Shown here: in pieces, positions 1-47,142 of the stretch | Numbering within the stretch: the stretch's first letter is position 1 | Layout of the letters: each line of letters begins with the position of its first letter | Origin: Candidatus Gastranaerophilales bacterium | Lineage (GTDB): Bacteria; Cyanobacteriota; Vampirovibrionia; Gastranaerophilales; Gastranaerophilaceae | Direction of reading: 5' to 3' | NCBI GenBank assembly: GCA_947589525.1 | Contig: CANQAW010000001.1 | Coordinates: 1-47,142 of the forward strand | Length of the DNA: 47,142 bases | Translations under genes and position numbers: made by a program | Notes under the pieces: model-generated | Databases searched by the model: none | Seen by the model: the letters and a program-made list of their open reading frames with translations, nothing else | What the model was told of the DNA's origin: nothing

Positions 1-1733
1 TGTGATAAAGTCTTCTCGACATTATATATGGGTACTATTACAGACAATTTTTTTCTGTACCAAGAAGGAAAGATATTTACATAATTATTATGTCTAGAAT
101 CTATAGCATGTTTTACTTTTGACATATTATCAATATCTTCATAAGATGGAAAATCTGCAAATAAATTAATCCATTTTTCGACAATACTATTATCCATATA
201 TACATTTTTATTACCAAAAATTGAATTCATATCTCTTGAAAAATTAACAATTCCAGCACTTATATATGGATATATTTCAATACGTTTCTGTTCTTCAGTA
301 GAAATATTTTTGTGTATTGCTTCGTTATTCAAAATATTTTCGATTGGAGGTTCAGGAGCTGTCATAAGTAGCTCCATAAAATTCCAATCTCTAAAATAAG
401 CTTTTTCCTTTGAATCTTCTTTAAAAAAAGCAGAATAAGATAATTTTTTATCTTTAGATGTTTGCCAATAGTATCCTTTAATTTTTTTTCCTAATCCACA
501 ATTTATAAGTTTTTGAGCTGAAAATTCCCGACTAAATGTATCAACAGTACAAGTAACATCAGTGTTTATTTTTTTTATTGATAAGTAATTTTTGTATTGT
601 TCTATTTCAATCTTAGCGAATTCCCTTATTTCATTTTCATATTTATTAAATAAATTTACTGCTTCTTCAAGATTACAAAAATCTGAAAATTCTTTTTTTA
701 AATTCTCGGATTTATCTTTATAATAGTTTAAAATTATTTTTAATTTATCTAATTGATTATCAAAATCCAAGGTGCATATTAAATTTAAAAATCTTGGAGC
801 ATATATATAATGAGTTGAGATATTATTACCAAAAGTATCAAAAACTTTTTTTAAACTATAGCCGTCTCTTGCGACAAACATAATATCATTTATACCATCT
901 TGTTTAACTTGTTCTTCTAACCATTTCATATAAGAATAGCAAGTTATTCCACCATATTCATATCCGACTTTTTCCCAATAATTTTTATTGTAATCACTTT
1001 TTATAGCATTGATTGCCAACACACCTACTAATATTGATTTTTGCAAATTATCAATAAAATTAGAAATTGGCTTATGTTTATTATTCTGCAAATATTTTTC
1101 AACAACTTTTGGATAATGATAAGCGGTAATTCCTATATCACTTGCCTTTATAACATCAGAGTCATAGTTATCACCAATATGTAAAATTTCATTTGGGGAA
1201 ATATTTAACTCATCTATTAAGTGATTATATAAATCCCCGGTCCATTTTGTTAATTTTACATCACTAGATAAATACAGTTCTGTAAAACCTACATAACCTT
1301 TTTTATTTAGAACATTTAACAAGAACTCCTTAGACAAATACATATCAGAGGTTATTATTATTTTTTTATTGCAACTTTTAGCATATTCAAAAACCTCTTT
1401 TATTTCAGGATTAACTTGTAAAACTTGATATTCTAATTCAAGTTCTTTGTTTTTCAAATACTTAAAGCGAAAATCAATATTATCATATATATCATCAAAA
1501 GTTATATCTTCGTAACTTGACAATTCTCTTGCAATTTTCTCGGCTTTAATTCTGGCATTTGCAAAACCACTTAAATTTTCTAATTTTTCTAAATGTTCAA
1601 ATAAATCCGTAGGTTTTACATAAGGTCTCAAAAGTAAAGTGTCAAATATATCAAATGAGATTACATCATGTTTTAAAATCATTTGCTTTAAGCTATTTAT
1701 ATTAGTATCAAGATTAATATTTTCTATTTTCAT
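1..1733 (-). CDS. HAD-like hydrolase domain protein with a C-terminal family-2 glycosyltransferase domain (3' end runs off the window)
   Basis: Absent from the ORF track because it has no in-window stop. My reverse-strand translation from the ATG at 1733-1731 stays open to base 3. It reads MKIENINLD..FDIFDTLLLRP (HAD motif I DxDxT)..ITSDM..GDNYDSD (motif IV) and ends ..KLSVIVPIYNVEKTLS, the start of a GT2 fold. The ATG overlaps the upstream stop (TAATG). Confidence 0.75.
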   Translation of the reverse strand, partial: MKIENINLDTNINSLKQMILKHDVISFDIFDTLLLRPYVKPTDLFEHLEKLENLSGFANARIKAEKIARELSSYEDITFDDIYDNIDFRFKYLKNKELELEYQVLQVNPEIKEVFEYAKSCNKKIIITSDMYLSKEFLLNVLNKKGYVGFTELYLSSDVKLTKWTGDLYNHLIDELNISPNEILHIGDNYDSDVIKASDIGITAYHYPKVVEKYLQNNKHKPISNFIDNLQKSILVGVLAINAIKSDYNKNYWEKVGYEYGGITCYSYMKWLEEQVKQDGINDIMFVARDGYSLKKVFDTFGNNISTHYIYAPRFLNLICTLDFDNQLDKLKIILNYYKDKSENLKKEFSDFCNLEEAVNLFNKYENEIREFAKIEIEQYKNYLSIKKINTDVTCTVDTFSREFSAQKLINCGLGKKIKGYYWQTSKDKKLSYSAFFKEDSKEKAYFRDWNFMELLMTAPEPPIENILNNEAIHKNISTEEQKRIEIYPYISAGIVNFSRDMNSIFGNKNVYMDNSIVEKWINLFADFPSYEDIDNMSKVKHAIDSRHNNYVNIFPSWYRKKLSVIVPIYNVEKTLS

Positions 1734-2743
1734 TATTTTTTCCTCTTAATGTTAAATTTTATTCCGAAAATGCAGATAGTTTTATGCTTTTTATCCGCAG
1801 AATTTTTAATCGAAAATATTTTTTCTATTAAAGTATAATTTTGTTTAATAAGTATTTCTTCTTTAAGAGAATTTAACTTGTTTAAATAGTCAATTTTTAG
1901 TAATTCAACTTTGTATTTATCTTCTACAGGAACCATTTCTTTAGTTCGATTACTATAGCTTTCTAATAAATATTGTAAATTTCCATAATTATTTAAAAAT
2001 AGAAATTCATTTGAATATAATGAAAGCATCAAATTATACCAGTTATACATATGCGAAATACCACTATCAAAAGATTTATTGGACGTAGCTACCTCCATAA
2101 TAGAAGTTGGTCTTAATCTGTAATGATGATAAATTTCATTATCAAAATAAGCTTTATTTGATACAAAGAAGAAATACCACATAAAATAAATGTCTTCATA
2201 CAATAAGCCTTCGATAAACTTAATATTGTTTTGTTTAATAACCGAAGTTTTAAAAATTTTATTCCAAACATGAATATTAGTGTTAAAACCTATGTCAAAA
2301 TTGAGATTAAATAATCCATCTCGTTTTATGCTTATATAGTTATCAATTCCGTCTAATGATTGTATACATTTGTCTTCACAGAATGCTTTTGAACCAAAAC
2401 AAAAATAATCTATCTCAAAATTATTAAATATATTTATAGCATATTCAAATAATGTAGATTCAATATAGTCATCACTATCCAAAAAGTATACATAAGGTGC
2501 CGTAACATATTTTAAACCGGTATTTCTTGCCGCTGCCAATCCTTTGTTCTCTTGGGATATAACTTTTATACGACTATCTTTTTGCTCATACTCGTTCAAA
2601 ATCTCTAAAGAACCATCCATTGAACCATCATTTACACAGATAATCTCGATATCGTTTATCGTTTGATTAATCACGCTATCCAGACATTTTTTCAGGTATT
2701 TTACAGTATTATAAACCGGAATAATTACGCTAATTTTAGACAC
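1733..2743 (-). CDS. glycosyltransferase family 2
   Basis: ISVIIPVYN..NDGSMDGS..LDSDD (DxD) motifs; start and stop overlap the neighbouring genes. Confidence 0.85.
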   Translation of the reverse strand: MSKISVIIPVYNTVKYLKKCLDSVINQTINDIEIICVNDGSMDGSLEILNEYEQKDSRIKVISQENKGLAAARNTGLKYVTAPYVYFLDSDDYIESTLFEYAINIFNNFEIDYFCFGSKAFCEDKCIQSLDGIDNYISIKRDGLFNLNFDIGFNTNIHVWNKIFKTSVIKQNNIKFIEGLLYEDIYFMWYFFFVSNKAYFDNEIYHHYRLRPTSIMEVATSNKSFDSGISHMYNWYNLMLSLYSNEFLFLNNYGNLQYLLESYSNRTKEMVPVEDKYKVELLKIDYLNKLNSLKEEILIKQNYTLIEKIFSIKNSADKKHKTICIFGIKFNIKRKK

Positions 2744-3839
2744 GAATATTTCTCCTGATTTTCAATTTACAACCTAAAAATGTTATAATTTTATGAGTTT
2801 TTCTTCTGTTATTTTTTAAGGAAAATATATTTTGCAAAAAGGAATTTTTAGGAGAATCACTAAATGCTTCATAAAATTGTTCAAATTTATCATTTAAAAT
2901 TAGGTTAATATAATATTTATCAGTATCACTCATTTGTGTATATTTAAAGGTTTTATCATCTTTTATTTCCCAATAAAGTTGCTTAACTTTATCAAAATAT
3001 TCTCTCCGATATTGACGCTCTATATTAACTAAAAAAGTAAAATTTGCATGAAAAAAATGAGCATACATATACTCTTTAAACAATTCATAATAACCAAATT
3101 GTTTTAATAGTTTTTTAACTTCTCCACATTGATATGCCATTATCATACATTTTTTGCCAAAATGTCCTGTAGAATTCCCCTGATTGGGTTCTAAACGCCA
3201 ATTATATAAATATTCTGGTAATATTGCAATCCGTTTTGCTTTACAGTAATTTTCAACTGCAAAAGGATAATCCTGATACGATGCACCTTGTGTTGCATTA
3301 ATTTTAATATTATTTTCAATCAAAAAACTTTTTTTATATATATTTGACCATATTGATGCATGATAATTCATTAATCCAATCAATTCATCAATTTTACAAG
3401 CTTTATTACATTCTAGAGATTCAATATTTTCAATTTTACTTTTCCATTTTTTAAATTTATTTAGCCTGTATGAATTATAAGTATTGAATCCGCACTTACA
3501 AATATCTGCGTTATAATCTTTAGCTCGATTATATAACTTTTCGTACATTGTCGCGTCAATAAAGTCGTCAGTTTCAACTATGCCGATATATTCGCCCGTT
3601 GCAGCTTCAATTCCCGCATTAACTGCACTACCGTAGCCACCATTTTCTTTATGGATAGGTTTTATGCGACTATCTTTTGTTGCATATTCATCCATCATCA
3701 TACCGCAATTATCGGGTGAACCGTCATCAACAGGTATAATTTCAATATCTTCTAAAGTTTGATTTATTACACTCTCAATACATTGTCTAAAATATTTTTC
3801 TACATTATAAGTAGGCATTATTATTGATACTTTTGGCAT
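2736..3839 (-). CDS. glycosyltransferase family 2
   Basis: VSIIMPTYN..VDDGSPD..VETDD motifs; paralogous to the next gene (shared ASYQD, WS.IYK). Confidence 0.85.
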   Translation of the reverse strand: MPKVSIIMPTYNVEKYFRQCIESVINQTLEDIEIIPVDDGSPDNCGMMMDEYATKDSRIKPIHKENGGYGSAVNAGIEAATGEYIGIVETDDFIDATMYEKLYNRAKDYNADICKCGFNTYNSYRLNKFKKWKSKIENIESLECNKACKIDELIGLMNYHASIWSNIYKKSFLIENNIKINATQGASYQDYPFAVENYCKAKRIAILPEYLYNWRLEPNQGNSTGHFGKKCMIMAYQCGEVKKLLKQFGYYELFKEYMYAHFFHANFTFLVNIERQYRREYFDKVKQLYWEIKDDKTFKYTQMSDTDKYYINLILNDKFEQFYEAFSDSPKNSFLQNIFSLKNNRRKTHKIITFLGCKLKIRRNIRV

Positions 3840-4928
3840 TTACCCTATCTCCATAATTTGTTTTCCAAAAAGAACAATACTAATTCTTGAAGAATTTATC
3901 CTAATGGAAAATTGTTTCTGTCTTTTTTCTATCCTTTGTTGTTTTACTGAAAGATTATCTATATATGCTCTAAATGCTTGTTTATCATTTAAGAGCATTG
4001 ATAATTCTTCCGGTTTAACCTTTTTATAAAAATCTTGTGTAATTTCGTTATTTTGAGAAAATTCTAAAAATTCAGTTTGAAATTTATTTATAAACTCGTC
4101 TCTATATTGTTCATCAATTCTTGCAGCATTCCATTTATAAGCGTTAAATTGTGTTGATAATTTAACAGGATTTGCAATAGCCTTTATTTCAGGGCGTGCA
4201 TTAAAGTATTTTGTTATTTCTGCATATTCATCACAAATACAGTAAACCTTATTTTTTTGTTTTACTGATGAATTTTCATTATCGTTTCTATAATATAAGT
4301 AGCTTTTTTGAGTGAATACAATTCTTTTAGCCGTTGATAATGTTTTGAATGAAAAAGAAGTATCTTGATAACTTGCGCCGGGTGTTTCTAAAAATTTAAT
4401 GTCATTTTCTTCTAAGAATTCTCTTTTATATATTGCACTCCATATTGACGGAATGATTTTTAAAATCATATTATCGTTTTTAATGTTAAAAATTTTGTTA
4501 CATTTATTTTTTGCAATTTTTCCTGCTTTTCTTGCTCTATTTTCTTTGGTTGAATAGTAATAAAAATCTGATTTTACTATATCAGCGTTATTTTTCAGCC
4601 CAATATTATATAAATTATTGAACATTTTTAAATCAGCAAAATCATCTGGCTCAACAATTCCAACATATTCACCTGTGGCTATTTCAAGTCCCCTGTTCAT
4701 AGAAGCACCATAACCTGAATTATCTTTATTTATGACTTTAATTCTCTTGTCTTTAAACCTGTATTCTTGCAGAATTCGAGAGGAATTATCTGTTGAACCG
4801 TCATTTATGCAAATAATTTCAATATCTTTTAATGTTTGGTTTATAAGGCTATCTAAACATTCACGCAAATATTTTTCGACATTATAAATCGGTACTAAAA
4901 TTGAAACTTTGGGTTTAATTGTATTCAT
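3840..4928 (-). CDS. glycosyltransferase family 2
   Basis: VSILVPIYN..NDGSTDNS..VEPDD motifs. Confidence 0.85.
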   Translation of the reverse strand: MNTIKPKVSILVPIYNVEKYLRECLDSLINQTLKDIEIICINDGSTDNSSRILQEYRFKDKRIKVINKDNSGYGASMNRGLEIATGEYVGIVEPDDFADLKMFNNLYNIGLKNNADIVKSDFYYYSTKENRARKAGKIAKNKCNKIFNIKNDNMILKIIPSIWSAIYKREFLEENDIKFLETPGASYQDTSFSFKTLSTAKRIVFTQKSYLYYRNDNENSSVKQKNKVYCICDEYAEITKYFNARPEIKAIANPVKLSTQFNAYKWNAARIDEQYRDEFINKFQTEFLEFSQNNEITQDFYKKVKPEELSMLLNDKQAFRAYIDNLSVKQQRIEKRQKQFSIRINSSRISIVLFGKQIMEIG

Positions 4929-5825
4929 CTATACCAACACTCCCTGTTCCATTTGATATTCTTGGATAATCTCTGATACATAATTATAGTAATTATTTTT
5001 CTTGCCATATTTTAGTATTTGTAATTCCAAATCTTTATCGGAAATCAATTTATGATTCAGTGCAATTTCTTCAAGACAAGCAATTTTTTCGCCTTTATTT
5101 AATTCCATACCTTGAATAAAATTGCTTGCTTGAAGCATAGAATCGTGTGTTCCTGTATCAAGCCAAGTAAAACCTCTGCCTAATATTTCTACATTTAGCA
5201 TACTATTTTCAAGATAAATTTTGTTTAAATCTGTTATTTCAAGTTCACCTCTTGCAGATGGTAATAATTCTTTTGCAAATTTACAAACATTTTTATCGTA
5301 AAAATACAGACCTGTAACTGCATATCTGGATTTTGGCATTATTGGTTTTTCTTCGATCGATACGACTTTTTTATTTCTGTCAAATTCAACAACACCGAAT
5401 CTTTCTGGGTCTTTTACTTTATAACCAAAAACAGTCGCACCGATATTATGTTCTATTGCGTTTTTCATTAAGGTTGAAAAGCCTAATCCATGAAATATAT
5501 TGTCCCCAAGAATAAGTGCAACATCTTCATTCCCAATAAAATCTTCACCTATTAAAAATGCGTCAGCAATTCCTTTTTGAACATATTGAATTTTATATTG
5601 TATGTTAATTCCAAATTTTGAGCCGTCCCCTAATAATTTTTTGAAATTATCAAAATCATCTTCATTTGTTATTATCAGAATGTCTTTTATACCTGCAAGC
5701 ATAAGAGTTGATAACGGATAATAAATCATCGGTTTATCATAAATCGGAAGCAATATTTTGGATATAGGTAATGAAGCAGGATATAATCTTGTGCCTGCCC
5801 CTGCAGCTAAAATTATTCCTTTCAT
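4929..5825 (-). CDS. rfbA: glucose-1-phosphate thymidylyltransferase
   Basis: MKGIILAAGAGTRLYP..LLPIYDKPMIYYPLS..LGDNIF..ERFGVVEFD..EEKP..TGLYFYD..SARGELEITD..LGRGFTWLDTGTH. Full-length RmlA/RfbA pattern recognised from memory. Confidence 0.85.
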   Translation of the reverse strand: MKGIILAAGAGTRLYPASLPISKILLPIYDKPMIYYPLSTLMLAGIKDILIITNEDDFDNFKKLLGDGSKFGINIQYKIQYVQKGIADAFLIGEDFIGNEDVALILGDNIFHGLGFSTLMKNAIEHNIGATVFGYKVKDPERFGVVEFDRNKKVVSIEEKPIMPKSRYAVTGLYFYDKNVCKFAKELLPSARGELEITDLNKIYLENSMLNVEILGRGFTWLDTGTHDSMLQASNFIQGMELNKGEKIACLEEIALNHKLISDKDLELQILKYGKKNNYYNYVSEIIQEYQMEQGVLV

Positions 5826-6832
5826 CTATTTGCCTCCTTTATAGTTTTATCGAGACATTTTTCCCATTCATAAGCTGTTTTAATACTGTCCCTTAAAGTT
5901 TTTTCAGGAGTCCATTTTAAAATTTCTTTTGCTTTTGAATTATCAGCAACAAGTTGAGTAGGATCCCCTTCACGTCTATTTATATTATTTACGGATATTT
6001 TTTGTCCCGTTATTTCTTTACATAATTCAAAAACTTCTTTTACCGTGCATCCTTCTTTTGTTCCTAAATTGAAAAAGTCCGTATTACCACCTTTTAAAAG
6101 ATATTCAAGAGCTAAAATATGTGCTTGTACTAAATCTTCAACATTGACATAATCTCTTACGCAGGTACCATCTTTTGTATCGTAATCCGTTCCGTAAATT
6201 TTAAATGGTTCACCGCCTTGAAACGTTGACTTTAAAATTTTGGGAATTAAATGTGTTTCAGGATCGTGCCATTCACCGATTCTTGTTTTACTGTCAGCAC
6301 CTGCAACATTAAAATATCTAAGTCTGACAGATTTTACATTATATGCCCTGTCATAATCTTCCATTATGCCTTCTATTGCTAATTTTGTTTTACCGTAGGG
6401 ATTTATTGGTTTTTGAGGATGTGTTTCGTCTATTGGTACATATTTAGGTTCCCCATATGTTGCAGCTGTTGAAGAAAAGACAATTTTATTTACATTATTT
6501 CTTCTCATAATATCAAGCAAATTTAATGTTCCTATAACGTTATTTCTGTAATACCTGTCCGGATTTGCAACAGATTCCCCAACCTGAGACAGAGCTGCAA
6601 AATGAATAACAGCATCAATTTTTGAGCAAAAAGCATTGTTTATTTCATTAGGATTTAATAAATTTCCTTTTACAAAATGTAATTTATTTTGCCCTATAGA
6701 AGATAGTTTATTGATTGTTTCAATATGCCCTGTTGAAAGGTTATCAAAAACAACAACCTCATAACCTTTTTCAAGAAGTGCTAAAACGCAATGACTTCCT
6801 ATATATCCTGCACCGCCGGTTACTAAAATCAT
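5822..6832 (-). CDS. galE: UDP-glucose 4-epimerase
   Basis: MILVTGGAGYIGSH Rossmann motif, SSTAATYG, YGKTK (YxxxK), 336 aa. Confidence 0.85.
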   Translation of the reverse strand: MILVTGGAGYIGSHCVLALLEKGYEVVVFDNLSTGHIETINKLSSIGQNKLHFVKGNLLNPNEINNAFCSKIDAVIHFAALSQVGESVANPDRYYRNNVIGTLNLLDIMRRNNVNKIVFSSTAATYGEPKYVPIDETHPQKPINPYGKTKLAIEGIMEDYDRAYNVKSVRLRYFNVAGADSKTRIGEWHDPETHLIPKILKSTFQGGEPFKIYGTDYDTKDGTCVRDYVNVEDLVQAHILALEYLLKGGNTDFFNLGTKEGCTVKEVFELCKEITGQKISVNNINRREGDPTQLVADNSKAKEILKWTPEKTLRDSIKTAYEWEKCLDKTIKEANR

Positions 6833-7935
6833 TTACAAACCTCCTCAAAAAGTTCAATTGCTCTTAAAATTGCTTTATCCATGTCGTAATATTTGTAATC
6901 GCCCAATCTACCCAAGAAATAAACATTATCCAATTTCTTCGTTTCTTCCAAATATTTGTTATAAAGCACCGTATTTTCATCTTTTGGAATAGGATAATAT
7001 CTTTCGTTTTTGCCTAACTCAAAAAATTCGGAATACTCTTTTGCAATAACAGTTTTTTCTGACTTATCACCAAGATAGTATTTGTACTCATGAATTCTTG
7101 TGAAATCGTAATTGCAAGGGTAATTTACACATGCATTTGATTGATAATATTCTTTGTTATGAGTTTCAAATTTAAAATTCACGCTTCTATAAGGTAATTG
7201 TCCGAATTTGTAGTTAAAATACTCATCAATAGGTCCTGTATAGAAAATCCTGTCAAATTTACTTGCATCAACATCCTTAAACTCAGTATTTAAACGAACT
7301 TCAATATTTTTATGGTCAAGCATTTTTTCAACGACTTTTGTATAGCCCTCTAATGGAATACCTTGATATTTATCCTGAAAATATCTGTTATCTTTACTTA
7401 AATAAACCGGAACTCGAGCAGTTACAGCTCCATCTACATCTTTTGGTGGTACACCCCATTGTTTTGTTGTATAGTGCAAAAATATTTTTTCATATACATA
7501 ATTCGCAAGATATTTCAAATCGTCGTCATCTTGTTTTTGGAATTCTAAAATCGGAACTTTTGTGTTGTATGCAAAATTATCTAACAATTTTTCTTCAAGA
7601 TTTTTTGCCATAGTTTTTGGGAAAACTTGATAAAGCGTGTTAAAGTTGAATGGGATTTGAGCTTCAATTCCATCCAAATAACCTACAACTTTGTGCATAT
7701 AAGTATTAAAATCAGTAAATTGCTTTAAATATGCCCAAACTTTTTCTGATTTTGTATGGAAAATATGTGAACCATATTTGTGAATCATAATGCCGTTTTC
7801 ATCACGATAGTCAAAACAATTCCCTGCAATATGGTCTTTTTTGTCTATGATAACAACTTCTTCATCAAGTTGTGTAGCTATTAAATTTGCAATTGTAGCA
7901 CCACTAAATCCTGCACCAACCACTAAATTCTTCAT
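6829..7935 (-). CDS. glf: UDP-galactopyranose mutase
   Basis: N-terminal VVGAGFSGATIA FAD fold, 368 aa, overall Glf-like sequence (HKYGSHIFHT, YPIP..N, LGRLGDYKYYDMD). Confidence 0.8.
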   Translation of the reverse strand: MKNLVVGAGFSGATIANLIATQLDEEVVIIDKKDHIAGNCFDYRDENGIMIHKYGSHIFHTKSEKVWAYLKQFTDFNTYMHKVVGYLDGIEAQIPFNFNTLYQVFPKTMAKNLEEKLLDNFAYNTKVPILEFQKQDDDDLKYLANYVYEKIFLHYTTKQWGVPPKDVDGAVTARVPVYLSKDNRYFQDKYQGIPLEGYTKVVEKMLDHKNIEVRLNTEFKDVDASKFDRIFYTGPIDEYFNYKFGQLPYRSVNFKFETHNKEYYQSNACVNYPCNYDFTRIHEYKYYLGDKSEKTVIAKEYSEFFELGKNERYYPIPKDENTVLYNKYLEETKKLDNVYFLGRLGDYKYYDMDKAILRAIELFEEVCK

Positions 7936-8837
7936 ACTTGCACCTCTTGTATTGGAATCAACCCAAATAGTAAATGTTTTTCTGTATGTAAACTTTCTTT
8001 TATCCTGTATATAGATATTCCAAAAAATTTAAAATCTTTCTTTATAGCCCAAAAATTTTTATCTCTTACATTTACATTGTGTTCTTTCAAAAAACATAAA
8101 ACTTCTTTATTAGCATTATTTTTATCAGTTCTCATTTTTTTTAAATGTTGAACTCTACGATTATTTACTGTAGAATTTGGGTTACTAAAGTAGTAATAAT
8201 TAATATTAGGAACTGTTACAATGCCATTAGCGTAATAAATTGTTTTTAAAGTAAAAATTCTATCTTCACAATAAACATCCTCAGGCCATTTGATATCATG
8301 TTTCAGTAATAAATCTCTCTTATAGATTTTATTTGTAGGGCAAGGATTTTTCCATTGTACATTGATATCAAATTTATCTTGCACAGAAGTATATTCTTTT
8401 TCTTCAGTGATATTTAAACGTTTCTTATTGCAATTTTTCTTAACTCTAACATTTGTTCCAAGAGCAATATCAAAATTATGATTTTTTGCAGTATTATATA
8501 ATTTTTCATAAAAGTCTAAATCAACCCAATCATCTGAATCAACAAAACCAATATATTCACCTGTTGCAATTTTCATGCCTGCATTTCTCGCAGCACCCTG
8601 CTTTTTGTTTTCTTGTTCAATTATTTTTATTCTGGGATCTTTATTAGCAAATTTTCTTACAGTTATCATTGAGTTATCTGTTGAACCGTCATTAACGCAG
8701 ATAATTTCAATATCTTGCAGAGTTTGGTTAACTAAGCTACTCAAACATTTTCCAATATATTTTTCTGTGTTATAAATAGGAACAATAACTGAAACTTTTA
8801 CCACTACTACAAGCCTATCTTGGAGAACTTTCTCCAT
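7932..8837 (-). CDS. glycosyltransferase family 2
   Basis: VSVIVPIYN..NDGSTDNS..VDSDD. The N-terminus is uncertain: an in-frame GTG at 8804 would give M-VKVSVIVPIYN, like the sibling GT2s. Confidence 0.8.
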   Translation of the reverse strand: MEKVLQDRLVVVVKVSVIVPIYNTEKYIGKCLSSLVNQTLQDIEIICVNDGSTDNSMITVRKFANKDPRIKIIEQENKKQGAARNAGMKIATGEYIGFVDSDDWVDLDFYEKLYNTAKNHNFDIALGTNVRVKKNCNKKRLNITEEKEYTSVQDKFDINVQWKNPCPTNKIYKRDLLLKHDIKWPEDVYCEDRIFTLKTIYYANGIVTVPNINYYYFSNPNSTVNNRRVQHLKKMRTDKNNANKEVLCFLKEHNVNVRDKNFWAIKKDFKFFGISIYRIKESLHTEKHLLFGLIPIQEVQV

Positions 8838-8875
8838 TTATTTCTATCATCACTTCCAAGCAGTTTTTCGATACA

Positions 8876-8892
8876 TTTTAGGTCTTTTGTAT
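8876..8892 (-). repeat. repeat A copy 1 (inverted orientation)
   Basis: The plus strand reads TTTTAGGTCTTTTGTAT, the exact reverse complement (17/17) of 9026-9042. Confidence 0.9.
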
Positions 8893-8894
8893 TG

Positions 8895-8918
8895 AAAGCA
8901 CATAACACAAGGCTTTTA
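8895..8918 (+). repeat. repeat B copy 1
   Basis: AAAGCACATAACACAAGGCTTTTA. Its last 15 nt are identical to 9093-9107. It matches the reverse complement of 42696-42719 at 21/24 positions without gaps. It is preceded by TGTATTG (TG at 8888). Confidence 0.85.
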
Positions 8919-9025
8919 GCCATAAAATTAAAATAAAATTTAATATTTTGATTACATTTTTTAATATTGATGAATTCCTAATATGTTTGTGTTATGCTTA
9001 TTTCAGAGAATGAGCATTAGGTTCG

Positions 9026-9042
9026 ATACAAAAGACCTAAAA
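9026..9042 (+). repeat. repeat A copy 2
   Basis: ATACAAAAGACCTAAAA, the inverted partner of 8876-8892. ATTATCGGAATTTT follows, and that word recurs at 9225-9238. Confidence 0.9.
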
Positions 9043-9092
9043 ATTATCGGAATTTTGAATATCGAAATCCAACTCGCATGTAAATGTCAGTA

Positions 9093-9107
9093 AACACAAG
9101 GCTTTTA
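9093..9107 (+). repeat. repeat B copy 2
   Basis: AACACAAGGCTTTTA, 15/15 identical to 8904-8918. Confidence 0.85.
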
Positions 9108-9172
9108 TATAAATTAACAAATATATTAAAATCTTTTTGTTTGTGCTATTCTTTAAAAAAAGTGGTTTTTAG

Positions 9173-9185
9173 TACAAAAGACCTA
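9173..9185 (+). repeat. repeat A copy 3 (partial)
   Basis: TACAAAAGACCTA, 13/13 identical to the core of 9026-9042. Confidence 0.8.
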
Positions 9186-9240
9186 TTATGTAATGGAACT
9201 AAAATTGTAATGTTCCTTTTTTATTATCGGAGTTTTTGCT

Positions 9241-9783
9241 TTATATCACAAAGTTTGTGTAGCTTTCATCTATTTCATCCTGTTCAATTCCAATGTATCT
9301 TAATGTGATTTCAGGAGATGAGTGATTGAATATTTTTTGCAACATTGCAACATCTTTGAATTTTTTGTAGTGATGATAGCCAAAAGTTTTTCTCATCGTA
9401 TGTGTCCCAAACTTATCTTCCAAACCTGCTTCTTCACATGCCGTTCGGATGATATAATATGCCGCAACTCGTGCAAGCCTATTTCCAAACTTTGTTTCAA
9501 ACAATGGCAAATCAAGCCTTTTACCTTTGGTGTATATTGCAAAGAGTTCTTTTAATTTTGAATTAATGGGGAATTTCTTAAATTTCCCTGTTTTCTTTTC
9601 GGTTAATTGAATAAAATTTCTGTTCTTAACATCTCCGACATTTAGCTTTAAAATGTCTGAAATTCTTAAACCACAGTTTGTTCCTATTGTGAAAAACACA
9701 AGATTTCTTAAACTTTGTCTTGCAAGAATATTTTCTACTTTACGAATATCCTCTACATTTCTAATTGGTTCTACAGTACCCAT
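9241..9783 (-). CDS. short (catalytic-domain-only) tyrosine recombinase
   Basis: 180 aa. GLRISDIL (Arg I), GTHTMRKTFGY (H-x-x-R), HSSPEITLRYIG (His plus the Tyr nucleophile). It has its own RBS (AAGGAGAC). Confidence 0.8.
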   Translation of the reverse strand: MGTVEPIRNVEDIRKVENILARQSLRNLVFFTIGTNCGLRISDILKLNVGDVKNRNFIQLTEKKTGKFKKFPINSKLKELFAIYTKGKRLDLPLFETKFGNRLARVAAYYIIRTACEEAGLEDKFGTHTMRKTFGYHHYKKFKDVAMLQKIFNHSSPEITLRYIGIEQDEIDESYTNFVI

Positions 9784-9852
9784 TTTTGTCTCCTTTATAA
9801 CTTAGAATCTTTTATACAGGGGAAAAAGATTCAATCTAACAACACTTTTAGG

Positions 9853-10302
9853 CTACTTTAAATAATGTTCGGTTGCGTCAAGAATTTCATTGAAATCATC
9901 ATCAGTAAGTTGAAGGTAAGGTCTTGCAGGGATTTTTACTTTTTTGCCTCTGCCGGCATCACCTCCGAGTTGATGTATCGCAGCATAATCAAGATTTGAC
10001 CCAATAATTGCCGATTCATCGTCATACTGTGTTGAAATTGATGAGGCAAGTTGACCTGATACTTGCAGTATTTGTCCCGGCCATTTTTTCTGTTTTGTTC
10101 TTTGTTTTTTCGTTGCTTCAGAAAGTTCTGTCCACTTACCAGGTCTACCTTCATTTTTAAAATTTTCTTCTGTTGCAGATGCGAAAATACCTGCGATGTT
10201 TTTCATTAACGGTCGCAGGTCTTCGCCTTTTTGAGCAAGTTCTAACAAGTTTCTCTCAACATCTTTATTATCGATTTTGATTTCAATCGGTTTGTCGCTC
10301 AT
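9853..10302 (-). CDS. Mu gpG-like virion morphogenesis protein
   Basis: 149 aa. ..FKNEGRPGKWTELSEATKK..ILQVSGQLASSI..IGSNLDYAAIHQLGG..IPARPYL fits the gpG family pattern. Confidence 0.75.
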   Translation of the reverse strand: MSDKPIEIKIDNKDVERNLLELAQKGEDLRPLMKNIAGIFASATEENFKNEGRPGKWTELSEATKKQRTKQKKWPGQILQVSGQLASSISTQYDDESAIIGSNLDYAAIHQLGGDAGRGKKVKIPARPYLQLTDDDFNEILDATEHYLK

Positions 10303-11101
10303 GTATTTCTCGTATCGGATAATTGGCGATTAAAAGTTCTTTGAACACTTTGTTTAATCGATTATCACCCTGTCTGTTGTTAATACCGTTTTGTCTTTCA
10401 ACTTCTATCATTTCAAAACCTTTATATAATTCTCGTACTTTTGGAGAATCGTCATAGGAAAGTAAAAATCTGCCCTTTATATTTCCAAGAATTTCTCTTA
10501 AACGTTCGTGGTCGAAATCTTCCGTAGATGTAACTTCGTATCCGCAACCTTTGGAGTATGGAGGATCGCAATAGAAAAATGCATTTTCAAAATCGTATTG
10601 TTTGATAAGTTTTTCAAAGTCACGATTTTCAATCATTACTTTATCAAGACGTTTGTGGATGGCATCAATTTTTTCAGGCACATTCTTTAAGGATTTACAA
10701 GCTCCGCCACTTGAACATTTAACTGTTCCGAATGTATTTCCTTTGCCACCGAAAGAGCGAGTTATCAGGTAATAAAACTGAACAGCTTTTTGAATATCCG
10801 TAATCGGAGTTGAGTTCATAAATTGGAAAAATATTTCACGAGAGCCGAGAAGATAGTTAAATTCTTCTTTAAAAGCATTCGGATGGTATTTAACAATTCT
10901 GAAAAGGTTTACAAGACGGCTGTCAAGGTCGTTATAGATTTCTAAATCAGCCCATTTATCTTTGTAAAACAAAATCCAACCGCCACCACCAAATGGCTCA
11001 ATATATGATTTTATATCTTTAGGAATAAGCGGTTCTATTGTTTTACGCAATAATCTTTTACCGCCAACCCAATTAATCAAAGATTTTTTATCAATAGTCA
11101 T
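10283..11101 (-). CDS. N6-adenine DNA methyltransferase (Dam-like, D12 class)
   Basis: N-terminal WVGGKRLL, EPFGGGG (SAM-binding motif) and the catalytic FFYCDPPY motif. Confidence 0.85.
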   Translation of the reverse strand: MTIDKKSLINWVGGKRLLRKTIEPLIPKDIKSYIEPFGGGGWILFYKDKWADLEIYNDLDSRLVNLFRIVKYHPNAFKEEFNYLLGSREIFFQFMNSTPITDIQKAVQFYYLITRSFGGKGNTFGTVKCSSGGACKSLKNVPEKIDAIHKRLDKVMIENRDFEKLIKQYDFENAFFYCDPPYSKGCGYEVTSTEDFDHERLREILGNIKGRFLLSYDDSPKVRELYKGFEMIEVERQNGINNRQGDNRLNKVFKELLIANYPIREIHERQTD

Positions 11102-11144
11102 TTAAAACTCCTTGTTGTTTTATATCTGTTCAAATAGTGTTTTA

Positions 11145-11903
11145 TTACTGTTCAATTAATCCACTTGCGGGATTATGAGACCAACCAACATCAGGGGAAA
11201 TTCTTTTGCCTGTTAATGGGTCGGTATAAACAGTTACAGGCTTGTATTCGCCTGATTTCTTTGAAACAAGTGCCATTTGTTGGGATAAAGTACCTTCTGA
11301 AGAAGACACGATGCTTTTATTTTTTTGTACTTTGTAATCAGAAAGAGCATTAACTCTACATCTGCATCGCCAACCGTTTGGAGGGTAAAAACTCTGCCAA
11401 AACGGGTCATCATATCGATAAATTAAACCGTTAAGCATTGCGTGTTCAGGTCTTGTTGCAGTATCCATAACGGCAACGTATTCCCAGTAAGGTCGATTTT
11501 CTGCATTATCCACTTGTGTCTTATATCTTCCCGTCTGATAAGCTACTTGCATATTTACGGAGTAAATCGTTTTTAATCGGTACATTGAACCAAGCTGAAC
11601 TTTTTCGGCATTACCTTTTGAATCAACGATAATTTGTTCGCCCCACCAACCTTTCTTTTGGAGTGTTGGTTTAAGTTCTTTTGAAAACTCTTTAAAAGTT
11701 TTGCCTTCTGAAAGTGCTTTATCTAAAGCTGAACGAATATCTTTTAAGATATCTTCTCGCATAACTTTAGCGACCGTAAACGATTTTTTGTGTGCATCTT
11801 GCCAAAGTTCGTACCAATCCCAACTATATTTATTGTTTTTGTTTTTGAAATATTTTATTGCAAGACTCGGAGCAAGTTTAAACAGACCTTTAAGTTGTAC
11901 CAT
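11145..11903 (-). CDS. MuF / SPP1 gp7-family head morphogenesis protein
   Basis: ..YWEYVAVMDTATRPEHAMLNG..DDPFWQSFYPPNGWRCRCRV, the characteristic MuF C-terminal motif. Short at 252 aa. Confidence 0.8.
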   Translation of the reverse strand: MVQLKGLFKLAPSLAIKYFKNKNNKYSWDWYELWQDAHKKSFTVAKVMREDILKDIRSALDKALSEGKTFKEFSKELKPTLQKKGWWGEQIIVDSKGNAEKVQLGSMYRLKTIYSVNMQVAYQTGRYKTQVDNAENRPYWEYVAVMDTATRPEHAMLNGLIYRYDDPFWQSFYPPNGWRCRCRVNALSDYKVQKNKSIVSSSEGTLSQQMALVSKKSGEYKPVTVYTDPLTGKRISPDVGWSHNPASGLIEQ

Positions 11904-13023
11904 TTATAACCTCTGCTAATTTTTTAGCAACAGTCTCAATTACATTTACTGTAACAGCGTTTCCTGCCATTTTGTATAGATGACAGTCAGCCATCCCAAG
12001 AGTTCTTGCAGTTTTTACCATTTCATCCGGGAAACCCTGAAGCCTGAAGCATTCAAGAGGAGTCAATCGCCTAATTCTATAATCGTCAATCGTTCCCATA
12101 TTGCAACTTGTATCAAGTGTTTGAGAACAACCTTTACCGACTCGTCCTCGTCTTGTTTTTGATTGAGGAAATGCTAAATTAATCCCATCTCCGGGACCGG
12201 CTTCGTCAAATCCCTTTTTAGTTCCATTTCTTACTTTCATTAAAGGTGTATCGCCGGCAACTTTTAGAGTTTGTACGGTATCGGAGGCTTTGTATTGATT
12301 ATGACGAGGTTTATTAATGAAATACAAACCTGTTTTACCTCCTTGACCGCCACCGCTTGATGTAATGCAAGTGCTTATTCCGTTAGGATAATAAACTCTG
12401 TTCCCCTGTGAATTTCCAAGAGTTGAAGGTAATTGTGTTATATTGATTTCGCAATTATTCTCTGAATTGCTTCCTGTGAGAGGAAATATTTTTCCGGCAC
12501 ATTCTGTTCCATAACATCCAACAATGTACACCCGTTCCCTGTTTTGAGGAACTCCGAAGAACTTAGAATTAAGTAACTGCCATTGAGTTTGATACCCAAT
12601 GTCGGAGAGAATTTTAAGTATTGTTTGGAAAGTTTTTCCTCCGTTGTGATTAAGTAAGCCTTTAACGTTTTCGAGAATAAAATATCTCGGTCTTTTGTCT
12701 TTGAGAATCCGTGCGACTTCAAAAAACATTGTGCCCCTTGTGTCTTCAAATCCGAGTCTTTTTCCTGCAATGCTAAAAGATTGACAAGGAAATCCCGCAC
12801 ACAAGATATCGAAATCGGGGAGTTCTTTTGTGTTGATTGTTGTGATGTCATTAAAAAATACCTCATGCGTTGTATCAAAGTAATTCCTGTATAATTTGTT
12901 GGCATATTCGTCATTATCGCAATAGCCAATACATTTAAAACCGGCTCGTTCCAAGCCAATTCTAAAACCACCTATCCCTGAAAAGAAATCGAAGTAAGTT
13001 AATTGTTTATTCATCCAATCCAT
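11890..13023 (-). CDS. DNA cytosine-5 methyltransferase
   Basis: FSGIGGF (motif I), GFPCQSFS (IV, catalytic Cys), ENVKGL (VI), QNRERVYIVG (VIII), GNAVTVNV (X). The start is taken at the ATG at 13023 (MDWMNKQ); an ATG at 13014 is also possible. It overlaps the portal stop. Confidence 0.9.
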   Translation of the reverse strand: MDWMNKQLTYFDFFSGIGGFRIGLERAGFKCIGYCDNDEYANKLYRNYFDTTHEVFFNDITTINTKELPDFDILCAGFPCQSFSIAGKRLGFEDTRGTMFFEVARILKDKRPRYFILENVKGLLNHNGGKTFQTILKILSDIGYQTQWQLLNSKFFGVPQNRERVYIVGCYGTECAGKIFPLTGSNSENNCEINITQLPSTLGNSQGNRVYYPNGISTCITSSGGGQGGKTGLYFINKPRHNQYKASDTVQTLKVAGDTPLMKVRNGTKKGFDEAGPGDGINLAFPQSKTRRGRVGKGCSQTLDTSCNMGTIDDYRIRRLTPLECFRLQGFPDEMVKTARTLGMADCHLYKMAGNAVTVNVIETVAKKLAEVINGTT

Positions 13024-14470
13024 CACTCCTTCCTTGCAGTTCGCAGAGGAACATAGCTTTTTGAAGAGTCTGTTCAAACTTTTTGCTTTTTAAGTTTTTG
13101 TCTGTAAGTAATTCGTATGCTTCTTCATAATCATCACAACTTTCAAGAAGTGAAATCAATGGAGATAGCATATTTTGAGCTTGTTTTGAAAGCTCTGTTT
13201 CAGATAAGAATTTAAACAAATCCTCAATTTGTTTTTGTCCTTGAACGATTGGAGTTTCTTCTTTAAACTCACTAAAGTTTGGTGTTGCAGTTGGTAAGAT
13301 GTCCTCTCGGATATCAAAATCCTCATCTTCAAGACCATAATTTTTAATAAAATATTCTTTGGTAAATTTTACTCCTGTGTCTGAAAGGATTTTATCTCTT
13401 TGAGCAAGAGTTAAATCAACATCTTCGGGAGCATACATTTCAAAGACGGGAATATCAGCTGTTGAGAAGTTAATTTCGTATATCCATCTTATTAATTGAT
13501 TGATTACACTTTCAACGAGTTTTTTATCTGCATCAATAATGTCTTGTCGTATCGCAAAATGTGTATTTGAGGCAGCATAACTTCCTGTTGAGCCTATTTC
13601 GGTAGTTAGAGTCTGACCGAGTATGGCTTTTGAAATTTCAGCATTCATTTTATCAATAAGTTGTTCATATATCGCAGCAGATGAGGATTTATTGGCTTCT
13701 TGGATTTCAACGGAGGAATCATCAGGAATAACGGCAATAGCATCTTGTACCATTTCTTCAAGCATATCGGCAAGAGTGTTTGTTTCTTCTTTTGTTGCTC
13801 CACGAGGATGTTTGCCTATAAGGTGCGGCATTCCGTATTTTTCCGTAAAAATAACCCAAAATTTTAGTCCGCCTTTTTTGAATGTAACAGGCCAGAAAAC
13901 TCGTGAAAGAGTTCGTTCTCCGTAAGGATTGTTGTATGACGGATTGTTTTGAGCCAACAAAAACTTTTTATTCGGCAATTCCTCTCCGTAATAATTCTCT
14001 TTAGTTCTAAATTTGAGAGTGTTGTTGTCATCAAAACAAAACCATTCGGGAGGTTTTGCAACTATTTTTTCAGGCAAAATATATCCAGATTTATCTCTTT
14101 TCCATATTATTTCTAAAGGTTGAAAACCAAACTGTGTTGCATCCAATATGTCTGAAATCAATTTGTGGATATCGAGTTGTTTTAGTAGATTTTCAATAGC
14201 TTCTGCTTTTTCGTCTTTATCCAGTCCTCTGTTTATTTCCCATTCAAGCGAGAGTACACCTGATTTACGGGATTGAACACACGCAAAAACATGAGGGTCG
14301 CAAAGCAATTCTTTATATACTCGGACATCTTTTCCTTGTTTGCGTAGGACAATATCGGGATCAGGAAGAATATTGGCAAGCGAATAGAAGTTTAATGCAC
14401 GTTTTCGGGTGGCAATTTCTTCTGTCAGACTTTTTTTAGAATTAACTTTTTTAAGGATTGAATCTTCCAC
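13007..14470 (-). CDS. portal protein (Mu gp29 / DUF935-like)
   Basis: 487 aa, placed ahead of the MuF gene (the C5-MTase lies between), overall DUF935-like sequence. The GTG start overlaps the tail-tube stop (TAGTG). Confidence 0.75.
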   Translation of the reverse strand: MEDSILKKVNSKKSLTEEIATRKRALNFYSLANILPDPDIVLRKQGKDVRVYKELLCDPHVFACVQSRKSGVLSLEWEINRGLDKDEKAEAIENLLKQLDIHKLISDILDATQFGFQPLEIIWKRDKSGYILPEKIVAKPPEWFCFDDNNTLKFRTKENYYGEELPNKKFLLAQNNPSYNNPYGERTLSRVFWPVTFKKGGLKFWVIFTEKYGMPHLIGKHPRGATKEETNTLADMLEEMVQDAIAVIPDDSSVEIQEANKSSSAAIYEQLIDKMNAEISKAILGQTLTTEIGSTGSYAASNTHFAIRQDIIDADKKLVESVINQLIRWIYEINFSTADIPVFEMYAPEDVDLTLAQRDKILSDTGVKFTKEYFIKNYGLEDEDFDIREDILPTATPNFSEFKEETPIVQGQKQIEDLFKFLSETELSKQAQNMLSPLISLLESCDDYEEAYELLTDKNLKSKKFEQTLQKAMFLCELQGRSDGLDE

Positions 14471-14991
14471 TATGCCCCCACATTTTTCTTAAATTTTGCG
14501 AGCATATCAACCATTCCCACCTTGTAAATGTTTTGCAGTACATCAATTTCAAAGATTTCCTGTTTATCGACAATTAACTTTGCGTAAGTTACGGTCATAG
14601 TCGTTTCGTATTCTGCATTTTCATGCGGCTTTATATTCCCCAACGGAAATTCTTTAAAAGTACCGATTAAAAACGCTGTTGCAGGAACTTCGTTAATTCT
14701 TCCGGCACCGTTGTAGGTTTCAAGAGAGGCTCTTACTTGAATCATTGTGGCAAGAAACGGATTTGCACAAGTTCTTAGAACATTAGGATATAGTGCATTC
14801 CATTTTATTTTGCATTCAAGTTTATCTATGCCGGCGAAAAATTCTGCCGAGCCAACCATACCAAGAGCTTTGTGTTCAGCCATTTTGTGTTTGATTTGTG
14901 GTAGTTGTACTTCTTCGGCTCTACCTAAAAGGTTTGTGCCGTTCATGTAAATATTTGCGTTGGTTAATTTATTAATTTCAATTTTGGACAT
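14470..14991 (-). CDS. tail tube protein (P2 FII-like)
   Basis: 173 aa downstream of the sheath. N-terminal ..LTNANIYMNGTNLLGRAEEVQLP..KHKM..G.. is typical of the FII family. Confidence 0.75.
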   Translation of the reverse strand: MSKIEINKLTNANIYMNGTNLLGRAEEVQLPQIKHKMAEHKALGMVGSAEFFAGIDKLECKIKWNALYPNVLRTCANPFLATMIQVRASLETYNGAGRINEVPATAFLIGTFKEFPLGNIKPHENAEYETTMTVTYAKLIVDKQEIFEIDVLQNIYKVGMVDMLAKFKKNVGA

Positions 14992-15018
14992 TATATATTC
15001 CTCGTTATTTTTAGGGTA

Positions 15019-15195
15019 TTAGCGTTTAAACAATGCACATTGTGATATTTCGATGTCAGAATAATGCAAGATGACATATTCCTTGCTAATCGCTTGTATT
15101 AGGGGGCACTTATACAAGTTTTTACAAAGGAAGCAACTGTCGTTTCCGTCTGTGTGGACTTCCAAATCACCATTATTGTTGACTGTTGCGTACAT
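15019..15195 (-). CDS. small Cys-containing ORF between sheath and tube (58 aa)
   Basis: Below the ORF-track cutoff; hand-translated as MYATVNNNGDLEVHTDGNDSCFLCKNLYKCPLIQAISKEYVILHYSDIEISQCALFKR*. AGGAG lies 7 nt upstream, and the ATG overlaps the sheath stop (TAATG). Confidence 0.45.
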   Translation of the reverse strand: MYATVNNNGDLEVHTDGNDSCFLCKNLYKCPLIQAISKEYVILHYSDIEISQCALFKR

Positions 15196-16427
15196 TAAGA
15201 TGCTCCTAATGATTTCAACAGCTCGATGTTAATGAACGACTCAAAAGTTATTCTTTCAGCAGGAGTCGGAGGCATAAATTCGATATCAAAAACAAGATGC
15301 CCGTTAGCGATTTCCGTTGCAGGATTTTTGTCTTGATTAAAGGTACACTTGCCGTCAATCAACGCACCACGACCGATTAATGTGCGAATAAACTGATTAA
15401 CTGTTTCACAAATAGAATCAATCAAGCCGTTATCTATCGGATAATCCATAAATTGGAGCATTGAGTATTCGACTGATTCGTGAAGAATATCGGCTGTTCT
15501 TCTGACATTTATGAAATTTGTCGGATGGGTTAAACTCGGATATGCAGCAGAACGGTTGCCCCAAGTCCTGAAGCCTGAACCGTATGAGTTAAATACGGTT
15601 ACAACGCCGGCTTCGTTTAGGGTATTAACTTCGCTTGTCGGGTCGTTAATCATTGAGGTTAATTGCCGTTCAATACCGACAATTCCCTGTATTTCCGTAT
15701 TTGACGGAGACCAGTGATATCCTTTGTCGACATCCTTGGCAGCAATAACTCCGGCAAGTCTTTGAGAATAAGGTTGCAGTTTTATTGAATCCGACTCCGA
15801 ATCATACACTTTTAAATGCGGATAACAAAGTATTAGACGTTCTGAAGATGTGTTAAAATTGATTGTACCTTCAGGTCCACGACCTGTAATGACATCAGAT
15901 ACGGAAGCTCCAACGGGAGCATCAACAATTCCCATTGCTCTGATTTTATTGCACAGAGTGTTCATTTCTGATACAACGGCAGTTTCTTCACAGAAAACGG
16001 GAGCAATAATTGTTTTCGGATAATACCCGAATAAGGAATAGCAATCTTCAAACGCTTTCATTCCTGTTCGTTTTCCTGTTTGAGAATCAATTCCTCCGTT
16101 TATATCGGATATTTTTACATCTTCAACGGAGTCGTGTTTTTCGGGGTTGTAGACATTAATAACAATAGCAATTCCGGCACCTTGGTCAAAGATAGCTTTC
16201 AGGGCTTGAGGAATTGTAAATCCGGCTTTATGATTGCCGAAATATTTTACTGCTTCGGTTTCATTCAAAATCAAAGTCGGGGTATTAATTGTTTTGTATT
16301 CATCTTCAACATCTTCAATCGGTGCAGTTCCTACAAGTCCGACAACGGCAGTTTTTACCGTTGTAATTGTTCTTGCACCTTTGGTTACTTCAATGGTTTC
16401 GACACCATGTAAAAATGATGCAGGCAT
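15195..16427 (-). CDS. contractile tail sheath protein
   Basis: 410 aa. MPASFLHGVETIE..VVGLVGTAP.. N-terminus and C-terminal ..AGVVTVFN..GFRTWGNRS.. are typical of sheath proteins. Confidence 0.85.
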   Translation of the reverse strand: MPASFLHGVETIEVTKGARTITTVKTAVVGLVGTAPIEDVEDEYKTINTPTLILNETEAVKYFGNHKAGFTIPQALKAIFDQGAGIAIVINVYNPEKHDSVEDVKISDINGGIDSQTGKRTGMKAFEDCYSLFGYYPKTIIAPVFCEETAVVSEMNTLCNKIRAMGIVDAPVGASVSDVITGRGPEGTINFNTSSERLILCYPHLKVYDSESDSIKLQPYSQRLAGVIAAKDVDKGYHWSPSNTEIQGIVGIERQLTSMINDPTSEVNTLNEAGVVTVFNSYGSGFRTWGNRSAAYPSLTHPTNFINVRRTADILHESVEYSMLQFMDYPIDNGLIDSICETVNQFIRTLIGRGALIDGKCTFNQDKNPATEIANGHLVFDIEFMPPTPAERITFESFINIELLKSLGAS

Positions 16428-16454
16428 ATAGTCTCCTTTTGGGTAAATGTTTAA

Positions 16455-16865
16455 TCAATAATTTTGTATATTAGTTGTGGTTAGTGAAAAATTAATGCCG
16501 TATTGCCAAATTCCTGCATTTTCAGAAATGAAATAATCTTTTAGTGGCATTAATTTTGAGCATTCATCGGGTTGAAATCCCGTAAGGACAGCTTTGACGT
16601 TATCTATGTATTCATAGGCTCCTTGATTTGCTCTTAAATTTCTTGTTACGACAGTTATGGCAAACTCTTTTTTATTTTCTTGAGAAATTATTCCGAGAGC
16701 ATTTGAATTTGTGTAATTACTTCCCTGATAATGAACGAGTAAAGCACCTATCGGGTGTAAAAGAATAAACTCGGAGGGGTTATCGGGGAAACCTTGCACA
16801 AGAACTTCGGGAAAAGAGTCTTTGAGTTTTTGTATGATAGAGTTTTCTATATCTCTAGTATTCAC
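16455..16865 (-). CDS. Mu gp37-like (DUF1834-type) tail completion protein
   Basis: 136 aa, positioned between the gp36-like gene and the sheath; family recognised from memory. Confidence 0.55.
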   Translation of the reverse strand: MNTRDIENSIIQKLKDSFPEVLVQGFPDNPSEFILLHPIGALLVHYQGSNYTNSNALGIISQENKKEFAITVVTRNLRANQGAYEYIDNVKAVLTGFQPDECSKLMPLKDYFISENAGIWQYGINFSLTTTNIQNY

Positions 16866-17298
16866 TCATTCGTTCCTTACAGAATAATTTATCAAGAATA
16901 CTCTTATTAGTTTTATACTCCTGAGCATTAAAGGATGAAGTTTCAAGTAAATCATTTTCTGCTTGCAGGGATATTACACCTTTTTGAATATCTCTCAGAG
17001 TAGATATTGCGTTTTTGTATGCAGTTTCAATTACTTCGGGCATTTCGTTTCTCATTCTTCGTGCGTATAGCCTGTAAATACTTATATCTATTGCCAATAT
17101 ACGAAGTAAAGGAAAATGAGTATTGAGAGGTAGAGAGTATCTGCCTCTCAAATACCCATCGATGAGCGTAGAAGAATAAAGGACTGCCTCAAGGGCAACA
17201 ACACGATTGACGGCTTCCTGCCCATCATCAGAAGTAAGCTGGATTAGAGTAGGGGTAGAGGTTTGAGTTTCAATATCTTCAATCGTGCAATATTCCAT
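16855..17298 (-). CDS. Mu gp36-like (DUF1320-type) head-tail connector protein
   Basis: ..IEDIE..LIQLTSDD..IDGYLRGRY.LPL..P.LL..IAIDISIYRLY.RR fits the DUF1320 pattern. Confidence 0.65.
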   Translation of the reverse strand: MEYCTIEDIETQTSTPTLIQLTSDDGQEAVNRVVALEAVLYSSTLIDGYLRGRYSLPLNTHFPLLRILAIDISIYRLYARRMRNEMPEVIETAYKNAISTLRDIQKGVISLQAENDLLETSSFNAQEYKTNKSILDKLFCKERMSEY

Positions 17299-17300
17299 AA

Positions 17301-17639
17301 TTATTGTCCTATTAAAATTCGTATTTCCTGACCGTCAGCACCGTCATCCAAAGCATATCCGTTGATTATTGCAGAGTCGGTTGCTTTAACGGCTTTTCCG
17401 TTTTCATCGGATGTAACGGCATCCCCAACAGAAATTGTGCCGGCTGCTTCTACAAGTAAAATTCCTAATAGTGCAACAGGGACATACTGTTCTTTTTCAA
17501 TTGCAACATCTGATACTCCGAGAGCTTTAGCTCCTTGTGAGCAATAATTTCCGTCAAACCCTATAAATCTGTGTTGCTCGATATCAACTGCGGCTTTAAC
17601 TGAATCAATTAAAAGTGGTTTATATACTTTATTCGCCAT
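17301..17639 (-). CDS. DUF2190-type head decoration/cement-like protein
   Basis: 112 aa, Gly/Ala/Val-rich beta pattern (..LGVSDVAIEKEQYVPVALLGI..VGDAVTSDENGKAV..), downstream of the capsid gene. Confidence 0.55.
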   Translation of the reverse strand: MANKVYKPLLIDSVKAAVDIEQHRFIGFDGNYCSQGAKALGVSDVAIEKEQYVPVALLGILLVEAAGTISVGDAVTSDENGKAVKATDSAIINGYALDDGADGQEIRILIGQ

Positions 17640-17868
17640 CTTTTACACCTCCTTCATTTTTGTTTTCAGGGGGATTTTGAGTTTTGGTTTCGGTTTTGGT
17701 TGCCTGAGTTTTTGTTTGAGTATTTGTTTTAGGTTTTGTTGCAGGCACTAAAACAACGAAGTCAGCAAGTTTAGCAGCTTGTGCATCGGTTAACTCAATA
17801 ACAGAACCCTCTTTGCAAACTTTGCCGTTATGCATAATGGAGGTATGTTTTATCTTATACTTGGACAT
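17629..17868 (-). CDS. small head-region protein with a Thr/Lys/Gln-rich tail
   Basis: The start is moved to the ATG at 17868, preceded by AAGGAGG. Sequence MSKYKIKHTSIMHNGK..., with a C-terminal TKPKTNTQTKTQATKTETKTQ repeat. Confidence 0.55.
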   Translation of the reverse strand: MSKYKIKHTSIMHNGKVCKEGSVIELTDAQAAKLADFVVLVPATKPKTNTQTKTQATKTETKTQNPPENKNEGGVKDGE

Positions 17869-18823
17869 TTGAACCTCCTTTGTCTTTTTCAGGGTCATAA
17901 CTTGGGTCATTAACACCTGAAATTAAGTATCCTGCTTCAGCACCGACTAAAAACGGAGTGTAGATATCAGTTGCTCTTATGTATTTGACTTTGTTGCCTT
18001 CTTTTGTGTATTCGTCAATATTTAGAGCATCTTTTTTACGAACCGTATATGCAAATGACGGGTCGTATTCCGTTCTTGACGCACCTAAATTTGGAACATA
18101 CGCAAGGACAATGTTGTCTTTCCAAATTCTGACAAAGTTTCCGTTTTTATCCGCAAAGATTGATTTTCCAATAACAATGTTTTCAATCTCAAAGATTTCT
18201 TTTAATAAATTAAGGGTTACTAATTTGTTTGTGTTATCTGAAATCAAATCTTTTAATTTGGGATGTCTTTTCAGAAGCCTCCAAGCCTCTTGACCTATGA
18301 CCATAGTATTAGGGTCTTGAGCAATTTTGCTTGAAACGGCATCTTTTGCATCATCGATAATACCTTGAGGGTCGGATGTTGACCAGTTAAAGCAGGATGT
18401 TCCAGATAAAATTCTTTTGTTGTCGGATGAATAATTCTTCGGGTCTTGAACCAAATCGGCACAGGCTTTTTCGTGTTCAAGCTGTAATCCGTTTGTAACC
18501 ACGTTTGTTGCGTGGAGTTGCAGTTTTACTTTTTCGGCTTCCTGTTCTTCCCTATAATCAATCGGATAAGATAAATCGTGTTCCGTCAAAGTGGTTGTAT
18601 GTTTTTTGAAACCTTGCGGTGAGATGACATTTGAGTTTGCACGAATAGCACGTTCAGTATCGTAGATATTGAAAGCTTCTTTGTTAAACTGAAAAATGTC
18701 AATTTTTTCTTTTTCGGAATATATCGTTGGGAACAGGACATCTGCGACAAAGGCATTGTTTCTGTAACCACGAGCGACTTCCGAAAGGTACGCATTTATG
18801 CGTAATTCTTCAAGTCTTCCCAT
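17855..18823 (-). CDS. major capsid protein
   Basis: 322 aa immediately after the protease/scaffold gene. The N-terminus (..YLSEVARGY.N..FVADVLFP..) resembles the lambda gpE-type capsid family. Confidence 0.7.
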   Translation of the reverse strand: MGRLEELRINAYLSEVARGYRNNAFVADVLFPTIYSEKEKIDIFQFNKEAFNIYDTERAIRANSNVISPQGFKKHTTTLTEHDLSYPIDYREEQEAEKVKLQLHATNVVTNGLQLEHEKACADLVQDPKNYSSDNKRILSGTSCFNWSTSDPQGIIDDAKDAVSSKIAQDPNTMVIGQEAWRLLKRHPKLKDLISDNTNKLVTLNLLKEIFEIENIVIGKSIFADKNGNFVRIWKDNIVLAYVPNLGASRTEYDPSFAYTVRKKDALNIDEYTKEGNKVKYIRATDIYTPFLVGAEAGYLISGVNDPSYDPEKDKGGSNVQV

Positions 18824-18859
18824 TTAAACTCCTTTTATTTTTTCGTGGGTAATATGTTA

Positions 18860-19834
18860 CTAGATATTTAGTCTTAGAAGTGCATCTCTGAATGAGATGT
18901 TTTCTTTTTCCGCAAGAGCGGTTGCCTCTTTAAAAATCTCTAAGGATTCTTCTTCGGCATTTGCAAACTTTTCAACATCCACTTTAGACAAGTGTTTGTC
19001 TTTTGTTGCAGTTTCTTTGTATGTAATTTGGGGTGGAATGGACTCGATAAAAGATTTAAAGTCAGAAATGACTTGCGAGTCCTCCCCAAATTTCTGTACA
19101 TTATCTAATTCTTGAAGAATTGATAGTACGACTTCTTTGTTTGCCGGAACCAATGTTCCTTTTTCGATTTGTTTTTCGATAAACTCATCAAACTCTTTTT
19201 TCTTAATAGCGAGTTTAATGTTGTTTAATTCTTGTTCGATTTCTTCTTTGCCTTGTGCTTTTTCTTTAAAACTTGCAACTTCATCAGTCAAAGCTGAAAT
19301 CTTTTCTTTCAAGGATTTAATTGTTTCAAGTTTTTTGTTGTTTTCTTTGAAATTAGCAACTTGAGTTTCAAGGACAGAAATCTGCTTTTTCAAATCCTCA
19401 ATATCTTCTTGCGAAAAGTTGTCGGAATCATCTTCGGATTCAAACTCATAGGTGTCAGATTCTGATTCCATAAATTTAATCGCTTCCAAACCTTTAACTT
19501 GAGGTATTGCTGCACCTAAAAATGAGACAGCCTTAAGGTAAGCACCTTTGCCTTCAAGATTTCGGTACAATTCAACGGAAACTTTTTTATACTTTCCGTC
19601 ATTTACATCTTTTTCAAATGTTTCGGGAATATCTTTAAAAGCAACTTTTAATTTATCTCCCTCTGCTTTTACTGTTTCAACCCAACCATAAGCGGGTCCT
19701 GACTGTTGATGGTCGATGGTAATCGGGGCTTCGCAGAATTTTGGGTCATAGTTTTTTGCAATTTCTGCAATTTCCTTTTGGGTAAATTTACCTTGAGGGT
19801 ATTTACCGGCTTTAAATACTTCGTAGAATTTCAT
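18860..19834 (-). CDS. Mu gpI-like prohead protease / scaffold
   Basis: The N-terminal ..APITIDHQQSGPAYGWV.. domain is followed by an acidic, coiled-coil C-terminal half (scaffold-like). First gene of the minus-strand late block. Confidence 0.65.
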   Translation of the reverse strand: MKFYEVFKAGKYPQGKFTQKEIAEIAKNYDPKFCEAPITIDHQQSGPAYGWVETVKAEGDKLKVAFKDIPETFEKDVNDGKYKKVSVELYRNLEGKGAYLKAVSFLGAAIPQVKGLEAIKFMESESDTYEFESEDDSDNFSQEDIEDLKKQISVLETQVANFKENNKKLETIKSLKEKISALTDEVASFKEKAQGKEEIEQELNNIKLAIKKKEFDEFIEKQIEKGTLVPANKEVVLSILQELDNVQKFGEDSQVISDFKSFIESIPPQITYKETATKDKHLSKVDVEKFANAEEESLEIFKEATALAEKENISFRDALLRLNI

Positions 19835-20040
19835 ACTTTTTAAATTCCTTTATTTTTTACAACGGGGTTTTGTACATTCACACTATAAACGGTGTACTGC
19901 AACGCTTTCAAAAATTTTTTGCATAAGTTTTTATTAAACAATTTTTTTCATAATTTTTTAAATAAATAATTTTTGAAAAACAAAATCACTACGAGTTAGA
20001 CTAAAAATATACACTTACCCCTCTTAATACGCAGAAAACA

Positions 20041-20074
20041 GTTGCGAGACTTAACTCGCAGCTTGTTTTCTTTC
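20041..20074 (+). terminator. terminator-like hairpin in the leader of the plus-strand late block
   Basis: GTTGCGAG-ACTTAA-CTCGCAGC (8 bp, one G-U pair) followed by TTGTTTTCTTTC, 43 nt before the first late ATG. Confidence 0.35.
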
Positions 20075-20116
20075 ACTAAAGAGGATGAAGAAAAGTATAA
20101 AAGGAGTTACTTATAT

Positions 20117-20362
20117 ATGGAATTTTTAAACGAACTGTCTCCATTTATCGAAAATGTCGGATTTCCGGCTTTGATTTTCGCTATTTGGTACATTTATCAT
20201 CAATCACAAGTGAAAGCCTTTGAAAAAATTATTCAGAATAATTTTGAAATTTTAAAGGATTTGCTTGAAACCAACCAATATCATGCGGCTTTGCTTTCCC
20301 GAATCGAGAGCAAAATCGACAATAACCTTTGGTGTCCTATTTTAAAAAGGGAGGTTTCATAG
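20117..20362 (+). CDS. small membrane protein (81 aa)
   Basis: The start is moved to the ATG at 20117, preceded by AAGGAG. MEFLNELSPFIENVGFPALIFAIWYIY.. contains one hydrophobic helix. Confidence 0.5.
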   Translation: MEFLNELSPFIENVGFPALIFAIWYIYHQSQVKAFEKIIQNNFEILKDLLETNQYHAALLSRIESKIDNNLWCPILKREVS

Positions 20363-20605
20363 ATGAATCCTGAAAGATTACAGTTAAAAGGTATGTTTGC
20401 AGAAAGCAAAAAGCACTTTCGTACACTTGATACGGAAGCATCCGGACTTATTCTGATTATTCGTTCATTGCTTAATCCGTATGAAGATGTAACCAAAATT
20501 GATACAGAAAAAGCACTCGTATCAATGCAAAGGCTAAATACAATCCAAACAGAACTTAAAAATCTTGAAGTAAAAATCAGAAATTTGGAGGCAGAACTTG
20601 ACTAA
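20363..20605 (+). CDS. hypothetical coiled-coil protein
   Basis: 80 aa, coupled to its neighbours (TAGATG). No family recognised. Confidence 0.45.
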   Translation: MNPERLQLKGMFAESKKHFRTLDTEASGLILIIRSLLNPYEDVTKIDTEKALVSMQRLNTIQTELKNLEVKIRNLEAELD

Positions 20606-21047
20606 TAAGCAATATCTTATAGGTGAGGCAGAAAACCTCTTTGTTTACAAATTAAAAACAGTTGAAACAATTGCCAATGAACTGAATCTTAGCAGAAAAA
20701 CAGTTATGAATTGGAAAGAAAAAGGCGATTGGGATAATAAACGCAAGTTGTATATTAAATCTAAAATTGCCTTCCATGAAGAATTATTTGAATTTGCTCG
20801 CAAAATCATGAAAGACATAACGGAGGATATGGAAAAAGGCAACAAAATTGATGCCGGCAGAATGTATGCATTTTGTAAGCTTGTACCAATGTTCACAAAA
20901 GTAAAAGACTATGAAGATATAGTGGCTAAAAAAGAAGAAAAAGCGACTCCAAGAGGGTTGACACCTGAACTTATTGCACAAATTGAAGAAGAGGTGTTGG
21001 GAATCACTCACAATGACAATAACAACGAAGAAATCGAAAAAAACTAA
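20598..21047 (+). CDS. Mu gp27-like (DUF1804-type) small terminase subunit
   Basis: HTH ..VETIANELNLSRKTVMNWKEKGDWDNKR.. immediately upstream of the large terminase. Confidence 0.65.
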   Translation: MTNKQYLIGEAENLFVYKLKTVETIANELNLSRKTVMNWKEKGDWDNKRKLYIKSKIAFHEELFEFARKIMKDITEDMEKGNKIDAGRMYAFCKLVPMFTKVKDYEDIVAKKEEKATPRGLTPELIAQIEEEVLGITHNDNNNEEIEKN

Positions 21048-22377
21048 TTTTTTTCTGCCATATCAAATGCGGTGGTTAGATGATAATTCAAAAGTAAAAA
21101 TATGGGAGAAATCCCGAAGAATAGGAGCAACATATGTACAAAGTTATGAAGATGTAAAAGATTGCGTAAAACGGACAGTTCCGGCTGTGTGGTTTTCTTC
21201 TGCGGATGAATCGGCAGCACGAGAGTACATTGATTATTGCAAACAATGGGCAACTTTGTTTAATATCGCTGCCAAAGACTTAGGCGAGCAGATTTTGGAT
21301 AAAGAAAAAGACATCAAAGCCTATGTCATTCAGTTCTCAAACGGAACAAAAATACACGCATTGTCATCAAATCCTAAAGGGTTTCGTTCCAAAGGCGGAA
21401 AAGTTGTACTCGATGAATTTGCATTCCACAATAATCCCGAAGAATTATGGAAAGCTGCACGACCTTGTATTACTTGGGGATATCCTCTAAGGATTCTTTC
21501 AACCCACAACGGTCAAAGCTGTCTTTATTACAAATTCTTGGATCAGGTTCAAAAAGGTAAACTCAAATGGAGTCATCACAAAACCCCGATACAACTTGCC
21601 GTTGACGAAGGCTTGATTGATAAAATCTACGGCAGACCTACAACGCAAGAAGAACGACAGGCTTGGTTAGATGAAGAATGCAAGAACTGTTTTGACGATT
21701 ATACTTGGTTTCAAGAGTATTGTTGTATCGCTATTGACGAGGCTTGTGCTTTTCTTCCGTATGAACTTATTGCAACTTGTGAGATGCAGGATGTTTTAAA
21801 ATCACTTGAAACAATAAGAGGAGATTTATATGTTGGAATAGACATCGGCAGAAGAAAAGACTTAACAGTTATATGGTGTCTTGAAAGACTTGAAAACTCC
21901 AAATATACAAGAAAAGTTAAAGTTTTAGAAAAAACACCTTTTCATATCCAATATGAGATAGTATCAGAGATTTTAAAACACCCGAAACTGCGAAGATGTT
22001 GTATTGACTCTACCGGCATAGGAATGCAACTTGCTGAAACTGCACAAAAAGACTTCGGACAATACAGAGTCGAGGCGGTAATGTTTACTAATCGTTCCAA
22101 AGAGGAAATGGCATACAACCTCCGTACAAACTTTGAAGATAAATCCGTATTCATACCAAATGAACACGATATCCGAGAAGATTTACACTCAATAAGAAGA
22201 ATTGCAACAAAAGCAGGAAATATTCGTTTTGATGCTGACTCCTCCGAAGTAAACGGACACGCAGACAGATTTTGGGCGTTGGCACTTGCTCTGATTGCTT
22301 GTTCTGTTCCGTACTCGCCTGTAGATATTACAACAAGAAAAAGATATGAGACTTTAAAAATGACTCAAAATTTTTAA
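21013..22377 (+). CDS. terminase large subunit (Mu gp28-like)
   Basis: First ATG (MTITTKK..); the track start at 20974 is a TTG. KSRRIGAT (Walker A variant), VVLDEFAF (Walker B), and a nuclease half with GIDIGRRKD and CIDSTGIG. Confidence 0.85.
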   Translation: MTITTKKSKKTNFFLPYQMRWLDDNSKVKIWEKSRRIGATYVQSYEDVKDCVKRTVPAVWFSSADESAAREYIDYCKQWATLFNIAAKDLGEQILDKEKDIKAYVIQFSNGTKIHALSSNPKGFRSKGGKVVLDEFAFHNNPEELWKAARPCITWGYPLRILSTHNGQSCLYYKFLDQVQKGKLKWSHHKTPIQLAVDEGLIDKIYGRPTTQEERQAWLDEECKNCFDDYTWFQEYCCIAIDEACAFLPYELIATCEMQDVLKSLETIRGDLYVGIDIGRRKDLTVIWCLERLENSKYTRKVKVLEKTPFHIQYEIVSEILKHPKLRRCCIDSTGIGMQLAETAQKDFGQYRVEAVMFTNRSKEEMAYNLRTNFEDKSVFIPNEHDIREDLHSIRRIATKAGNIRFDADSSEVNGHADRFWALALALIACSVPYSPVDITTRKRYETLKMTQNF

Positions 22378-22544
22378 AATCGATTTTAAGAGGGATAAAA
22401 TGACTTCGGATGATAATTTATACCAACCTCGATAGTAAAATTCAACAGAACGGTTTTTGAACACTTTTTGAACGGTATCAGAAATTAACTAAATAAGAAA
22501 AATTTCAAGAATTAAAAAATACAAAATTTTGAAGGAGAAAATTT

Positions 22545-22841
22545 ATGACAAAAACATTAACCTTACCATCAGGAAAAATTGCAGAAATTCGAAAAGGTCG
22601 TGGATACGACTTACTGCAAGCACAGATAAAAGCAAAAGATTCGGAAGAAATTCCTTACGCATTAATTGCCGAACTTGTATCAATAGACGGACAGCAACTG
22701 GTTTATGAAGATATCCTCGATATGGATTTAGAAGATGTAATCGCACTTCAAACAGAGATTTCGGGGAAGTTACAGAGTGCAAAGACGAAGAAAGAGGAAA
22801 CAAAACAGTCAACCTCTCTATCCCCGACAGCCAATGCATAA
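22545..22841 (+). CDS. tail assembly chaperone (gpE/gpG-type), short form
   Basis: 98 aa directly upstream of the tape measure, with an acidic C-terminal half. Confidence 0.65.
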   Translation: MTKTLTLPSGKIAEIRKGRGYDLLQAQIKAKDSEEIPYALIAELVSIDGQQLVYEDILDMDLEDVIALQTEISGKLQSAKTKKEETKQSTSLSPTANA

Positions 22842-22984
22842 TTCATTTATGCAAAACTACAGGGTGGCAATACTCTGAGATTTGTGAAATGCCAATCCCA
22901 ATCCTTGCTTATTGGTGTAATCAAGCCGTAAAGTACACTCTTAATCGTAATGAGGAAATTACCGAAGAATGCTCGACAGTATGA
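22545..22984 (+). CDS. tail assembly chaperone, predicted -1 frameshift-extended form
   Basis: The -1 frame is open from at least 22742 through the zero-frame stop to a TGA at 22982-22984. It encodes ..GWQYSEICEMPIPILAYWCNQAVKY.., a T-domain-like motif. Candidate slip sites are A-AAG at 22781-22784 and A-AAA-C at 22802-22806. Confidence 0.45.
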
Positions 22985-25419
22985 TGAAAGTATCATTAAC
23001 CCTTGTTGCCTTTGATAAAATGTCAAGGGTAATAAGAGATGCCGTAACAAAATCTAATGACGAGTTTTCAAAACTCCAAAACAAAGTTCAACAAACTTCC
23101 GATATGTTGGATAAACTCGGAGCTAATATGGTTAAACTCGGTGCCGGATTAACAGCCACAGGTGGCGCATTAGCCTATAAACTTGGGATTACGGAGGCAA
23201 TTCCCGAAGCTCTTGCTCTGGAACATCAACTTCGAGAATTAGGGAATGTCGGTCAATTATCCGCTGAACAATTAAAAGAAATGGATGAGAGATTAGGCTC
23301 TATATCAAGGCATACAAACCAATTCAGAAGTGAAATTGCAGAAGGTTTGAATGTTCTTGTCGCATCAGGTATTGCTCCTGAAAAAGCACTAGACTATATG
23401 AATGTAATCGGTCGAACTGCAACAGCGGCACAAGCTGAAATAGTGGATATTTCAAAAACGGCATTTGCTGTTACTGATAACTTAAAGGTCAATGTTGATG
23501 ATTTGGCTAAAACAATGGATATTTTAGCTCAAGCCGGAAAAGAGGGCAGATTTGAGTTAAAAGATATGTCTGCCGCCTTTCCAAGTTTAACGGCAGGAGC
23601 AAGTATGCTCGGAATGAGAGGTGTTCCTGCTGTTTCTCAACTTGGGGCAGCTTTGCAAGTTGCAATGAAAGGTGCAGGAAGTGCTGCTGAGGCTGCGACA
23701 AACTTTGAAAGTTTTTTGCAAGCGATAACTTCTCCGATGGCTGTTAATAGATTTAAAGAACTGTACGGAGTGGATTTACCGCAATTCTTAAATCGTGTAA
23801 TTGCTGAAAATAAAGACCCAATTGAAGAAATGGTTATGTTAATCAATCATCTTACAGGTGGCGACGTTTTCAAAGTTTCTGAAATCTTTAGGAATAAAAC
23901 GGACTTGAACTTCTTAAAACCTATGATGCAAAATCTCGATGAGTATCGAAGAATTAAAGCATCTGCTCTTGGTGCAGATGGCATTATGGATGAAGACTTT
24001 AACCACATGATGGAAACAACAAACGAGCAATTTAAACTTTTAAAAATTAATATGAAAGAGCTTGTTTTTCCTCATCTGCACAAGCCAATCGAAAAAATCA
24101 ATCAACTACTTACAGCTATAAATAAAAATCCTTTATTGCAAAAAGGAATATTTACGGCAATCATCGGCACGATAGGAGCAGGAGTTGTGTTGACTACTCT
24201 TGGAACTGCAACAATTCTTGTTGGTAAACTTGTCAAAGGATACGGTGCATTTTTAAGTGTGGCAAGAGATTTAACCCCTGTTTTAGTGCAAAACGGAATT
24301 AAACTGTTGAATTTTATCGGTTTAAATTCTACCGCTCACAACCTGACCTTTGGTTACAAAATCAAACAGAGTGGCGATAAGTTGGGACTTGCATCTGCTT
24401 TTAGTCTTAAAGGCGGTTTGATGGCAGATATTAGAAGAATAGACAACAATCTGCGAGCAGGAATAATTAACGGATTTAAAGAACTTCCAAGCAATATTTC
24501 TAAATCAACCGTTGCTCTCAAAGATTGGACTGTCACTTCCATAAAAGGAATTCCGGCAAGTTTAATAAACGGTTTAACTGCGTTCAAAAAGGGTTTTCTT
24601 GGTATTCCAAGTATGATAAAAAATGCAATCATCGCTTTTAGAGCATTTTCTGTTACACTTCTGACTTCGCCCCTTGGGTGGATAGCTCTTGCAATTGGAG
24701 CGGTGGCACTTGTAATTTACAAATATTGGAAACCGATTACAGCATTCTTTAAAGGTATGTGGCAAGGATTAAAAGAAGGTTTGCAACCTTTGGTGCCATT
24801 ATTTAAAAGAATTGGAACTGCAATAGAGCCAATATTAAAACCTATAAAAACAATTATTGACTGGTTTAAAAAACTGATTAAACCCGTTGAAGATACAGGA
24901 GGAGCTGCCGAAAATATGGGTATAAAATTTGGTAAGGCTATTGCAAATATTATTGTAAAAATTGTTGAACTTATAACTAAAGTGTTTGAGTTCGGCAAAA
25001 AAATAGGCGATATGCTTGCAAACGGAATATTATCCAAACTCGGAAAAACAAAAGAAGCAATCGGAAAGCACGCCCAAATTATCCGAGACCACTTGCCTCA
25101 CTCCCCTGCTAAAGTCGGGCCGTTAAAAGATTTAAACAAATTAAAAATAGTTGAAACAATTGCATCCACTATGAAACCCGCTCCACTTATTAAAGCAATG
25201 AATAAGTCTTTAGGACTTATGACAACAGGTATGGGTGCTAATAAAAACAAACTTGGCATCAGTGGAGGAACTCAATTGGTAATTACCTATTCTCCGACAA
25301 TAACAATGCCGAACGGAACGACAAAAGAAGAATTCTCACAACTTTTGAAAAAACATAAAGATGAAGTTGTTGCGATTTTCAGAAGAGAATTAGAACGTAA
25401 AGAAAGGGTTGCGTACTAA
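22969..25419 (+). CDS. tail tape measure protein
   Basis: 816 aa, Ala/Gly-rich helical N-terminal half, central hydrophobic segments, positioned after the chaperone pair. Confidence 0.85.
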   Translation: MLDSMMKVSLTLVAFDKMSRVIRDAVTKSNDEFSKLQNKVQQTSDMLDKLGANMVKLGAGLTATGGALAYKLGITEAIPEALALEHQLRELGNVGQLSAEQLKEMDERLGSISRHTNQFRSEIAEGLNVLVASGIAPEKALDYMNVIGRTATAAQAEIVDISKTAFAVTDNLKVNVDDLAKTMDILAQAGKEGRFELKDMSAAFPSLTAGASMLGMRGVPAVSQLGAALQVAMKGAGSAAEAATNFESFLQAITSPMAVNRFKELYGVDLPQFLNRVIAENKDPIEEMVMLINHLTGGDVFKVSEIFRNKTDLNFLKPMMQNLDEYRRIKASALGADGIMDEDFNHMMETTNEQFKLLKINMKELVFPHLHKPIEKINQLLTAINKNPLLQKGIFTAIIGTIGAGVVLTTLGTATILVGKLVKGYGAFLSVARDLTPVLVQNGIKLLNFIGLNSTAHNLTFGYKIKQSGDKLGLASAFSLKGGLMADIRRIDNNLRAGIINGFKELPSNISKSTVALKDWTVTSIKGIPASLINGLTAFKKGFLGIPSMIKNAIIAFRAFSVTLLTSPLGWIALAIGAVALVIYKYWKPITAFFKGMWQGLKEGLQPLVPLFKRIGTAIEPILKPIKTIIDWFKKLIKPVEDTGGAAENMGIKFGKAIANIIVKIVELITKVFEFGKKIGDMLANGILSKLGKTKEAIGKHAQIIRDHLPHSPAKVGPLKDLNKLKIVETIASTMKPAPLIKAMNKSLGLMTTGMGANKNKLGISGGTQLVITYSPTITMPNGTTKEEFSQLLKKHKDEVVAIFRRELERKERVAY

Positions 25420-25422
25420 AAT

Positions 25423-25845
25423 ATGTTTGCTCAACTTGGAAATATTAAATTTGAACTAATAACATACTTTAACGGATTAAATGAAACCGTATCCTACAAC
25501 TATGCTCAACATGAAAGGATAGAAAACAAACCAATCTTACAATTCTTGGGGAAAAATCTTCAAGAGGAAAATATAAAGCTGAACTTTCATAGGACATTTT
25601 GTGTCCCTGAAAACGAATTAAAAGCCTTAGTTGAAGTTGCTGACAAAGCAGAACCGCTTAAATTTATTAAAGGAAATGGCGAATATGTCGGAGTCTTTGT
25701 AATAGAAGAAATTGGCAAAACAACAGAGCAAGCATCAGCAGAAGGCGATTTGCTTTCAATACAAGTTGAACTCCGACTTAGGGAATATACAGGAAAAATC
25801 CCCGAAGAAGACGAAACAGAAAAAGGATTTAAGAAAAAGGCATAA
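25423..25845 (+). CDS. P2 gpU-like tail protein
   Basis: MFAQLGNIKFE..YAQHERIENKPILQFLG..I.L pattern and gene order. Confidence 0.7.
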   Translation: MFAQLGNIKFELITYFNGLNETVSYNYAQHERIENKPILQFLGKNLQEENIKLNFHRTFCVPENELKALVEVADKAEPLKFIKGNGEYVGVFVIEEIGKTTEQASAEGDLLSIQVELRLREYTGKIPEEDETEKGFKKKA

Positions 25846-25853
25846 AACAAAGA

Positions 25854-26069
25854 ATGACCGAATATTATTCTTACATAACCAAAGACAATGACAGATGGGA
25901 TTTAATCGCATACAAATACTATAAAACCCCTACACTGTATGAAGAAATAATAAAAGCAAACCCTGAAGTTAAAGTTACACCCCTCTTAGATTCAGGCATA
26001 AAACTAAAAATCCCCGTTTTAGAAGAATCTGAAACAATAAAGTTTGAAACCCCACCTTGGAAAAAATAA
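25854..26069 (+). CDS. P2 gpX-like tail protein (LysM-like)
   Basis: 71 aa. ..DRWDLIAYKYY..LYEEIIKANPEV.. pattern. Confidence 0.7.
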   Translation: MTEYYSYITKDNDRWDLIAYKYYKTPTLYEEIIKANPEVKVTPLLDSGIKLKIPVLEESETIKFETPPWKK

Positions 26070-27037
26070 TGCTAATCCCAATTTTTGAACTATTCTACGA
26101 CAAGAAAAATATTACAAAAGACGTTTCTCCCTATGTAACATCTATCGAATACACAGATGTGGAACATGGGGAATCTGACGAGTTGCTAATCTCATTTGAA
26201 GATTCAGAAAAACTTTGGCAAGGTGCTTGGATACCAAGCAAAGGCGATTGTCTGCGTGCGTATATCGGATACGAGGCAGAAAAGCTATTAAACTGCGGAA
26301 CATTCGAGATTGACGAATTGGAATACGATACTCCACCCGATGTAATAACTGTAAAAGGTCTTGCAACCGGGATTAAAAAGCCATTGCGACAAAAGAATTC
26401 ACAAGGGTATGAAAACAAAACACTTAAACAAATTGCAAAAGAAATTGCCGAGAAACATGGTTACACATTGGTTGGCGAGATTTCTGACATTCGTGTTGAC
26501 AGAATAACTCAAAACAAAGAACGAGATTTGTCATTCCTAACAAAACTTGCTGAACAATATGGATACATCTTTAAAATCGCCGAAAATAACCTTGTATTTT
26601 ATGATGTTTCAAAGCTAAAAGGTGCAAAATCCACACAGATTTTTTATAAATCCGACTTAACTCACATAAATTTAAGAGAAAAAACAAGCCAAAAGTATAA
26701 AGCTGTTCAGGTTTCATACTTCGACCCAAAGAAAAAGAAAACTGTCAAAGCAACAGCACGCAACGAAAGTGTTGTTAAGGGCGATACATTAAAAATCAAT
26801 GCAAGATGTACTGATAGAAAACAGGCTATTGTAAAAGCTAATGCAGCACTAGGAACGGCTGACACAAAAATTGAAGGAACTCTTGATTTTGTTGGGAATC
26901 CGTATTTGATAGCAGGACTCAATATTGAATTAAAAGGTGTCGGACATTTTTCGGGTAAATATCATATAAAACAAGCACGACACAGATTAGACAGAGCAAG
27001 CGGTTATACTACAAGTTGCGAGGTTGAATCGTGTTAA
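26069..27037 (+). CDS. P2 gpD-like late control / tail protein
   Basis: The start is moved to the ATG at 26069 (TAATG coupling). 322 aa, ends ..GKYHIKQARHRLDRASGYTTSCEV, typical of gpD. Confidence 0.75.
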   Translation: MLIPIFELFYDKKNITKDVSPYVTSIEYTDVEHGESDELLISFEDSEKLWQGAWIPSKGDCLRAYIGYEAEKLLNCGTFEIDELEYDTPPDVITVKGLATGIKKPLRQKNSQGYENKTLKQIAKEIAEKHGYTLVGEISDIRVDRITQNKERDLSFLTKLAEQYGYIFKIAENNLVFYDVSKLKGAKSTQIFYKSDLTHINLREKTSQKYKAVQVSYFDPKKKKTVKATARNESVVKGDTLKINARCTDRKQAIVKANAALGTADTKIEGTLDFVGNPYLIAGLNIELKGVGHFSGKYHIKQARHRLDRASGYTTSCEVESC

Positions 27038-27540
27038 GGTTTGGCATTGTATCACAAATTAATCCTGTTCTTGCTCAGGCTCGTGTAAACTTCGCAGATG
27101 ATGAGTCTACTTCATACTGGCTTCCGATAATCCAAAGTAAAACAATGAAAGACAAATTTTTTGTTATGCCGGATATTGGCGAACAAGTTGCTTGCCTTAT
27201 GGATGAAAATTCAGAAGATGGAGTTATTCTCGGAGCAATATATTCTTCGGTTGATTTACCCGTTGTAACTTCGGAAAAACAAATTTCGCTTAATTTAGAG
27301 AATAGTTCGCTGATTAATATTGATAAAGAAACGAACACCCTGACTATAACCTTTGAAAATATCAATTTAAACGGCAACATTAATCACGCAGGAAAGCTGA
27401 TTAATACAGACGGAATTACTTCTCAAGCAGATATTACGGATAAAACATCTTCTATGCAAGCAATGCGTGATATTTACAACTCTCATTCTCATACAGGAAA
27501 TCAAGGAAGCCCAACTTCATTGCCACATCAAAGCATGTAG
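27031..27540 (+). CDS. baseplate spike/hub protein (P2 gpV-like)
   Basis: GTG start. ..FGIVSQINPVLAQARVNF..STSYWLPIIQ..PDIGEQVACL pattern. Confidence 0.75.
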   Translation: MLRFGIVSQINPVLAQARVNFADDESTSYWLPIIQSKTMKDKFFVMPDIGEQVACLMDENSEDGVILGAIYSSVDLPVVTSEKQISLNLENSSLINIDKETNTLTITFENINLNGNINHAGKLINTDGITSQADITDKTSSMQAMRDIYNSHSHTGNQGSPTSLPHQSM

Positions 27541-27572
27541 TGACACAGTAAAAAGCAAAATATATTTACCCC

Positions 27573-27932
27573 ATGACAAATTTAAACGAAATTACATATA
27601 TTGACTGGCAATATAAACTCAACAAAATCGGCTCTGTCGCAGAAGGAGTTGATGACATTAACCAATGTATAGCGATAATTCTTACGACACGAAAAGGCTC
27701 AGTTCCTTTAAGACCGACATTTGGCTCTGAGATATATAAATATGTTGATTACCCTGTAAATGAGGCAATACCTAATATAACAAGAGAAACCATTGATGCA
27801 TTGGCTTTATGGGAAACAAGAATTATTGTCAATTCTGTCTCGGTCGAAATTAATGAGACACAAATTGTTATCAAAATTGAATGGACTTTGAACGGTAGTA
27901 AAACACAAGGAAATACAAGCGTTACACTATGA
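27573..27932 (+). CDS. baseplate protein gpW / gp25-like
   Basis: ..INQCIAIILTTRKGSVPLRPTFGSEIYKYVD.P.. motif. Confidence 0.8.
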   Translation: MTNLNEITYIDWQYKLNKIGSVAEGVDDINQCIAIILTTRKGSVPLRPTFGSEIYKYVDYPVNEAIPNITRETIDALALWETRIIVNSVSVEINETQIVIKIEWTLNGSKTQGNTSVTL

Positions 27933-29038
27933 CAAATCTTCCTGAACCAAATTTTATAGAAAGAAACCCCGAAATTATCACAAAAGAATGGATTGCTCTT
28001 TATGAAGAAAAAAGTGGCAAAACACTTCAACCTGCTCAAATAGAAAGACTTATGGTTGATGTTGGTGCTTACCGAGAAAGCATTTTAAGGGTTGCAATTC
28101 AAGAAACTGCAAAACAAAATTTGTTAAGCTACGCACCTTTAGATATTCTTGAACATATCGGAGAGCCTTTAGGGGTAAGAAAACTTCTTGCAAACTGTGC
28201 TGTTACTACTCTAAAATTCTTTGTTGATGAACCATTGGATTTTGATTTTGAAATACCCGAATGTTGTGAAGTTGAAACAAAAGACGGCTTATTTGTATTT
28301 CAAACAAATGAAAGTGCAATTCTTCTTGCCGGAGAATATTCAGTATCCGTAAAAGCAACTTGCGAATCTGTTGGCACAACGGCTAATAATTATTCTATTG
28401 GAAGTATAAACAATTTAATTACACCATTAAAGTACATTACAAAAGTTGAGAATATAACAATATCTTCAGGTGGAGCAGATGATGAAAATGCTGACAATTT
28501 AAGAGAAAGAATCAGACAAGCTCCCGAAAAATTTTCAAACGCCGGAAGTCGTGGAGCATATCGCTACCATACATTATCAGCACATCAATCAATAACTGAC
28601 GTTGAAATTTTATCACCATCCCCCGGAGTTGTTAATATTTATCCTTTGACCGAAGACGGAAATCCAACCGAAGAAGTTTTGGAAATTGTTCGCAAATACT
28701 ATGAAAAAGACGGTATTAAACCATTAACCGACTATGTTCAGGTTTTATCTCCCGAAAAAGTTTTATTTTCTATAAACGCTATAATATGGCTTTTTAAAGA
28801 TGCAGACTTTAATTCAGTTCAGACAACAATAAATGCAAAATTAGAAGAATACAAAAAATTATTATCTTCAAAATTAGGAAAATCAGTTATAAGAACTCAA
28901 ATTATTGCAATTTTAAATGGCATTTATGGAGTATTCAAAGTTGATTTACAAACTCCCAACGATATTGAACTTCAAAAATATCAATGGGCGGAATTACAAA
29001 ACTTCAATATAAGAATTGGAGGTTATGCTGATGAATAG
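27929..29038 (+). CDS. baseplate protein gpJ-like
   Basis: 369 aa, position after gpW, ..GGADDENADNLRERI.. motif. Confidence 0.8.
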   Translation: MTNLPEPNFIERNPEIITKEWIALYEEKSGKTLQPAQIERLMVDVGAYRESILRVAIQETAKQNLLSYAPLDILEHIGEPLGVRKLLANCAVTTLKFFVDEPLDFDFEIPECCEVETKDGLFVFQTNESAILLAGEYSVSVKATCESVGTTANNYSIGSINNLITPLKYITKVENITISSGGADDENADNLRERIRQAPEKFSNAGSRGAYRYHTLSAHQSITDVEILSPSPGVVNIYPLTEDGNPTEEVLEIVRKYYEKDGIKPLTDYVQVLSPEKVLFSINAIIWLFKDADFNSVQTTINAKLEEYKKLLSSKLGKSVIRTQIIAILNGIYGVFKVDLQTPNDIELQKYQWAELQNFNIRIGGYADE

Positions 29039-29552
29039 CCTAGCACCAATAAACGACATCAATTTAAAAATATTTGATGAAATCTGTGAAGAACGATTTT
29101 CAAAATTAGATTTAGAATGCATATTGGTTTCAATTATAGATAATGTTCCATCTGATGCATTGCCACATTTAGCAGAACAGTATCACATTACAGGTAACGA
29201 GGGTTGGTTACAGGCAAAAACAGAAGATGAAAAAAGAGCACTAATAAAGAATTCAATAAAATTACACAGATACAAAGGCACAAAATATGGACTTTTAGAA
29301 ACTCTCAAAACTTTAAGTTTAACACCTACAATTAAAGAATGGTTTGAATATGGCGGTGATCCATATCATTTCAGAGTTCAGTTTGATGTTGATACTTTAT
29401 TTGAGGAAACTTTTGAAAATGAAATACTTGATTTAATAAATGAAAATAAAAATGTTCGCTCAGTATTAGAGAGTTTAATTTTCCATTTAATGACAAAGGC
29501 AAAAATCAGATTCACAAGTGCCGTTGTAACTTTTGAGGAGATAATCGTATGA
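29031..29552 (+). CDS. P2 gpI-like tail protein
   Basis: The ATG at 29031 lies 8 nt after GGAGG. ..LPHLAEQYHI.G..GW......EKR.LIKNSI.LHRYKGT.YGL pattern. Confidence 0.7.
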   Translation: MNSLAPINDINLKIFDEICEERFSKLDLECILVSIIDNVPSDALPHLAEQYHITGNEGWLQAKTEDEKRALIKNSIKLHRYKGTKYGLLETLKTLSLTPTIKEWFEYGGDPYHFRVQFDVDTLFEETFENEILDLINENKNVRSVLESLIFHLMTKAKIRFTSAVVTFEEIIV

Positions 29553-30256
29553 GCGAATTTTATTCAATTATTACAAAAAAAGGATTTAAACTTATAACTG
29601 AAGCGATAGCAAATGAAACAAAAATAAATCTTGAATATATTGCTGTTGGGGATTCTAACGGAGCCTATTACGAACCGAATGAGGAACAAACAACTCTTGT
29701 GAATGAAAAATATAGAGCAAGAATTTCCGAAGTAACGGAATTAGTTGCAAAGGCTCAAATACCCAATGACGTGGGCGGGTTTTATATACGAGAAATCGGT
29801 GTTTTAGATAATCAAAACAATTTAATTTTAATTGCAAAACAACCGGAAACATATAAGCCAATAATATCTCAGGGAAGTGCAAAGGAATTATGGATAAAAG
29901 TTATAATTCAGGCAATAAATTCAGAAGTATTGGAATTAAAGGTTGATACAAGTATTCAAACTGCAACTGTGGAATTAGTTGCAAATTTATTAAATTTGCA
30001 TACTCATAACGACCTGATGCCTGTTGCGATTTATGACACAAATTATAACGGCAGAGTTGATACTTGCGATTTTATAGACGGTGGAAAATTTGTCGGTGAT
30101 ATAAACACAAATCCTGATAACTCTATACTTGAAAGACTTGGAAGTTCTCAAAACGGAATTATTATCCCTGAAACAATCATGAACACAAATAAATACGATA
30201 AAAATAATAACGGCATTGTTGATGAGGCTGAAAACATAGATGCCGGTGAATTTTAA
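29549..30256 (+). CDS. tail fibre protein (tail-collar/DUF3751-type N-terminus) with two EF-hand/dockerin-like loops
   Basis: N-terminal ..IITKKGFKLITEAIANETKINLEYIAVGDSNG..LVNEKYRA..GGFYIREIGVLD. C-terminal repeats YDTNYNGRVDTCDFIDGGKF and YDKNNNGIVDEAENIDAGEF. Confidence 0.75.
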   Translation: MSEFYSIITKKGFKLITEAIANETKINLEYIAVGDSNGAYYEPNEEQTTLVNEKYRARISEVTELVAKAQIPNDVGGFYIREIGVLDNQNNLILIAKQPETYKPIISQGSAKELWIKVIIQAINSEVLELKVDTSIQTATVELVANLLNLHTHNDLMPVAIYDTNYNGRVDTCDFIDGGKFVGDINTNPDNSILERLGSSQNGIIIPETIMNTNKYDKNNNGIVDEAENIDAGEF

Positions 30257-30292
30257 TATGTACATTTACTAAACACGAAAGGAAAAACAAAA

Positions 30293-30976
30293 ATGGGCTC
30301 AATCCAACTCAAACGTGGTTTGTCTGCAAACCTACCTCAATCTGCGGCATTGGCAGAAATTCTTTACACAACCGATACAAAAAGAGTTTATGTCGGTAAC
30401 GGAGCAGGACAAGCATTAACCGAAATTTTAAGTTATGAAGAATTGCTTGAAACCTTAAACACATTATCTGAAATCGGTCATACTCACAATTCAAATGATA
30501 TTACTGATTTTGAAACTGCTGTTGAAGACTGTATTTCAACACAAAAGGGTGTTGCAGATGGACTAGCAACATTAGGTGCTAATGGTTTAATTCCAACATC
30601 TCAAATTCCTGCAAACTTTAAAGAAGCGGAAGTTGTACCAAATATTTTGGCTAGAAATGAATTATCTGCATTTACAGGATTACATGCACTTGTATTGGAT
30701 GCGAGTGATGATCCTACAGTTGAAACTGGTGGTGCTGAATATATTTACAATGGCACAACTTGGCTAAAAACATCTGAACTTAATGATTTAGATGCTATTA
30801 TAACTTGGGATAATGTAACAAATAAACCTTATTTTGTACAAAACATCTTGGATCTATCCGATACCCCATCATCTTTTCAAAATCAAGCAGGTAAAGTGCT
30901 TGTTGTAAACGATAATGAAACAGGGTTAGTTTTTACCAATGTTTACACAGGTAATGTTGACGGAGGAACTTTTTAA
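30293..30976 (+). CDS. tail fibre / receptor-binding protein with an Mtd_N/hyaluronidase-type N-terminal motif
   Basis: GSIQLKRGLSANLP..LAEILYTTDTKRVYVGNG; ends ..NVDGGTF. Confidence 0.6.
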   Translation: MGSIQLKRGLSANLPQSAALAEILYTTDTKRVYVGNGAGQALTEILSYEELLETLNTLSEIGHTHNSNDITDFETAVEDCISTQKGVADGLATLGANGLIPTSQIPANFKEAEVVPNILARNELSAFTGLHALVLDASDDPTVETGGAEYIYNGTTWLKTSELNDLDAIITWDNVTNKPYFVQNILDLSDTPSSFQNQAGKVLVVNDNETGLVFTNVYTGNVDGGTF

Positions 30977-31857
30977 TGACTGGAAGTTCTATTCAATTCA
31001 AACGAGGAAATAAAGCAGATTTGCCGAAATCTGCTCCCTCTGGTTCTCCTTTATGGTGTGAAGATACACAAGAACTTTATGTCGGAACTGAAAATGGAGT
31101 TTCCAAAATTGGAGCTGATGATGAAGCGTTAAACAAAAAAGTTTCCAAATCCGGCGATACAATGTCGGGAGATTTAAGTATTACCAAAGTTAATCCTATT
31201 TTATATTTGACAAATAATAACACAGCAAGCGGTTATGCCGGAATAAATATTCAAAACGGTATGTTCAAATATACTGACATTACCGCTCCCGAAGCAAATG
31301 TTTGTCTAAGTAGAATATTATTTCAAGATTCAGACGGTAATTCAACAGGTTGGTTGCAACAATATTTCAATACAAGTAATCAACTTGTAACAAATATTGG
31401 TGTTAGAAGAAATATTGGTTCGGCAAATAAAGATGCAGGAATAAATGTATTTGTAGGCTCTGACGGAACGGCATATACAACTGCCGTTACACCTGCCACT
31501 TCTGCAACAGGAACACATATTGCAACTTGCGGTTGGGTAAAAAGTATTTTAAGTAGTTCAGGTAACGGACTTTCAACTTTTTCAAAAGCCGGAAACGGAT
31601 ATATAAAGTTCAGTAGCGGAATTATACTCCAATGGGGTTCTTTTGCTTCAGGCGGATATAAATCGACAAAAACAATAACTTACCCTACGGCTTTTGGAAC
31701 AACAGCAAGAGTATTTTTTAGTTCAAATTACAAACAAACAAATGGAGATAAAGGTAGTAGTTGTAGCGTTACTGCTATAACAACAACAAATTTCACATAT
31801 TATTCAGGATTTGAACAGTCAAGTCCTACTGTTTATTGGTTTGCCGTTGGTTATTAA
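30976..31857 (+). CDS. tail fibre / receptor-binding protein, second copy of the same N-terminal motif
   Basis: SSIQFKRGNKADLP..LWCEDTQELYVGTENG. The C-terminal ..IILQWGS..ITYPTAFGT....TNF....WFAVGY tip domain resembles the gp53-like fibre tip. Confidence 0.6.
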   Translation: MTGSSIQFKRGNKADLPKSAPSGSPLWCEDTQELYVGTENGVSKIGADDEALNKKVSKSGDTMSGDLSITKVNPILYLTNNNTASGYAGINIQNGMFKYTDITAPEANVCLSRILFQDSDGNSTGWLQQYFNTSNQLVTNIGVRRNIGSANKDAGINVFVGSDGTAYTTAVTPATSATGTHIATCGWVKSILSSSGNGLSTFSKAGNGYIKFSSGIILQWGSFASGGYKSTKTITYPTAFGTTARVFFSSNYKQTNGDKGSSCSVTAITTTNFTYYSGFEQSSPTVYWFAVGY

Positions 31858-31867
31858 GGAGTTTTAT

Positions 31868-32338
31868 ATGAATGAAGAATTTTATGTAGGTCAAATTTTT
31901 GAGGGTGAATATCCCATTGAAGTTTCAGATTGGTGTACTGAAAGCGATAAATACAGTATTGAAGAAATAGACGAAAAAGACGGTAAAAGACGATTCCAAA
32001 TAAAAGAAATTCCGTCATTAACCCCACAGGAAAAAGAACAACAGTTTTTGGAAGACTTCTTTTATATACCTCAAATAGGATATTTCAGAAAAATACCAAA
32101 AGGCTACAACGGATTAGTTGAGGCTATGAATACAACATTTAACTTAGTTTCGTCATTAGGATATTTGCCTGAAAATACTTTGCAATTTTACAGAATACCT
32201 GATTTTACCAATGAGGATCAATGTAGCGAAGAATGGTTAATTGCTAATTCTTTCAAAAATTCGCAAATGACAAAAGAGGATTTTAATAACCTCTACATAA
32301 ATTGTATGACTGCTTGGAACAAGCAAGAACATTTATAA
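31868..32338 (+). CDS. hypothetical protein (possible fibre assembly/accessory protein)
   Basis: The start is moved to the ATG at 31868, after AAGGAG. 156 aa, acidic. The call is by position only. Confidence 0.4.
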   Translation: MNEEFYVGQIFEGEYPIEVSDWCTESDKYSIEEIDEKDGKRRFQIKEIPSLTPQEKEQQFLEDFFYIPQIGYFRKIPKGYNGLVEAMNTTFNLVSSLGYLPENTLQFYRIPDFTNEDQCSEEWLIANSFKNSQMTKEDFNNLYINCMTAWNKQEHL

Positions 32339-32352
32339 AGAAAGGAATTATA

Positions 32353-32862
32353 ATGACATCACTAACTAAAATCTGTCTGCATTGGACAGCAGGAACAAAT
32401 AGTCCAAATTCAACTGATTTAGAACATTATCACTTTTTATTTGATAAAGACGGCAAAGAATACAAAGGCACTTATACCCCACAAGATAATATTAACTGTT
32501 ATGACGGAAAATACGCAGCACATTGCGGTGGTGGGAACACAGGATGCATCGGAGTTTCTTGTTGTGGGATGTATGGTTTTAATTTAAAAGATAAAAAAAC
32601 AAAATATCCTCTCACTCAAAAACAAGTGGAGGCAATGTGTTCCAAAGTTGCAAAGCTATGCAGTTTATATGGAATCACAGTTTCAGAAAAAACTGTTTTT
32701 ACACATTATGAATTCGGTCAATCTCATCCTAAAACTTCAAGTTATGGAAAAATTGATTTCACATATCTTCCGTATTTGCCAAATCTATCAAAAGAGAGAA
32801 TTGGCGATTATTTAAGGAACAAGATTCAATGGTATCAAATTCAACAAAAGAAAGGAAAATAA
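32353..32862 (+). CDS. N-acetylmuramoyl-L-alanine amidase-type endolysin
   Basis: The start is moved to the ATG at 32353. ..ICLHWTAG..HYHFLFDKDG..AAHCGGGNTGCIGVSCCGM.. fits the amidase_2/PGRP pattern. Confidence 0.65.
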   Translation: MTSLTKICLHWTAGTNSPNSTDLEHYHFLFDKDGKEYKGTYTPQDNINCYDGKYAAHCGGGNTGCIGVSCCGMYGFNLKDKKTKYPLTQKQVEAMCSKVAKLCSLYGITVSEKTVFTHYEFGQSHPKTSSYGKIDFTYLPYLPNLSKERIGDYLRNKIQWYQIQQKKGK

Positions 32863-32863
32863 T

Positions 32864-33154
32864 ATGAGTATTTTATCATTTATCAAAAATTGGAAAGACT
32901 TCAGCACTATTTGGGCTATAATTCAACCATTTATTCTAAAACTGATTAAAAAGAAAGTTCCGACAACGATTACAAAACTGTACGAAAATCTTGCAAAATA
33001 CACACAGCCTGCGATTGATAGCTTGTTTAAATTAAAAGGAAAAATCCAAAACTCTCCGAACGAACTTGACGATTATTGTTTTAATCAAGGCGTTAATGCG
33101 ATTGAATCATTTGCAAATTATTTGCTAGAAACAGTTAAGACATTAAGAGCATAA
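32864..33154 (+). CDS. hypothetical protein
   Basis: 96 aa after the endolysin. No clear transmembrane helix, so not called a holin. Confidence 0.4.
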   Translation: MSILSFIKNWKDFSTIWAIIQPFILKLIKKKVPTTITKLYENLAKYTQPAIDSLFKLKGKIQNSPNELDDYCFNQGVNAIESFANYLLETVKTLRA

Positions 33155-33163
33155 GGAGTTTAT

Positions 33164-33784
33164 ATGTATTGGAAAGATATGCTGAATGTGCAAAATGTTG
33201 AAAAAGGTTTTTTCTCCTCCTCTAATCCCTATGGTATCCCTGATTTAAAACCGGATGAGTTTCCCATAAAGGAACTCATCCCCTACAGGGTTGATAAAAA
33301 CAGGAACGGAACGGCACACTTCTTTTTAGATGATTATCGTTTTGAGAGATGTTGGAAAAACGCAGACTCACAGCTTGCAGTTTTAAAACAATACGATGGA
33401 GTGTTATCTCCTGATTTTTCGATGTACACGAATTACCCCGAAGCTTTCCAAATTTGGCAAGTTTATAGGAACAGATGGTGTGCAAGATATTGGCAAGAAA
33501 ACGGAATAAAAGTTATTCCGACAGTCAGTTGGTCCGATGAATCAAGCTACAAATATGCCTTTTTAGGAATTCCAAAACATTCTGTTGTTGCAATTGGAAC
33601 AGTTGGTGTTTTGAATGATAAAAACGCTATAACTCTCTTTATACAAGGCTTTAAAGAAATGTTAAAACAACTTGAACCAAAAGAAATTTTGATTTATGGA
33701 AACAAACTGAGCGAACTTGACGGATATAAAAACCTCCGTTGGTTCGAACCGTACATGAATAAATTTAAGAAAGCGAGGTCATAA
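33164..33784 (+). CDS. DUF4417-like protein
   Basis: ..AHFFLDDYRFERCW..LSPDFSMYTNYP...QIWQVYRNRWCARYWQENGIKVIPTVSW.. matches my memory of the DUF4417 family. Function unknown. Confidence 0.55.
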   Translation: MYWKDMLNVQNVEKGFFSSSNPYGIPDLKPDEFPIKELIPYRVDKNRNGTAHFFLDDYRFERCWKNADSQLAVLKQYDGVLSPDFSMYTNYPEAFQIWQVYRNRWCARYWQENGIKVIPTVSWSDESSYKYAFLGIPKHSVVAIGTVGVLNDKNAITLFIQGFKEMLKQLEPKEILIYGNKLSELDGYKNLRWFEPYMNKFKKARS

Positions 33785-34251
33785 TGGGTGGTCGAGGTTC
33801 AGGTGGTGGCAAAGGTTCAAAAACTTCTTCAAGTAGTGCTCCAATTTCAAAAGGCGAAAAAATCTACCGAGAAAAGGTTTTAAAAAATTCTTACATAGGA
33901 ATGAATGAGTTTAAAGAAGTTAAAGAATACTTAAAAAATAATGCCTCAAAAGAAGAAATTTTAAAAGTTGCAAATCATTATGGAGAACTTTATAAAAATA
34001 AATTTGATATTTCAGGCGATACTGCTGCAATGTATAAAACCTATGAGAATTCTTTAAACACGTTGGCAGTACAAAAAGGAGGTTTTAAAAAAGCTGAAAA
34101 AATAAAATATATTAACGAAAAAGGTGGTTCTAATATTGACGTATCTGACAGTTATTCAAGTAAAGAAATTGATAAAATGTTCAAGCAAGTTGTTAAAGGT
34201 AAAAAGATGAAGAAAATTGGCTACGAATGGGTAGTTGATTATAACAGTTAA
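33784..34251 (+). CDS. hypothetical protein, MGGRGSGGG-headed, copy 1
   Basis: 155 aa. N-terminal MGGRGSGGGKGSKTSSSS, then a Lys-rich helical-looking body. Coupled to the DUF4417 gene by ATAATG. Confidence 0.6.
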   Translation: MGGRGSGGGKGSKTSSSSAPISKGEKIYREKVLKNSYIGMNEFKEVKEYLKNNASKEEILKVANHYGELYKNKFDISGDTAAMYKTYENSLNTLAVQKGGFKKAEKIKYINEKGGSNIDVSDSYSSKEIDKMFKQVVKGKKMKKIGYEWVVDYNS

Positions 34252-34266
34252 GAAAGTGAGGTAATC

Positions 34267-34914
34267 ATGGGTGGTCGTGGTTCAGGTGGTGGTAGAAGCG
34301 GAAAAGCATCTGCCGGTGGTGGAACAATGAAAAAAGATGAATTGATAAATTTATACAATAACATTTCAGGAAATCCGTCATACACGGTTGAAGAGAGAGT
34401 TCGTGCAATGTCATCAATAAAAAAAGAAATTGATAATATTGATGCCAAAGAAAAACCAAAAGAAAAAACAACTCAAGAAAAGAGACTGGAAGCTCTTGCT
34501 AAAGCTCGTGCAAAACGTGCAGAAAACAAAAAGAATGGAATAAAACCCGAAAAGAAAGAAAAAGACCCAAGAAGAACAAAAGCTAAAATGTCTATGGATA
34601 GCACAGTTTCAGACCTTAAATATAATTTGAGGCGAGGAGTTGAATCAGACGGATATATTTCAAATTCTGATTTCAGAGTTGAAGATTACGGAAATTCCGT
34701 CAGCGTTCAAATCAGATATTTAGGGAAGTGGAAAAATCCATCACATGCACGCTATGAGGAAGATTACGATTGGCAGGAACTTCGTTCTTCAAGTGGCAAA
34801 CAGATTGATAAAGTAATAAAGAAAATGTCAAAACAATCAGGCAGAAAAATCACTTGGAGTACAAGCGAAAAGAATTGGATTGATATTGATATTCCAAAAA
34901 TGAAAGGAGACTAA
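34267..34914 (+). CDS. hypothetical protein, MGGRGSGGG-headed, copy 2
   Basis: 215 aa. N-terminal MGGRGSGGGRSGKASAGGG, a highly basic middle (KEKPKEKTTQEKR..KRAENKK) and a distinct C-terminal domain. Confidence 0.6.
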   Translation: MGGRGSGGGRSGKASAGGGTMKKDELINLYNNISGNPSYTVEERVRAMSSIKKEIDNIDAKEKPKEKTTQEKRLEALAKARAKRAENKKNGIKPEKKEKDPRRTKAKMSMDSTVSDLKYNLRRGVESDGYISNSDFRVEDYGNSVSVQIRYLGKWKNPSHARYEEDYDWQELRSSSGKQIDKVIKKMSKQSGRKITWSTSEKNWIDIDIPKMKGD

Positions 34915-34917
34915 TTT

Positions 34918-35514
34918 ATGGGAGGTCGTGGTTCAGGTGGCGGTAAAAGTAGTGGTGGAGGTGGTGCATCTTCTACACCACCAAGATTAGTGAGTGTAAA
35001 TGATTATTATAAAGAAAAATACTCACAAATGAACGATTTGGAATTAAATCGTGCATACGTTAATGCACAAAATTTGATGAAAAAGGAACAAGCAAAAGTT
35101 TTATACGAACAGGAAAAACTTTCAAAAATGATGGAAGAATTTAAAGCATTACCTGCAAATCATCCTGAAGTAAATAAAAAATGGGATGCGATTGATAAAC
35201 AAATGTCAGTATTAAATGATGCTCGTTCAAAATCAAATATTCGTTCACAGGCATATCTATTGGCAGTCAATGAAAAATACAATATCAGAGCAAAATACAA
35301 CTCAAACGATATGAAAAGTATGACTAACGGACAGTTAAACTCTTTTTACAATAAATCATATAAAGAGAGCAGTAAGGCTCGGCAAAAAATCGAAAAAACC
35401 TCCAATCCTAAAACAAAAGCAAAATATCAGAAAATATATGATCAGCATAATAAAAACTTCTTTGCCGCAAACAATGAACGCAACAATCGTGGACTTGATG
35501 GAAAAGATTGGTAA
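34918..35514 (+). CDS. hypothetical protein, MGGRGSGGG-headed, copy 3
   Basis: 198 aa. N-terminal MGGRGSGGGKSSGGGGASS, with a body unrelated by eye to copies 1 and 2. Confidence 0.6.
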   Translation: MGGRGSGGGKSSGGGGASSTPPRLVSVNDYYKEKYSQMNDLELNRAYVNAQNLMKKEQAKVLYEQEKLSKMMEEFKALPANHPEVNKKWDAIDKQMSVLNDARSKSNIRSQAYLLAVNEKYNIRAKYNSNDMKSMTNGQLNSFYNKSYKESSKARQKIEKTSNPKTKAKYQKIYDQHNKNFFAANNERNNRGLDGKDW

Positions 35515-35608
35515 TTGTGTCTGAATGATACGAAATAATCGAAATAGACTTTAAATTCAGCAATAGTCGAGTGATGAATATGACTGTACTTAATTAAAGG
35601 AGGTCAGT
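35515..35608 (+). repeat. intergenic element R copy 1
   Basis: Starts 1 nt after the stop: TTGTGTCTGAATGATACGAAATAATCGAAATAGAC..CAATAGTCGAG... Shares its 5' block with copies 2 and 3. Confidence 0.8.
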
Positions 35609-36427
35609 ATGACAACAATTACACCCGAAGAAGCATTAAAAAGTAAGAAAAACTTTGAAGAGTTTATGACTGATTATTATCCGCCAATTGTAACTTCAAC
35701 ATTAGCAAGTTATCCAAAAGCTGATGGACAAACCGTTGTATCCATTTGTGATTTAACACAGAAAATGGAAACAATGGTTTCGCTCTTGAATGAAATTGAG
35801 AGTTTAAATCTAAATAAAGCTCCGTTTATCGTTTGGTATGTAACTTCAGAGAAAGAAGAATTGGTAACGGCAGCAAAAGCATTAAATCATTTTTCGATTA
35901 AAGGCATTAAAATATTTATTTTTAAAGCCTTTTTGAATGGCGATAAAATGGGCTTTGAATGCCTTTTGAAACCCGAATTAAATGATAAAAAAACTTATAC
36001 AAGAAATGAAAATACCCCTGCGAAAATATTTCAAAAAGAATATTGGGAAAAATATTTCGAGATTTGTGATGAATTACAAAGCGAAATGCAAGTTAATCCA
36101 AAGCCACAACATTTTCAATATTTGCCTATGGGTAAGCGTGGGGTTCAAATAATGCAAACCGTAAATACCAAATTAGGATATGTCGCAACAGAAATTTTTA
36201 TCAATAACGATCAGACAATTTTTGAGAAATTATTGGAACATAAAGTTGAAATTGAAGAGGAACTTGGATTTTTAGAATGGCAACCGATAGAAGATAAGAA
36301 ATCCTCACGCATAAGAAAAACACTCGGAGTAGATATTTTAAAAGAAGGAAATATTGAAAGAGCTGTTAAACTCCAAATCCAAACGGCAGAAGATTTTAAG
36401 AAAGTATTTTCAAAGTATTTAGTATAG
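35609..36427 (+). CDS. hypothetical protein with a DUF4268-like C-terminal half
   Basis: 272 aa. The C-terminal ..YWEKYFEICDEL..QYLPMGKRGV..ATEIFINNDQTIFEKLLEHKVEIEEELGF.LEWQP...KKSSRI resembles DUF4268 from memory. The N-terminal half is not recognised. Confidence 0.4.
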   Translation: MTTITPEEALKSKKNFEEFMTDYYPPIVTSTLASYPKADGQTVVSICDLTQKMETMVSLLNEIESLNLNKAPFIVWYVTSEKEELVTAAKALNHFSIKGIKIFIFKAFLNGDKMGFECLLKPELNDKKTYTRNENTPAKIFQKEYWEKYFEICDELQSEMQVNPKPQHFQYLPMGKRGVQIMQTVNTKLGYVATEIFINNDQTIFEKLLEHKVEIEEELGFLEWQPIEDKKSSRIRKTLGVDILKEGNIERAVKLQIQTAEDFKKVFSKYLV

Positions 36428-36441
36428 AAAAGGCGGTAAAA

Positions 36442-36645
36442 ATGAGAAATATACAATTTTTAAAAGATTTATATCCGGCAGGAACAAGAGTGAAATTAGT
36501 TGAAATGAATGACATACAAGCACCGCCTATCGGGACTTTGGGAACTGTAATGTACGTTGATGACATCGGAACTATTCACATTAAATGGGATAACGGTTCA
36601 ACCCTTGGAGCAGCATATCCCGAAGACAGGGTAACAAAGATTTAA
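36442..36645 (+). CDS. DUF4314-like small protein
   Basis: 67 aa. ..GTRVKLVEMNDIQAPPIGTLGTVMYVDDIGTIHIKWDNGSTLG.. matches my memory of DUF4314. Confidence 0.55.
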   Translation: MRNIQFLKDLYPAGTRVKLVEMNDIQAPPIGTLGTVMYVDDIGTIHIKWDNGSTLGAAYPEDRVTKI

Positions 36646-36745
36646 ATTGTGTCGGAATGATACGAAATAGGTGCAATAGACTTGAATAGTCGCTGCACCT
36701 ATTCGATTAATGTGAATGCTAGTAAGACCAAGAAAGGACAACATT
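36646..36745 (+). repeat. intergenic element R copy 2
   Basis: ATTGTGTCGGAATGATACGAAATAGG.., a 10-bp stem at 36666-36675/36694-36703 with an 18-nt loop, then GATTAATGTGAATGC. Confidence 0.85.
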
Positions 36746-36970
36746 ATGGGCATTTATTTAGAAGAAAAAGAAGAAAAAAATTATCAAGCATTTATGGATG
36801 AATTAGAAAAAATTTCTAAAAAGTATGGCATAGCTTTTGAAGGCTGTGGAGTGTTTGCATTCAGCGATGAAAACGGTTTCAAAAGCATCAAATACCGTAA
36901 GGATTCTTCAAGCGGAGACTTGAGAATCGATGAATTAGTATTTAGTGATGGCACAAAAGCTGACAGATAA
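36746..36970 (+). CDS. hypothetical small protein (74 aa)
   Basis: The start is moved to the ATG at 36746, after GAAAGGA. MGIYLEEKEEKNYQAFMDELEKISKKYGIAFEG... Confidence 0.45.
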   Translation: MGIYLEEKEEKNYQAFMDELEKISKKYGIAFEGCGVFAFSDENGFKSIKYRKDSSSGDLRIDELVFSDGTKADR

Positions 36971-36982
36971 GGAGATATAAAT

Positions 36983-37321
36983 ATGGCAACAACAAAAACA
37001 AAAACAGAAAAAATTATAGAAGATATAACTTACGCATCAAGCAATCAATCAATTTCAAGACGTGTAATTTATGAATTTAAAAATTTAAAAGTTATGTTGG
37101 AACTAAAATCGGATAGTTACAGAGGACAATGTTATGCAAGAGCATCAGTTCTTGATAACTTGGAATGGCGTGTTATTTATTTTATTCCACATGCAGAAAT
37201 GAGAACTCCGGAAGGACTTTGTCATTATCTTCCATACAGAGACACTAAAGCTCCAAATGCAAAAAAAGAATTCGACAAAGATATCGAGCGTTTAAAAAAG
37301 TATATTTCAGAACTTCTTTAA
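36983..37321 (+). CDS. hypothetical protein (112 aa)
   Basis: An ORF with an RBS-like GGAGA upstream. No family recognised. Confidence 0.45.
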   Translation: MATTKTKTEKIIEDITYASSNQSISRRVIYEFKNLKVMLELKSDSYRGQCYARASVLDNLEWRVIYFIPHAEMRTPEGLCHYLPYRDTKAPNAKKEFDKDIERLKKYISELL

Positions 37322-37416
37322 TGTGTCGAAATGATACTGAATAGTCTTTAATCACTTGAATTAATGACTATTCAGAGGCATTAATGTCAATGTAAATAAA
37401 CGAAAGGCGGCATATT
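37322..37416 (+). repeat. intergenic element R copy 3
   Basis: TGTGTCGAAATGATACTGAATAGTC.., a 10-bp stem at 37337-37346/37366-37375 with a 19-nt loop, then CATTAATGTCAATGT. Confidence 0.85.
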
Positions 37417-37722
37417 ATGACAGTAGAAAATTTAAAAGATTTTGACAGAACATTATTTGGAACAAAGATTGTAAACTTCAATACTCAAAAACTAGGTTTA
37501 ATCCTTTATACTTGGACAAACGTTTATGCCGATGCACATATCCCGTTTGCAACATGTGTTGATGAAAATGGCAAAAAATATAATGTATCAATGGATGACA
37601 TCAGAGCAATTGAAGATTTAGATGAAGACGAACTTCAAGAATTAGGCTTAAGGTATAAGGAGATAAACTATGAAATTAAAAATTATATTTCAAAAAGACA
37701 AATATATTGTTGGAATTACTGA
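37417..37722 (+). CDS. hypothetical protein (101 aa)
   Basis: An ORF after GAAAGGCGG. Its 3' end overlaps the next small ORF, so the true stop region is uncertain. Confidence 0.4.
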   Translation: MTVENLKDFDRTLFGTKIVNFNTQKLGLILYTWTNVYADAHIPFATCVDENGKKYNVSMDDIRAIEDLDEDELQELGLRYKEINYEIKNYISKRQIYCWNY

Positions 37723-37840
37723 AGATGGAAAATTATTCGAATCATACGGAAACACATATACAAGAAATATCCTTGGAGCAGCAGGGTTGTATATTCAAGA
37801 ATTACAAGCAGAAATTGCAAAACTGAAAGGTAAAAATTAA
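37670..37840 (+). CDS. small ORF (56 aa)
   Basis: Below the track cutoff. AAGGAG lies 6 nt before the ATG. MKLKIIFQKDKYIVGITEDGKLFESYGNTYTRNILGAAGLYIQELQAEIAKLKGKN*. Confidence 0.4.
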   Translation: MKLKIIFQKDKYIVGITEDGKLFESYGNTYTRNILGAAGLYIQELQAEIAKLKGKN

Positions 37841-37842
37841 TT

Positions 37843-37989
37843 ATGAAAGTCGAAGAGTTAATTAAACAATTAAAAAAATGCAATCCCGATGCGGATGTTG
37901 AAGTTATCGATATTGAAGGCAATTACAGCTGTGATTTATTACAAGTTGAAGATAACGAAGACAGAGTATATTTTTATGTAGAGTTATAA
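37843..37989 (+). CDS. small ORF (48 aa)
   Basis: Below the track cutoff. MKVEELIKQLKKCNPDADVEVIDIEGNYSCDLLQVEDNEDRVYFYVEL*. The start lies 2 nt after the previous stop. Confidence 0.4.
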   Translation: MKVEELIKQLKKCNPDADVEVIDIEGNYSCDLLQVEDNEDRVYFYVEL

Positions 37990-37994
37990 AAAAA

Positions 37995-38024
37995 GCTCTA
38001 ATGCAAATCAACAAACATTAGAGC
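37995..38024 (-). terminator. rho-independent terminator of the early (mor-ending) transcript, at the convergence point
   Basis: GCTCTAATG-12 nt-CATTAGAGC. On the minus strand it is followed by T7 (the complement of A7 at 37988-37994). It lies 30 nt downstream of the mor-like stop. Confidence 0.6.
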
Positions 38025-38053
38025 AAAGAAGTGATGAATATTTTACATTTCGA

Positions 38054-38362
38054 CTATTTAGGGAGTGGAGGTTTTTTGGCTTTTCTTAATTCTTTTCTTA
38101 TCACTGCCTCAACGTGTCTTTGAGACAATTCGCATTCAATAACTAAGCGATTTAAGGTCATTTTTGTGCCGTCATATTCTTTTATAATGTAACGCTCTTT
38201 TATCTTTTTTAATGCGTGTTTTGGAATATTTACTATCAATCCCGGTAAACAAAAAATTAAGGTCAAAGCGGTTTTAATCCCTGCACATTGTGCAACGAAT
38301 TTTAAGTCATCGTTTGGCATATCTTCAATTGTAATATTTTCCATCCATGGCTTAAATTCCAT
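38054..38362 (-). CDS. Mor/C-family transcription activator
   Basis: 102 aa. ..GIKTALTLIFCLPGLIVNIPK....IKERYIIKEYDGTKMTLNRLVIECELSQRHVEAVIRK fits the Mor family layout with its C-terminal HTH. Confidence 0.65.
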   Translation of the reverse strand: MEFKPWMENITIEDMPNDDLKFVAQCAGIKTALTLIFCLPGLIVNIPKHALKKIKERYIIKEYDGTKMTLNRLVIECELSQRHVEAVIRKELRKAKKPPLPK

Positions 38363-38452
38363 AGCTCTCCTCTTGTTATTTATACGGTCTCGTCAGTTGG
38401 AGCCTTACTCCAAGACGGTCAGCTTGCACTGTTAGCCGACCGTTTCGACCTG

Positions 38453-38764
38453 TTAGCCTGCCATTGCCATTGTTGGCATTGGAGTAAGCATAGATTCAAA
38501 GTCTTGTCGCAATTTAGAAAGAATTGCGATTTGTCCCTCAATTACCTTGCAAGCAATTTCTCTTTCCTTTGCCATACTCCAGTTGTCTTTATCCAGAGTC
38601 GCATCAGCAAACTTCAATTTTGCATCATAGAGTTGGTTCGTAAGGTTATCTGACATGTTGTTAATTAGTGTCATAATTGCACATTCTTTCGGTTCTTCAG
38701 GGGCGATTTCCCCGAAGAATTGCTTGCTTACCATTTTTGAATTGTCATTTTTTTCTGAATTCAT
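38453..38764 (-). CDS. hypothetical early protein
   Basis: 103 aa. No family recognised. Confidence 0.4.
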   Translation of the reverse strand: MNSEKNDNSKMVSKQFFGEIAPEEPKECAIMTLINNMSDNLTNQLYDAKLKFADATLDKDNWSMAKEREIACKVIEGQIAILSKLRQDFESMLTPMPTMAMAG

Positions 38765-38791
38765 TTTTTTCTCCTTCTATTTTTCTACTAC

Positions 38792-39244
38792 TCAAAGTGT
38801 GGCCGCACTCTTCTTTATTTTTAAATTCTTTTTTATAGCCTGTAGAGCCTGAATAACCTTACAGGCTTTGGCTTTAGTTAGGAACATAACGTCATCAACT
38901 TTAAACTTGGATTTTAAAAACTTTCTAAGGGATTTTTTTGCAAACTCGTCATTGTCGTGATAACAAATCTCACGCCATATACCTTCAATCATTCGAAGTT
39001 GTGCATCGCTTGCCATATTATCGCTACGATGTAAAGTTTCATATTTTTTTAAGCGTTTTTCCCAACGGTTTATAGCAACAGCTTTTTCTTCCAAGATTTC
39101 AATAAAAATAATCGCTTCTGTATAGGTTAAATTTTTAGAAGTCTGAACATCAAAAGATTTAAGCATTTCACGATATAAATCGTCATTTAGTCCAAGAGCA
39201 TTTTTTAATGTATGGATTTTTCTAATTTGAGAAGTCGTAGCCAT
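38792..39244 (-). CDS. Mu gp16/GemA-like (DUF1018-type) protein
   Basis: ..QIRKIHTLKNALGLNDDLYREML..FDV.TSKNLTYTEA..FIE.L......ASDAQLRMIEGIW.....LRKFL...F.V.D..FLT...A.KVIQAL fits the family pattern. Confidence 0.75.
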   Translation of the reverse strand: MATTSQIRKIHTLKNALGLNDDLYREMLKSFDVQTSKNLTYTEAIIFIEILEEKAVAINRWEKRLKKYETLHRSDNMASDAQLRMIEGIWREICYHDNDEFAKKSLRKFLKSKFKVDDVMFLTKAKACKVIQALQAIKKNLKIKKSAATL

Positions 39245-39395
39245 ATTCGATTTTTATATCCTCAAGTTGAAGTTCTCTACCATGTTTTATTCCGATTTGC
39301 ACTCCCAAGATAAAGATGGCAAGGGCGATTAAAAAAATATATAATGCGGTAGAGTCGGGTCGGAATAAAAACTTACCGAAGTATCTATTTCTCAT
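39222..39395 (-). CDS. small membrane ORF (57 aa)
   Basis: Below the track cutoff; hand-translated as MRNRYFGKFLFRPDSTALYIFLIALAIFILGVQIGIKHGRELQLEDIKIEYGYDFSN*. GAAGG lies 8 nt upstream. It fills the gap between the MuB-like and GemA-like genes. Confidence 0.4.
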   Translation of the reverse strand: MRNRYFGKFLFRPDSTALYIFLIALAIFILGVQIGIKHGRELQLEDIKIEYGYDFSN

Positions 39396-39408
39396 AATTT
39401 AACCTTCA

Positions 39409-40293
39409 CTACACCATCAATAACTTAGAAGTATGTTTAATCACAGCATTATCGACCTCAGCTTTGCCATTGAATTTGGCAATGCTAATACTGTGAGAAA
39501 TAAGATGTTCCAATCTTCTTGTATTACCACCTGAATACTGAAGATAGGTTTCAGCCAGTTCGGTATTTTGCTCAATGGTTTCAAGGATTTTTATTACATC
39601 CTGAATGAGCAAGCTATCAATTATTTTCGTGTATTTTACTCTTGAATACAGTTGGTCATATTGGTTGTTATAACCTTTTAGGTTTTCAAGTAAAATACCT
39701 CTTCCGATTAACAGGACACCAACGCCTGTTTTATCGTGAATTCTTCTAGTAATTTCTAATGCTCGGTACGGAAGATTTTCGGCTTCGTCAATAATTAAAA
39801 GTCTTCCTGATTGATTTAACTTTCTTACGACTTCGCCCATCAAATCATATACAGAGCCTTTACCTGAAAGTCCGAGCCTCCTGTGTATTTCCTTTAAAAG
39901 AGATTTTGCCGTATAGCCTGAATCACTTTCAATTAATATTGAATCCAAGAATTCCTGAGTGTATTTTTTTACGGCAACGGTTTTTCCCAAGCCGGCACGA
40001 CCTACACAAACTCCGATTTTACCTTGCGTATGGCATAAACGAGCTATTTCGGAAATGTATTTTACGATAGATATATTTACGAACGGCAAATCGTTTTCTA
40101 CGGCACGTTCACGTTCCCTTTGAATAAAATTATTTATTGCATCGGTAACTTTGTCATTCTTACCGTTATAAGTACCGTTTAACCACATACTAATTGTAGA
40201 TTTTGCAAGTCCTGTTGCAGTTGAAATATATGCGGTACTATAACTATTCTTTTCCATTAAATCTCGAAGTTCGGCTCTAATATCCATACGCAA
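39409..40293 (-). CDS. MuB-like AAA+ transposition ATPase
   Basis: N-terminal HTH (..ISTATGLAKSTISMWLNG..), Walker A GRAGLGKT, Walker B LLIIDEAE. Overlaps the transposase stop. Confidence 0.8.
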   Translation of the reverse strand: MRMDIRAELRDLMEKNSYSTAYISTATGLAKSTISMWLNGTYNGKNDKVTDAINNFIQRERERAVENDLPFVNISIVKYISEIARLCHTQGKIGVCVGRAGLGKTVAVKKYTQEFLDSILIESDSGYTAKSLLKEIHRRLGLSGKGSVYDLMGEVVRKLNQSGRLLIIDEAENLPYRALEITRRIHDKTGVGVLLIGRGILLENLKGYNNQYDQLYSRVKYTKIIDSLLIQDVIKILETIEQNTELAETYLQYSGGNTRRLEHLISHSISIAKFNGKAEVDNAVIKHTSKLLMV

Positions 40294-42298
40294 CTCCTTT
40301 TTCAGCTAAATTGTTATTTGAAAGGGCATACTTTTTCTTCATATTTATTCCCTCTTCCTCAAGGATTTTGTCTGTTTCAAATAAATAAAGCGTTTCCTCA
40401 TATTGAGGGTTTTTATCAAGAAAAATAGACAAATCCTGTCTGCCAAATGCTTCCATTTCTTTATTTTTGCGAATTGCCTCATCCATTTTGGTATTGGCAA
40501 TTATGGAAACATTTGTTTTCTCTTTTGGTTTTGAATCCTTTATTACGGAAGAATATGCGACCTTATAATTGTCACAGATTTCTTCAAGACCGATTTCACG
40601 ATTTTGTTTTATGTATGATTTTGCTACGTTCAAATGGCGTTTTTTAGCTGCCATTGCTTCCTTAAATTCTTCTTTTGATATTTCATTTGCGTGTAATGCA
40701 GCCACAGCCTTAACTGCCGTAACTTTACCGACAAATTCCTCGTTATCAGCCCTGAACACCCAAGCCTCTTTATAATTTTGGACATCTCTGCGGAGATAAA
40801 CCTTTAATCCCGTTTTTGACATCATCCAATCTGCCCAGTAAGTAATACCGAATTCGCTGTCTTTGATGCCGTTTCTTCCGATAGTAAAGTTCTTTGATGT
40901 TCTCATACAGAACAGTTTTAATGCATCACGTGAGGTTGTAATCTTACCTTCAAATTCCATATCAAATAATTCATCAGGGGATAAGCCTTGCAGGTTTTTA
41001 CCTCGTGATGGTTTTTTATTTAAAATATTGATAACGAAATCATCAAAGATAGTCTTAAACTTTTCAAATGGAATTATTTTTCCGGCTTTTATTTCTTTTG
41101 CAAGTTTCTCTGGTCTTTCGACAACATTGCCGCCACGATAACCAACAGAATGTTTTGAGATTAATTCTTTAATTTTCAAGAAGTCTCTTTCTATTGGTTT
41201 AGTCTGTGCATTATACGGTAATGCAAAATGCACTTGAACATTTAACTCATCAAGCATAGATGTTGTTCTTGACTTGTTCGTGTCTATTTTTATAACCTGT
41301 CTGCCTCCGGCAAAATCTTTACAACGATAATCTTTACCGTTATCAATAATTACATCTTCAGGTAAACCAAAGGCTTCTGCTGCGTAGTAGAATGCCTGAA
41401 ATATTCTGTCAGAATTCGGACTACCGCAAGCTAAAAGCCAACCGAGCCATTTGCCTGATTTGTAATCTCGCCAAGCCGTAACCCAAGGAAATACGACATT
41501 GCCATCCGGTCCAAGACAAGCTACATCAATTTGAGCGTGGTCTGATACCCATACTTTGCCGGATATAATATTTGAATAATCTCTGTCAACATAGCATCCA
41601 TATTTACGATTCCATGCACTTTGTCCCTTGCGTGCTAAATATACACTTTGTTTTGGAATCATTTTGTCTAATTTTCTTTTAAATGATGTATGGCTTGGAA
41701 ATGATTCTCTACTACAACCAAAATTTTTGATTGCATATCCAAGTGTTAATTCCCAACAACTTAATAATGATGGCGAACCTTCAACTAAATACAAGCTCTT
41801 AAAATAATCAAATAATTCATCCGATACGGTTGATTTATCTGCCCTTGAACCATATCTTGCTAATAACCCTTCAATACCATCACTTTTGTATCGTTTACGC
41901 ATTTTAATTACAGAAGGATACGAGGTTTTATATTCAGGATTTTGGACATTCCAGTTTAATATAAATCGTTCAAGAGCATTTCCCTTTAGATATTTTGATT
42001 CTTTGATTATTCTTATATATTTATCAGCTTGCAGTTTAGCCCATTCAGGTGCATTGGTATAACTTTCAGATTCTATAATTTTGTCTTGAGATATATTCTG
42101 TTCTTTTAATTCTTCAGGTAATGAATCGACATGAATGTAGTAAGTAAGACGTTTCCCAATTTTAATAATTTTATGGATATATTCTCCGCATCGACAACGG
42201 TCTTTCAATGTTTTAGGCTTGATTAATAAAATGTTGCAAGCCTCATCTTCTGAAAGCCATTCTTTTGAGTTGTTAATAATAGGATTATAGTTCAGCAT
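40277..42298 (-). CDS. MuA-type DDE transposase
   Basis: 673 aa. N-terminal HTH region and a DDE core: VWVSDHAQIDV .. VIIDNGKDY .. YNAQTKPIERDF. Confidence 0.85.
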   Translation of the reverse strand: MLNYNPIINNSKEWLSEDEACNILLIKPKTLKDRCRCGEYIHKIIKIGKRLTYYIHVDSLPEELKEQNISQDKIIESESYTNAPEWAKLQADKYIRIIKESKYLKGNALERFILNWNVQNPEYKTSYPSVIKMRKRYKSDGIEGLLARYGSRADKSTVSDELFDYFKSLYLVEGSPSLLSCWELTLGYAIKNFGCSRESFPSHTSFKRKLDKMIPKQSVYLARKGQSAWNRKYGCYVDRDYSNIISGKVWVSDHAQIDVACLGPDGNVVFPWVTAWRDYKSGKWLGWLLACGSPNSDRIFQAFYYAAEAFGLPEDVIIDNGKDYRCKDFAGGRQVIKIDTNKSRTTSMLDELNVQVHFALPYNAQTKPIERDFLKIKELISKHSVGYRGGNVVERPEKLAKEIKAGKIIPFEKFKTIFDDFVINILNKKPSRGKNLQGLSPDELFDMEFEGKITTSRDALKLFCMRTSKNFTIGRNGIKDSEFGITYWADWMMSKTGLKVYLRRDVQNYKEAWVFRADNEEFVGKVTAVKAVAALHANEISKEEFKEAMAAKKRHLNVAKSYIKQNREIGLEEICDNYKVAYSSVIKDSKPKEKTNVSIIANTKMDEAIRKNKEMEAFGRQDLSIFLDKNPQYEETLYLFETDKILEEEGINMKKKYALSNNNLAEKGVAYGY

Positions 42299-42518
42299 CT
42301 ATTACTTCGTAGTCCTTTATTTTAATACCCAACAAACGTTCTATGACAAAAATATCAATTTCCAGTCTGTTTTTCTCACCCGTAAAGTGTCTGCTTACAA
42401 TGCTTTTAGATAGATGTAATTCGTTTTCAATTTCTCTTGACCTAAGATTAATTACAGCAATGATTGTTTTGATAACGAATTGTTTTTTGCATAAATTACA
42501 AATTTCCATAATACTCAA
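42285..42518 (-). CDS. Ner/Cro-like small HTH regulator
   Basis: 77 aa directly upstream of and overlapping the transposase. HTH ..LRSREIENELHLSKSIVSRHFTGEK... Confidence 0.5.
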   Translation of the reverse strand: MSIMEICNLCKKQFVIKTIIAVINLRSREIENELHLSKSIVSRHFTGEKNRLEIDIFVIERLLGIKIKDYEVIDAEL

Positions 42519-42695
42519 TTCCTCTCTTGTATATAGTTAAGCGACCTATATTCAAGTAATGGTTTTTATTTGAAATATTTGAACCAGATGTTTGATTGAT
42601 TTTTTGCACAGCAGAATTTCCCCCTGTAAAAGAGGTATTTTCGGGTGTAAAAACATCTACCTGATTATCTTAATTATATTAAATGCAAGAGTATT

Positions 42696-42719
42696 TAAAA
42701 GCCTTGTGCAAAGTGCTTT
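42696..42719 (-). repeat. repeat B copy 3 (inverted)
   Basis: The reverse complement reads AAAGCACTTTGCACAAGGCTTTTA, a 21/24 ungapped match to 8895-8918. Confidence 0.8.
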
Positions 42720-42720
42720 T

Positions 42721-42732
42721 GAGAATATTCTC
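42721..42732. promoter_or_regulatory. perfect 12-bp palindrome GAGAATATTCTC
   Basis: Self-complementary sequence abutting repeat B copy 3, in the gene-free 326-bp spacer between the two transposition modules. Confidence 0.4.
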
Positions 42733-42844
42733 ACAGCAAATGCACTAATATCGTTTTTTAAATTTTGCAAAAAACATTATTTTTTTATGTCGATATTAAC
42801 TAAAAAGGGATTTAAAAAATTAGGGAAAAGTTTATTAAGAAATA

Positions 42845-43528
42845 TTAAGAAATTAGATTGTTTTTTAAATCAGAATACAATTCCTCGAAACTTTTTTCTC
42901 TTCGCCAAAGACTTTCTGCCAATCTTTGATACAAATAAACTTCATTCTGATTATGACTTTCAATTCTTGCAAGATAGCAATACATCTTTTTGAATTCTTG
43001 CTCTTCTTCCTGTGTAAAATTATTCTCTCGCTTTGCTTGGAGCGGTTTCTTTGTTACAAAAATTTTGTTATTGTAGTTATAGAAATACGCATATTTCTCA
43101 AAAAACTTTCTGAACCTGAATTTTTGTGGATTTTTACAGTAATGGTTAACTAACTCATTTAATTGTCTTTCATAAATCAAATTCCGAAATATCTTGTAAA
43201 AATCCGCAATGCAATTATCCCCGACACCCGTTAAATATGAAACTTTTATTGTTGGTAATTCTGCACAAAAACTTCTCATTATTAAATCAACAGTTTCGGG
43301 AGAATGATACATGAACATCAGTTTTAAATTTTTAGATTCAATTCCGTTTTTAGTTGGTAATTCTTCTATCGCAGAATAAATTCCGTCTTTTTCTTGAATT
43401 TTATTTTCGTTGATTAAAAATAGTAAAATCACTTCTAAAACAGAAGGTTCAATATCCATCAATTGTGTAATATCGTTAAGCGTACAGTTTTTCAATCTTT
43501 TGCACAGTTTTAAAATTCTGTCTTTCAT
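42845..43528 (-). CDS. hypothetical protein, N-terminal winged-helix-like; third gene of the second transposition module
   Basis: 227 aa. The N-terminus ..LNDITQLMDIEPSVLEVILLFLINENKI.. looks wHTH-like. The C-terminal ..FKKMYCYLARIESHNQNEVYLYQRLAESLWRRE.. loosely recalls the C-termini of IS1595-type proteins, but no DDE core was seen. Confidence 0.35.
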   Translation of the reverse strand: MKDRILKLCKRLKNCTLNDITQLMDIEPSVLEVILLFLINENKIQEKDGIYSAIEELPTKNGIESKNLKLMFMYHSPETVDLIMRSFCAELPTIKVSYLTGVGDNCIADFYKIFRNLIYERQLNELVNHYCKNPQKFRFRKFFEKYAYFYNYNNKIFVTKKPLQAKRENNFTQEEEQEFKKMYCYLARIESHNQNEVYLYQRLAESLWRREKSFEELYSDLKNNLIS

Positions 43529-44207
43529 TTAAAATTCCTTTCAAAATATATTCGTCTAACTCTTTTAAATCATTTGTTTCCGATAATTTTTCGAGCCGTT
43601 CTATTAATTTAATCAACTGTCGGAACTGATTTGTTCGTGTTGCAAGATAGTTAACAGCATCAGGTGTAAAGTTTAGTTCGGTTAATTGCTCCAATATTTC
43701 CCTGATATCTTCCTGATTAAAATGTTCAAATTTTAATTTCTGATAAATCCTGTCCTCAAAGTGTTTAAACCTTGCAATCTTTTTATCCATCATCCCCATT
43801 CCGACAAGCACTATTGGAGTGCCGCTGTTGTCTTGAATATCCCGTAAAATTTCAATCACGTTTTTATTCCCTATAAGATAGTCTGCTTCGTCAACAATAA
43901 TTATTTTTGGCTCTTGCTTTAAATGTTTTAAAATCAAACTGTAATTTTCTTGCATTTGGTAAAACGGTCGTTCTCCAAGTTCTTCAACAATTCCTTTTAA
44001 TAATCCGTTTTGGGTAATTTCATTGTTTGCTCTAATATATACGGCATCATTCCTTACCGCCCACCACATTATAGAATGTGTTTTACCCAAGCCATGTTCG
44101 CCATAGACTAATGCCAACTTCGGAATGTTTGGCGGAAGTTTTTGCAACTTATCCATTAAAGTTACAAAGTTTTTCACATTTTTTGTTTTTACAAATACGT
44201 TTTTCAT
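43476..44207 (-). CDS. AAA ATPase, TniB / Tn552-ATPase / MuB-like (short form)
   Basis: 243 aa. Walker A GEHGLGKT, Walker B IIIVDEAD. Lies 3 nt downstream of the transposase stop. Confidence 0.75.
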   Translation of the reverse strand: MKNVFVKTKNVKNFVTLMDKLQKLPPNIPKLALVYGEHGLGKTHSIMWWAVRNDAVYIRANNEITQNGLLKGIVEELGERPFYQMQENYSLILKHLKQEPKIIIVDEADYLIGNKNVIEILRDIQDNSGTPIVLVGMGMMDKKIARFKHFEDRIYQKLKFEHFNQEDIREILEQLTELNFTPDAVNYLATRTNQFRQLIKLIERLEKLSETNDLKELDEYILKGILNERQNFKTVQKIEKLYA

Positions 44208-44210
44208 AAT

Positions 44211-46220
44211 TTAATCTCCATACATATTTATATATTCATCACTTTTCATATAGCTGACTAGCCACTTTCTATCTTCTTGATTTATTGTTCCGTTGCTCAT
44301 TAGCCATTCAAATTTTTCATAATTTGAATTAAAAAACGGTCTGTTCATTTGCTGTTCACGAGGTGTTTTCTTGCGTTCTTTTTTAGGTTTTTCTTCAATT
44401 TGTTGTTCCAATTCTTCTATTTCTAAAACAGGCTCTGCCTCAATTTCCAGAAGCTGTATTTCTTCTTTAGGGAAAGTCTTTTTAACTTGTTTAATCAGCC
44501 TGTGTTTTAATTGTTGTTGCTTTTGGTACTGATACTTGTATTCTTCCATTTCCTTGACCGTTCCAAGAACTCCCGCCATCGGATGAACTTTTTGAACCCT
44601 ATGAGCTACGCATAAAAACTCACCTTTTGTTGAATACACGTGTATTTTTGAAAGGTCAAATAAACTGTATCGGATATTTACTTTGTCCCTAATCCCAATA
44701 ATAGCCTCACTTCTGTAATGCATATTCAAGAATGTTATTCCATGTCTATTGATTGTTCTGCATTCTGTTTTCATCATTAAATCATCCAAGACTTGAGGAT
44801 TAATATTGTGTTTTTGAACGCTGTCTAACATCTCTTGAATAGTTTTTGAACGGTCATTAGGACAAAGATTTTTGTTGTGAAATTTAATCCATCCGTTAAT
44901 ATATTTTATTGTTTCTTGTACTGTCGGGATGTGGTTATTCGTCAGTTTTTTATGCCATTCTTCGTGTAACTTCTCACCCCGTTTTAACCACGCAGGTTTA
45001 TCTTCAATACAAGTTCCGATATAGCTTGGCATTCCTTTTTCAAATTCTTCCTGAAATTCCCTGAAAAATCTCTCAATGACTTTGGCTCGTGCATTATACG
45101 GTTTTGCAAAAACGGAGTGAATGTTTAAATTTGCATACACTCCGTTAAATAGATCTTCTTCAAAGTCTGTATTTTGAAAAAACCTCGATTTAAACGCTTT
45201 GCCGTTATCTTGATATACGACCTTTGGAAGCATTCCGAGATTGATGATTGAGTTTCGCAAGGCGGATGCAATACATTGTGTGCTTTCAGTCATCATAATC
45301 TCATACCCGACAAGTGCTGTAGATTTCCAATCTAAAAAACCGACAAGAGTTGCTCTTGTCGGTCTGCCAGTAAACGGATTAATCACTTGAAAATTCAAAA
45401 CGTGTCCGTCTGCGACTAAAATATCTCCTACCTCAATTTTTGAAATATCTCTTTCGATATACGGTTCAACTTTGTCGTGATATGCTTTCATTCCCTCTCT
45501 GCGTAAAATCCATTCTGCGTAATTGTTCTTTCTAAAATTCTCGGCAAATCTTTTAAAAGATAAATCACAAGGCAATTCTTCATATCCTCTTTTTCTCAAA
45601 ATTTCTTTTGTGAGTTTTATTGCTTTTCCGTAATTATACTTGCTTGGATGGAGTAACAGGGTTAATAAAATGTTTCTCATTTCATCATTTAAAATTGAAT
45701 TGTATTCTCCCTGTTTTGACCATTTGTATTTTGGTTGTAAACACTCTGTTGATTCGTGTTTTTCAAATGCTCTAACCCAGCGATGTAAAGTTCCGATTGA
45801 TATGCTTCCGATAAAACTATATGCCTTTGGAAGATACAATCCCGAATTATACAACTCTAAAAATGTTGTGTCTGCCTCTTTTTTAGTCGGATATTTTTTG
45901 CGAAGTTTTTGTAATGCTACGACAATATTCGCTCTATAATTTGCTGTTAGTTTTGTTTTATCCGATATAAAATCAGGTTCTTTGTAATTATGAGGTACGA
46001 GTGCTGTTGTTTTATTTTCAGCCTCTCTGAGTTTCTTTTGTATCTCAGGCTCTAAACTTGAAAACAATATTTCATAACTTGTTCCACCATTGACCTTAAT
46101 TTCACGAGAAATATATTTACTCTCGATTTTATTTAGTTCCAATCGGAGTGAACGAGTCGAGGTTAATCCTTTTGCCTCTGCCACATCCTTAATATTAATA
46201 TATTTATTATCTTCATTCAT
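44211..46220 (-). CDS. second Mu-type DDE transposase
   Basis: 669 aa. N-terminal HTH (..INIKDVAEAKGLTSTRSLR..) and a DDE core: ILVADGHVLNF .. VVYQDNGKAF .. YNARAKVIERFF. Confidence 0.8.
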   Translation of the reverse strand: MNEDNKYINIKDVAEAKGLTSTRSLRLELNKIESKYISREIKVNGGTSYEILFSSLEPEIQKKLREAENKTTALVPHNYKEPDFISDKTKLTANYRANIVVALQKLRKKYPTKKEADTTFLELYNSGLYLPKAYSFIGSISIGTLHRWVRAFEKHESTECLQPKYKWSKQGEYNSILNDEMRNILLTLLLHPSKYNYGKAIKLTKEILRKRGYEELPCDLSFKRFAENFRKNNYAEWILRREGMKAYHDKVEPYIERDISKIEVGDILVADGHVLNFQVINPFTGRPTRATLVGFLDWKSTALVGYEIMMTESTQCIASALRNSIINLGMLPKVVYQDNGKAFKSRFFQNTDFEEDLFNGVYANLNIHSVFAKPYNARAKVIERFFREFQEEFEKGMPSYIGTCIEDKPAWLKRGEKLHEEWHKKLTNNHIPTVQETIKYINGWIKFHNKNLCPNDRSKTIQEMLDSVQKHNINPQVLDDLMMKTECRTINRHGITFLNMHYRSEAIIGIRDKVNIRYSLFDLSKIHVYSTKGEFLCVAHRVQKVHPMAGVLGTVKEMEEYKYQYQKQQQLKHRLIKQVKKTFPKEEIQLLEIEAEPVLEIEELEQQIEEKPKKERKKTPREQQMNRPFFNSNYEKFEWLMSNGTINQEDRKWLVSYMKSDEYINMYGD

Positions 46221-46298
46221 GGTACAAACACCTTACCTCTGAAGTGGAAGAATTTGAACACCACTTCCGACCTTTGTGTCTGTTTTGTATCAATGAAA

Positions 46299-46324
46299 AA
46301 ACGAGGCTATTTCTAACCTCGTTT
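46299..46324 (-). terminator. terminator of the HU gene
   Basis: AAACGAGG-CTATTTCTAA-CCTCGTTT, flanked by an A run on one side and a T run on the other. It lies 25 nt downstream of the HU stop on the minus strand. Confidence 0.6.
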
Positions 46325-46348
46325 AAATTTTTTCTCTCTCATATTGAA

Positions 46349-46621
46349 TTATTTTACTAATTCTTTAAACTTTTTGCCGGCAGAGAATACAGGTACTGTT
46401 TTTGCTGCGATTTTAATCTCTTTACCTGTTTGTGGATTTCTTCCGTTTCTTGCTGCTCTTCTTCTTGATTCAAATGTTCCGAATCCTACAAGAGTAACTT
46501 TGTCACCTTTTTTAACTGTGTGTTGGATTGATTCAACGGTTGCTGATAATACTTCACTTACTGCTTTTTGAGATAGCTTTGTTGATTTTGCTATTTCTTT
46601 TACTAATTCTTCTCTATTCAT
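46349..46621 (-). CDS. hup: HU-family DNA-binding protein
   Basis: 90 aa. MNREELVKEIA..LSQKAVSEVL....ESI...V.KGDKVTLVGFGTFE.R.R.AR.GRNPQTG..I.I.A...P.F.AGK is the canonical HU/IHF signature. Confidence 0.9.
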   Translation of the reverse strand: MNREELVKEIAKSTKLSQKAVSEVLSATVESIQHTVKKGDKVTLVGFGTFESRRRAARNGRNPQTGKEIKIAAKTVPVFSAGKKFKELVK

Positions 46622-46750
46622 AACTAATCCCTTTCTTTTTATTTAATTATATATAACTTTAAAATATGTAGCAAACATGTTAAGTAGGAAAATTGAATGC
46701 AATAATTTTTTTGCAAAAATTACATCAATTACTCACACTTTTACTGTCCG

Positions 46751-46774
46751 AAAATAATCATACTATCCGTAAAT
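46751..46774 (+). repeat. repeat C copy 1
   Basis: AAAATAATCATACTATCCGTAAAT, 23/24 identical to copy 3. Confidence 0.85.
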
Positions 46775-46825
46775 TATCAACATGGCGTAAACTTCTGCTA
46801 TAATTGATTTTGAAAGCAATTTTAA

Positions 46826-46849
46826 AAAATAATCAAACTAACCGTAAGC
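46826..46849 (+). repeat. repeat C copy 2
   Basis: AAAATAATCAAACTAACCGTAAGC, 21/24 identical to copy 3. It shares the upstream TTTTAAAA extension with copy 3. Confidence 0.85.
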
Positions 46850-46938
46850 GAGTAAAAAAAGTTAAAATGTGTGTAGTTTGATTTTTTTACATTTTTTCAC
46901 TTCCGACCGCCAAAACTCAAACAACAAGCCACTTTTAA

Positions 46939-46962
46939 AAAATAATCATACTAACCGTAAAT
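46939..46962 (+). repeat. repeat C copy 3
   Basis: AAAATAATCATACTAACCGTAAAT. Confidence 0.85.
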
Positions 46963-47069
46963 AATCCATCTACTCGTTAAATAACACTTGCTTCGCTCCG
47001 TCCGTCCGCAAATCCGCTCGAACCCAGGACAAGGCTTCGCCTTGTCTGGGTTCGTACCACATTCCACAT

Positions 47070-47107
47070 AATAAGCGGTCTATCCCATAAGGGATAGACC
47101 GCTTATT
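47070..47107 (-). terminator. perfect 17-bp hairpin abutting the tRNA 3' end
   Basis: AATAAGCGGTCTATCCC-ATAA-GGGATAGACCGCTTATT, starting at the base after the tRNA discriminator. No clear U tract follows, so it could be a terminator or a processing structure. Confidence 0.5.
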
Positions 47108-47142
47108 CGGAGAGGGTGGGATTCGAACCCACGGTGAACTTT
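47108..47142 (-). tRNA. tRNA 3' portion (probably tRNA-Ser), truncated by the window edge
   Basis: The reverse complement reads ..AAAGTTCACCGTGGGTTCGAATCCCACCCTCTCCG. It shows a T stem GTGGG/CCCAC with a TTCGAAT loop, the acceptor 3' strand CCTCTCC and discriminator G. The GGAGAG-type acceptor with G73 fits Ser. The anticodon lies outside the window and CCA is not encoded. Confidence 0.75.

Follow-up and report, generated by a model that had tools for sequence, protein, structure and literature searches.

The analysed stretch of DNA, 47,142 nt long and referred to here as the window, is a myovirus-like prophage of a gut member of the Gastranaerophilales (Melainabacteria). The prophage encodes a portal, a MuF-type 'DNA pilot' protein (as a separate gene) and a head protease, and its late operon contains, with no predicted terminator in the window before them, a DUF4417 gene and three small genes, B1, B2 and B3, whose products all open with the nonapeptide MGGRGSGGG (the tag). 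We propose that these four genes form one module, consisting of DUF4417 and three 'cargo' genes. The features referred to below are the following.

18860-19834: head maturation protease of the same prophage
32353-32862: Amidase_2 endolysin, upstream of the DUF4417 gene
33164..33784, + strand: DUF4417 gene, 206 aa; stop codon and first tagged start share bases (TAATG)
33784..34251, + strand: B1, tagged gene, 155 aa, pI 9.5
33784..33810, + strand: tag copy 1, MGGRGSGGG
34248..34266, + strand: copy of the last 19 nt of DUF4417 (TTAAGAAAGYGAGGT.AT.), now the RBS region of B2
34267..34914, + strand: B2, tagged gene, 215 aa, pI 9.8, phrog_38558
34267..34293, + strand: tag copy 2, MGGRGSGGG
34918..35514, + strand: B3, tagged gene, 198 aa, pI 9.75
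34918..34944, + strand: tag copy 3, MGGRGSGGG

An earlier, sequence-only reading of this DNA had noted three consecutive ORFs that share the MGGRGSGGG start and continue with Gly/Ser-rich sequence, and we confirmed this at 33784, 34267 and 34918. A degenerate DNA pattern for the nonapeptide has three matches in the 47-kb window, all of them at these start codons, and none is expected in the shuffled window (100 shuffles). The bodies, described as not alignable by eye, show no similarity by BLASTP, and hhalign of the family alignments pairs residues 1–15/18 only. Three outcomes that the reading had named as speaking against it were looked for: full-length homology of B1, B2 and B3 is absent by BLASTP and hhalign, the bodies have no significant match to a well-characterised family, and among the matches listed, 118/120, 29/30 and 116/120 homologues of the three bodies retain the tag. 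Searches of Pfam, PHROGs, NCBIfam, PADLOC and PDB sequences for a function of B1–B3 gave nothing significant, and neither a MuF domain (Pfam, PHROGs) nor a Prp leader was found on them, the ORFs opening directly with M-GGRG.

B1 is built from the tag, a Ser-rich linker, an N-module that also exists as stand-alone 101-aa proteins, and a C-module ('KIKYIN...GYEWVVDY'); it is an extra cassette, present occasionally in the window lineage. B2, the usual first cassette 3' of DUF4417, comprises the tag, a variable Gly/Ala/Lys linker, a helical hairpin, a Lys-rich helix and a C-terminal α/β domain. Residues 1–8 are invariant in its family and the linker is variable, with variable Gly/Ser beyond residue 9; in the AF2 model (pLDDT 70.6) residues 1–19 are disordered. 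Foldseek returned weak generic α/β or designed-protein matches to this model and no relative of known function, and sequence searches likewise gave no relative of known function for B2 and no PDB relative for B3. B3, with the tag, a Gly linker and a body predicted to be helical, holds the second slot, in which sister prophages alternate it with an unrelated 184-aa body (B2 is followed by B3 in 32 loci and by the 184-aa type in 19). A chimera (L089) joins the N-helices of B2 to the C-module of B1; the grouping of B1 with B2 by single-linkage clustering was discarded as an artefact of a chimeric protein, not homology. No close relatives of the window DNA or of B2 were found in annotated phage genomes.

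The product of the gene at 33164-33784 matches Pfam PF14386 over residues 18–184 (E=5.5e-59, 199.2 bits vs a cut-off of 28.9). It also matches phrog_940 ('nuclease'; E=1.7e-80), at profile positions 151–364 of 388 only; the absent N-terminal ~150 positions are probably the ParB-like part behind the 'nuclease' name, and Pfam and NCBIfam gave no nuclease family match. ParB is a known N-terminal fusion partner of DUF4417 (bioRxiv 10.1101/2025.10.10.680097). Among nine diverse homologues the invariant residues include H52, D57, D84, S86, Q96, Y101, R102 and T120, and the window protein has all 24 invariant columns of this cross-phylum alignment. This residue set is enzyme-like and fits a catalyst better than a passive adaptor. 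Sequence and profile searches of the PDB were empty, and the single-sequence structure model was unusable (pLDDT 36). The family comprises 3,114 clusters at 50% identity and occurs in 510/50,697 phage records vs 5/72,556 plasmid records. PADLOC gave no significant match of DUF4417, B1, B2 or B3 to known anti-phage defence systems; a DUF4268 gene downstream of the module matches the PADLOC candidate defence gene PDC-S11. Of four papers that mention DUF4417, the three listed give it only as an annotation or in fusion with ParB, and no relevant paper was found on 'MGGRG' or PF28074.

In phages of Actinobacteria, Clostridia and Melainabacteria, an ORF that opens with a start codon and GGRG[S/G/A] is found immediately 3' of DUF4417, example carriers being Dorea phage DO134P1, Mycobacterium phages CELFI and Journey13, and a Ructibacterium prophage; in related viral loci, DUF4417 is immediately 5' of the tagged genes in 16/16. 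The association was assessed from both sides. The forward set comprised 71 viral loci picked by a distant DUF4417 alone (38–49% identity), and DUF4417 was located in 69. An ATG-GG[RK][GS][GSAT] ORF is present in 50 of these 69, and all 77 strict tag matches are on the DUF4417 strand and downstream of it, mostly abutting. Eleven further loci of this set have GTG/TTG starts or leader variants, the tag being present in at least 61 of the 71. The reverse set comprised 128 ORFs selected by a tag-only DNA pattern in the AGA/AGY codon form, which is part of the tag codon space; here DUF4417 lies within 2.5 kb upstream in 113, just downstream in 3 and is absent in 3, with 9 not assessable, and thus stands beside the tag in 116 of 119 assessable loci. 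For the window-type tag pattern, 22 of 22 genuine matches adjoin DUF4417. Six high-GC matches are genuine actinophage members with DUF4417 upstream; the remaining high-GC matches to the tag pattern, short or internal, were set aside as chance. Some cargo bodies adjoin DUF4417 without the tag (phiNJ2, L156/L174/L183).

These counts show a two-way, strand- and order-specific linkage across three bacterial phyla, in which DUF4417 is the near-obligate partner of the tag. The tag is a widespread, undescribed phage 'address label' and not a local oddity. The sequence-only reading had seen DUF4417 as a translationally coupled neighbour; the coupling holds (the TAATG overlap of the stop and the first tagged start), but the near-obligate partnership was missed. 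As a rule for the module we propose DUF4417 followed by one or more same-strand ORFs whose mature N-terminus is GG[R/K]G[S/G/A], a pattern to which the window conforms with three ORFs.

The similarity of the tagged genes could in principle reflect DNA or peptide. A repeat search found a 32-nt block in three copies of 88–91% identity in the window. A longer repeat, D1 (33765-33858 vs 34248-34341), begins 19 nt 5' of the ATG of copies 1 and 2 and matches the 'RBS plus tag' block noted for these two copies, whose 5' ends also form a 46-nt near-repeat. The duplicate at 34248..34266 is the footprint of the insertion of the B1 cassette between DUF4417 and B2; in loci that do not contain B1, it is B2 whose start overlaps the stop of DUF4417. 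What copies 1 and 2 additionally share upstream is a local trace left when body 1 was inserted. In a set of 180 distinct 5' regions, each tag codon is represented by 3–6 synonymous codons, with switches among GGC/GGT/GGA for Gly, between CGN and AGR for Arg and between TCN and AGY for Ser, and the tag is kept in genomes from 33% to 64% GC. Because synonymous sites vary freely, the constraint on the tag acts at the peptide level. Upstream of the tag, the consensus of the same 180 regions is a generic Shine-Dalgarno sequence only. Of the earlier claim that the conserved unit is RBS plus N-terminal tag and not the protein, the part on the tag is supported, and a recombination handle is not what keeps the tag. 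That the block acts at the DNA or RNA level, as a recombination handle, pac-like site or translational element, is extremely improbable, verging on negligible: its G-rich, Shine-Dalgarno-like character, the near-identity of its copies in the window and the evident cassette insertion and module shuffling would suit such a role, but the codon analysis led us to reject it, for the handle and the pac site alike.

Among 50 unrelated bodies, M1, G2, G3 and R4 are the only invariant columns, with G5 conserved in at least 90%. The unbiased logo is GGRG[SGA][SGA]SG[ILVM][GS], positions 5–6 admitting small residues only, and the window-type tag after Met removal reads GGRGSGG[G/S][K/R]. The start codon lies exactly before GG in 254 of 274 cases, the remainder having a cleavable leader that ends exactly at GG. 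Ten leader variants, from Clostridia-type phages, carry NLQ[FY][FH] or AQIF/TQIF directly before GGRG (NLQFF|GGRG). Prp-processed proteins have a leader that ends in (D/N)LQ(F/L)F before the mature N-terminus; the motif of the variants matches the one cut by Prp in ribosomal protein L27 and in the capsid and scaffold proteins of phage 80alpha (PMC9405229), although P1' is Gly (the tag) and not Ala. The pattern suggests that a free tag N-terminus matters. Generic RGG-type nucleic-acid binding, another earlier suggestion, does not account for a motif that without exception either stands at the very N-terminus or becomes exposed there through a cleavable leader. Among C-terminally extended DUF4417 representatives, 8 of 9 have a tag-like junction, and one protein (P0271) reads as DUF4417-MGGRGSGGG-B2 body in a single ORF; natural DUF4417-tag-body fusions exist, as do cleavable-leader variants.

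About 50 unrelated body clusters carry the tag (median 134 aa, median pI 10). Pfam domains in tagged bodies, all above the gathering score, are ADPrib_exo_Tox, ART-PolyVal, the Gln_amidase toxin and the DUF6883/BECR-Tox3 RNase, and Journey13 gp2 carries the annotation of a VIP2-like ART toxin. The toxin-type domains come from tagged proteins of other phages; because the window bodies have no recognisable domain, an effector nature of B1–B3 is extrapolated from those phages. An L117 body of 178 aa and CELFI gp111 were considered as ARTs; Pfam gave no confirmation, and they are not claimed as such. The comparison thus shows effector-type bodies and a restriction to phages. The same toxin families are otherwise found fused to the head protein MuF or in polyvalent injected proteins (PMC5512222, PMC9503650, PMC7302621, bioRxiv 10.64898/2026.08.28.747851). 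A phmmer search of the MuF-type protein of the window against 317 tagged proteins gave no match, and phrog_16619 ('minor head protein') is matched by 1 of 39 tagged representatives.

In the distant loci, terS, terL or portal lies on the same strand in 57 of 71, at a median of 888 nt after DUF4417, and the module typically adjoins packaging genes. Unrelated genes, HNH nucleases and methylases for example, are typically found beside terminase as well. The sequence-only reading had placed the cluster after the lysis gene at the distal end of the late operon, correctly, since the Amidase_2 endolysin precedes it at 32353-32862; its view of this as an accessory or defence cargo position applies to the window lineage, but in most phages the module heads the packaging operon. 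In CELFI the DUF4417-tag pair is located in the non-structural arm, surrounded by tRNA genes. Given this arrangement and the position of the module after the lysis genes in the window lineage, late or structural co-expression is not universal.

Several known systems resemble the module in part. In type VI secretion, a conserved adaptor gene lies directly 5' of hypervariable effectors, which are carrier-fused or separate; the likeness is one of logic only, the proteins and machinery being unrelated. The capsid targeting sequence (CTS) of phage T4 has an MKTYQEFIAE-like consensus, to which GGRGSGGG has no sequence similarity. The CTS is common to the diverse small basic internal proteins IPI-III and Alt, which are loaded into the head and injected (PMC3012670, PMC5512222), and in both cases a short N-terminal peptide is the sole shared part of fast-evolving small basic proteins, including an ADP-ribosyltransferase, encoded by clustered, exchangeable genes. 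The CTS, however, binds to the scaffolding core and is later cut off by gp21, the prohead protease, whereas GGRG forms the mature N-terminus of proteins whose packaging is putative, and has in DUF4417 a dedicated partner that does not look structural; Pfam and PHROGs gave no internal-protein match for the tagged proteins of the window. In the MuF polymorphic toxins of temperate phages and in MuF-effector fusions, an N-terminal 'trafficking' part stays constant and the C-terminal part varies (PMC5576092, PMC9503650, PMC7302621, bioRxiv 10.64898/2026.08.28.747851); they share the effector pool (Alt/VIP2-type ARTs, BECR RNase DUF6883, deamidase-type toxins) with tagged proteins of other phages, and the neighbourhood (terminase, portal, MuF) with the module. 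In place of a MuF domain of ~250 aa, however, the module has a constant peptide of 5-10 residues and DUF4417 as a protein of its own. Polyvalent proteins of phages and conjugative elements (Iyer et al. 2017) likewise include ART-PolyVal and deliver several early-acting effectors together, and ParB, the fusion partner of DUF4417, is a common polyvalent domain. They combine at least two effector domains in one large polypeptide; here, by contrast, the effectors are separate small genes with a tag each (B1–B3 are ORFs of 155–215 aa), although single-ORF DUF4417-tag-body forms exist outside the window, and DUF4417 is almost absent from plasmids. A full-text search of that polyvalent-protein work found no mention of DUF4417. 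RadC/JAB-like motifs were seen by eye only, with a weak Pfam match.

The earlier reading is supported in part: its suggestion of a common handling signal on interchangeable bodies holds, and of the roles offered for it, virion packaging or co-injection is the one favoured by the comparative evidence (the cargo domain repertoire, the packaging-gene neighbourhood and the Prp-type leaders). Our preferred reading, which we judge about evenly balanced between right and wrong, is that a free GGRG at the N-terminus labels exchangeable effectors and is recognised by DUF4417, probably so that they are loaded into virions and injected. We infer the physical recognition of the tag by DUF4417, the incorporation into virions, the injection and the roles of the window bodies from the comparisons above. 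A cargo protein would consist of the N-terminal peptide, a disordered Gly-rich linker and a small, basic, exchangeable body. DUF4417, whose translation from the late mRNA shared with the cargo is coupled to that of the first cargo gene, would recognise the free GGRG N-terminus as a carrier/adaptor or processing enzyme and confer one common fate on all cargo proteins. The likeliest fate would be entry into the assembling head and then injection with the DNA, after which the cargo may act on the next host in take-over, anti-defence or toxin functions; recombination would swap bodies and sub-modules. Several observations speak against this reading: the catalyst-like residue set of DUF4417, the lack of a recognisable domain in the window bodies, the positions in CELFI and in the window lineage, the untagged cargo bodies beside DUF4417, and the unrelated genes that also adjoin terminase. 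A search for virion proteomics showing a tagged protein or DUF4417 in particles found none.

Alternatively, DUF4417 could be an enzyme whose substrate is the exposed glycine at the cargo N-terminus: a ligase or transpeptidase that joins cargo and carrier, a transferase that adds an acyl or other group there, or a protease that matures fused or leader forms by cutting before GG, in which case the tag would exist as a substrate and virion loading would be an optional consequence. We regard this as improbable, though a serious possibility. It would account for the invariant His, Asp, Asp, Ser, Gln, Tyr, Arg and Thr across phyla, for a tag that in every case stands at the extreme N-terminus or comes to stand there once Met or a Prp-type leader is removed, for the flexible Gly-rich linker that follows it with only small residues at positions 5–6, and for fusions that share the topology of the would-be ligation product. 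However, DUF4417 has no fold or family match in PDB searches and lacks the invariant Cys of sortase-type transpeptidases, and a DUF4417 that was a protease only would be needless for stand-alone M-GGRG cargo, whose tag would decay. An equally tentative form of the idea is that DUF4417 represents an unrecognised N-terminal-glycine enzyme family that covalently attaches GGRG effectors to a carrier, which could be DUF4417 itself, a MuF/portal-type head protein or DNA. We think it distinctly unlikely that the module is an intracellular conflict system and not virion cargo, with tagged toxins acting inside the infected or lysogenic cell in host take-over, superinfection exclusion or abortive infection and DUF4417 serving as chaperone, neutraliser or activator through the tag. 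The ART, deamidase and RNase toxin bodies, the CELFI location, the PDC-S11 candidate nearby and a translational coupling as tight as in toxin-antitoxin pairs agree with such a system; the usual place directly before terS, terL or portal, the virion delivery of the same toxin families as MuF fusions, the lack of a PADLOC match for DUF4417 or B1–B3, the 1–3 unrelated cargos per DUF4417 and leaders of the Prp type, as on head proteins, argue against it.

The remaining explanations deny the tag a specific role. It might be the leftover linker of split DUF4417-body fusions, or a generic RGG-like or disordered tail that nothing specifically recognises, as the existence of DUF4417-linker-body fusions, the variable Gly/Ser linker after residue 9 and the basic bodies might suggest. 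This is very unlikely: G2, G3 and R4 are invariant and G5 nearly so over ~50 bodies and three phyla while the linker varies, starts and leader cleavage fall precisely before GG, and a relic linker is not expected to be under such purifying selection at free codons. That B1–B3 are tandem paralogues diverged everywhere except at the N-terminus is most improbable; their tandem order, similar size and composition and the near-repeat of copies 1 and 2 are what duplication would leave, but the bodies are not homologous by BLASTP or hhalign, each body family is well conserved in itself, and about 50 unrelated bodies, known enzyme folds among them, have the same tag.

The tag and DUF4417 point to a new system for handling variable effectors, most likely for virion loading. 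The finding provides the first concrete functional context for DUF4417, which is now annotated as unknown or, misleadingly, as a 'nuclease'. The rule of an ORF after DUF4417 with the mature N-terminus GGRG permits the mining of dozens of unrelated, mostly uncharacterised effector families from phages of Mycobacterium, gut Clostridia and Melainabacteria, among them the VIP2-like toxins that cluster A actinophages encode and whose role the literature describes as unclear. Should DUF4417 prove to be an N-terminal-glycine enzyme, this would be new biochemistry; should it ligate, the carrier-toxin fusions that other phages encode as one gene would be rebuilt post-translationally, and the tag would be a 'sortagging'-like handle with which arbitrary proteins could be loaded into virions. 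Were the tag a loading signal, it would be a portable 5-10 residue handle for the virions of Gram-positive and actinobacterial phages, with uses in phage engineering such as the T4 CTS has had. The culturable phages among the carriers make it testable how small stand-alone effectors that have no MuF domain reach phage heads.

The element in the window is a prophage, in which a DUF4417 gene is followed by three consecutive genes, B1 to B3, for tagged (cargo) proteins, that is, an N-terminal tag of the type MGGRGSGGG or GGRG followed by a body.

9241-9783, - strand: integrase
11145-11903, - strand: MuF-type 'minor head protein and DNA pilot', flanked by two DNA methyltransferases
13007-14470, - strand: portal
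Minus strand: head closure, tail sheath, adaptor and major head protein genes
18860-19834, - strand: head maturation protease
+ strand, ahead of TerL: terS-like gene
20974-22377, + strand: TerL
+ strand, after TerL: tape measure, baseplate and tail fibre genes
32353-32862, + strand: Amidase_2 endolysin
+ strand, between endolysin and DUF4417: 96-aa ORF (p96)
33164-33784, + strand: DUF4417 gene (206 aa; Pfam E=5.5e-59)
33784-34251, + strand: B1 (155 aa; begins MGGRGSGGG)
34267-34914, + strand: B2 (215 aa; begins MGGRGSGGG)
34918-35514, + strand: B3 (198 aa; begins MGGRGSGGG)
35609-36427, + strand: DUF4268 gene, directly 3' of B1-B3 (PADLOC candidate defence family PDC-S11, E=1.8e-24)

The four genes from DUF4417 to B3 are co-directional and, as the sequence-only reading had it, lie after the lysis gene, here the endolysin. 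The DUF4417 stop codon overlaps the B1 start (TAATG), the spacing is 15 nt from B1 to B2 and 3 nt from B2 to B3, and a Shine-Dalgarno sequence precedes both B2 and B3; terminator prediction gave no such site from the tail genes through to B3. That reading's claims of an identical MGGRGSGGG start and a conserved 5' block also held: as a degenerate DNA pattern the nonapeptide matches the window exactly three times (chance expectation, none), and a repeat search found a 32-nt block at all three 5' ends (88-91% identity), with a longer repeat in copies 1 and 2 that starts 19 nt 5' of the ATG. The DUF4268 protein may be prophage-borne defence cargo; its gene is syntenic yet divergent in sister prophages (41-98% identity). 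The prophage layout (9241-37722) is unusual, with minus-strand head, connector and sheath genes and plus-strand genes from terS to lysis diverging at about 20 kb, and the tape measure gene comes straight after TerL. The methyltransferases, between portal and integrase (10283-13077, - strand), are also unusually placed, recalling polyvalent or head-delivered methylases. Left of the integrase lies a run of eight ORFs in one direction (1733-8837, - strand), each about 300-370 aa long and with 24-31% GC; they are presumably host genes.

The association of tag and DUF4417 extends to other phages. In a forward test, 71 viral loci were picked solely for a distant DUF4417 (38-49% identity), and DUF4417 was located in 69 of them. 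A strict tag ORF (ATG-GG[RK][GS][GSAT], at least 50 aa) was present in 50/69; all 77 strict matches lie downstream on the DUF4417 strand, most of them with an offset between -10 and +4 nt, and six-frame reading of 547 kb found no upstream or antisense tag ORF. In eleven of the other loci the tag begins with a GTG/TTG codon or follows a short leader. In the reverse test, viral contigs were scanned with the DNA pattern M-G-G-R(AGA)-G-x-x-S(AGY)-G, and 128 matches head a real ORF: in 113 a co-oriented DUF4417 lies no more than 2.5 kb upstream, in 3 it lies just downstream and in 3 it is absent, the flank being too short to judge in 9. A first scan with the window-type tag had given 16 low-GC and 6 high-GC genuine loci, with DUF4417 adjoining in all. 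Examples include Dorea phage DO134P1 (DUF4417 39% identical; next gene begins MGGRGSASGK, with a body different again), the human-gut phages MT835767 and MT835513, Mycobacterium phage CELFI (gp110/gp111) and Mycobacterium phage Journey13, in which gene 1 is DUF4417 and gene 2, annotated as 'VIP2-like ADP-ribosyltransferase toxin', starts (TTG) GGRGGRGGPGPG. In Ructibacterium prophage L117 (3967-6439), two DUF4417 paralogues bracket two tagged genes. These results show that DUF4417 and one to three proteins of mature N-terminus GGRG, whose bodies are exchangeable and often of toxin type, form a conserved two-part module. By eye, the L117 module is followed by a 578-aa portal-sized ORF and a 400-aa ORF; a 75-aa Gly/Arg/Lys-rich ORF (MAEKGRRGGKYS...) before the portal-sized ORF and a similar 78-aa ORF in locus L198 (MGKGYRGGKYGS...) may represent a second tag class. 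Untagged partners of DUF4417 occur in Streptococcus phage phiNJ2 (L051 4094-4477) and loci L156, L174 and L183; the commonest cargo body (YG[ST][EQ]Y...GNIKF...PHTHHGY, a His-rich motif) and one other are those found beside DUF4417 without GGRG. The gene pair can thus outlast loss of the tag.

Several other accounts of the tag are disfavoured. If B1-B3 were tandem paralogues, their bodies should be related, but BLASTP found no similarity among them and profile-profile comparison of the three family alignments aligned only residues 1-15/18, in agreement with the first impression of unalignable bodies. Each family is conserved over its length, with the first 8 residues invariant before a Gly/Ser/Ala/Lys linker of variable length, and the tag is kept in 118/120, 29/30 and 116/120 of the homologues listed for the three bodies. 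A relic linker fits poorly with representatives of 39, then 50 unrelated bodies, among which no column is invariant except (M1) G2, G3 and R4, with G5 at ≥90%, as under peptide-level selection. The suggestion that the conserved block is a DNA-level handle did not survive comparison of 180 distinct 5' regions, in which each codon of the tag has several synonymous forms (Gly GGC/GGT/GGA; Arg CGT/AGA/CGA/CGC; Ser TCA/AGT/AGC), and the upstream consensus holds nothing beyond a Shine-Dalgarno sequence, which indicates that selection acts on the peptide. The mature motif is GGRGSGG[G/S][K/R] in the window lineage and, by an unbiased definition, G-G-R-G-[S/G/A]-[S/G/A]-S-G-[I/L/V/M]-[G/S] in distant phages. 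Ten leader variants precede the tag (MNLQFF|GGRG, MRMNLQYH|GGRG, MVMNLQYF|GGRG, MRYRAQIF|GGRG and others). In L27 and in the capsid and scaffold proteins of phage 80alpha, the Firmicutes protease Prp cuts at MLxx(D/N)LQ(F/L)F'A, the 80alpha sites being NLQFF'A and NLQHF'A (PMC9405229), and the leader variants place that motif before GGRG. Met removal or predicted leader cleavage would thus yield the same free GGRG N-terminus.

Gene fusions connect the same parts. In a library of 1.84 billion representatives, DUF4417 makes up 3,114 clusters when grouped at 50% identity; the best 150 comprise 123 stand-alone, 18 N-terminally extended and 9 C-terminally extended proteins, and 8 of these 9 have a tag-like junction. 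Homologue P0271 reads DUF4417...KAKGEKT-MGGRGSGGGKTGGG-B2 body, and other junctions are ...KG-MGSAGN..., ...KG-GGSAYGG... and ...AP-GGGSGSSR.... Such fusions are Rosetta-stone evidence for joint action of DUF4417, tag and body, in that order.

Relatives of the window DUF4417 occupy 68 genome loci, chiefly in Gastranaerophilales/Melainabacteria gut MAGs, and 16 related viral contigs all keep one gene order: amidase, p96, DUF4417, one to three tagged genes, DUF4268. Slot 1 after DUF4417 usually holds B2, slot 2 holds B3 in 32 loci versus an unrelated 184-aa body in 19, and B1-type genes are occasional extras. The 19 nt preceding B2 duplicate the end of the DUF4417 gene and are the footprint left by B1 insertion. 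B1 has a mosaic build of its own: the first ~100 aa also exist as free-standing proteins of 101 aa, and the final ~55 aa recur on 123-aa proteins with a different middle. A tagged chimera (L089 2948-3337) joins B2-family N-terminal helices to the B1-family C-terminal 'GYEWVVDY' module, which an untagged membrane protein (P0150) also carries; both show sub-module shuffling.

In 57/71 distant loci, a co-oriented terS, terL or portal gene lies downstream of DUF4417, the median distance being 888 nt, with room for the cargo gene(s) only; an HNH gene sometimes intervenes. The gene pair can move as a unit, lying among tRNA genes in CELFI and behind the lysis genes in the lineage of the window. DUF4417 occurs in 510/50,697 phage records versus 5/72,556 plasmid records. 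One of the five, a 44-kb Enterocloster 'plasmid', encodes DUF4417, then an ORF with internal GGRGASSG, and also an annotated ADP-ribosyltransferase and a tyrosine recombinase. This record (Enterocloster bolteae NZ_CP022465) looks like a phage-plasmid; its ORF (L325 4616-5398) has GGRGASSGLG at residue ~75 behind a long leader (...FYMRLD|GGRG) and a RadC/JAB-domain-like HNHPSGG motif.

A census gave 447 tagged ORFs (317 unique) in 51 clusters, one a spurious antisense ORF. The bodies are small and basic (median 134 aa, median pI 10.0; pI >9 in 39/50 clusters). About six clusters have a Pfam domain, every one above the gathering score: ADPrib_exo_Tox (L141 and two proteins in L166), ART-PolyVal (L199), the Gln_amidase papain-fold toxin (L189) and DUF6883 (L135), since reclassified as the BECR-Tox3 RNase toxin, a frequent C-terminal fusion to Phage_Mu_F. 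Tagged ART-type toxin genes (L141 4796-6623; L166 4616-6457; L324 1187-2421) are paired with ~200-nt gaps or followed by a small ORF (Journey13 gp3); these may encode immunity functions, like those of MuF toxin loci. Pfam, PHROGs, NCBIfam and PDB sequence searches found no recognisable domain in the B1-B3 bodies, whose function we infer from membership of the module; some B3 homologues (P0163, P0167, P0184) have a precomputed match to PF28074.1. In the predicted B2 model (pLDDT 70.6), tag and linker (residues 1-19) are disordered and precede helices and a C-terminal alpha/beta domain, for which no convincing structural neighbour was found.

We infer that DUF4417 recognises the free GGRG N-terminus. 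Several pieces of evidence suggest that the most likely common fate of tagged proteins is loading into the head followed by injection: (i) the bodies come from the domain pool of MuF-fused and polyvalent injected effectors; (ii) in their small size and basic character they resemble T4 internal proteins; (iii) packaging genes are usually co-located; (iv) in some phages the leader is that of host-protease-cleaved head proteins; and (v) DUF4417 is essentially phage-restricted. Against this, the invariant residues of DUF4417 (H, D, D, S, Q, Y, R, T) are enzyme-like, some bodies beside it lack the tag, and the module's location is not structural in every phage. Sequence and profile searches of the PDB found no fold relative of DUF4417. 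The main rival is that DUF4417 acts chemically on the N-terminal glycine, by ligation, transfer or cleavage, which would be compatible with head loading.

ParB-CTPase fusions of DUF4417 are known. Full-text searches found four papers that mention DUF4417, the three listed giving it as an annotation or, with no function assigned, as the partner in a ParB fusion; they found nothing on the GGRG tag or PF28074. We classify the module with N-terminally addressed, polymorphic phage effectors; the tag itself and its dedicated partner DUF4417 are new. If DUF4417 does act on the N-terminal glycine, its chemistry would be mechanistically new.

Follow-up and report, generated by a model that had tools for sequence, protein, structure and literature searches.

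Putative promoter cassettes, repeated between small accessory genes of a Mu-like phage of Gastranaerophilales

The window analysed here is a stretch of 47,142 nucleotides from a Candidatus Gastranaerophilales bacterium (GenBank assembly GCA_947589525.1, contig CANQAW010000001.1), and it holds a Mu-like myovirus that is temperate and transposable. One element is present in three same-strand copies, which occupy the gaps at 35515-35608, 36646-36745 and 37322-37416 and divide the small accessory genes there into cassettes. The stop codons before copies 1, 2 and 3 end at 35514, 36645 and 37321, the word TGTGTC begins 1, 2 and 0 nt past them, and the next genes start at 35609, 36746 and 37417. Each copy contains a promoter-like module of about 75 bp, laid out as follows (SD, Shine-Dalgarno sequence).

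35515-35608, forward strand: element copy 1, no strong hairpin
35516-35537, forward strand: block A of copy 1
35550-35555, forward strand: -35-like TTTAAA of copy 1
35573-35579, forward strand: -10-like heptamer GATGAAT of copy 1
35586, forward strand: predicted +1 (G) of copy 1, followed by SD AAGGAGG (35597-35603) and ATG at 35609
35609-36645, forward strand: cassette 1, a DUF4268 protein (35609-36427) and a DUF4314 protein (36442-36645)
36646-36745, forward strand: element copy 2, with block A at 36648-36669
36682-36687, forward strand: -35-like TTGAAT of copy 2, inside the loop of the 10-bp inverted repeat AATAGGTGCA/TGCACCTATT
36705-36711, forward strand: heptamer GATTAAT of copy 2
36718, forward strand: predicted +1 (G) of copy 2, followed by SD AAGGA (36734-36738) and ATG at 36746
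36746-37321, forward strand: cassette 2, two small proteins of unassigned function (36746-36970, 36983-37321)
37322-37416, forward strand: element copy 3, with block A at 37322-37343
37356-37361, forward strand: -35-like TTGAAT of copy 3, enclosed by the inverted repeat CTGAATAGTC/GACTATTCAG
37379-37385, forward strand: heptamer CATTAAT of copy 3
37392, forward strand: predicted +1 (G) of copy 3, followed by SD AAGGCGG (37404-37410) and ATG at 37417
37417-37989, forward strand: cassette 3, the last, with small ORFs at 37417-37722, 37670-37840 and 37843-37989
about 37995-38025: hairpin past cassette 3, where the array converges with a Mor-like gene (38054-38362, reverse strand)

All coordinates and sequence words given for these gaps by an initial annotation, made from the letters of the window, were recovered, among them ATTAATGT(G/C)AATG in copies 2 and 3 and the octamer TGTGTCTG at 46275-46282. 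With up to three mismatches allowed, TGTGTCNNAATGATACNNAATA matches only the three element sites in the 47 kb window; shuffled windows gave a mean of 0.06 matches, and 0 of 100 shuffles reached 3. The -35-like hexamer and the heptamer are separated by 17 nt in all three copies.

A sequence profile of the element (nhmmer) recovered 146 copies across 68 public loci, nearly all in same-strand clusters with copies 0.3-1.8 kb apart. These clusters share one location, the accessory region of Mu-like (pro)phages, and most come from Gastranaerophilales metagenome-assembled genomes (MAGs); the module is reused 2-7 times in tandem per array, and all carriers examined have a Mu-like gene set. When one genome for each of 185,579 species was searched with the 22-mer, 60 loci were returned. 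Profile-confirmed copies are present in 50 of them, nearly always in prophage arrays, the other contexts being one conserved non-array locus (in 4 MAGs) and two transposase promoters; the 10 loci left over, from unrelated taxa, are bare chance matches. The element is thus not the genome-wide, REP-like host repeat that had been raised as a possible objection. A blastn search (word size 11) of window positions 33000-38000 against 50,697 GenBank phage records gave no match, and the repeat TGTATCAGGGATTTTGAC, found beside the host-locus homologue, is absent from the window.

Conservation and structure were counted on 96 unique copies, whose phylogenetic relatedness means that these counts overstate their independence. 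The invariant upstream block of the scaffold is TGTGTCnnAATGATACnnAATA; in consensus form this block A (TGTGTC-yr-AATGATAC-rr-AATA) covers 22 bp at -69 to -48 from the predicted start. It is followed at about -42 to -31 by AATGAC and a -35-like TTGAAA, TTCCAA or TTTAAA, in which T39 and T40 are invariant, then by a 17-nt spacer, free in sequence and fixed in length, and by the -10-like heptamer GAT(T/G)AAT, whose A63, T64, A66, A67 and T68 are each kept in 95-96 of the 96 copies. A pyrimidine-purine step 6 nt past the heptamer, taken as -1/+1, is a T (T74) followed by a purine in every one of the 96 copies, and a leader of 20-30 nt with an SD precedes the ATG. The stretches between the conserved blocks are free in sequence, and of 89 copies 87 have their heptamer 57 or 58 nt away from block A. 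The module is also tied to its flanks: of the 68 copies with an assignable upstream ORF, 53 have its stop 0-4 nt ahead of TGTGTC, and most copies have an ATG with SD 32-41 nt past the heptamer on the same strand.

A consensus sigma-70 scan calls no promoter pair within the elements, because the -10-like word read as a hexamer lacks either the A at -11 (ATTAAT) or the T at -7 (GATTAA), although the preferences of the host RNA polymerase may differ from that consensus. The invariant A and T of this non-canonical heptamer are spaced one position wider than usual. Compared by eye with the CRP/FNR, NtcA, LexA, IHF, sigma-28, sigma-54 and K-turn consensus words, block A fits none. As for tRNA genes, from which a host promoter consensus might be built, the fetched loci yield one.

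A similar scaffold lies upstream of transposase genes. The initial annotation had noted TGTGTCTG beside the second transposase gene of the window (44211-46220) and called the link weak; the link is real, and the region upstream of this gene (46223-46294, reverse strand) is a diverged fourth copy of the scaffold.

46218-46294, reverse strand: diverged fourth copy in the promoter region of the second transposase gene (nhmmer --max, E=0.0097, and alignment)
46291-46275, reverse strand: GATACAAAACAGACACA, with the words of block A rearranged
46259-46252, reverse strand: -35-like GTTCAAAT, flanked by GAAGTGG/CCACTTC
46235-46230, reverse strand: -10 TAAGGT, then ACC and the ATG at 46220, with no SD

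In two related loci, L070 and L041, the element itself (nhmmer E 8e-12 and 3e-6) lies between a divergent gene for a 91-aa helix-turn-helix (HTH) protein and a MuA-like transposase ORF, and in L070 block A is central in the divergent control region and adjoins the palindrome TGTGTACACA. A search of the window for a homologue of this repressor-like protein found none, and other loci gave weak matches at the level of the HTH alone. At the position of the heptamer, some transposase promoters carry canonical TAnnnT hexamers (TAAGGT, TAATGT, TAAAGT, TATCGT) and others carry GATTAAT, GATAGAT or GATGAAT; the words of block A are ordered differently in them (GATAC...GACACA). Of 11 AT-rich transposase loci, 10 have the ATG 0-3 nt past the predicted +1, with no SD. 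The distance is 0-1 nt in L041, L082, L083, L085 and L088, and 3 nt in L070, L078, L079, L080, L096 and the window. This proximity of the ATG, without a ribosome-binding site, is what places the predicted start site, and the transposase mRNAs appear to be leaderless or nearly so.

The conserved scaffold and its transposase paralogues make a promoter, which the initial annotation had set aside, the best-supported reading of the element. We consider it probable that the elements are promoter cassettes similar to the promoter-early stem-loop cassettes (PeSLs) of T4-type phages, with a putative protein-binding block upstream, and not structured RNAs. Each element would give the next 1-4 accessory genes their own transcription start. 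Since the scaffold is a paralogue of the transposase operon promoter, we infer that host RNA polymerase would read it and that expression of the accessory genes would begin with the early programme, on top of any read-through that reaches them from the upstream tail/lysis operon.

A stronger version of this reading seems to us doubtful. In it, block A and the non-canonical heptamer would jointly mark a system dedicated to control and capture, and a phage protein would bind the cassette and transposase promoters alike and so couple expression, and possibly recombination, to transposition and the early programme. If this were true, transposable phages of a poorly known phylum would have a cassette platform that resembles an integron and carries promoters. 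Candidate binders under such coupled control are the N-terminal domain of the transposase, a repressor and the HU-like protein (46349-46621).

The paralogy with transposase promoters also bears on whether the elements are instead activator-dependent middle or late promoters of the type served by Mor and C in phage Mu, with the Mor-like protein required and the cassettes expressed late. A Mor-family gene does adjoin the array and keeps this position in most related loci; it matches phrog_836 at E 3e-9, and its Pfam Mor match (E 0.058) misses the cut-off. The -10-like word is defective by sigma-70 rules, as would suit a promoter in need of an activator. However, the same scaffold and heptamer precede the transposase gene in L041, L070, L085 and L088, and a transposase must be read before any Mor-like protein exists. 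There is also no conserved dyad centred near -43.5, and in L001, L003 and L046 the fetched DNA has arrays adjoining a transposase module and lacks a Mor-like gene. We regard this alternative as unlikely. The window's own control regions lend no support to a late-promoter reading: neither the main divergent late one (19835-20041) nor the stretch preceding the MuA-type module (42519-42850) resembles the element.

Gene content between the elements is highly variable. In most related arrays the gene after the first element belongs to the DUF4268 family (f1; 39 of the elements scored), and at the position of cassette 2 related phages carry other gene sets. With genes called and compared by our own ORF calling, 33 distinct gene sets occur between successive elements in related phages, the immediate neighbours of elements fall into 22 protein families downstream and 21 upstream, and whole element-plus-gene units of 1-4 genes are present or absent between phages. 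The joints of this mosaic, placed by ungapped comparison, lie mostly within the elements. Among 22 pairs of elements that share the upstream flank and differ downstream, similarity breaks off directly behind block A in 15 pairs and behind the heptamer in 3. Among 27 pairs with a different upstream and the same downstream flank, the joint is at the 5' edge of block A in 11 and at positions 90-99, past the conserved blocks on their downstream side, in 4; for 7 no joint could be placed. The proposal that the elements are functional, conserved units splitting the accessory genes into cassettes is borne out by this comparison of related phages: the elements are retained, the genes between them change, and most placeable breakpoints fall inside elements. 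Because it is repeated, the element would serve as a patch of shared homology through which accessory genes are exchanged, gained and lost among related phages.

These same data could suggest dedicated, integron-like sites of site-specific recombination, at which a phage recombinase or transposase moves element-plus-gene units: same-orientation repeats bound units of 1-4 genes in combinatorial arrangements, most placed breakpoints are inside the repeats, and the invariant 22-bp block has no assigned binder. The breakpoints, however, occur at the 5' edge, after block A, in mid-element, after the heptamer and in a few cases further downstream, with no single crossover point, and this spread counts against a dedicated site because it is what homologous recombination on short identities predicts. 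Nor would such sites account for the promoter geometry or the linkage to a ribosome-binding site and ATG. Integron attC sites follow promoterless genes, have imperfect inverted repeats with conserved cores (RYYYAAC ... GTTRRRY) and need the IntI integrase. The elements resemble them as same-orientation repeats of roughly 60-140 bp between the small genes of a variable array; unlike them, they precede genes, carry promoter and ribosome-binding signals and have no attC-like core or terminal symmetry, the element ends (TGTGTC... and ...GATTAATGTnnnTGTA) not being complementary. No IntI-type integrase, and no tyrosine or serine recombinase, is among the annotated ORFs near the arrays, for the part of the window and loci whose ORFs were scanned. 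A dedicated recombination site is therefore quite unlikely in our judgement, and the resemblance of the elements to Mu ends, which likewise start with TGT, found no support.

Hairpins had been central to the initial annotation, which took stem covariation at a conserved position as an argument for function. The 10-bp stems fold as it described in copy 2 (AATAGGTGCA/TGCACCTATT, z -3.4) and copy 3 (CTGAATAGTC/GACTATTCAG, z -4.6), with no comparable stem in copy 1 (z -1.2), but covariation at the same position fails beyond copies 2 and 3. A strong hairpin (z below -2) is present in 43 of the 96 unique copies and absent in 53 (55%), including copy 1 of the window. It encloses the -35-like word in 32 copies, overlaps it with its 3' arm in 9 and lies in the spacer or over the -10-like word in 2; the hairpins are equally stable on both strands and occur in at least three registers. 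Across the 96 copies RNAalifold finds no common helix except a weak one in the 5' block (-0.6 kcal/mol), and column pairs give no coherent covariation. The family as a whole shares no RNA structure, the stems of copies 2 and 3 are private to them, and the structural argument for function falls. The inverted-repeat centres range from column 33 to column 54, and a single dyad operator with fixed symmetry is therefore rejected as well. That the stems are not classic terminators, as had been proposed, was upheld: they run into CGATTAATG or AGAGGCATT with no T run, and a terminator scan of 32000-39000 found no stem with a T run in any of the three elements, which removes the intrinsic terminator reading.

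A structured RNA signal in a long late transcript, for processing, antitermination, translation or stability, would fit elements that lie on the sense strand of a long operon, begin directly after stops and, in copies 2 and 3, fold well. Moreover, a 6-bp hairpin with a G-U pair, UGUGUC/GAUACR, is possible within the 5' block. Against this, rare changes in that block (GATAC to GATTC) are uncompensated, the variable segments conserve length and not pairing, the hairpins differ in register and have equal energy on both strands where they occur at all, and homologous elements lie in divergent promoter regions with no same-strand gene upstream. Rfam gave no match over the whole window at gathering scores, and at E up to 10 the region and the host-locus homologue gave chance snoRNA-like matches, none relevant. 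We consider an RNA signal very unlikely. Least probable of all is an array of repressor or transposase operators, enhancer-like sites or nucleoid-protein sites with no promoter function, its -35/-10 likeness a relic of descent from a transposase control region: block A is the most conserved part, its central place beside the TGTGTACACA palindrome in L070 suits an operator and the phage encodes an HU-like protein, but conservation as strong as that of block A extends to the -35-like word, the heptamer and the -1/+1 step, which lie at rigid spacing from that block, and most copies keep the SD and same-strand ATG, none of which a pure binding-site array would maintain.

In the promoter-cassette reading, the inverted repeats that about 45% of copies have would be optional add-ons at variable positions that may attenuate read-through or modulate the promoter, as in PeSLs. 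PeSLs are mobile regulatory cassettes of T4-type phages (Arbiol et al. 2010, PMC2839356; Comeau et al. 2014, PMC4122927). They extend from the stop codon of the gene upstream to an SD and start codon, include -35 and -10 boxes, and place their stem-loops at various positions relative to the boxes (PMC2839356). The elements described here have in common with them a module that runs from an upstream stop to a downstream SD and start codon and includes -35-like and -10-like words, a stem-loop whose position relative to these words varies between copies, a location in a hyperplastic region of small unknown genes, and indel or replacement joints between related phages inside the modules. There is no sequence homology between the two, and the carriers are lytic T4-like phages of Proteobacteria in one case and a temperate transposable phage of Melainabacteria in the other. 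Our elements differ further in a promoter-like scaffold that, with its heptamer GAT(T/G)AAT, departs from the sigma-70 consensus, in an additional invariant block of 22 bp, some 50-70 bp upstream, where PeSLs have an AT-rich tract, in stem-loops that are AT-rich, have no G/C tracts and are missing from over half of the copies, and in paralogy to the phage's own transposase promoter. Promoter activity, terminator activity and mini-circles of PeSLs, the circular cassette DNA formed when neighbouring modules recombine, are experimental results (PMC2839356; PMC4122927), whereas the present elements are known from their sequence.

Other systems share single aspects of this organization. The morons of temperate phages, by the definition quoted in PMC4378225, are genes with their own promoter and terminator set between conserved genes. 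Like the cassettes, they are extra genes of unknown function at a fixed place where a late operon ends, apparently with a promoter for each group; morons, however, mostly come from separate acquisitions, each with its own terminator and with control signals unrelated to those of the others, whereas here one module is reused and no terminator-like site was called after the individual cassette units. Anti-CRISPR promoter/Aca operator modules of Mu-like Pseudomonas phages and other mobile elements likewise place a conserved promoter before variable small genes at a fixed locus (PMC9410906, PMC8633003), with inverted repeats overlapping the promoter and rapid early expression as the proposed logic. 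Those operons end with an aca HTH repressor gene whose product binds defined inverted repeats; we found no HTH gene among the cassettes of the window, where a 77-aa HTH protein is encoded further along, at 42285-42518, and the inverted repeats of the elements, unlike Aca operators, are neither conserved nor fixed in position. The early control region of phage Mu, with Pe, the operators O1-O3 and an IHF site, is single-copy and is not reused before accessory genes. In L070 and L041 the element occupies the place of Pe and its operators, between the divergent repressor-like gene and the transposase, and block A and nearby TGTGT words are candidate operator or host-factor sites. The seemingly leaderless or near-leaderless transposase mRNAs are a further difference from Mu.

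If the elements are promoter cassettes, a principle of mobile regulatory cassettes so far worked out only for lytic T4-like phages would extend to temperate transposable phages, and the same design (stop codon, promoter, optional movable stem-loop, ribosome-binding site, ATG) would have arisen independently. The 22-mer and the heptamer at fixed spacing provide a handle for finding the variable accessory locus in metagenomes, and this locus would be a natural place to seek anti-defence or host-takeover genes. We know of no cultured phage system for gut Melainabacteria and of no promoter yet defined in the group, for which the elements offer candidate promoter parts and predicted start sites. 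Two oddities lend themselves to direct test, namely the -10-like heptamer with its widened A-T spacing and the apparently leaderless transposase mRNAs. The sole canonical promoter that we noticed, TTGCTA-N17-TATAAT, lies upstream of the gene for the HU-like protein.

In the window, the elements occupy gaps between genes of a Mu-like prophage, laid out as follows.

Minus strand: sheath, capsid and Mu-I-like protease
20042 to 32862, plus strand: terminase, tape measure, baseplate, tail fibres and amidase
3' of the amidase and before the array: DUF4417 protein and three paralogues starting MGGRGSGGG
33784-35514: these three paralogues, one after another (155, 215 and 198 aa)
35515-35608, plus strand: element copy 1, then a DUF4268 protein and a DUF4314 protein
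36646-36745, plus strand: element copy 2, then two unknown proteins
37322-37416, plus strand: element copy 3, then three small ORFs
38054-38362, minus strand: Mor-family activator (Mor-like)
38792-39244, minus strand: GemA
39409-40293, minus strand: AAA+ MuB-like protein
40277-42298, minus strand: MuA-type transposase
42845-46621, minus strand: second transposase module (HU-like gene, Mu-C-terminal-domain transposase, TniB-like ATPase, 227-aa protein)

The three plus-strand gaps open just after stop codons, as the initial annotation described: a stop codon lies 0-2 nt before each element, and an ATG with an upstream Shine-Dalgarno sequence (SD) closes each. When the whole window is searched with up to 3 mismatches, the 22-mer TGTGTCNNAATGATACNNAATA matches only the three element sites (shuffle control: mean 0.06 matches, with 0/100 shuffles reaching 3), and mean column identity in the alignment of the three copies is 74%. 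At 37990-38050, 3' of the last cassette, a hairpin GCTCTAATG...CATTAGAGC is followed by AGTGATGAATAT, identical to the region of copy 1 that contains the -10-like heptamer GAT(T/G)AAT; the site at the array end may be the leftover 3' half of another element.

The paralogues at 33784-35514 begin almost identically, with MGGRGSGG(G/K), and share the ribosome-binding region ahead of that start; one of them has a match to phrog_38558, none of the three has a Pfam domain, and in relatives the last such paralogue always precedes the first element. Compared with the layout of Mu, the terminase-tail-lysis block (+, 20042-37989) and the head/sheath block (-, 9241-19834) are inverted relative to each other; they diverge from a 200-bp AT-rich region (19835-20041), and the accessory array converges on the early operon. 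A tail-fibre-region protein (30293-30976) carries an Mtd_N (major tropism determinant N-terminal) domain, also seen in targets of diversity-generating retroelements.

The element family is real and widespread. Exact 22-mer scans returned 17 stretches in IMG/VR and 60 in GTDB (one genome per species), and a sequence profile built from the copies identified 146 copies in 68 loci, in clusters of 2 to 7 same-strand copies at distances of 306-1806 bp (median 939). Most of the named carriers are Candidatus Gastranaerophilales or Melainabacteria MAGs, and the other taxon labels on a few may reflect binning of phage contigs. Synteny is kept across arrays, with amidase, DUF4417 protein and glycine-rich paralogues upstream, and Mor-like, GemA, MuB and MuA genes downstream and convergent, as the Mor-like gene is in the window; in many loci the second transposase module also lies downstream of the array. 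Ten of the 60 genome loci hold the bare 22-mer and nothing more, in unrelated taxa, and are chance matches. Given this distribution in prophage arrays, the element is not a dispersed host repeat, and a genome-wide REP-like origin, which the initial annotation had named as a refutation of its proposal, is excluded. A diverged array on a Gastranaerophilales contig (L049:4241-7629) has seven weaker copies (profile scores 17-44) with the heptamer followed by TCCGGTGTA in place of GTnnnTGTA; it looks like a sub-family and could be useful for defining the positions that matter.

Across 96 unique copies, conservation by alignment column has the following pattern, in which the opening 22-bp block, TGTGTC...AATA, is termed block A.

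Columns 6-11: TGTGTC, near invariant
Columns 12-13: y r, variable
Columns 14-21: AATGATAC, near invariant
Columns 22-23: r r, variable
Columns 24-27: AATA, conserved
Columns 28-32: five free positions
Columns 33-40: AATGACTT, T39 and T40 invariant
Columns 41-45: GAAAT, CCAAT or TAAAT, semi-conserved
Columns 46-52: seven free positions
Columns 53-61: ATTCAGAGT, semi-conserved
Columns 62-70: GAT(T/G)AATGT, with A63, T64, A66, A67 and T68 at 95-96/96
Columns 71-73: three free positions
Columns 74-77: TGTA, T74 invariant, column 75 a purine in 96/96

After column 77 come an A-rich leader, the SD and the ATG. TGTGTC and the heptamer are 57 or 58 nt apart in 87/89 copies, and in most copies the ATG lies 32-41 nt past the heptamer; TGTGTC begins 0-4 nt after the stop of the upstream ORF in 53 of the 68 cases in which such an ORF could be assigned. 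Conserved words kept at set distances by otherwise free sequence are the hallmark of a DNA site recognised by proteins, not of an RNA fold.

The most likely function of the element, judged from its sequence, is that of a promoter. Columns 39-44 are -35-like, the heptamer follows 17 nt later, and an invariant pyrimidine-purine step lies six nt past its last T. A consensus scan called no sigma-70 pair inside the three window elements, which agrees with the initial annotation, although the promoter function set aside there is the one now favoured. The decisive evidence comes from transposase paralogues. In two loci the profile matches (L070, E 8e-12; L041, E 3e-6) have a divergent 91-aa HTH gene on one side and, on the other, an ORF for a relative of the window's second transposase (45-47% identity, tblastn); the ATG of this ORF coincides with the predicted +1 in L041, lies 3 nt past it in L070, and has no SD in either. 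We fetched further relatives of this transposase and compared upstream regions in 11 AT-rich loci, 10 of which repeat this scaffold, with GTTCCAAT or GTTCAAAT first, then a spacer, then GAG(T/G) and last a -10 word. The ATG falls 0-1 nt past the predicted +1 in L041, L082, L083, L085 and L088, and 3 nt past it in L070, L078, L079, L080, L096 and the window; the eleventh AT-rich locus, L086 (on the contig of L003), has a normal leader with SD. Because there is no space for a ribosome-binding site, the transcript must start at or beside the ATG, which places the predicted start at column 75 and the -10 region at columns 62-68. At the position homologous to the heptamer, the -10 word of some transposase promoters is canonical TAnnnT (TAAGGT, TAATGT, TAAAGT, TATCGT; alignment A3), and elsewhere it is the array heptamer (GATTAAT in L088, GATAGAT in L041 and L085, GATGAAT in L070; alignment A3). 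The invariant A and T of the heptamer are one position further apart than in TAnnnT; candidate readings are a bulged -10, GATTAA with a 7-nt discriminator, or recognition with help. We infer promoter activity, timing and start site from these comparisons.

With all nhmmer filters off, a fourth, diverged window copy appears at 46294-46223 (-) (E 0.0097), directly upstream of the second transposase. The octamer at 46275-46282, which had weakly linked the elements to this gene, proves to be part of that copy, on the opposite strand within GATACAAAACAGACACA. Either the element derives from the transposase promoter or the two have a common ancestor. Lacking an SD and with ATGs 0-3 nt past the predicted start, in the window (46218-46235, -) and in ten other loci (L041, L070, L078-L080, L082, L083, L085, L088, L096), the transposase mRNAs are probably leaderless or nearly so.

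A conserved RNA structure fares poorly as an explanation. The 10-bp stems of copies 2 and 3 are confirmed (fold z -3.4 and -4.6), copy 1 is without such a stem (z -1.2), and a scan calls no terminator-like site inside the three elements, in keeping with the earlier view that the stems are not classic terminators. The covariation then put forward as an argument for function fails: over 96 copies, the one helix that RNAalifold finds is weak (-0.6 kcal/mol) and confined to the invariant 5' block, where the few changes (GATAC to GATTC) are uncompensated, and scanning every pair of columns reveals no helix with coherent covariation. When the central part of each copy is folded, 53/96 have no strong hairpin (z above -2), the stem encloses the -35-like word in 32/96, its 3' arm overlaps that word in 9/96, and the hairpin lies in the spacer in 2/96; mean energies are equal on both strands (-9.6 vs -9.4 kcal/mol). 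Rfam gives no match to the element. One conserved covarying helix is thus rejected, and since the family has no shared helix, the apparent covariation of copies 2 and 3 reflects two unrelated inverted repeats. These optional repeats could attenuate read-through, as in the promoter-early stem-loops (PeSLs) of T4-type phages, modulate the promoter, or be by-products.

The proposal that the elements split the accessory genes into cassettes holds, and related phages keep the elements while the gene content between them varies. ORFs called around every array and clustered reveal a conserved left flank. In most arrays a DUF4268 protein comes directly after element one, and the last element tends to be followed by another small family. 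Between first and last elements the content is combinatorial (33 distinct gene sets of 1-4 genes each), with 22 protein families directly downstream of an element and 21 directly upstream, and arrays that are otherwise alike can differ by whole element-plus-genes units (for example L072, L029 and L048). To locate breakpoints, we compared copies pairwise between loci. In 22 pairs the upstream flank is the same and the downstream flank differs, and similarity ends at element positions 15-29 in 15, 35-39 in 3, 55 in 1 and 65-69 in 3; in 27 further pairs, whose upstream flanks differ and downstream flanks agree, the joint is at element positions 0-9 in 11, 25-50 in 5 and 90-99 in 4, and 7 are unplaceable. 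The central segment is exchangeable alone (L017:4710 vs L003:6504). Joints spread in this way over conserved blocks fit homologous recombination on short identities, whereas crossovers at one point would be expected from a site-specific recombinase.

Among described systems, the PeSL comes closest. PeSLs start at the upstream gene's stop codon, end with SD and start codon, carry -35 and -10 boxes with stem-loops between, over, upstream or downstream of them (five subclasses), are concentrated in hyperplastic regions, and mediate ORFan insertion, deletion and replacement by recombination, including mini-circles (PMC2839356). At the level of design the present elements match this description feature by feature. 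However, they are not homologous to PeSLs: their carrier is temperate, transposable and Mu-like, their host belongs to a different phylum, their -10 is non-canonical, the invariant 22-bp upstream block replaces the AT-rich tract, and they derive from the transposase promoter or have an ancestor in common with it. Morons, anti-CRISPR promoter/Aca modules and integron attC sites have only single features in common with them.

Block A occurs in phage arrays, two transposase control regions and one host locus, and in other transposase promoters its words come in a different order (GATAC...GACACA). Possible binders of block A are a host factor, a repressor and the N-terminal domain of the transposase. 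In four rumen MAGs (L031:5556-5612(-), L038:1280-1338, L040:5232-5288, L062:1514-1570(-)) the host-locus homologue is flanked by ordinary host genes, one of which, in L040, is dihydroorotate-dehydrogenase-like. Its parts, in order, are block A, TTG(T/A)AA-N17-TAAATT, a conserved ~45-nt stretch with a short hairpin whose stem differs between MAGs, and repeats of TGTATCAGGGATTTTGAC. It has no Rfam match and could be a small RNA gene or a mobile-element relic.

The prophage has two transposition modules in tandem, 42845-46621 (-) and 38054-42518 (-), the latter comprising a small HTH protein, MuA-type transposase, MuB-like protein, GemA and Mor-like protein. Because this layout recurs in relatives (L008, L009, L022, L026, L035, L063, L077), the second transposase belongs to the phage family and is no separate insertion; in L001, L003 and L046 just the first module (HU-like/Mu-C-domain transposase type) lies beside the array. 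An apparent tRNA gene 3' end lies at the window edge (47108-47142, -), which cuts the gene, so that ARAGORN calls no tRNA there. Beside it, just outside the HU-like gene, a ~31-nt direct repeat occurs three times (46742-46960, spacing 75 and 113 nt, core AAAATAATCATACTAACCGTAA on the + strand), and its copies are likely transposase-binding sites at the prophage end.

Follow-up and report, generated by a model that had tools for sequence, protein, structure and literature searches.

The analyzed stretch of DNA (47,142 nucleotides; referred to as the window) ends within the 3' part of a tRNA gene (T-arm and acceptor; 47109..47142, minus strand), which was recognized by reading the sequence and continues past the window edge. 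ARAGORN gives no call for it because the gene is truncated. Inward from the left end (LE) of a mobile unit (46753..46988, minus strand), the genes follow in the order HU, A2, B2, 227-aa winged helix-turn-helix (wHTH) protein, small HTH protein, A1, B1, GemA, and Mor. An earlier note, made from the sequence alone, had described A1/B1 (module 1) and A2/B2 (module 2) as tandem transposase-ATPase modules, and a check of the list of open reading frames (ORFs) showed that the coordinates, lengths, and minus-strand location of all four ORFs were as claimed. The 77-aa HTH gene, the HU gene, and the true end of the element at 46988 had been missed; this end and its four repeated sites (46753-46977) lie outside the range given in that note.

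Closest to the LE is a gene for an HU-family DNA-bending protein (46349..46621, minus strand; Pfam Bac_DNA_binding, E 2e-32), which is followed by module 2. A2 (44211..46220, minus strand; 669 aa) is a DDE transposase that matched the Mu-transposase family phrog_310 (E 1e-105) and Pfam Mu-transpos_C (E 1e-15), and all 77 homologs compared had an unchanged catalytic triad (D271, D338, E383). Among solved structures, ShCAST TnsB was the only match, a weak one (E 3e-4), and the nearest annotated relatives of A2 are phage transposases, e.g., those of phiRTG5 and the D3112/DMS3 group. B2 (43476..44207, minus strand; 243 aa) is an AAA+ ATPase with matches to phrog_296 (E 2e-42) and Pfam AAA_22. It had been called short and TniB-like; indeed, it passed Pfam TniB (34.1 bits; cut-off, 22.4) and lacks the N-terminal HTH domain of MuB. 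In profile comparisons, its match to MuB (1.6e-8) was equal to that to TnsC (VchTnsC, 2.6e-8; ShTnsC, 4.5e-6). Cyanobacterial relatives of B2 sit inside three-gene transposon units.

The gene for the 227-aa protein (42845..43528, minus strand) overlaps the end of B2 and accompanied A2-B2 at every locus with them. No match to this protein was found in Pfam, NCBIfam, or PHROG. Its AF2 model (pLDDT 88.6) shows a winged helix at the N terminus and an alpha/beta domain at the C terminus; in a fold search, residues 1-55 alone matched, to generic wHTH folds, and the C-terminal domain gave no structural match. The suggestion that this gene occupies the tniQ position holds for its position but not for its identity, since neither Pfam (PF06527) nor fold comparison matched the protein to TniQ. 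We regard it as a candidate target selector or regulator. Module 2 shares with targeted transposons a DDE transposase of the TnsB/TniA/MuA clade, an adjacent TnsC/TniB-type ATPase, and orientation-specific, site-linked insertion (described below), but it has no TniQ/TnsD selector, and neither TnsA nor a TniR resolvase with a res site was found in the window.

The best scores of A2 and B2, which were with the phage families phrog_310 and phrog_296, and the phage relatives of A2 would fit a second transposable phage of which module 2 is a decaying remnant or satellite, adjacent by chance; a remnant or satellite was one of three readings offered in the earlier note. We consider this very improbable. 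It is already contradicted by the conservation of module 2, all three genes of which are intact and recur in at least 77 loci. Furthermore, module 2 has its own defined, functional-looking end beside a tRNA gene, no further phage genes accompany it, and the same arrangement recurs across species.

As described earlier, the 227-aa gene and a gene-free 326-bp spacer (42519..42844) separate the modules. Behind the spacer, a 77-aa HTH protein is encoded (42285..42518, minus strand; from the ORF list, with weak HTH matches only). Its ORF overlaps the A1 start and has the position of Ner in Mu; a small ORF fills this position in every A1-carrying locus. A1 (40277..42298, minus strand; 673 aa) is a MuA-type DDE transposase that matched Pfam HTH_Tnp_Mu_2, DDE_2, and Mu-transpos_C, each over the cut-off, phrog_310 (E 7e-84), and, in the PDB, TnsB (4e-12) and the MuA core (2e-8). 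Its catalytic triad (D253, D319, E370) was unchanged in 29 of 29 homologs. B1 (39409..40293, minus strand; 294 aa) matched MuB over its full length (PDB 8xvb, E 2e-22, residues 4-279) and the MuB-type family phrog_296 (E 6e-77). The MuB-like N-terminal HTH attributed to this ATPase was confirmed by a match to the N-terminal domain of MuB (2mqk, E 5e-6). The peptides that had been quoted around the DDE residues of both large proteins were present in the translations and aligned mutually. The modules are strongly diverged, as had been stated: A1 is 28% identical to A2 across 217 aa, in the catalytic core only, and B1 is 25% identical to B2.

Mu-type early/middle genes follow (38054..39244, minus strand; Pfam and PHROG matches), comprising GemA (38792-39244; Pfam GemA, E 1e-15), a 103-aa protein, and a Mor-like late activator (38054-38362) that matched the late transcriptional activator family phrog_836. 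The myovirus late genes form two divergent blocks (9853..37722; PHROG and Pfam Phage_tail_S matches) and encode terminase, portal, Mu-F-like protein, protease, capsid, sheath, tape measure, baseplate/tail, and tail-S proteins, with two DNA methyltransferases among them. Each structural gene is present in the window in one copy, and Portal_Mu and Phage_Mu_F were detected in related loci. Judged by gene content, module 1 and the virion genes appear to be those of a Mu-like phage, with a MuA-type transposase, an HTH-bearing MuB, GemA, Mor, portal, F, and tail-S.

The left end and the adjacent tRNA genes

The LE terminus lies at 46988 and reads 5'-TGTTATTTAACG inward, starting with 5'-TG. Sites with the consensus ACGNNTAGNNTGATTATT are located at 46960-46977, 46941-46958, 46828-46845, and 46753-46770 and are nonrandom. 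Homology between the window and a related locus (L001) stops exactly at the terminal TGTTATTTAACG, and this motif is kept across species. Furthermore, loose ends with differing continuations were detected at 46986-46988 in four metagenome runs, the runs being assembled contigs of metagenomes.

The terminus faces the 3' end of the tRNA gene, from which it is separated by approximately 121 bp in the window and typically by 42 to 62 bp elsewhere. The tRNA part in the window aligned with the tRNA 3' ends of L001 and L004 and had a very high depth in all runs. A same-strand tRNA gene ended at most 1.3 kb upstream in 40 of 61 loci (background, 0.025 per 1.3 kb), and in 13 further loci of the 61, a tRNA gene was located farther upstream. 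At least 15 different tRNA genes (15 anticodons) are used, and the attachment "site" is a class of genes, not a single locus. The position downstream of tRNA genes suggests targeted insertion. Since 227-aa alleles with 93 to 98% identity occur at Ser/Arg, Gly/Asp, and Met/Gln tRNAs, targeting looks generic; apparently it is protein based and aimed at tRNA genes.

Both modules move as one block

The same gene order was found at 99% identity in L001 and at 87% identity in L003 to L010, in differing chromosomal contexts, and the HU gene travels with the element in L001 to L010, L022 to L024, L082, and L090. The samples anchored on A2 and those anchored on tail-S over-represent loci in which these genes are kept. 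Among 40 assessable species-level genomes, 13 had the full two-module order. Another 13 (class ii) had A2-B2-227aa-small ORF-A1 without B1, adjoined by nonphage cargo; such loci are not predicted by a simple role of A1/B1 in lytic replication. A1 was located 385 to 630 bp past the 227-aa gene in all 26 A1-carrying loci of the 40, and this constant distance is incompatible with random Mu-type insertion. The recurrence of this order shows that the two modules move as one block to many chromosomal sites. In four metagenomes, both modules had equal contig depth. The observed prophage copies are not randomly placed and adjoin tRNA genes. As far as we could find, this is the first prophage family described for Gastranaerophilales, the uncultured gut relatives of cyanobacteria.

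Module 2 also occurs without the phage. L084 contains a complete, phage-free module 2 element of 12 kb, which extends from LE to RE with inverted sites and carries cargo, and stacked arrays of module 2 are present at tRNA genes in L079, L081, and L058. A2-type sites were found at both ends in L084 and in tandem arrays. The occurrence of module 2 alone and in stacked arrays indicates a self-sufficient tRNA-homing module. In addition, internal-deletion derivatives, in which the left arm is still joined to the right arm, were found in L011, L144, L050, and L084, and a deletion was seen directly as the joint 11844|42706 in runs X1 and X3. Such deletions explain the empty-looking forms lacking the prophage, a kind of genome that the earlier note had recommended for comparison.

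A module-2-type right end was sought between the modules and across the whole window, and none was found. This result and the fixed-order co-travel of the modules to many tRNA sites favor the reading, already listed among the three, of one phage with two transposition systems. We interpret the window as holding one composite mobile unit, a transposable myovirus of the Mu family from Gastranaerophilales (Melainabacteria) with a second transposition module on its left arm, in front of the canonical Mu early region, and assign this reading a probability of about 0.55.

The right arm and alternative readings

The right arm of the phage carries a gene for a short tyrosine recombinase (9241..9783, minus strand; 180 aa; Pfam Phage_integrase, E 1e-21) and an invertible DNA switch (8851..9184) that was observed in both orientations. 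Its inverted repeats are AGGTCTTTTGTAT (8880-8892) versus ATACAAAAGACCT (9026-9038) and GTACAAAAGACCT (9172-9184). The segment that flips spans 8893-9025 (133 bp), and conserved sequence stops near 8851. In L013 and L116 the switch was in the opposite orientation, and opposite-strand joints 8893/9026 and 8879/9186 were detected in runs X1, X3, and X4. In 44 of 69 independent loci, the recombinase gene followed tail-S at a distance of 47 to 102 bp. It had been proposed that the recombinase and the repeat field are the other half of a module 2 transposon. We rejected the repeat field as a res site or transposon end, since inversions were observed, and the recombinase as the resolvase, because of its linkage to tail-S of the phage.

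About 38 kb separate the LE from the switch, a span that would fit the Mu-size headful of about 39 kb. No inverted copy of the LE sites or of the terminal motif was found in the 47-kb contig; therefore, a unit with two A2-type ends would extend past the window and exceed a headful of this size. Furthermore, an A2-type right end was found in none of the A1-carrying loci, the left region of the window had no terminal repeats in common with the right region, and no A1 binding sites were identified at either end. The search of the window thus yielded a defined left end but neither a right end of the unit nor a target duplication.

The lack of an A2-type right end in the window is also in line with a resident prophage, in which module 2 would belong to a larger tRNA-homing transposon ending past the window, with the Mu-like phage nested inside. 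The recombinase, switch, and polysaccharide genes would then be transposon cargo, and the phage ends recognized by A1 would be located inside the spacer and close to the recombinase. This is supported by the phage-free cargo element in L084, by recombinase homologs directly after the 227-aa gene in L059 and L046, by L103, in which tRNA-Leu and an LE remnant are followed by recombinase and polysaccharide genes, and by several loci, at differing sites, in which the switch is followed by polysaccharide genes. In addition, a 24-bp element (AAAGCAC-N4-CACAAGGCTTTTA, minus strand) at 42696-42719 in the spacer has a further copy inside the switch (8895-8918), the two being inverted relative to each other. 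However, random Mu insertion cannot yield the constant distance between the 227-aa gene and A1 that 26 of the 40 species loci show, and the linkage of the recombinase to tail-S and the inversions of the switch also oppose nesting. The adjacency of 227-aa and recombinase genes can result from deletion, as was directly seen, and the polysaccharide genes of the window were missing from samples holding the phage and the switch. As for the 24-bp element, one copy is within the flipping segment, and the other is absent from L101, where the spacer, the small HTH gene, and A1 were swapped together (breakpoint approximately 15 bp past the 227-aa stop codon) in an otherwise identical phage. Moreover, in our reading, TG...CA termini with a 5-bp target duplication were not placeable at the spacer or near the recombinase. 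We conclude that nesting is unlikely; what stands of the transposon reading proposed earlier is that module 2 is separable, transposon-like, and also found alone.

The only repeated element linked to the A1 cassette (42696-42719; 8895-9107) was exchanged along with A1 in L101 and behaves like regulatory DNA, and the cassette swap suggests that the spacer is the cis-regulatory region of this cassette.

The 13 species loci with intact A2-B2-227aa-small ORF-A1, no B1, and nonphage cargo are consistent with A2 and A1 being subunits or sequential actors of one machine, serving, e.g., separate ends or steps, instead of belonging to alternative pathways, with B1, GemA, and the virion genes gained later in the phage branch. 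Both DDE triads are unchanged, A1-carrying loci had no A2-type right end, and the lack of terminal repeats common to the left and right regions would fit ends recognized by different proteins. However, A2 sites can serve both ends, as is shown by elements bounded on either side by A2-type sites (L084 and tandem arrays). Furthermore, phages that are otherwise identical have exchanged the spacer-HTH-A1 cassette independently of A2-B2-227aa, which is difficult to square with tight co-adaptation, and in a literature search, no heteromeric transposase with two DDE subunits was found as a precedent in the superfamily. We consider such cooperation rather improbable.

For the composite phage, we infer a division of labor between homing and replicative transposition. 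A2 would bind the repeated sites of the LE, B2 would be an adaptor like TnsC or MuB, and tRNA genes would be marked by the 227-aa protein or by a host feature that it reads. Together, they would put the incoming genome in a safe site at lysogen formation, and A1 and B1 would conduct Mu-style replicative transposition into nonspecific targets during lytic growth. We tentatively propose, at somewhat less than even odds, that these are two pathway-dedicated machines. A2, B2, and the wHTH protein, as a new non-TniQ selector, would home the genome downstream of practically any tRNA gene, through generic and not sequence-specific recognition, and a harmless lysogen would result; the MuA/MuB pair would replicate the genome by random transposition in lytic growth. 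Such a virus would amount to a fusion of phage Mu with a Tn7-style safe-site system.

Random, mutagenic integration is classically exemplified by Mu-type phages, and safe-site targeting is exemplified by Tn7-type elements. If our interpretation is correct, a widespread gut phage lineage that has both machineries and is located behind tRNA genes would show the way in which a transposable virus spares its host on lysogeny. It would also be a natural system in which to study the sharing or division of a single set of DNA ends between two related transposases. With its small non-TniQ partner, which apparently serves many tRNA genes, it would offer a target selector of a new kind, of interest to insertion tools that require a generic, conserved, nondisruptive landing site.

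Comparison with known systems

Module 1 corresponds to the canonical early region of Mu and Mu-like phages (Mu, BalMu-1, the D3112/B3 group, and Fusobacterium phage phiRTG5), with Mu I-gamma, DDE_2, and C-terminal domains in A1. Other likenesses are the virion genes of the Mu portal, Mu F, and tail-S types, the 5'-TG terminus with several repeated sites, and, as in Mu, an invertase-type recombinase on the right arm. Unlike these phages, the window family has a second transposase-ATPase pair plus the 227-aa protein. To our knowledge, known Mu-like phages have one such pair each, which we checked for phiRTG5. They insert nearly at random, whereas the window family is located downstream of tRNA genes in a single orientation. 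Furthermore, its early operon has no adjoining divergent repressor gene, and its recombinase is a tyrosine and not a serine recombinase, which flips a 133-bp segment instead of tail-fiber genes.

Module 2 is similar to TnsA-less Tn7-like elements (type V-K CAST, TnsB-TnsC-TniQ) and to Tn5053/Tn402 (tniA-tniB-tniQ-tniR) in having a DDE transposase, a short AAA+ ATPase, and a small DNA-binding protein, in its module order read inward from one end, and in the repeated transposase sites at the ends. Like Tn7-like CASTs, it inserts orientation-specifically behind tRNA genes, with a set spacing; tRNA homing was described for V-K, I-B2, and I-D CASTs (PMC10293859, PMC9881144). As in Tn7-like elements, copies are stacked at the attachment site, and B2 passes TniB and matches TnsC structures. 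In contrast to these systems, the 227-aa protein has no TniQ domain or TniQ-like fold, and no CRISPR component, TnsA, or resolvase is present here. One selector allele serves many tRNA species instead of a single attachment site, A2 has much better scores with Mu-type transposases of phages than with TnsB, and a complete phage plus a second transposase are part of the unit in the window.

Phage-like cargo transposons with Mu-family genes were described previously (PMC11656645). Like the nonphage "Mu transposons" (including the hosts of I-A and V-F CASTs), the class ii and iii relatives are phage-free cargo elements with a Mu-family transposase and an ATPase. The "Mu transposons" as described are RNA guided and have a single transposase, whereas many members here carry two Mu-family transposases.

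Two transposition modules, probably in one phage

As far as structure goes, the best supported of the three readings in the earlier note is that of one phage with two transposition systems: a single unit that holds both modules intact and is targeted to tRNA genes. The ORFs of both modules were found again exactly where they had been placed. The transposases A1 (40277-42298) and A2 (44211-46220) both matched phrog_310 (Mu transposase) over nearly their full length; Pfam recognized the Mu I-gamma, DDE_2 and Mu C-terminal domains in A1, and in A2 the C-terminal domain alone was above threshold. They were indeed strongly diverged, with 28% identity over 217 residues of the catalytic core only. 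The DDE triad was invariant in 29/29 A1 and 77/77 A2 sequences. The ATPases B1 (39409-40293) and B2 (43476-44207), 25% identical to each other, both matched the MuB-type family phrog_296. In line with the earlier description, B1 is a MuB homolog over its full length, N-terminal HTH included, and the short, TniB-like B2 is devoid of an N-terminal HTH domain and passes Pfam TniB. The B2 profile was about equally distant from MuB and TnsC proteins.

Family searches gave no match for the 227-aa wHTH protein of module 2. Its structural model was confident (pLDDT 88.6), matched known folds in the N-terminal winged helix only and showed no resemblance to TniQ. The sole full-length structural relative was an uncharacterised gut-virome protein. 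Missing from the earlier note were the true end of the element and two genes, one for a 77-aa HTH protein, located where Mu has Ner (42285-42518), and one for HU (46349-46621). The HU-family gene lies directly inside the left end (LE) in the lineage of the window and a few others, not in most relatives. Since Mu transposition requires HU at the left end, a phage-borne HU gene at this position is suggestive.

The gene order HU-A2-B2-227aa-small HTH-A1-B1-GemA-Mor was also detected at two other sites, one occupied by a phage with 99% identity (locus L001), the other by a lineage with 87% identity (L003-L010). A species-level census of 40 loci with sufficient sequence revealed both full modules in 13, A2-B2-227aa together with A1 and without B1 in another 13, and module 2 alone in 13. 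Wherever A1 was present (26/26 loci), it started 385-630 bp past the 227-aa gene. Gene by gene, identities to the window formed a mosaic. In L101, a phage otherwise 97-100% identical on both sides, the spacer, the small HTH gene and A1 were swapped as a single cassette (L101 2160-4336 versus window 40277-42844; 36% and 81% identity), with a breakpoint approximately 15 bp past the 227-aa stop codon. That the architecture stays constant despite this recombination argues for a functional unit. The reading of one module as a remnant or satellite of a second phage was rejected.

The window spans an entire contig of metagenomic origin (47,142 bp, 33% G+C) and contains one complete Mu-type myovirus at 9.2-46.99 kb with a single structural gene set. 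Its late genes form two divergent blocks, one on the minus strand (9853-19834; portal, head, sheath and tail-S) and one on the plus strand (20042-37722; holin-like, terminase, tape measure and baseplate). The related locus L116 harbors the same late genes in yet another order and, 6.5 kb past the recombinase of the first phage, a second Mu-type early region in opposite orientation (15572-16444; Mor-like and GemA-like). Two DNA methyltransferase genes are located among the head genes (10283-11101 and 11890-13077). Instead of the second one, related phages carry an N6/N4 methylase and a PAPS-reductase-like gene (L013 1960-3879; L113 4494-6400), and we therefore regard this as a variable anti-restriction/modification slot. 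A search of deposited phages at the DNA level did not reveal a close relative. Relatives of A2 were plentiful in gut metagenomes; among species-representative genomes, they belonged to Gastranaerophilales/Melainabacteria.

The ends of the element and tRNA genes

The homology between the window and L001 stops exactly at ...AATAACA, position 46988. Furthermore, contigs from four independent metagenomes break at 46986-46988 and then continue with differing sequences; one loose end, CGCTATCCGG before 46986, had no match among the sequences compared. Read inward, LE is TGTTATTTAACG, and its terminus is followed by four sites with the consensus ACGNNTAGNNTGATTATT. The terminal motif is kept across species.

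The 3' end of a tRNA gene was found just outside LE in the window, L001 and L004. A tRNA gene on the same strand ended ≤1.3 kb upstream of A2 in 40 of 61 loci (background, 0.025). In 13 further loci of the 61 the tRNA was farther upstream, because extra genes or stacked elements intervene. Fifteen anticodons were used, and the commonest distance from the tRNA 3' end to the terminus was 42-62 bp. Alleles of the 227-aa protein with 93-98% identity adjoin different tRNA species, so that tRNA genes appear to be recognized generically. The 227-aa protein co-varied weakly with tRNA identity (p about 0.006, as for B2), and these near-identical alleles contradict such an association. In L003 and L005-L008, compared to L004, an island at about 9.0-9.2 kb with an integrase, RtcB, an IstB-like ATPase and a methylase lies within the tRNA-Met gene upstream of the phage and leaves a partial tRNA copy beside the phage end.

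Module 2 also occurs on its own. Its right end (RE) was defined by the junctions of tandem arrays (L079, L058, L081) and the far side of L084; it terminates with ...TTTACA and holds inverted copies of the LE-type sites. In L084, LE and RE bound a complete element of 12.1 kb that has no A1 and a frameshifted A2. Several LEs were stacked downstream of a single tRNA gene in L079 (3228, 6802 and 9647), L081, L058, L084 and L088, with short non-autonomous elements of 2.8-3.5 kb between stacked LEs; L088 carries three truncated LE copies (7366, 7410 and 7432) spaced by 22-44 bp. On cyanobacterial plasmids, relatives of B2 sit in three-gene units with a Mu C-terminal-domain transposase and a small protein unrelated to the 227-aa protein.

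For the RE of the phage, we searched with the site consensus, the LE terminal motif, RE regular expressions from five observed right ends and paired core sites, and used local alignments of 8.8-9.9 kb, the spacer and the first 1.75 kb of the window. Neither a module-2-type RE nor an inverted LE copy was found in the window, and a scan of viral contigs detected no module-2-type RE. Position 8888 (TGTATTGAAAGCAC), paired with an inverted 24-bp copy at 42696-42719, was considered as a Mu-type right terminus and rejected, because conserved sequence continues to about 8851, the motif sits inside a flipping segment, the A1-cassette swap removes the spacer copy, and no 5-bp duplication fits. The IMG/VR contigs L194 and L196 (one of them 33.9 kb) begin one base past the 227-aa stop codon, which we attribute to trimming of the provirus at a gene boundary and not to a DNA end. 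When recombinase-less lineages were aligned beyond tail-S, lineage-specific accessory DNA was seen and no host junction was found. The TTTGATTACA junction in L116 is a possible RE candidate, seen in a single case.

Genes of the left arm were joined to genes of the right arm in L011, L144, L050 and L084. Moreover, the assembly graphs of the metagenome runs X1 and X3 fork at 42704, where the alternative path corresponds to 11813-11842, and a reciprocal loose end at 11844 reads 42706-42733. Therefore, a copy with a 30.9-kb deletion coexists with the full prophage. In both runs, the depth of this mini-element (11844 joined to 42706) was about half that of the full-length prophage. The deletion explains the empty-looking loci L059 and L046, in which the recombinase comes after the 227-aa gene. 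It keeps both arms and shows that these belong to one element.

The recombinase and the invertible switch

The short tyrosine recombinase (9241-9783; 180 aa) and the adjacent repeat field had been proposed as the other half of an independent transposon. The recombinase is located 47-102 bp after tail-S in 44/69 independent loci, which identifies it as a phage gene. The repeat field, previously suspected to be a resolvase site or an end, is an invertible switch: a 133-bp segment (8893-9025) is flanked by inverted repeats, with a third repeat at 9172-9184. Indeed, this segment is reversed in L013 and L116, and opposite-strand joints (8893/9026 and 8879/9186) were detected in three metagenomes. 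Across 8851-9783, both orientations and two kinds of inversion were observed in other contigs and runs. The region looks like a phase-variable switch facing downstream genes. An independent transposon in which the prophage became nested by transposition is thus contradicted by the nature of the repeat field, the linkage between tail-S and the recombinase, and the fixed position of A1. A larger transposon enclosing the phage is conceivable.

The arrangement recurs in other lineages, each with repeats of its own, and the genes that follow vary (LuxR-type regulators, second recombinases or polysaccharide synthesis). L113, which matches the window at 97-100% identity between sheath and Dam, carries no tyrosine recombinase; past its tail-S (8450-9500), other inverted repeats (AACACAAT..ATTGTGTTACATG) and a 204-aa ORF may constitute another invertase system.

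In the window, polysaccharide synthesis genes occupy 1.7-8.8 kb, and they were missing from samples holding the phage and the switch. Polysaccharide/glycosyltransferase operons recur after the recombinase and switch at differing sites (window 1733-8837; L011, L012, L103, L108, L112, L159, L160 and L183), and identical recombinase proteins precede three different downstream gene sets. Chromosomal polysaccharide loci, too, begin with recombinase homologs (82-84% identity); at one of them, L103, an LE remnant and a tRNA are present, and both are absent at L108. We considered whether the recombinase and polysaccharide genes flank an empty site in the host. Such a purely chromosomal version is supported by L108; the LE remnant in L103 and the tail-S linkage, which makes the recombinase phage-borne, argue against it. 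The downstream polysaccharide genes may be cargo, flank or a product of switch-to-switch recombination.

Proposed roles of the modules and known systems

The MuB character of B1, the autonomous tRNA-linked relatives of module 2 and established knowledge of Mu and Tn7 suggest a division of labour, in which A2-B2-227aa would serve tRNA homing and A1-B1 replicative transposition. Cooperation of A1 and A2 as transposases is a live alternative, in line with loci that carry A1 without B1 beside non-phage cargo.

In the literature searched, tRNA homing by Tn7-like CASTs, cargo-carrying Mu transposons and ordinary Mu-like phages are described; we found no description of a Mu-type phage with two transposition modules, of generic tRNA-gene targeting by Mu-type phage elements or of Gastranaerophilales prophages. 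TnsD/TniQ homing is specific for one site (PMC10293859, PMC9881144), whereas this element is apparently generic for tRNA genes. The layout of Mu is colinear, in contrast to the divergent late blocks found here. Only one module is present in phiRTG5, the characterised phage with the closest relative of A2.
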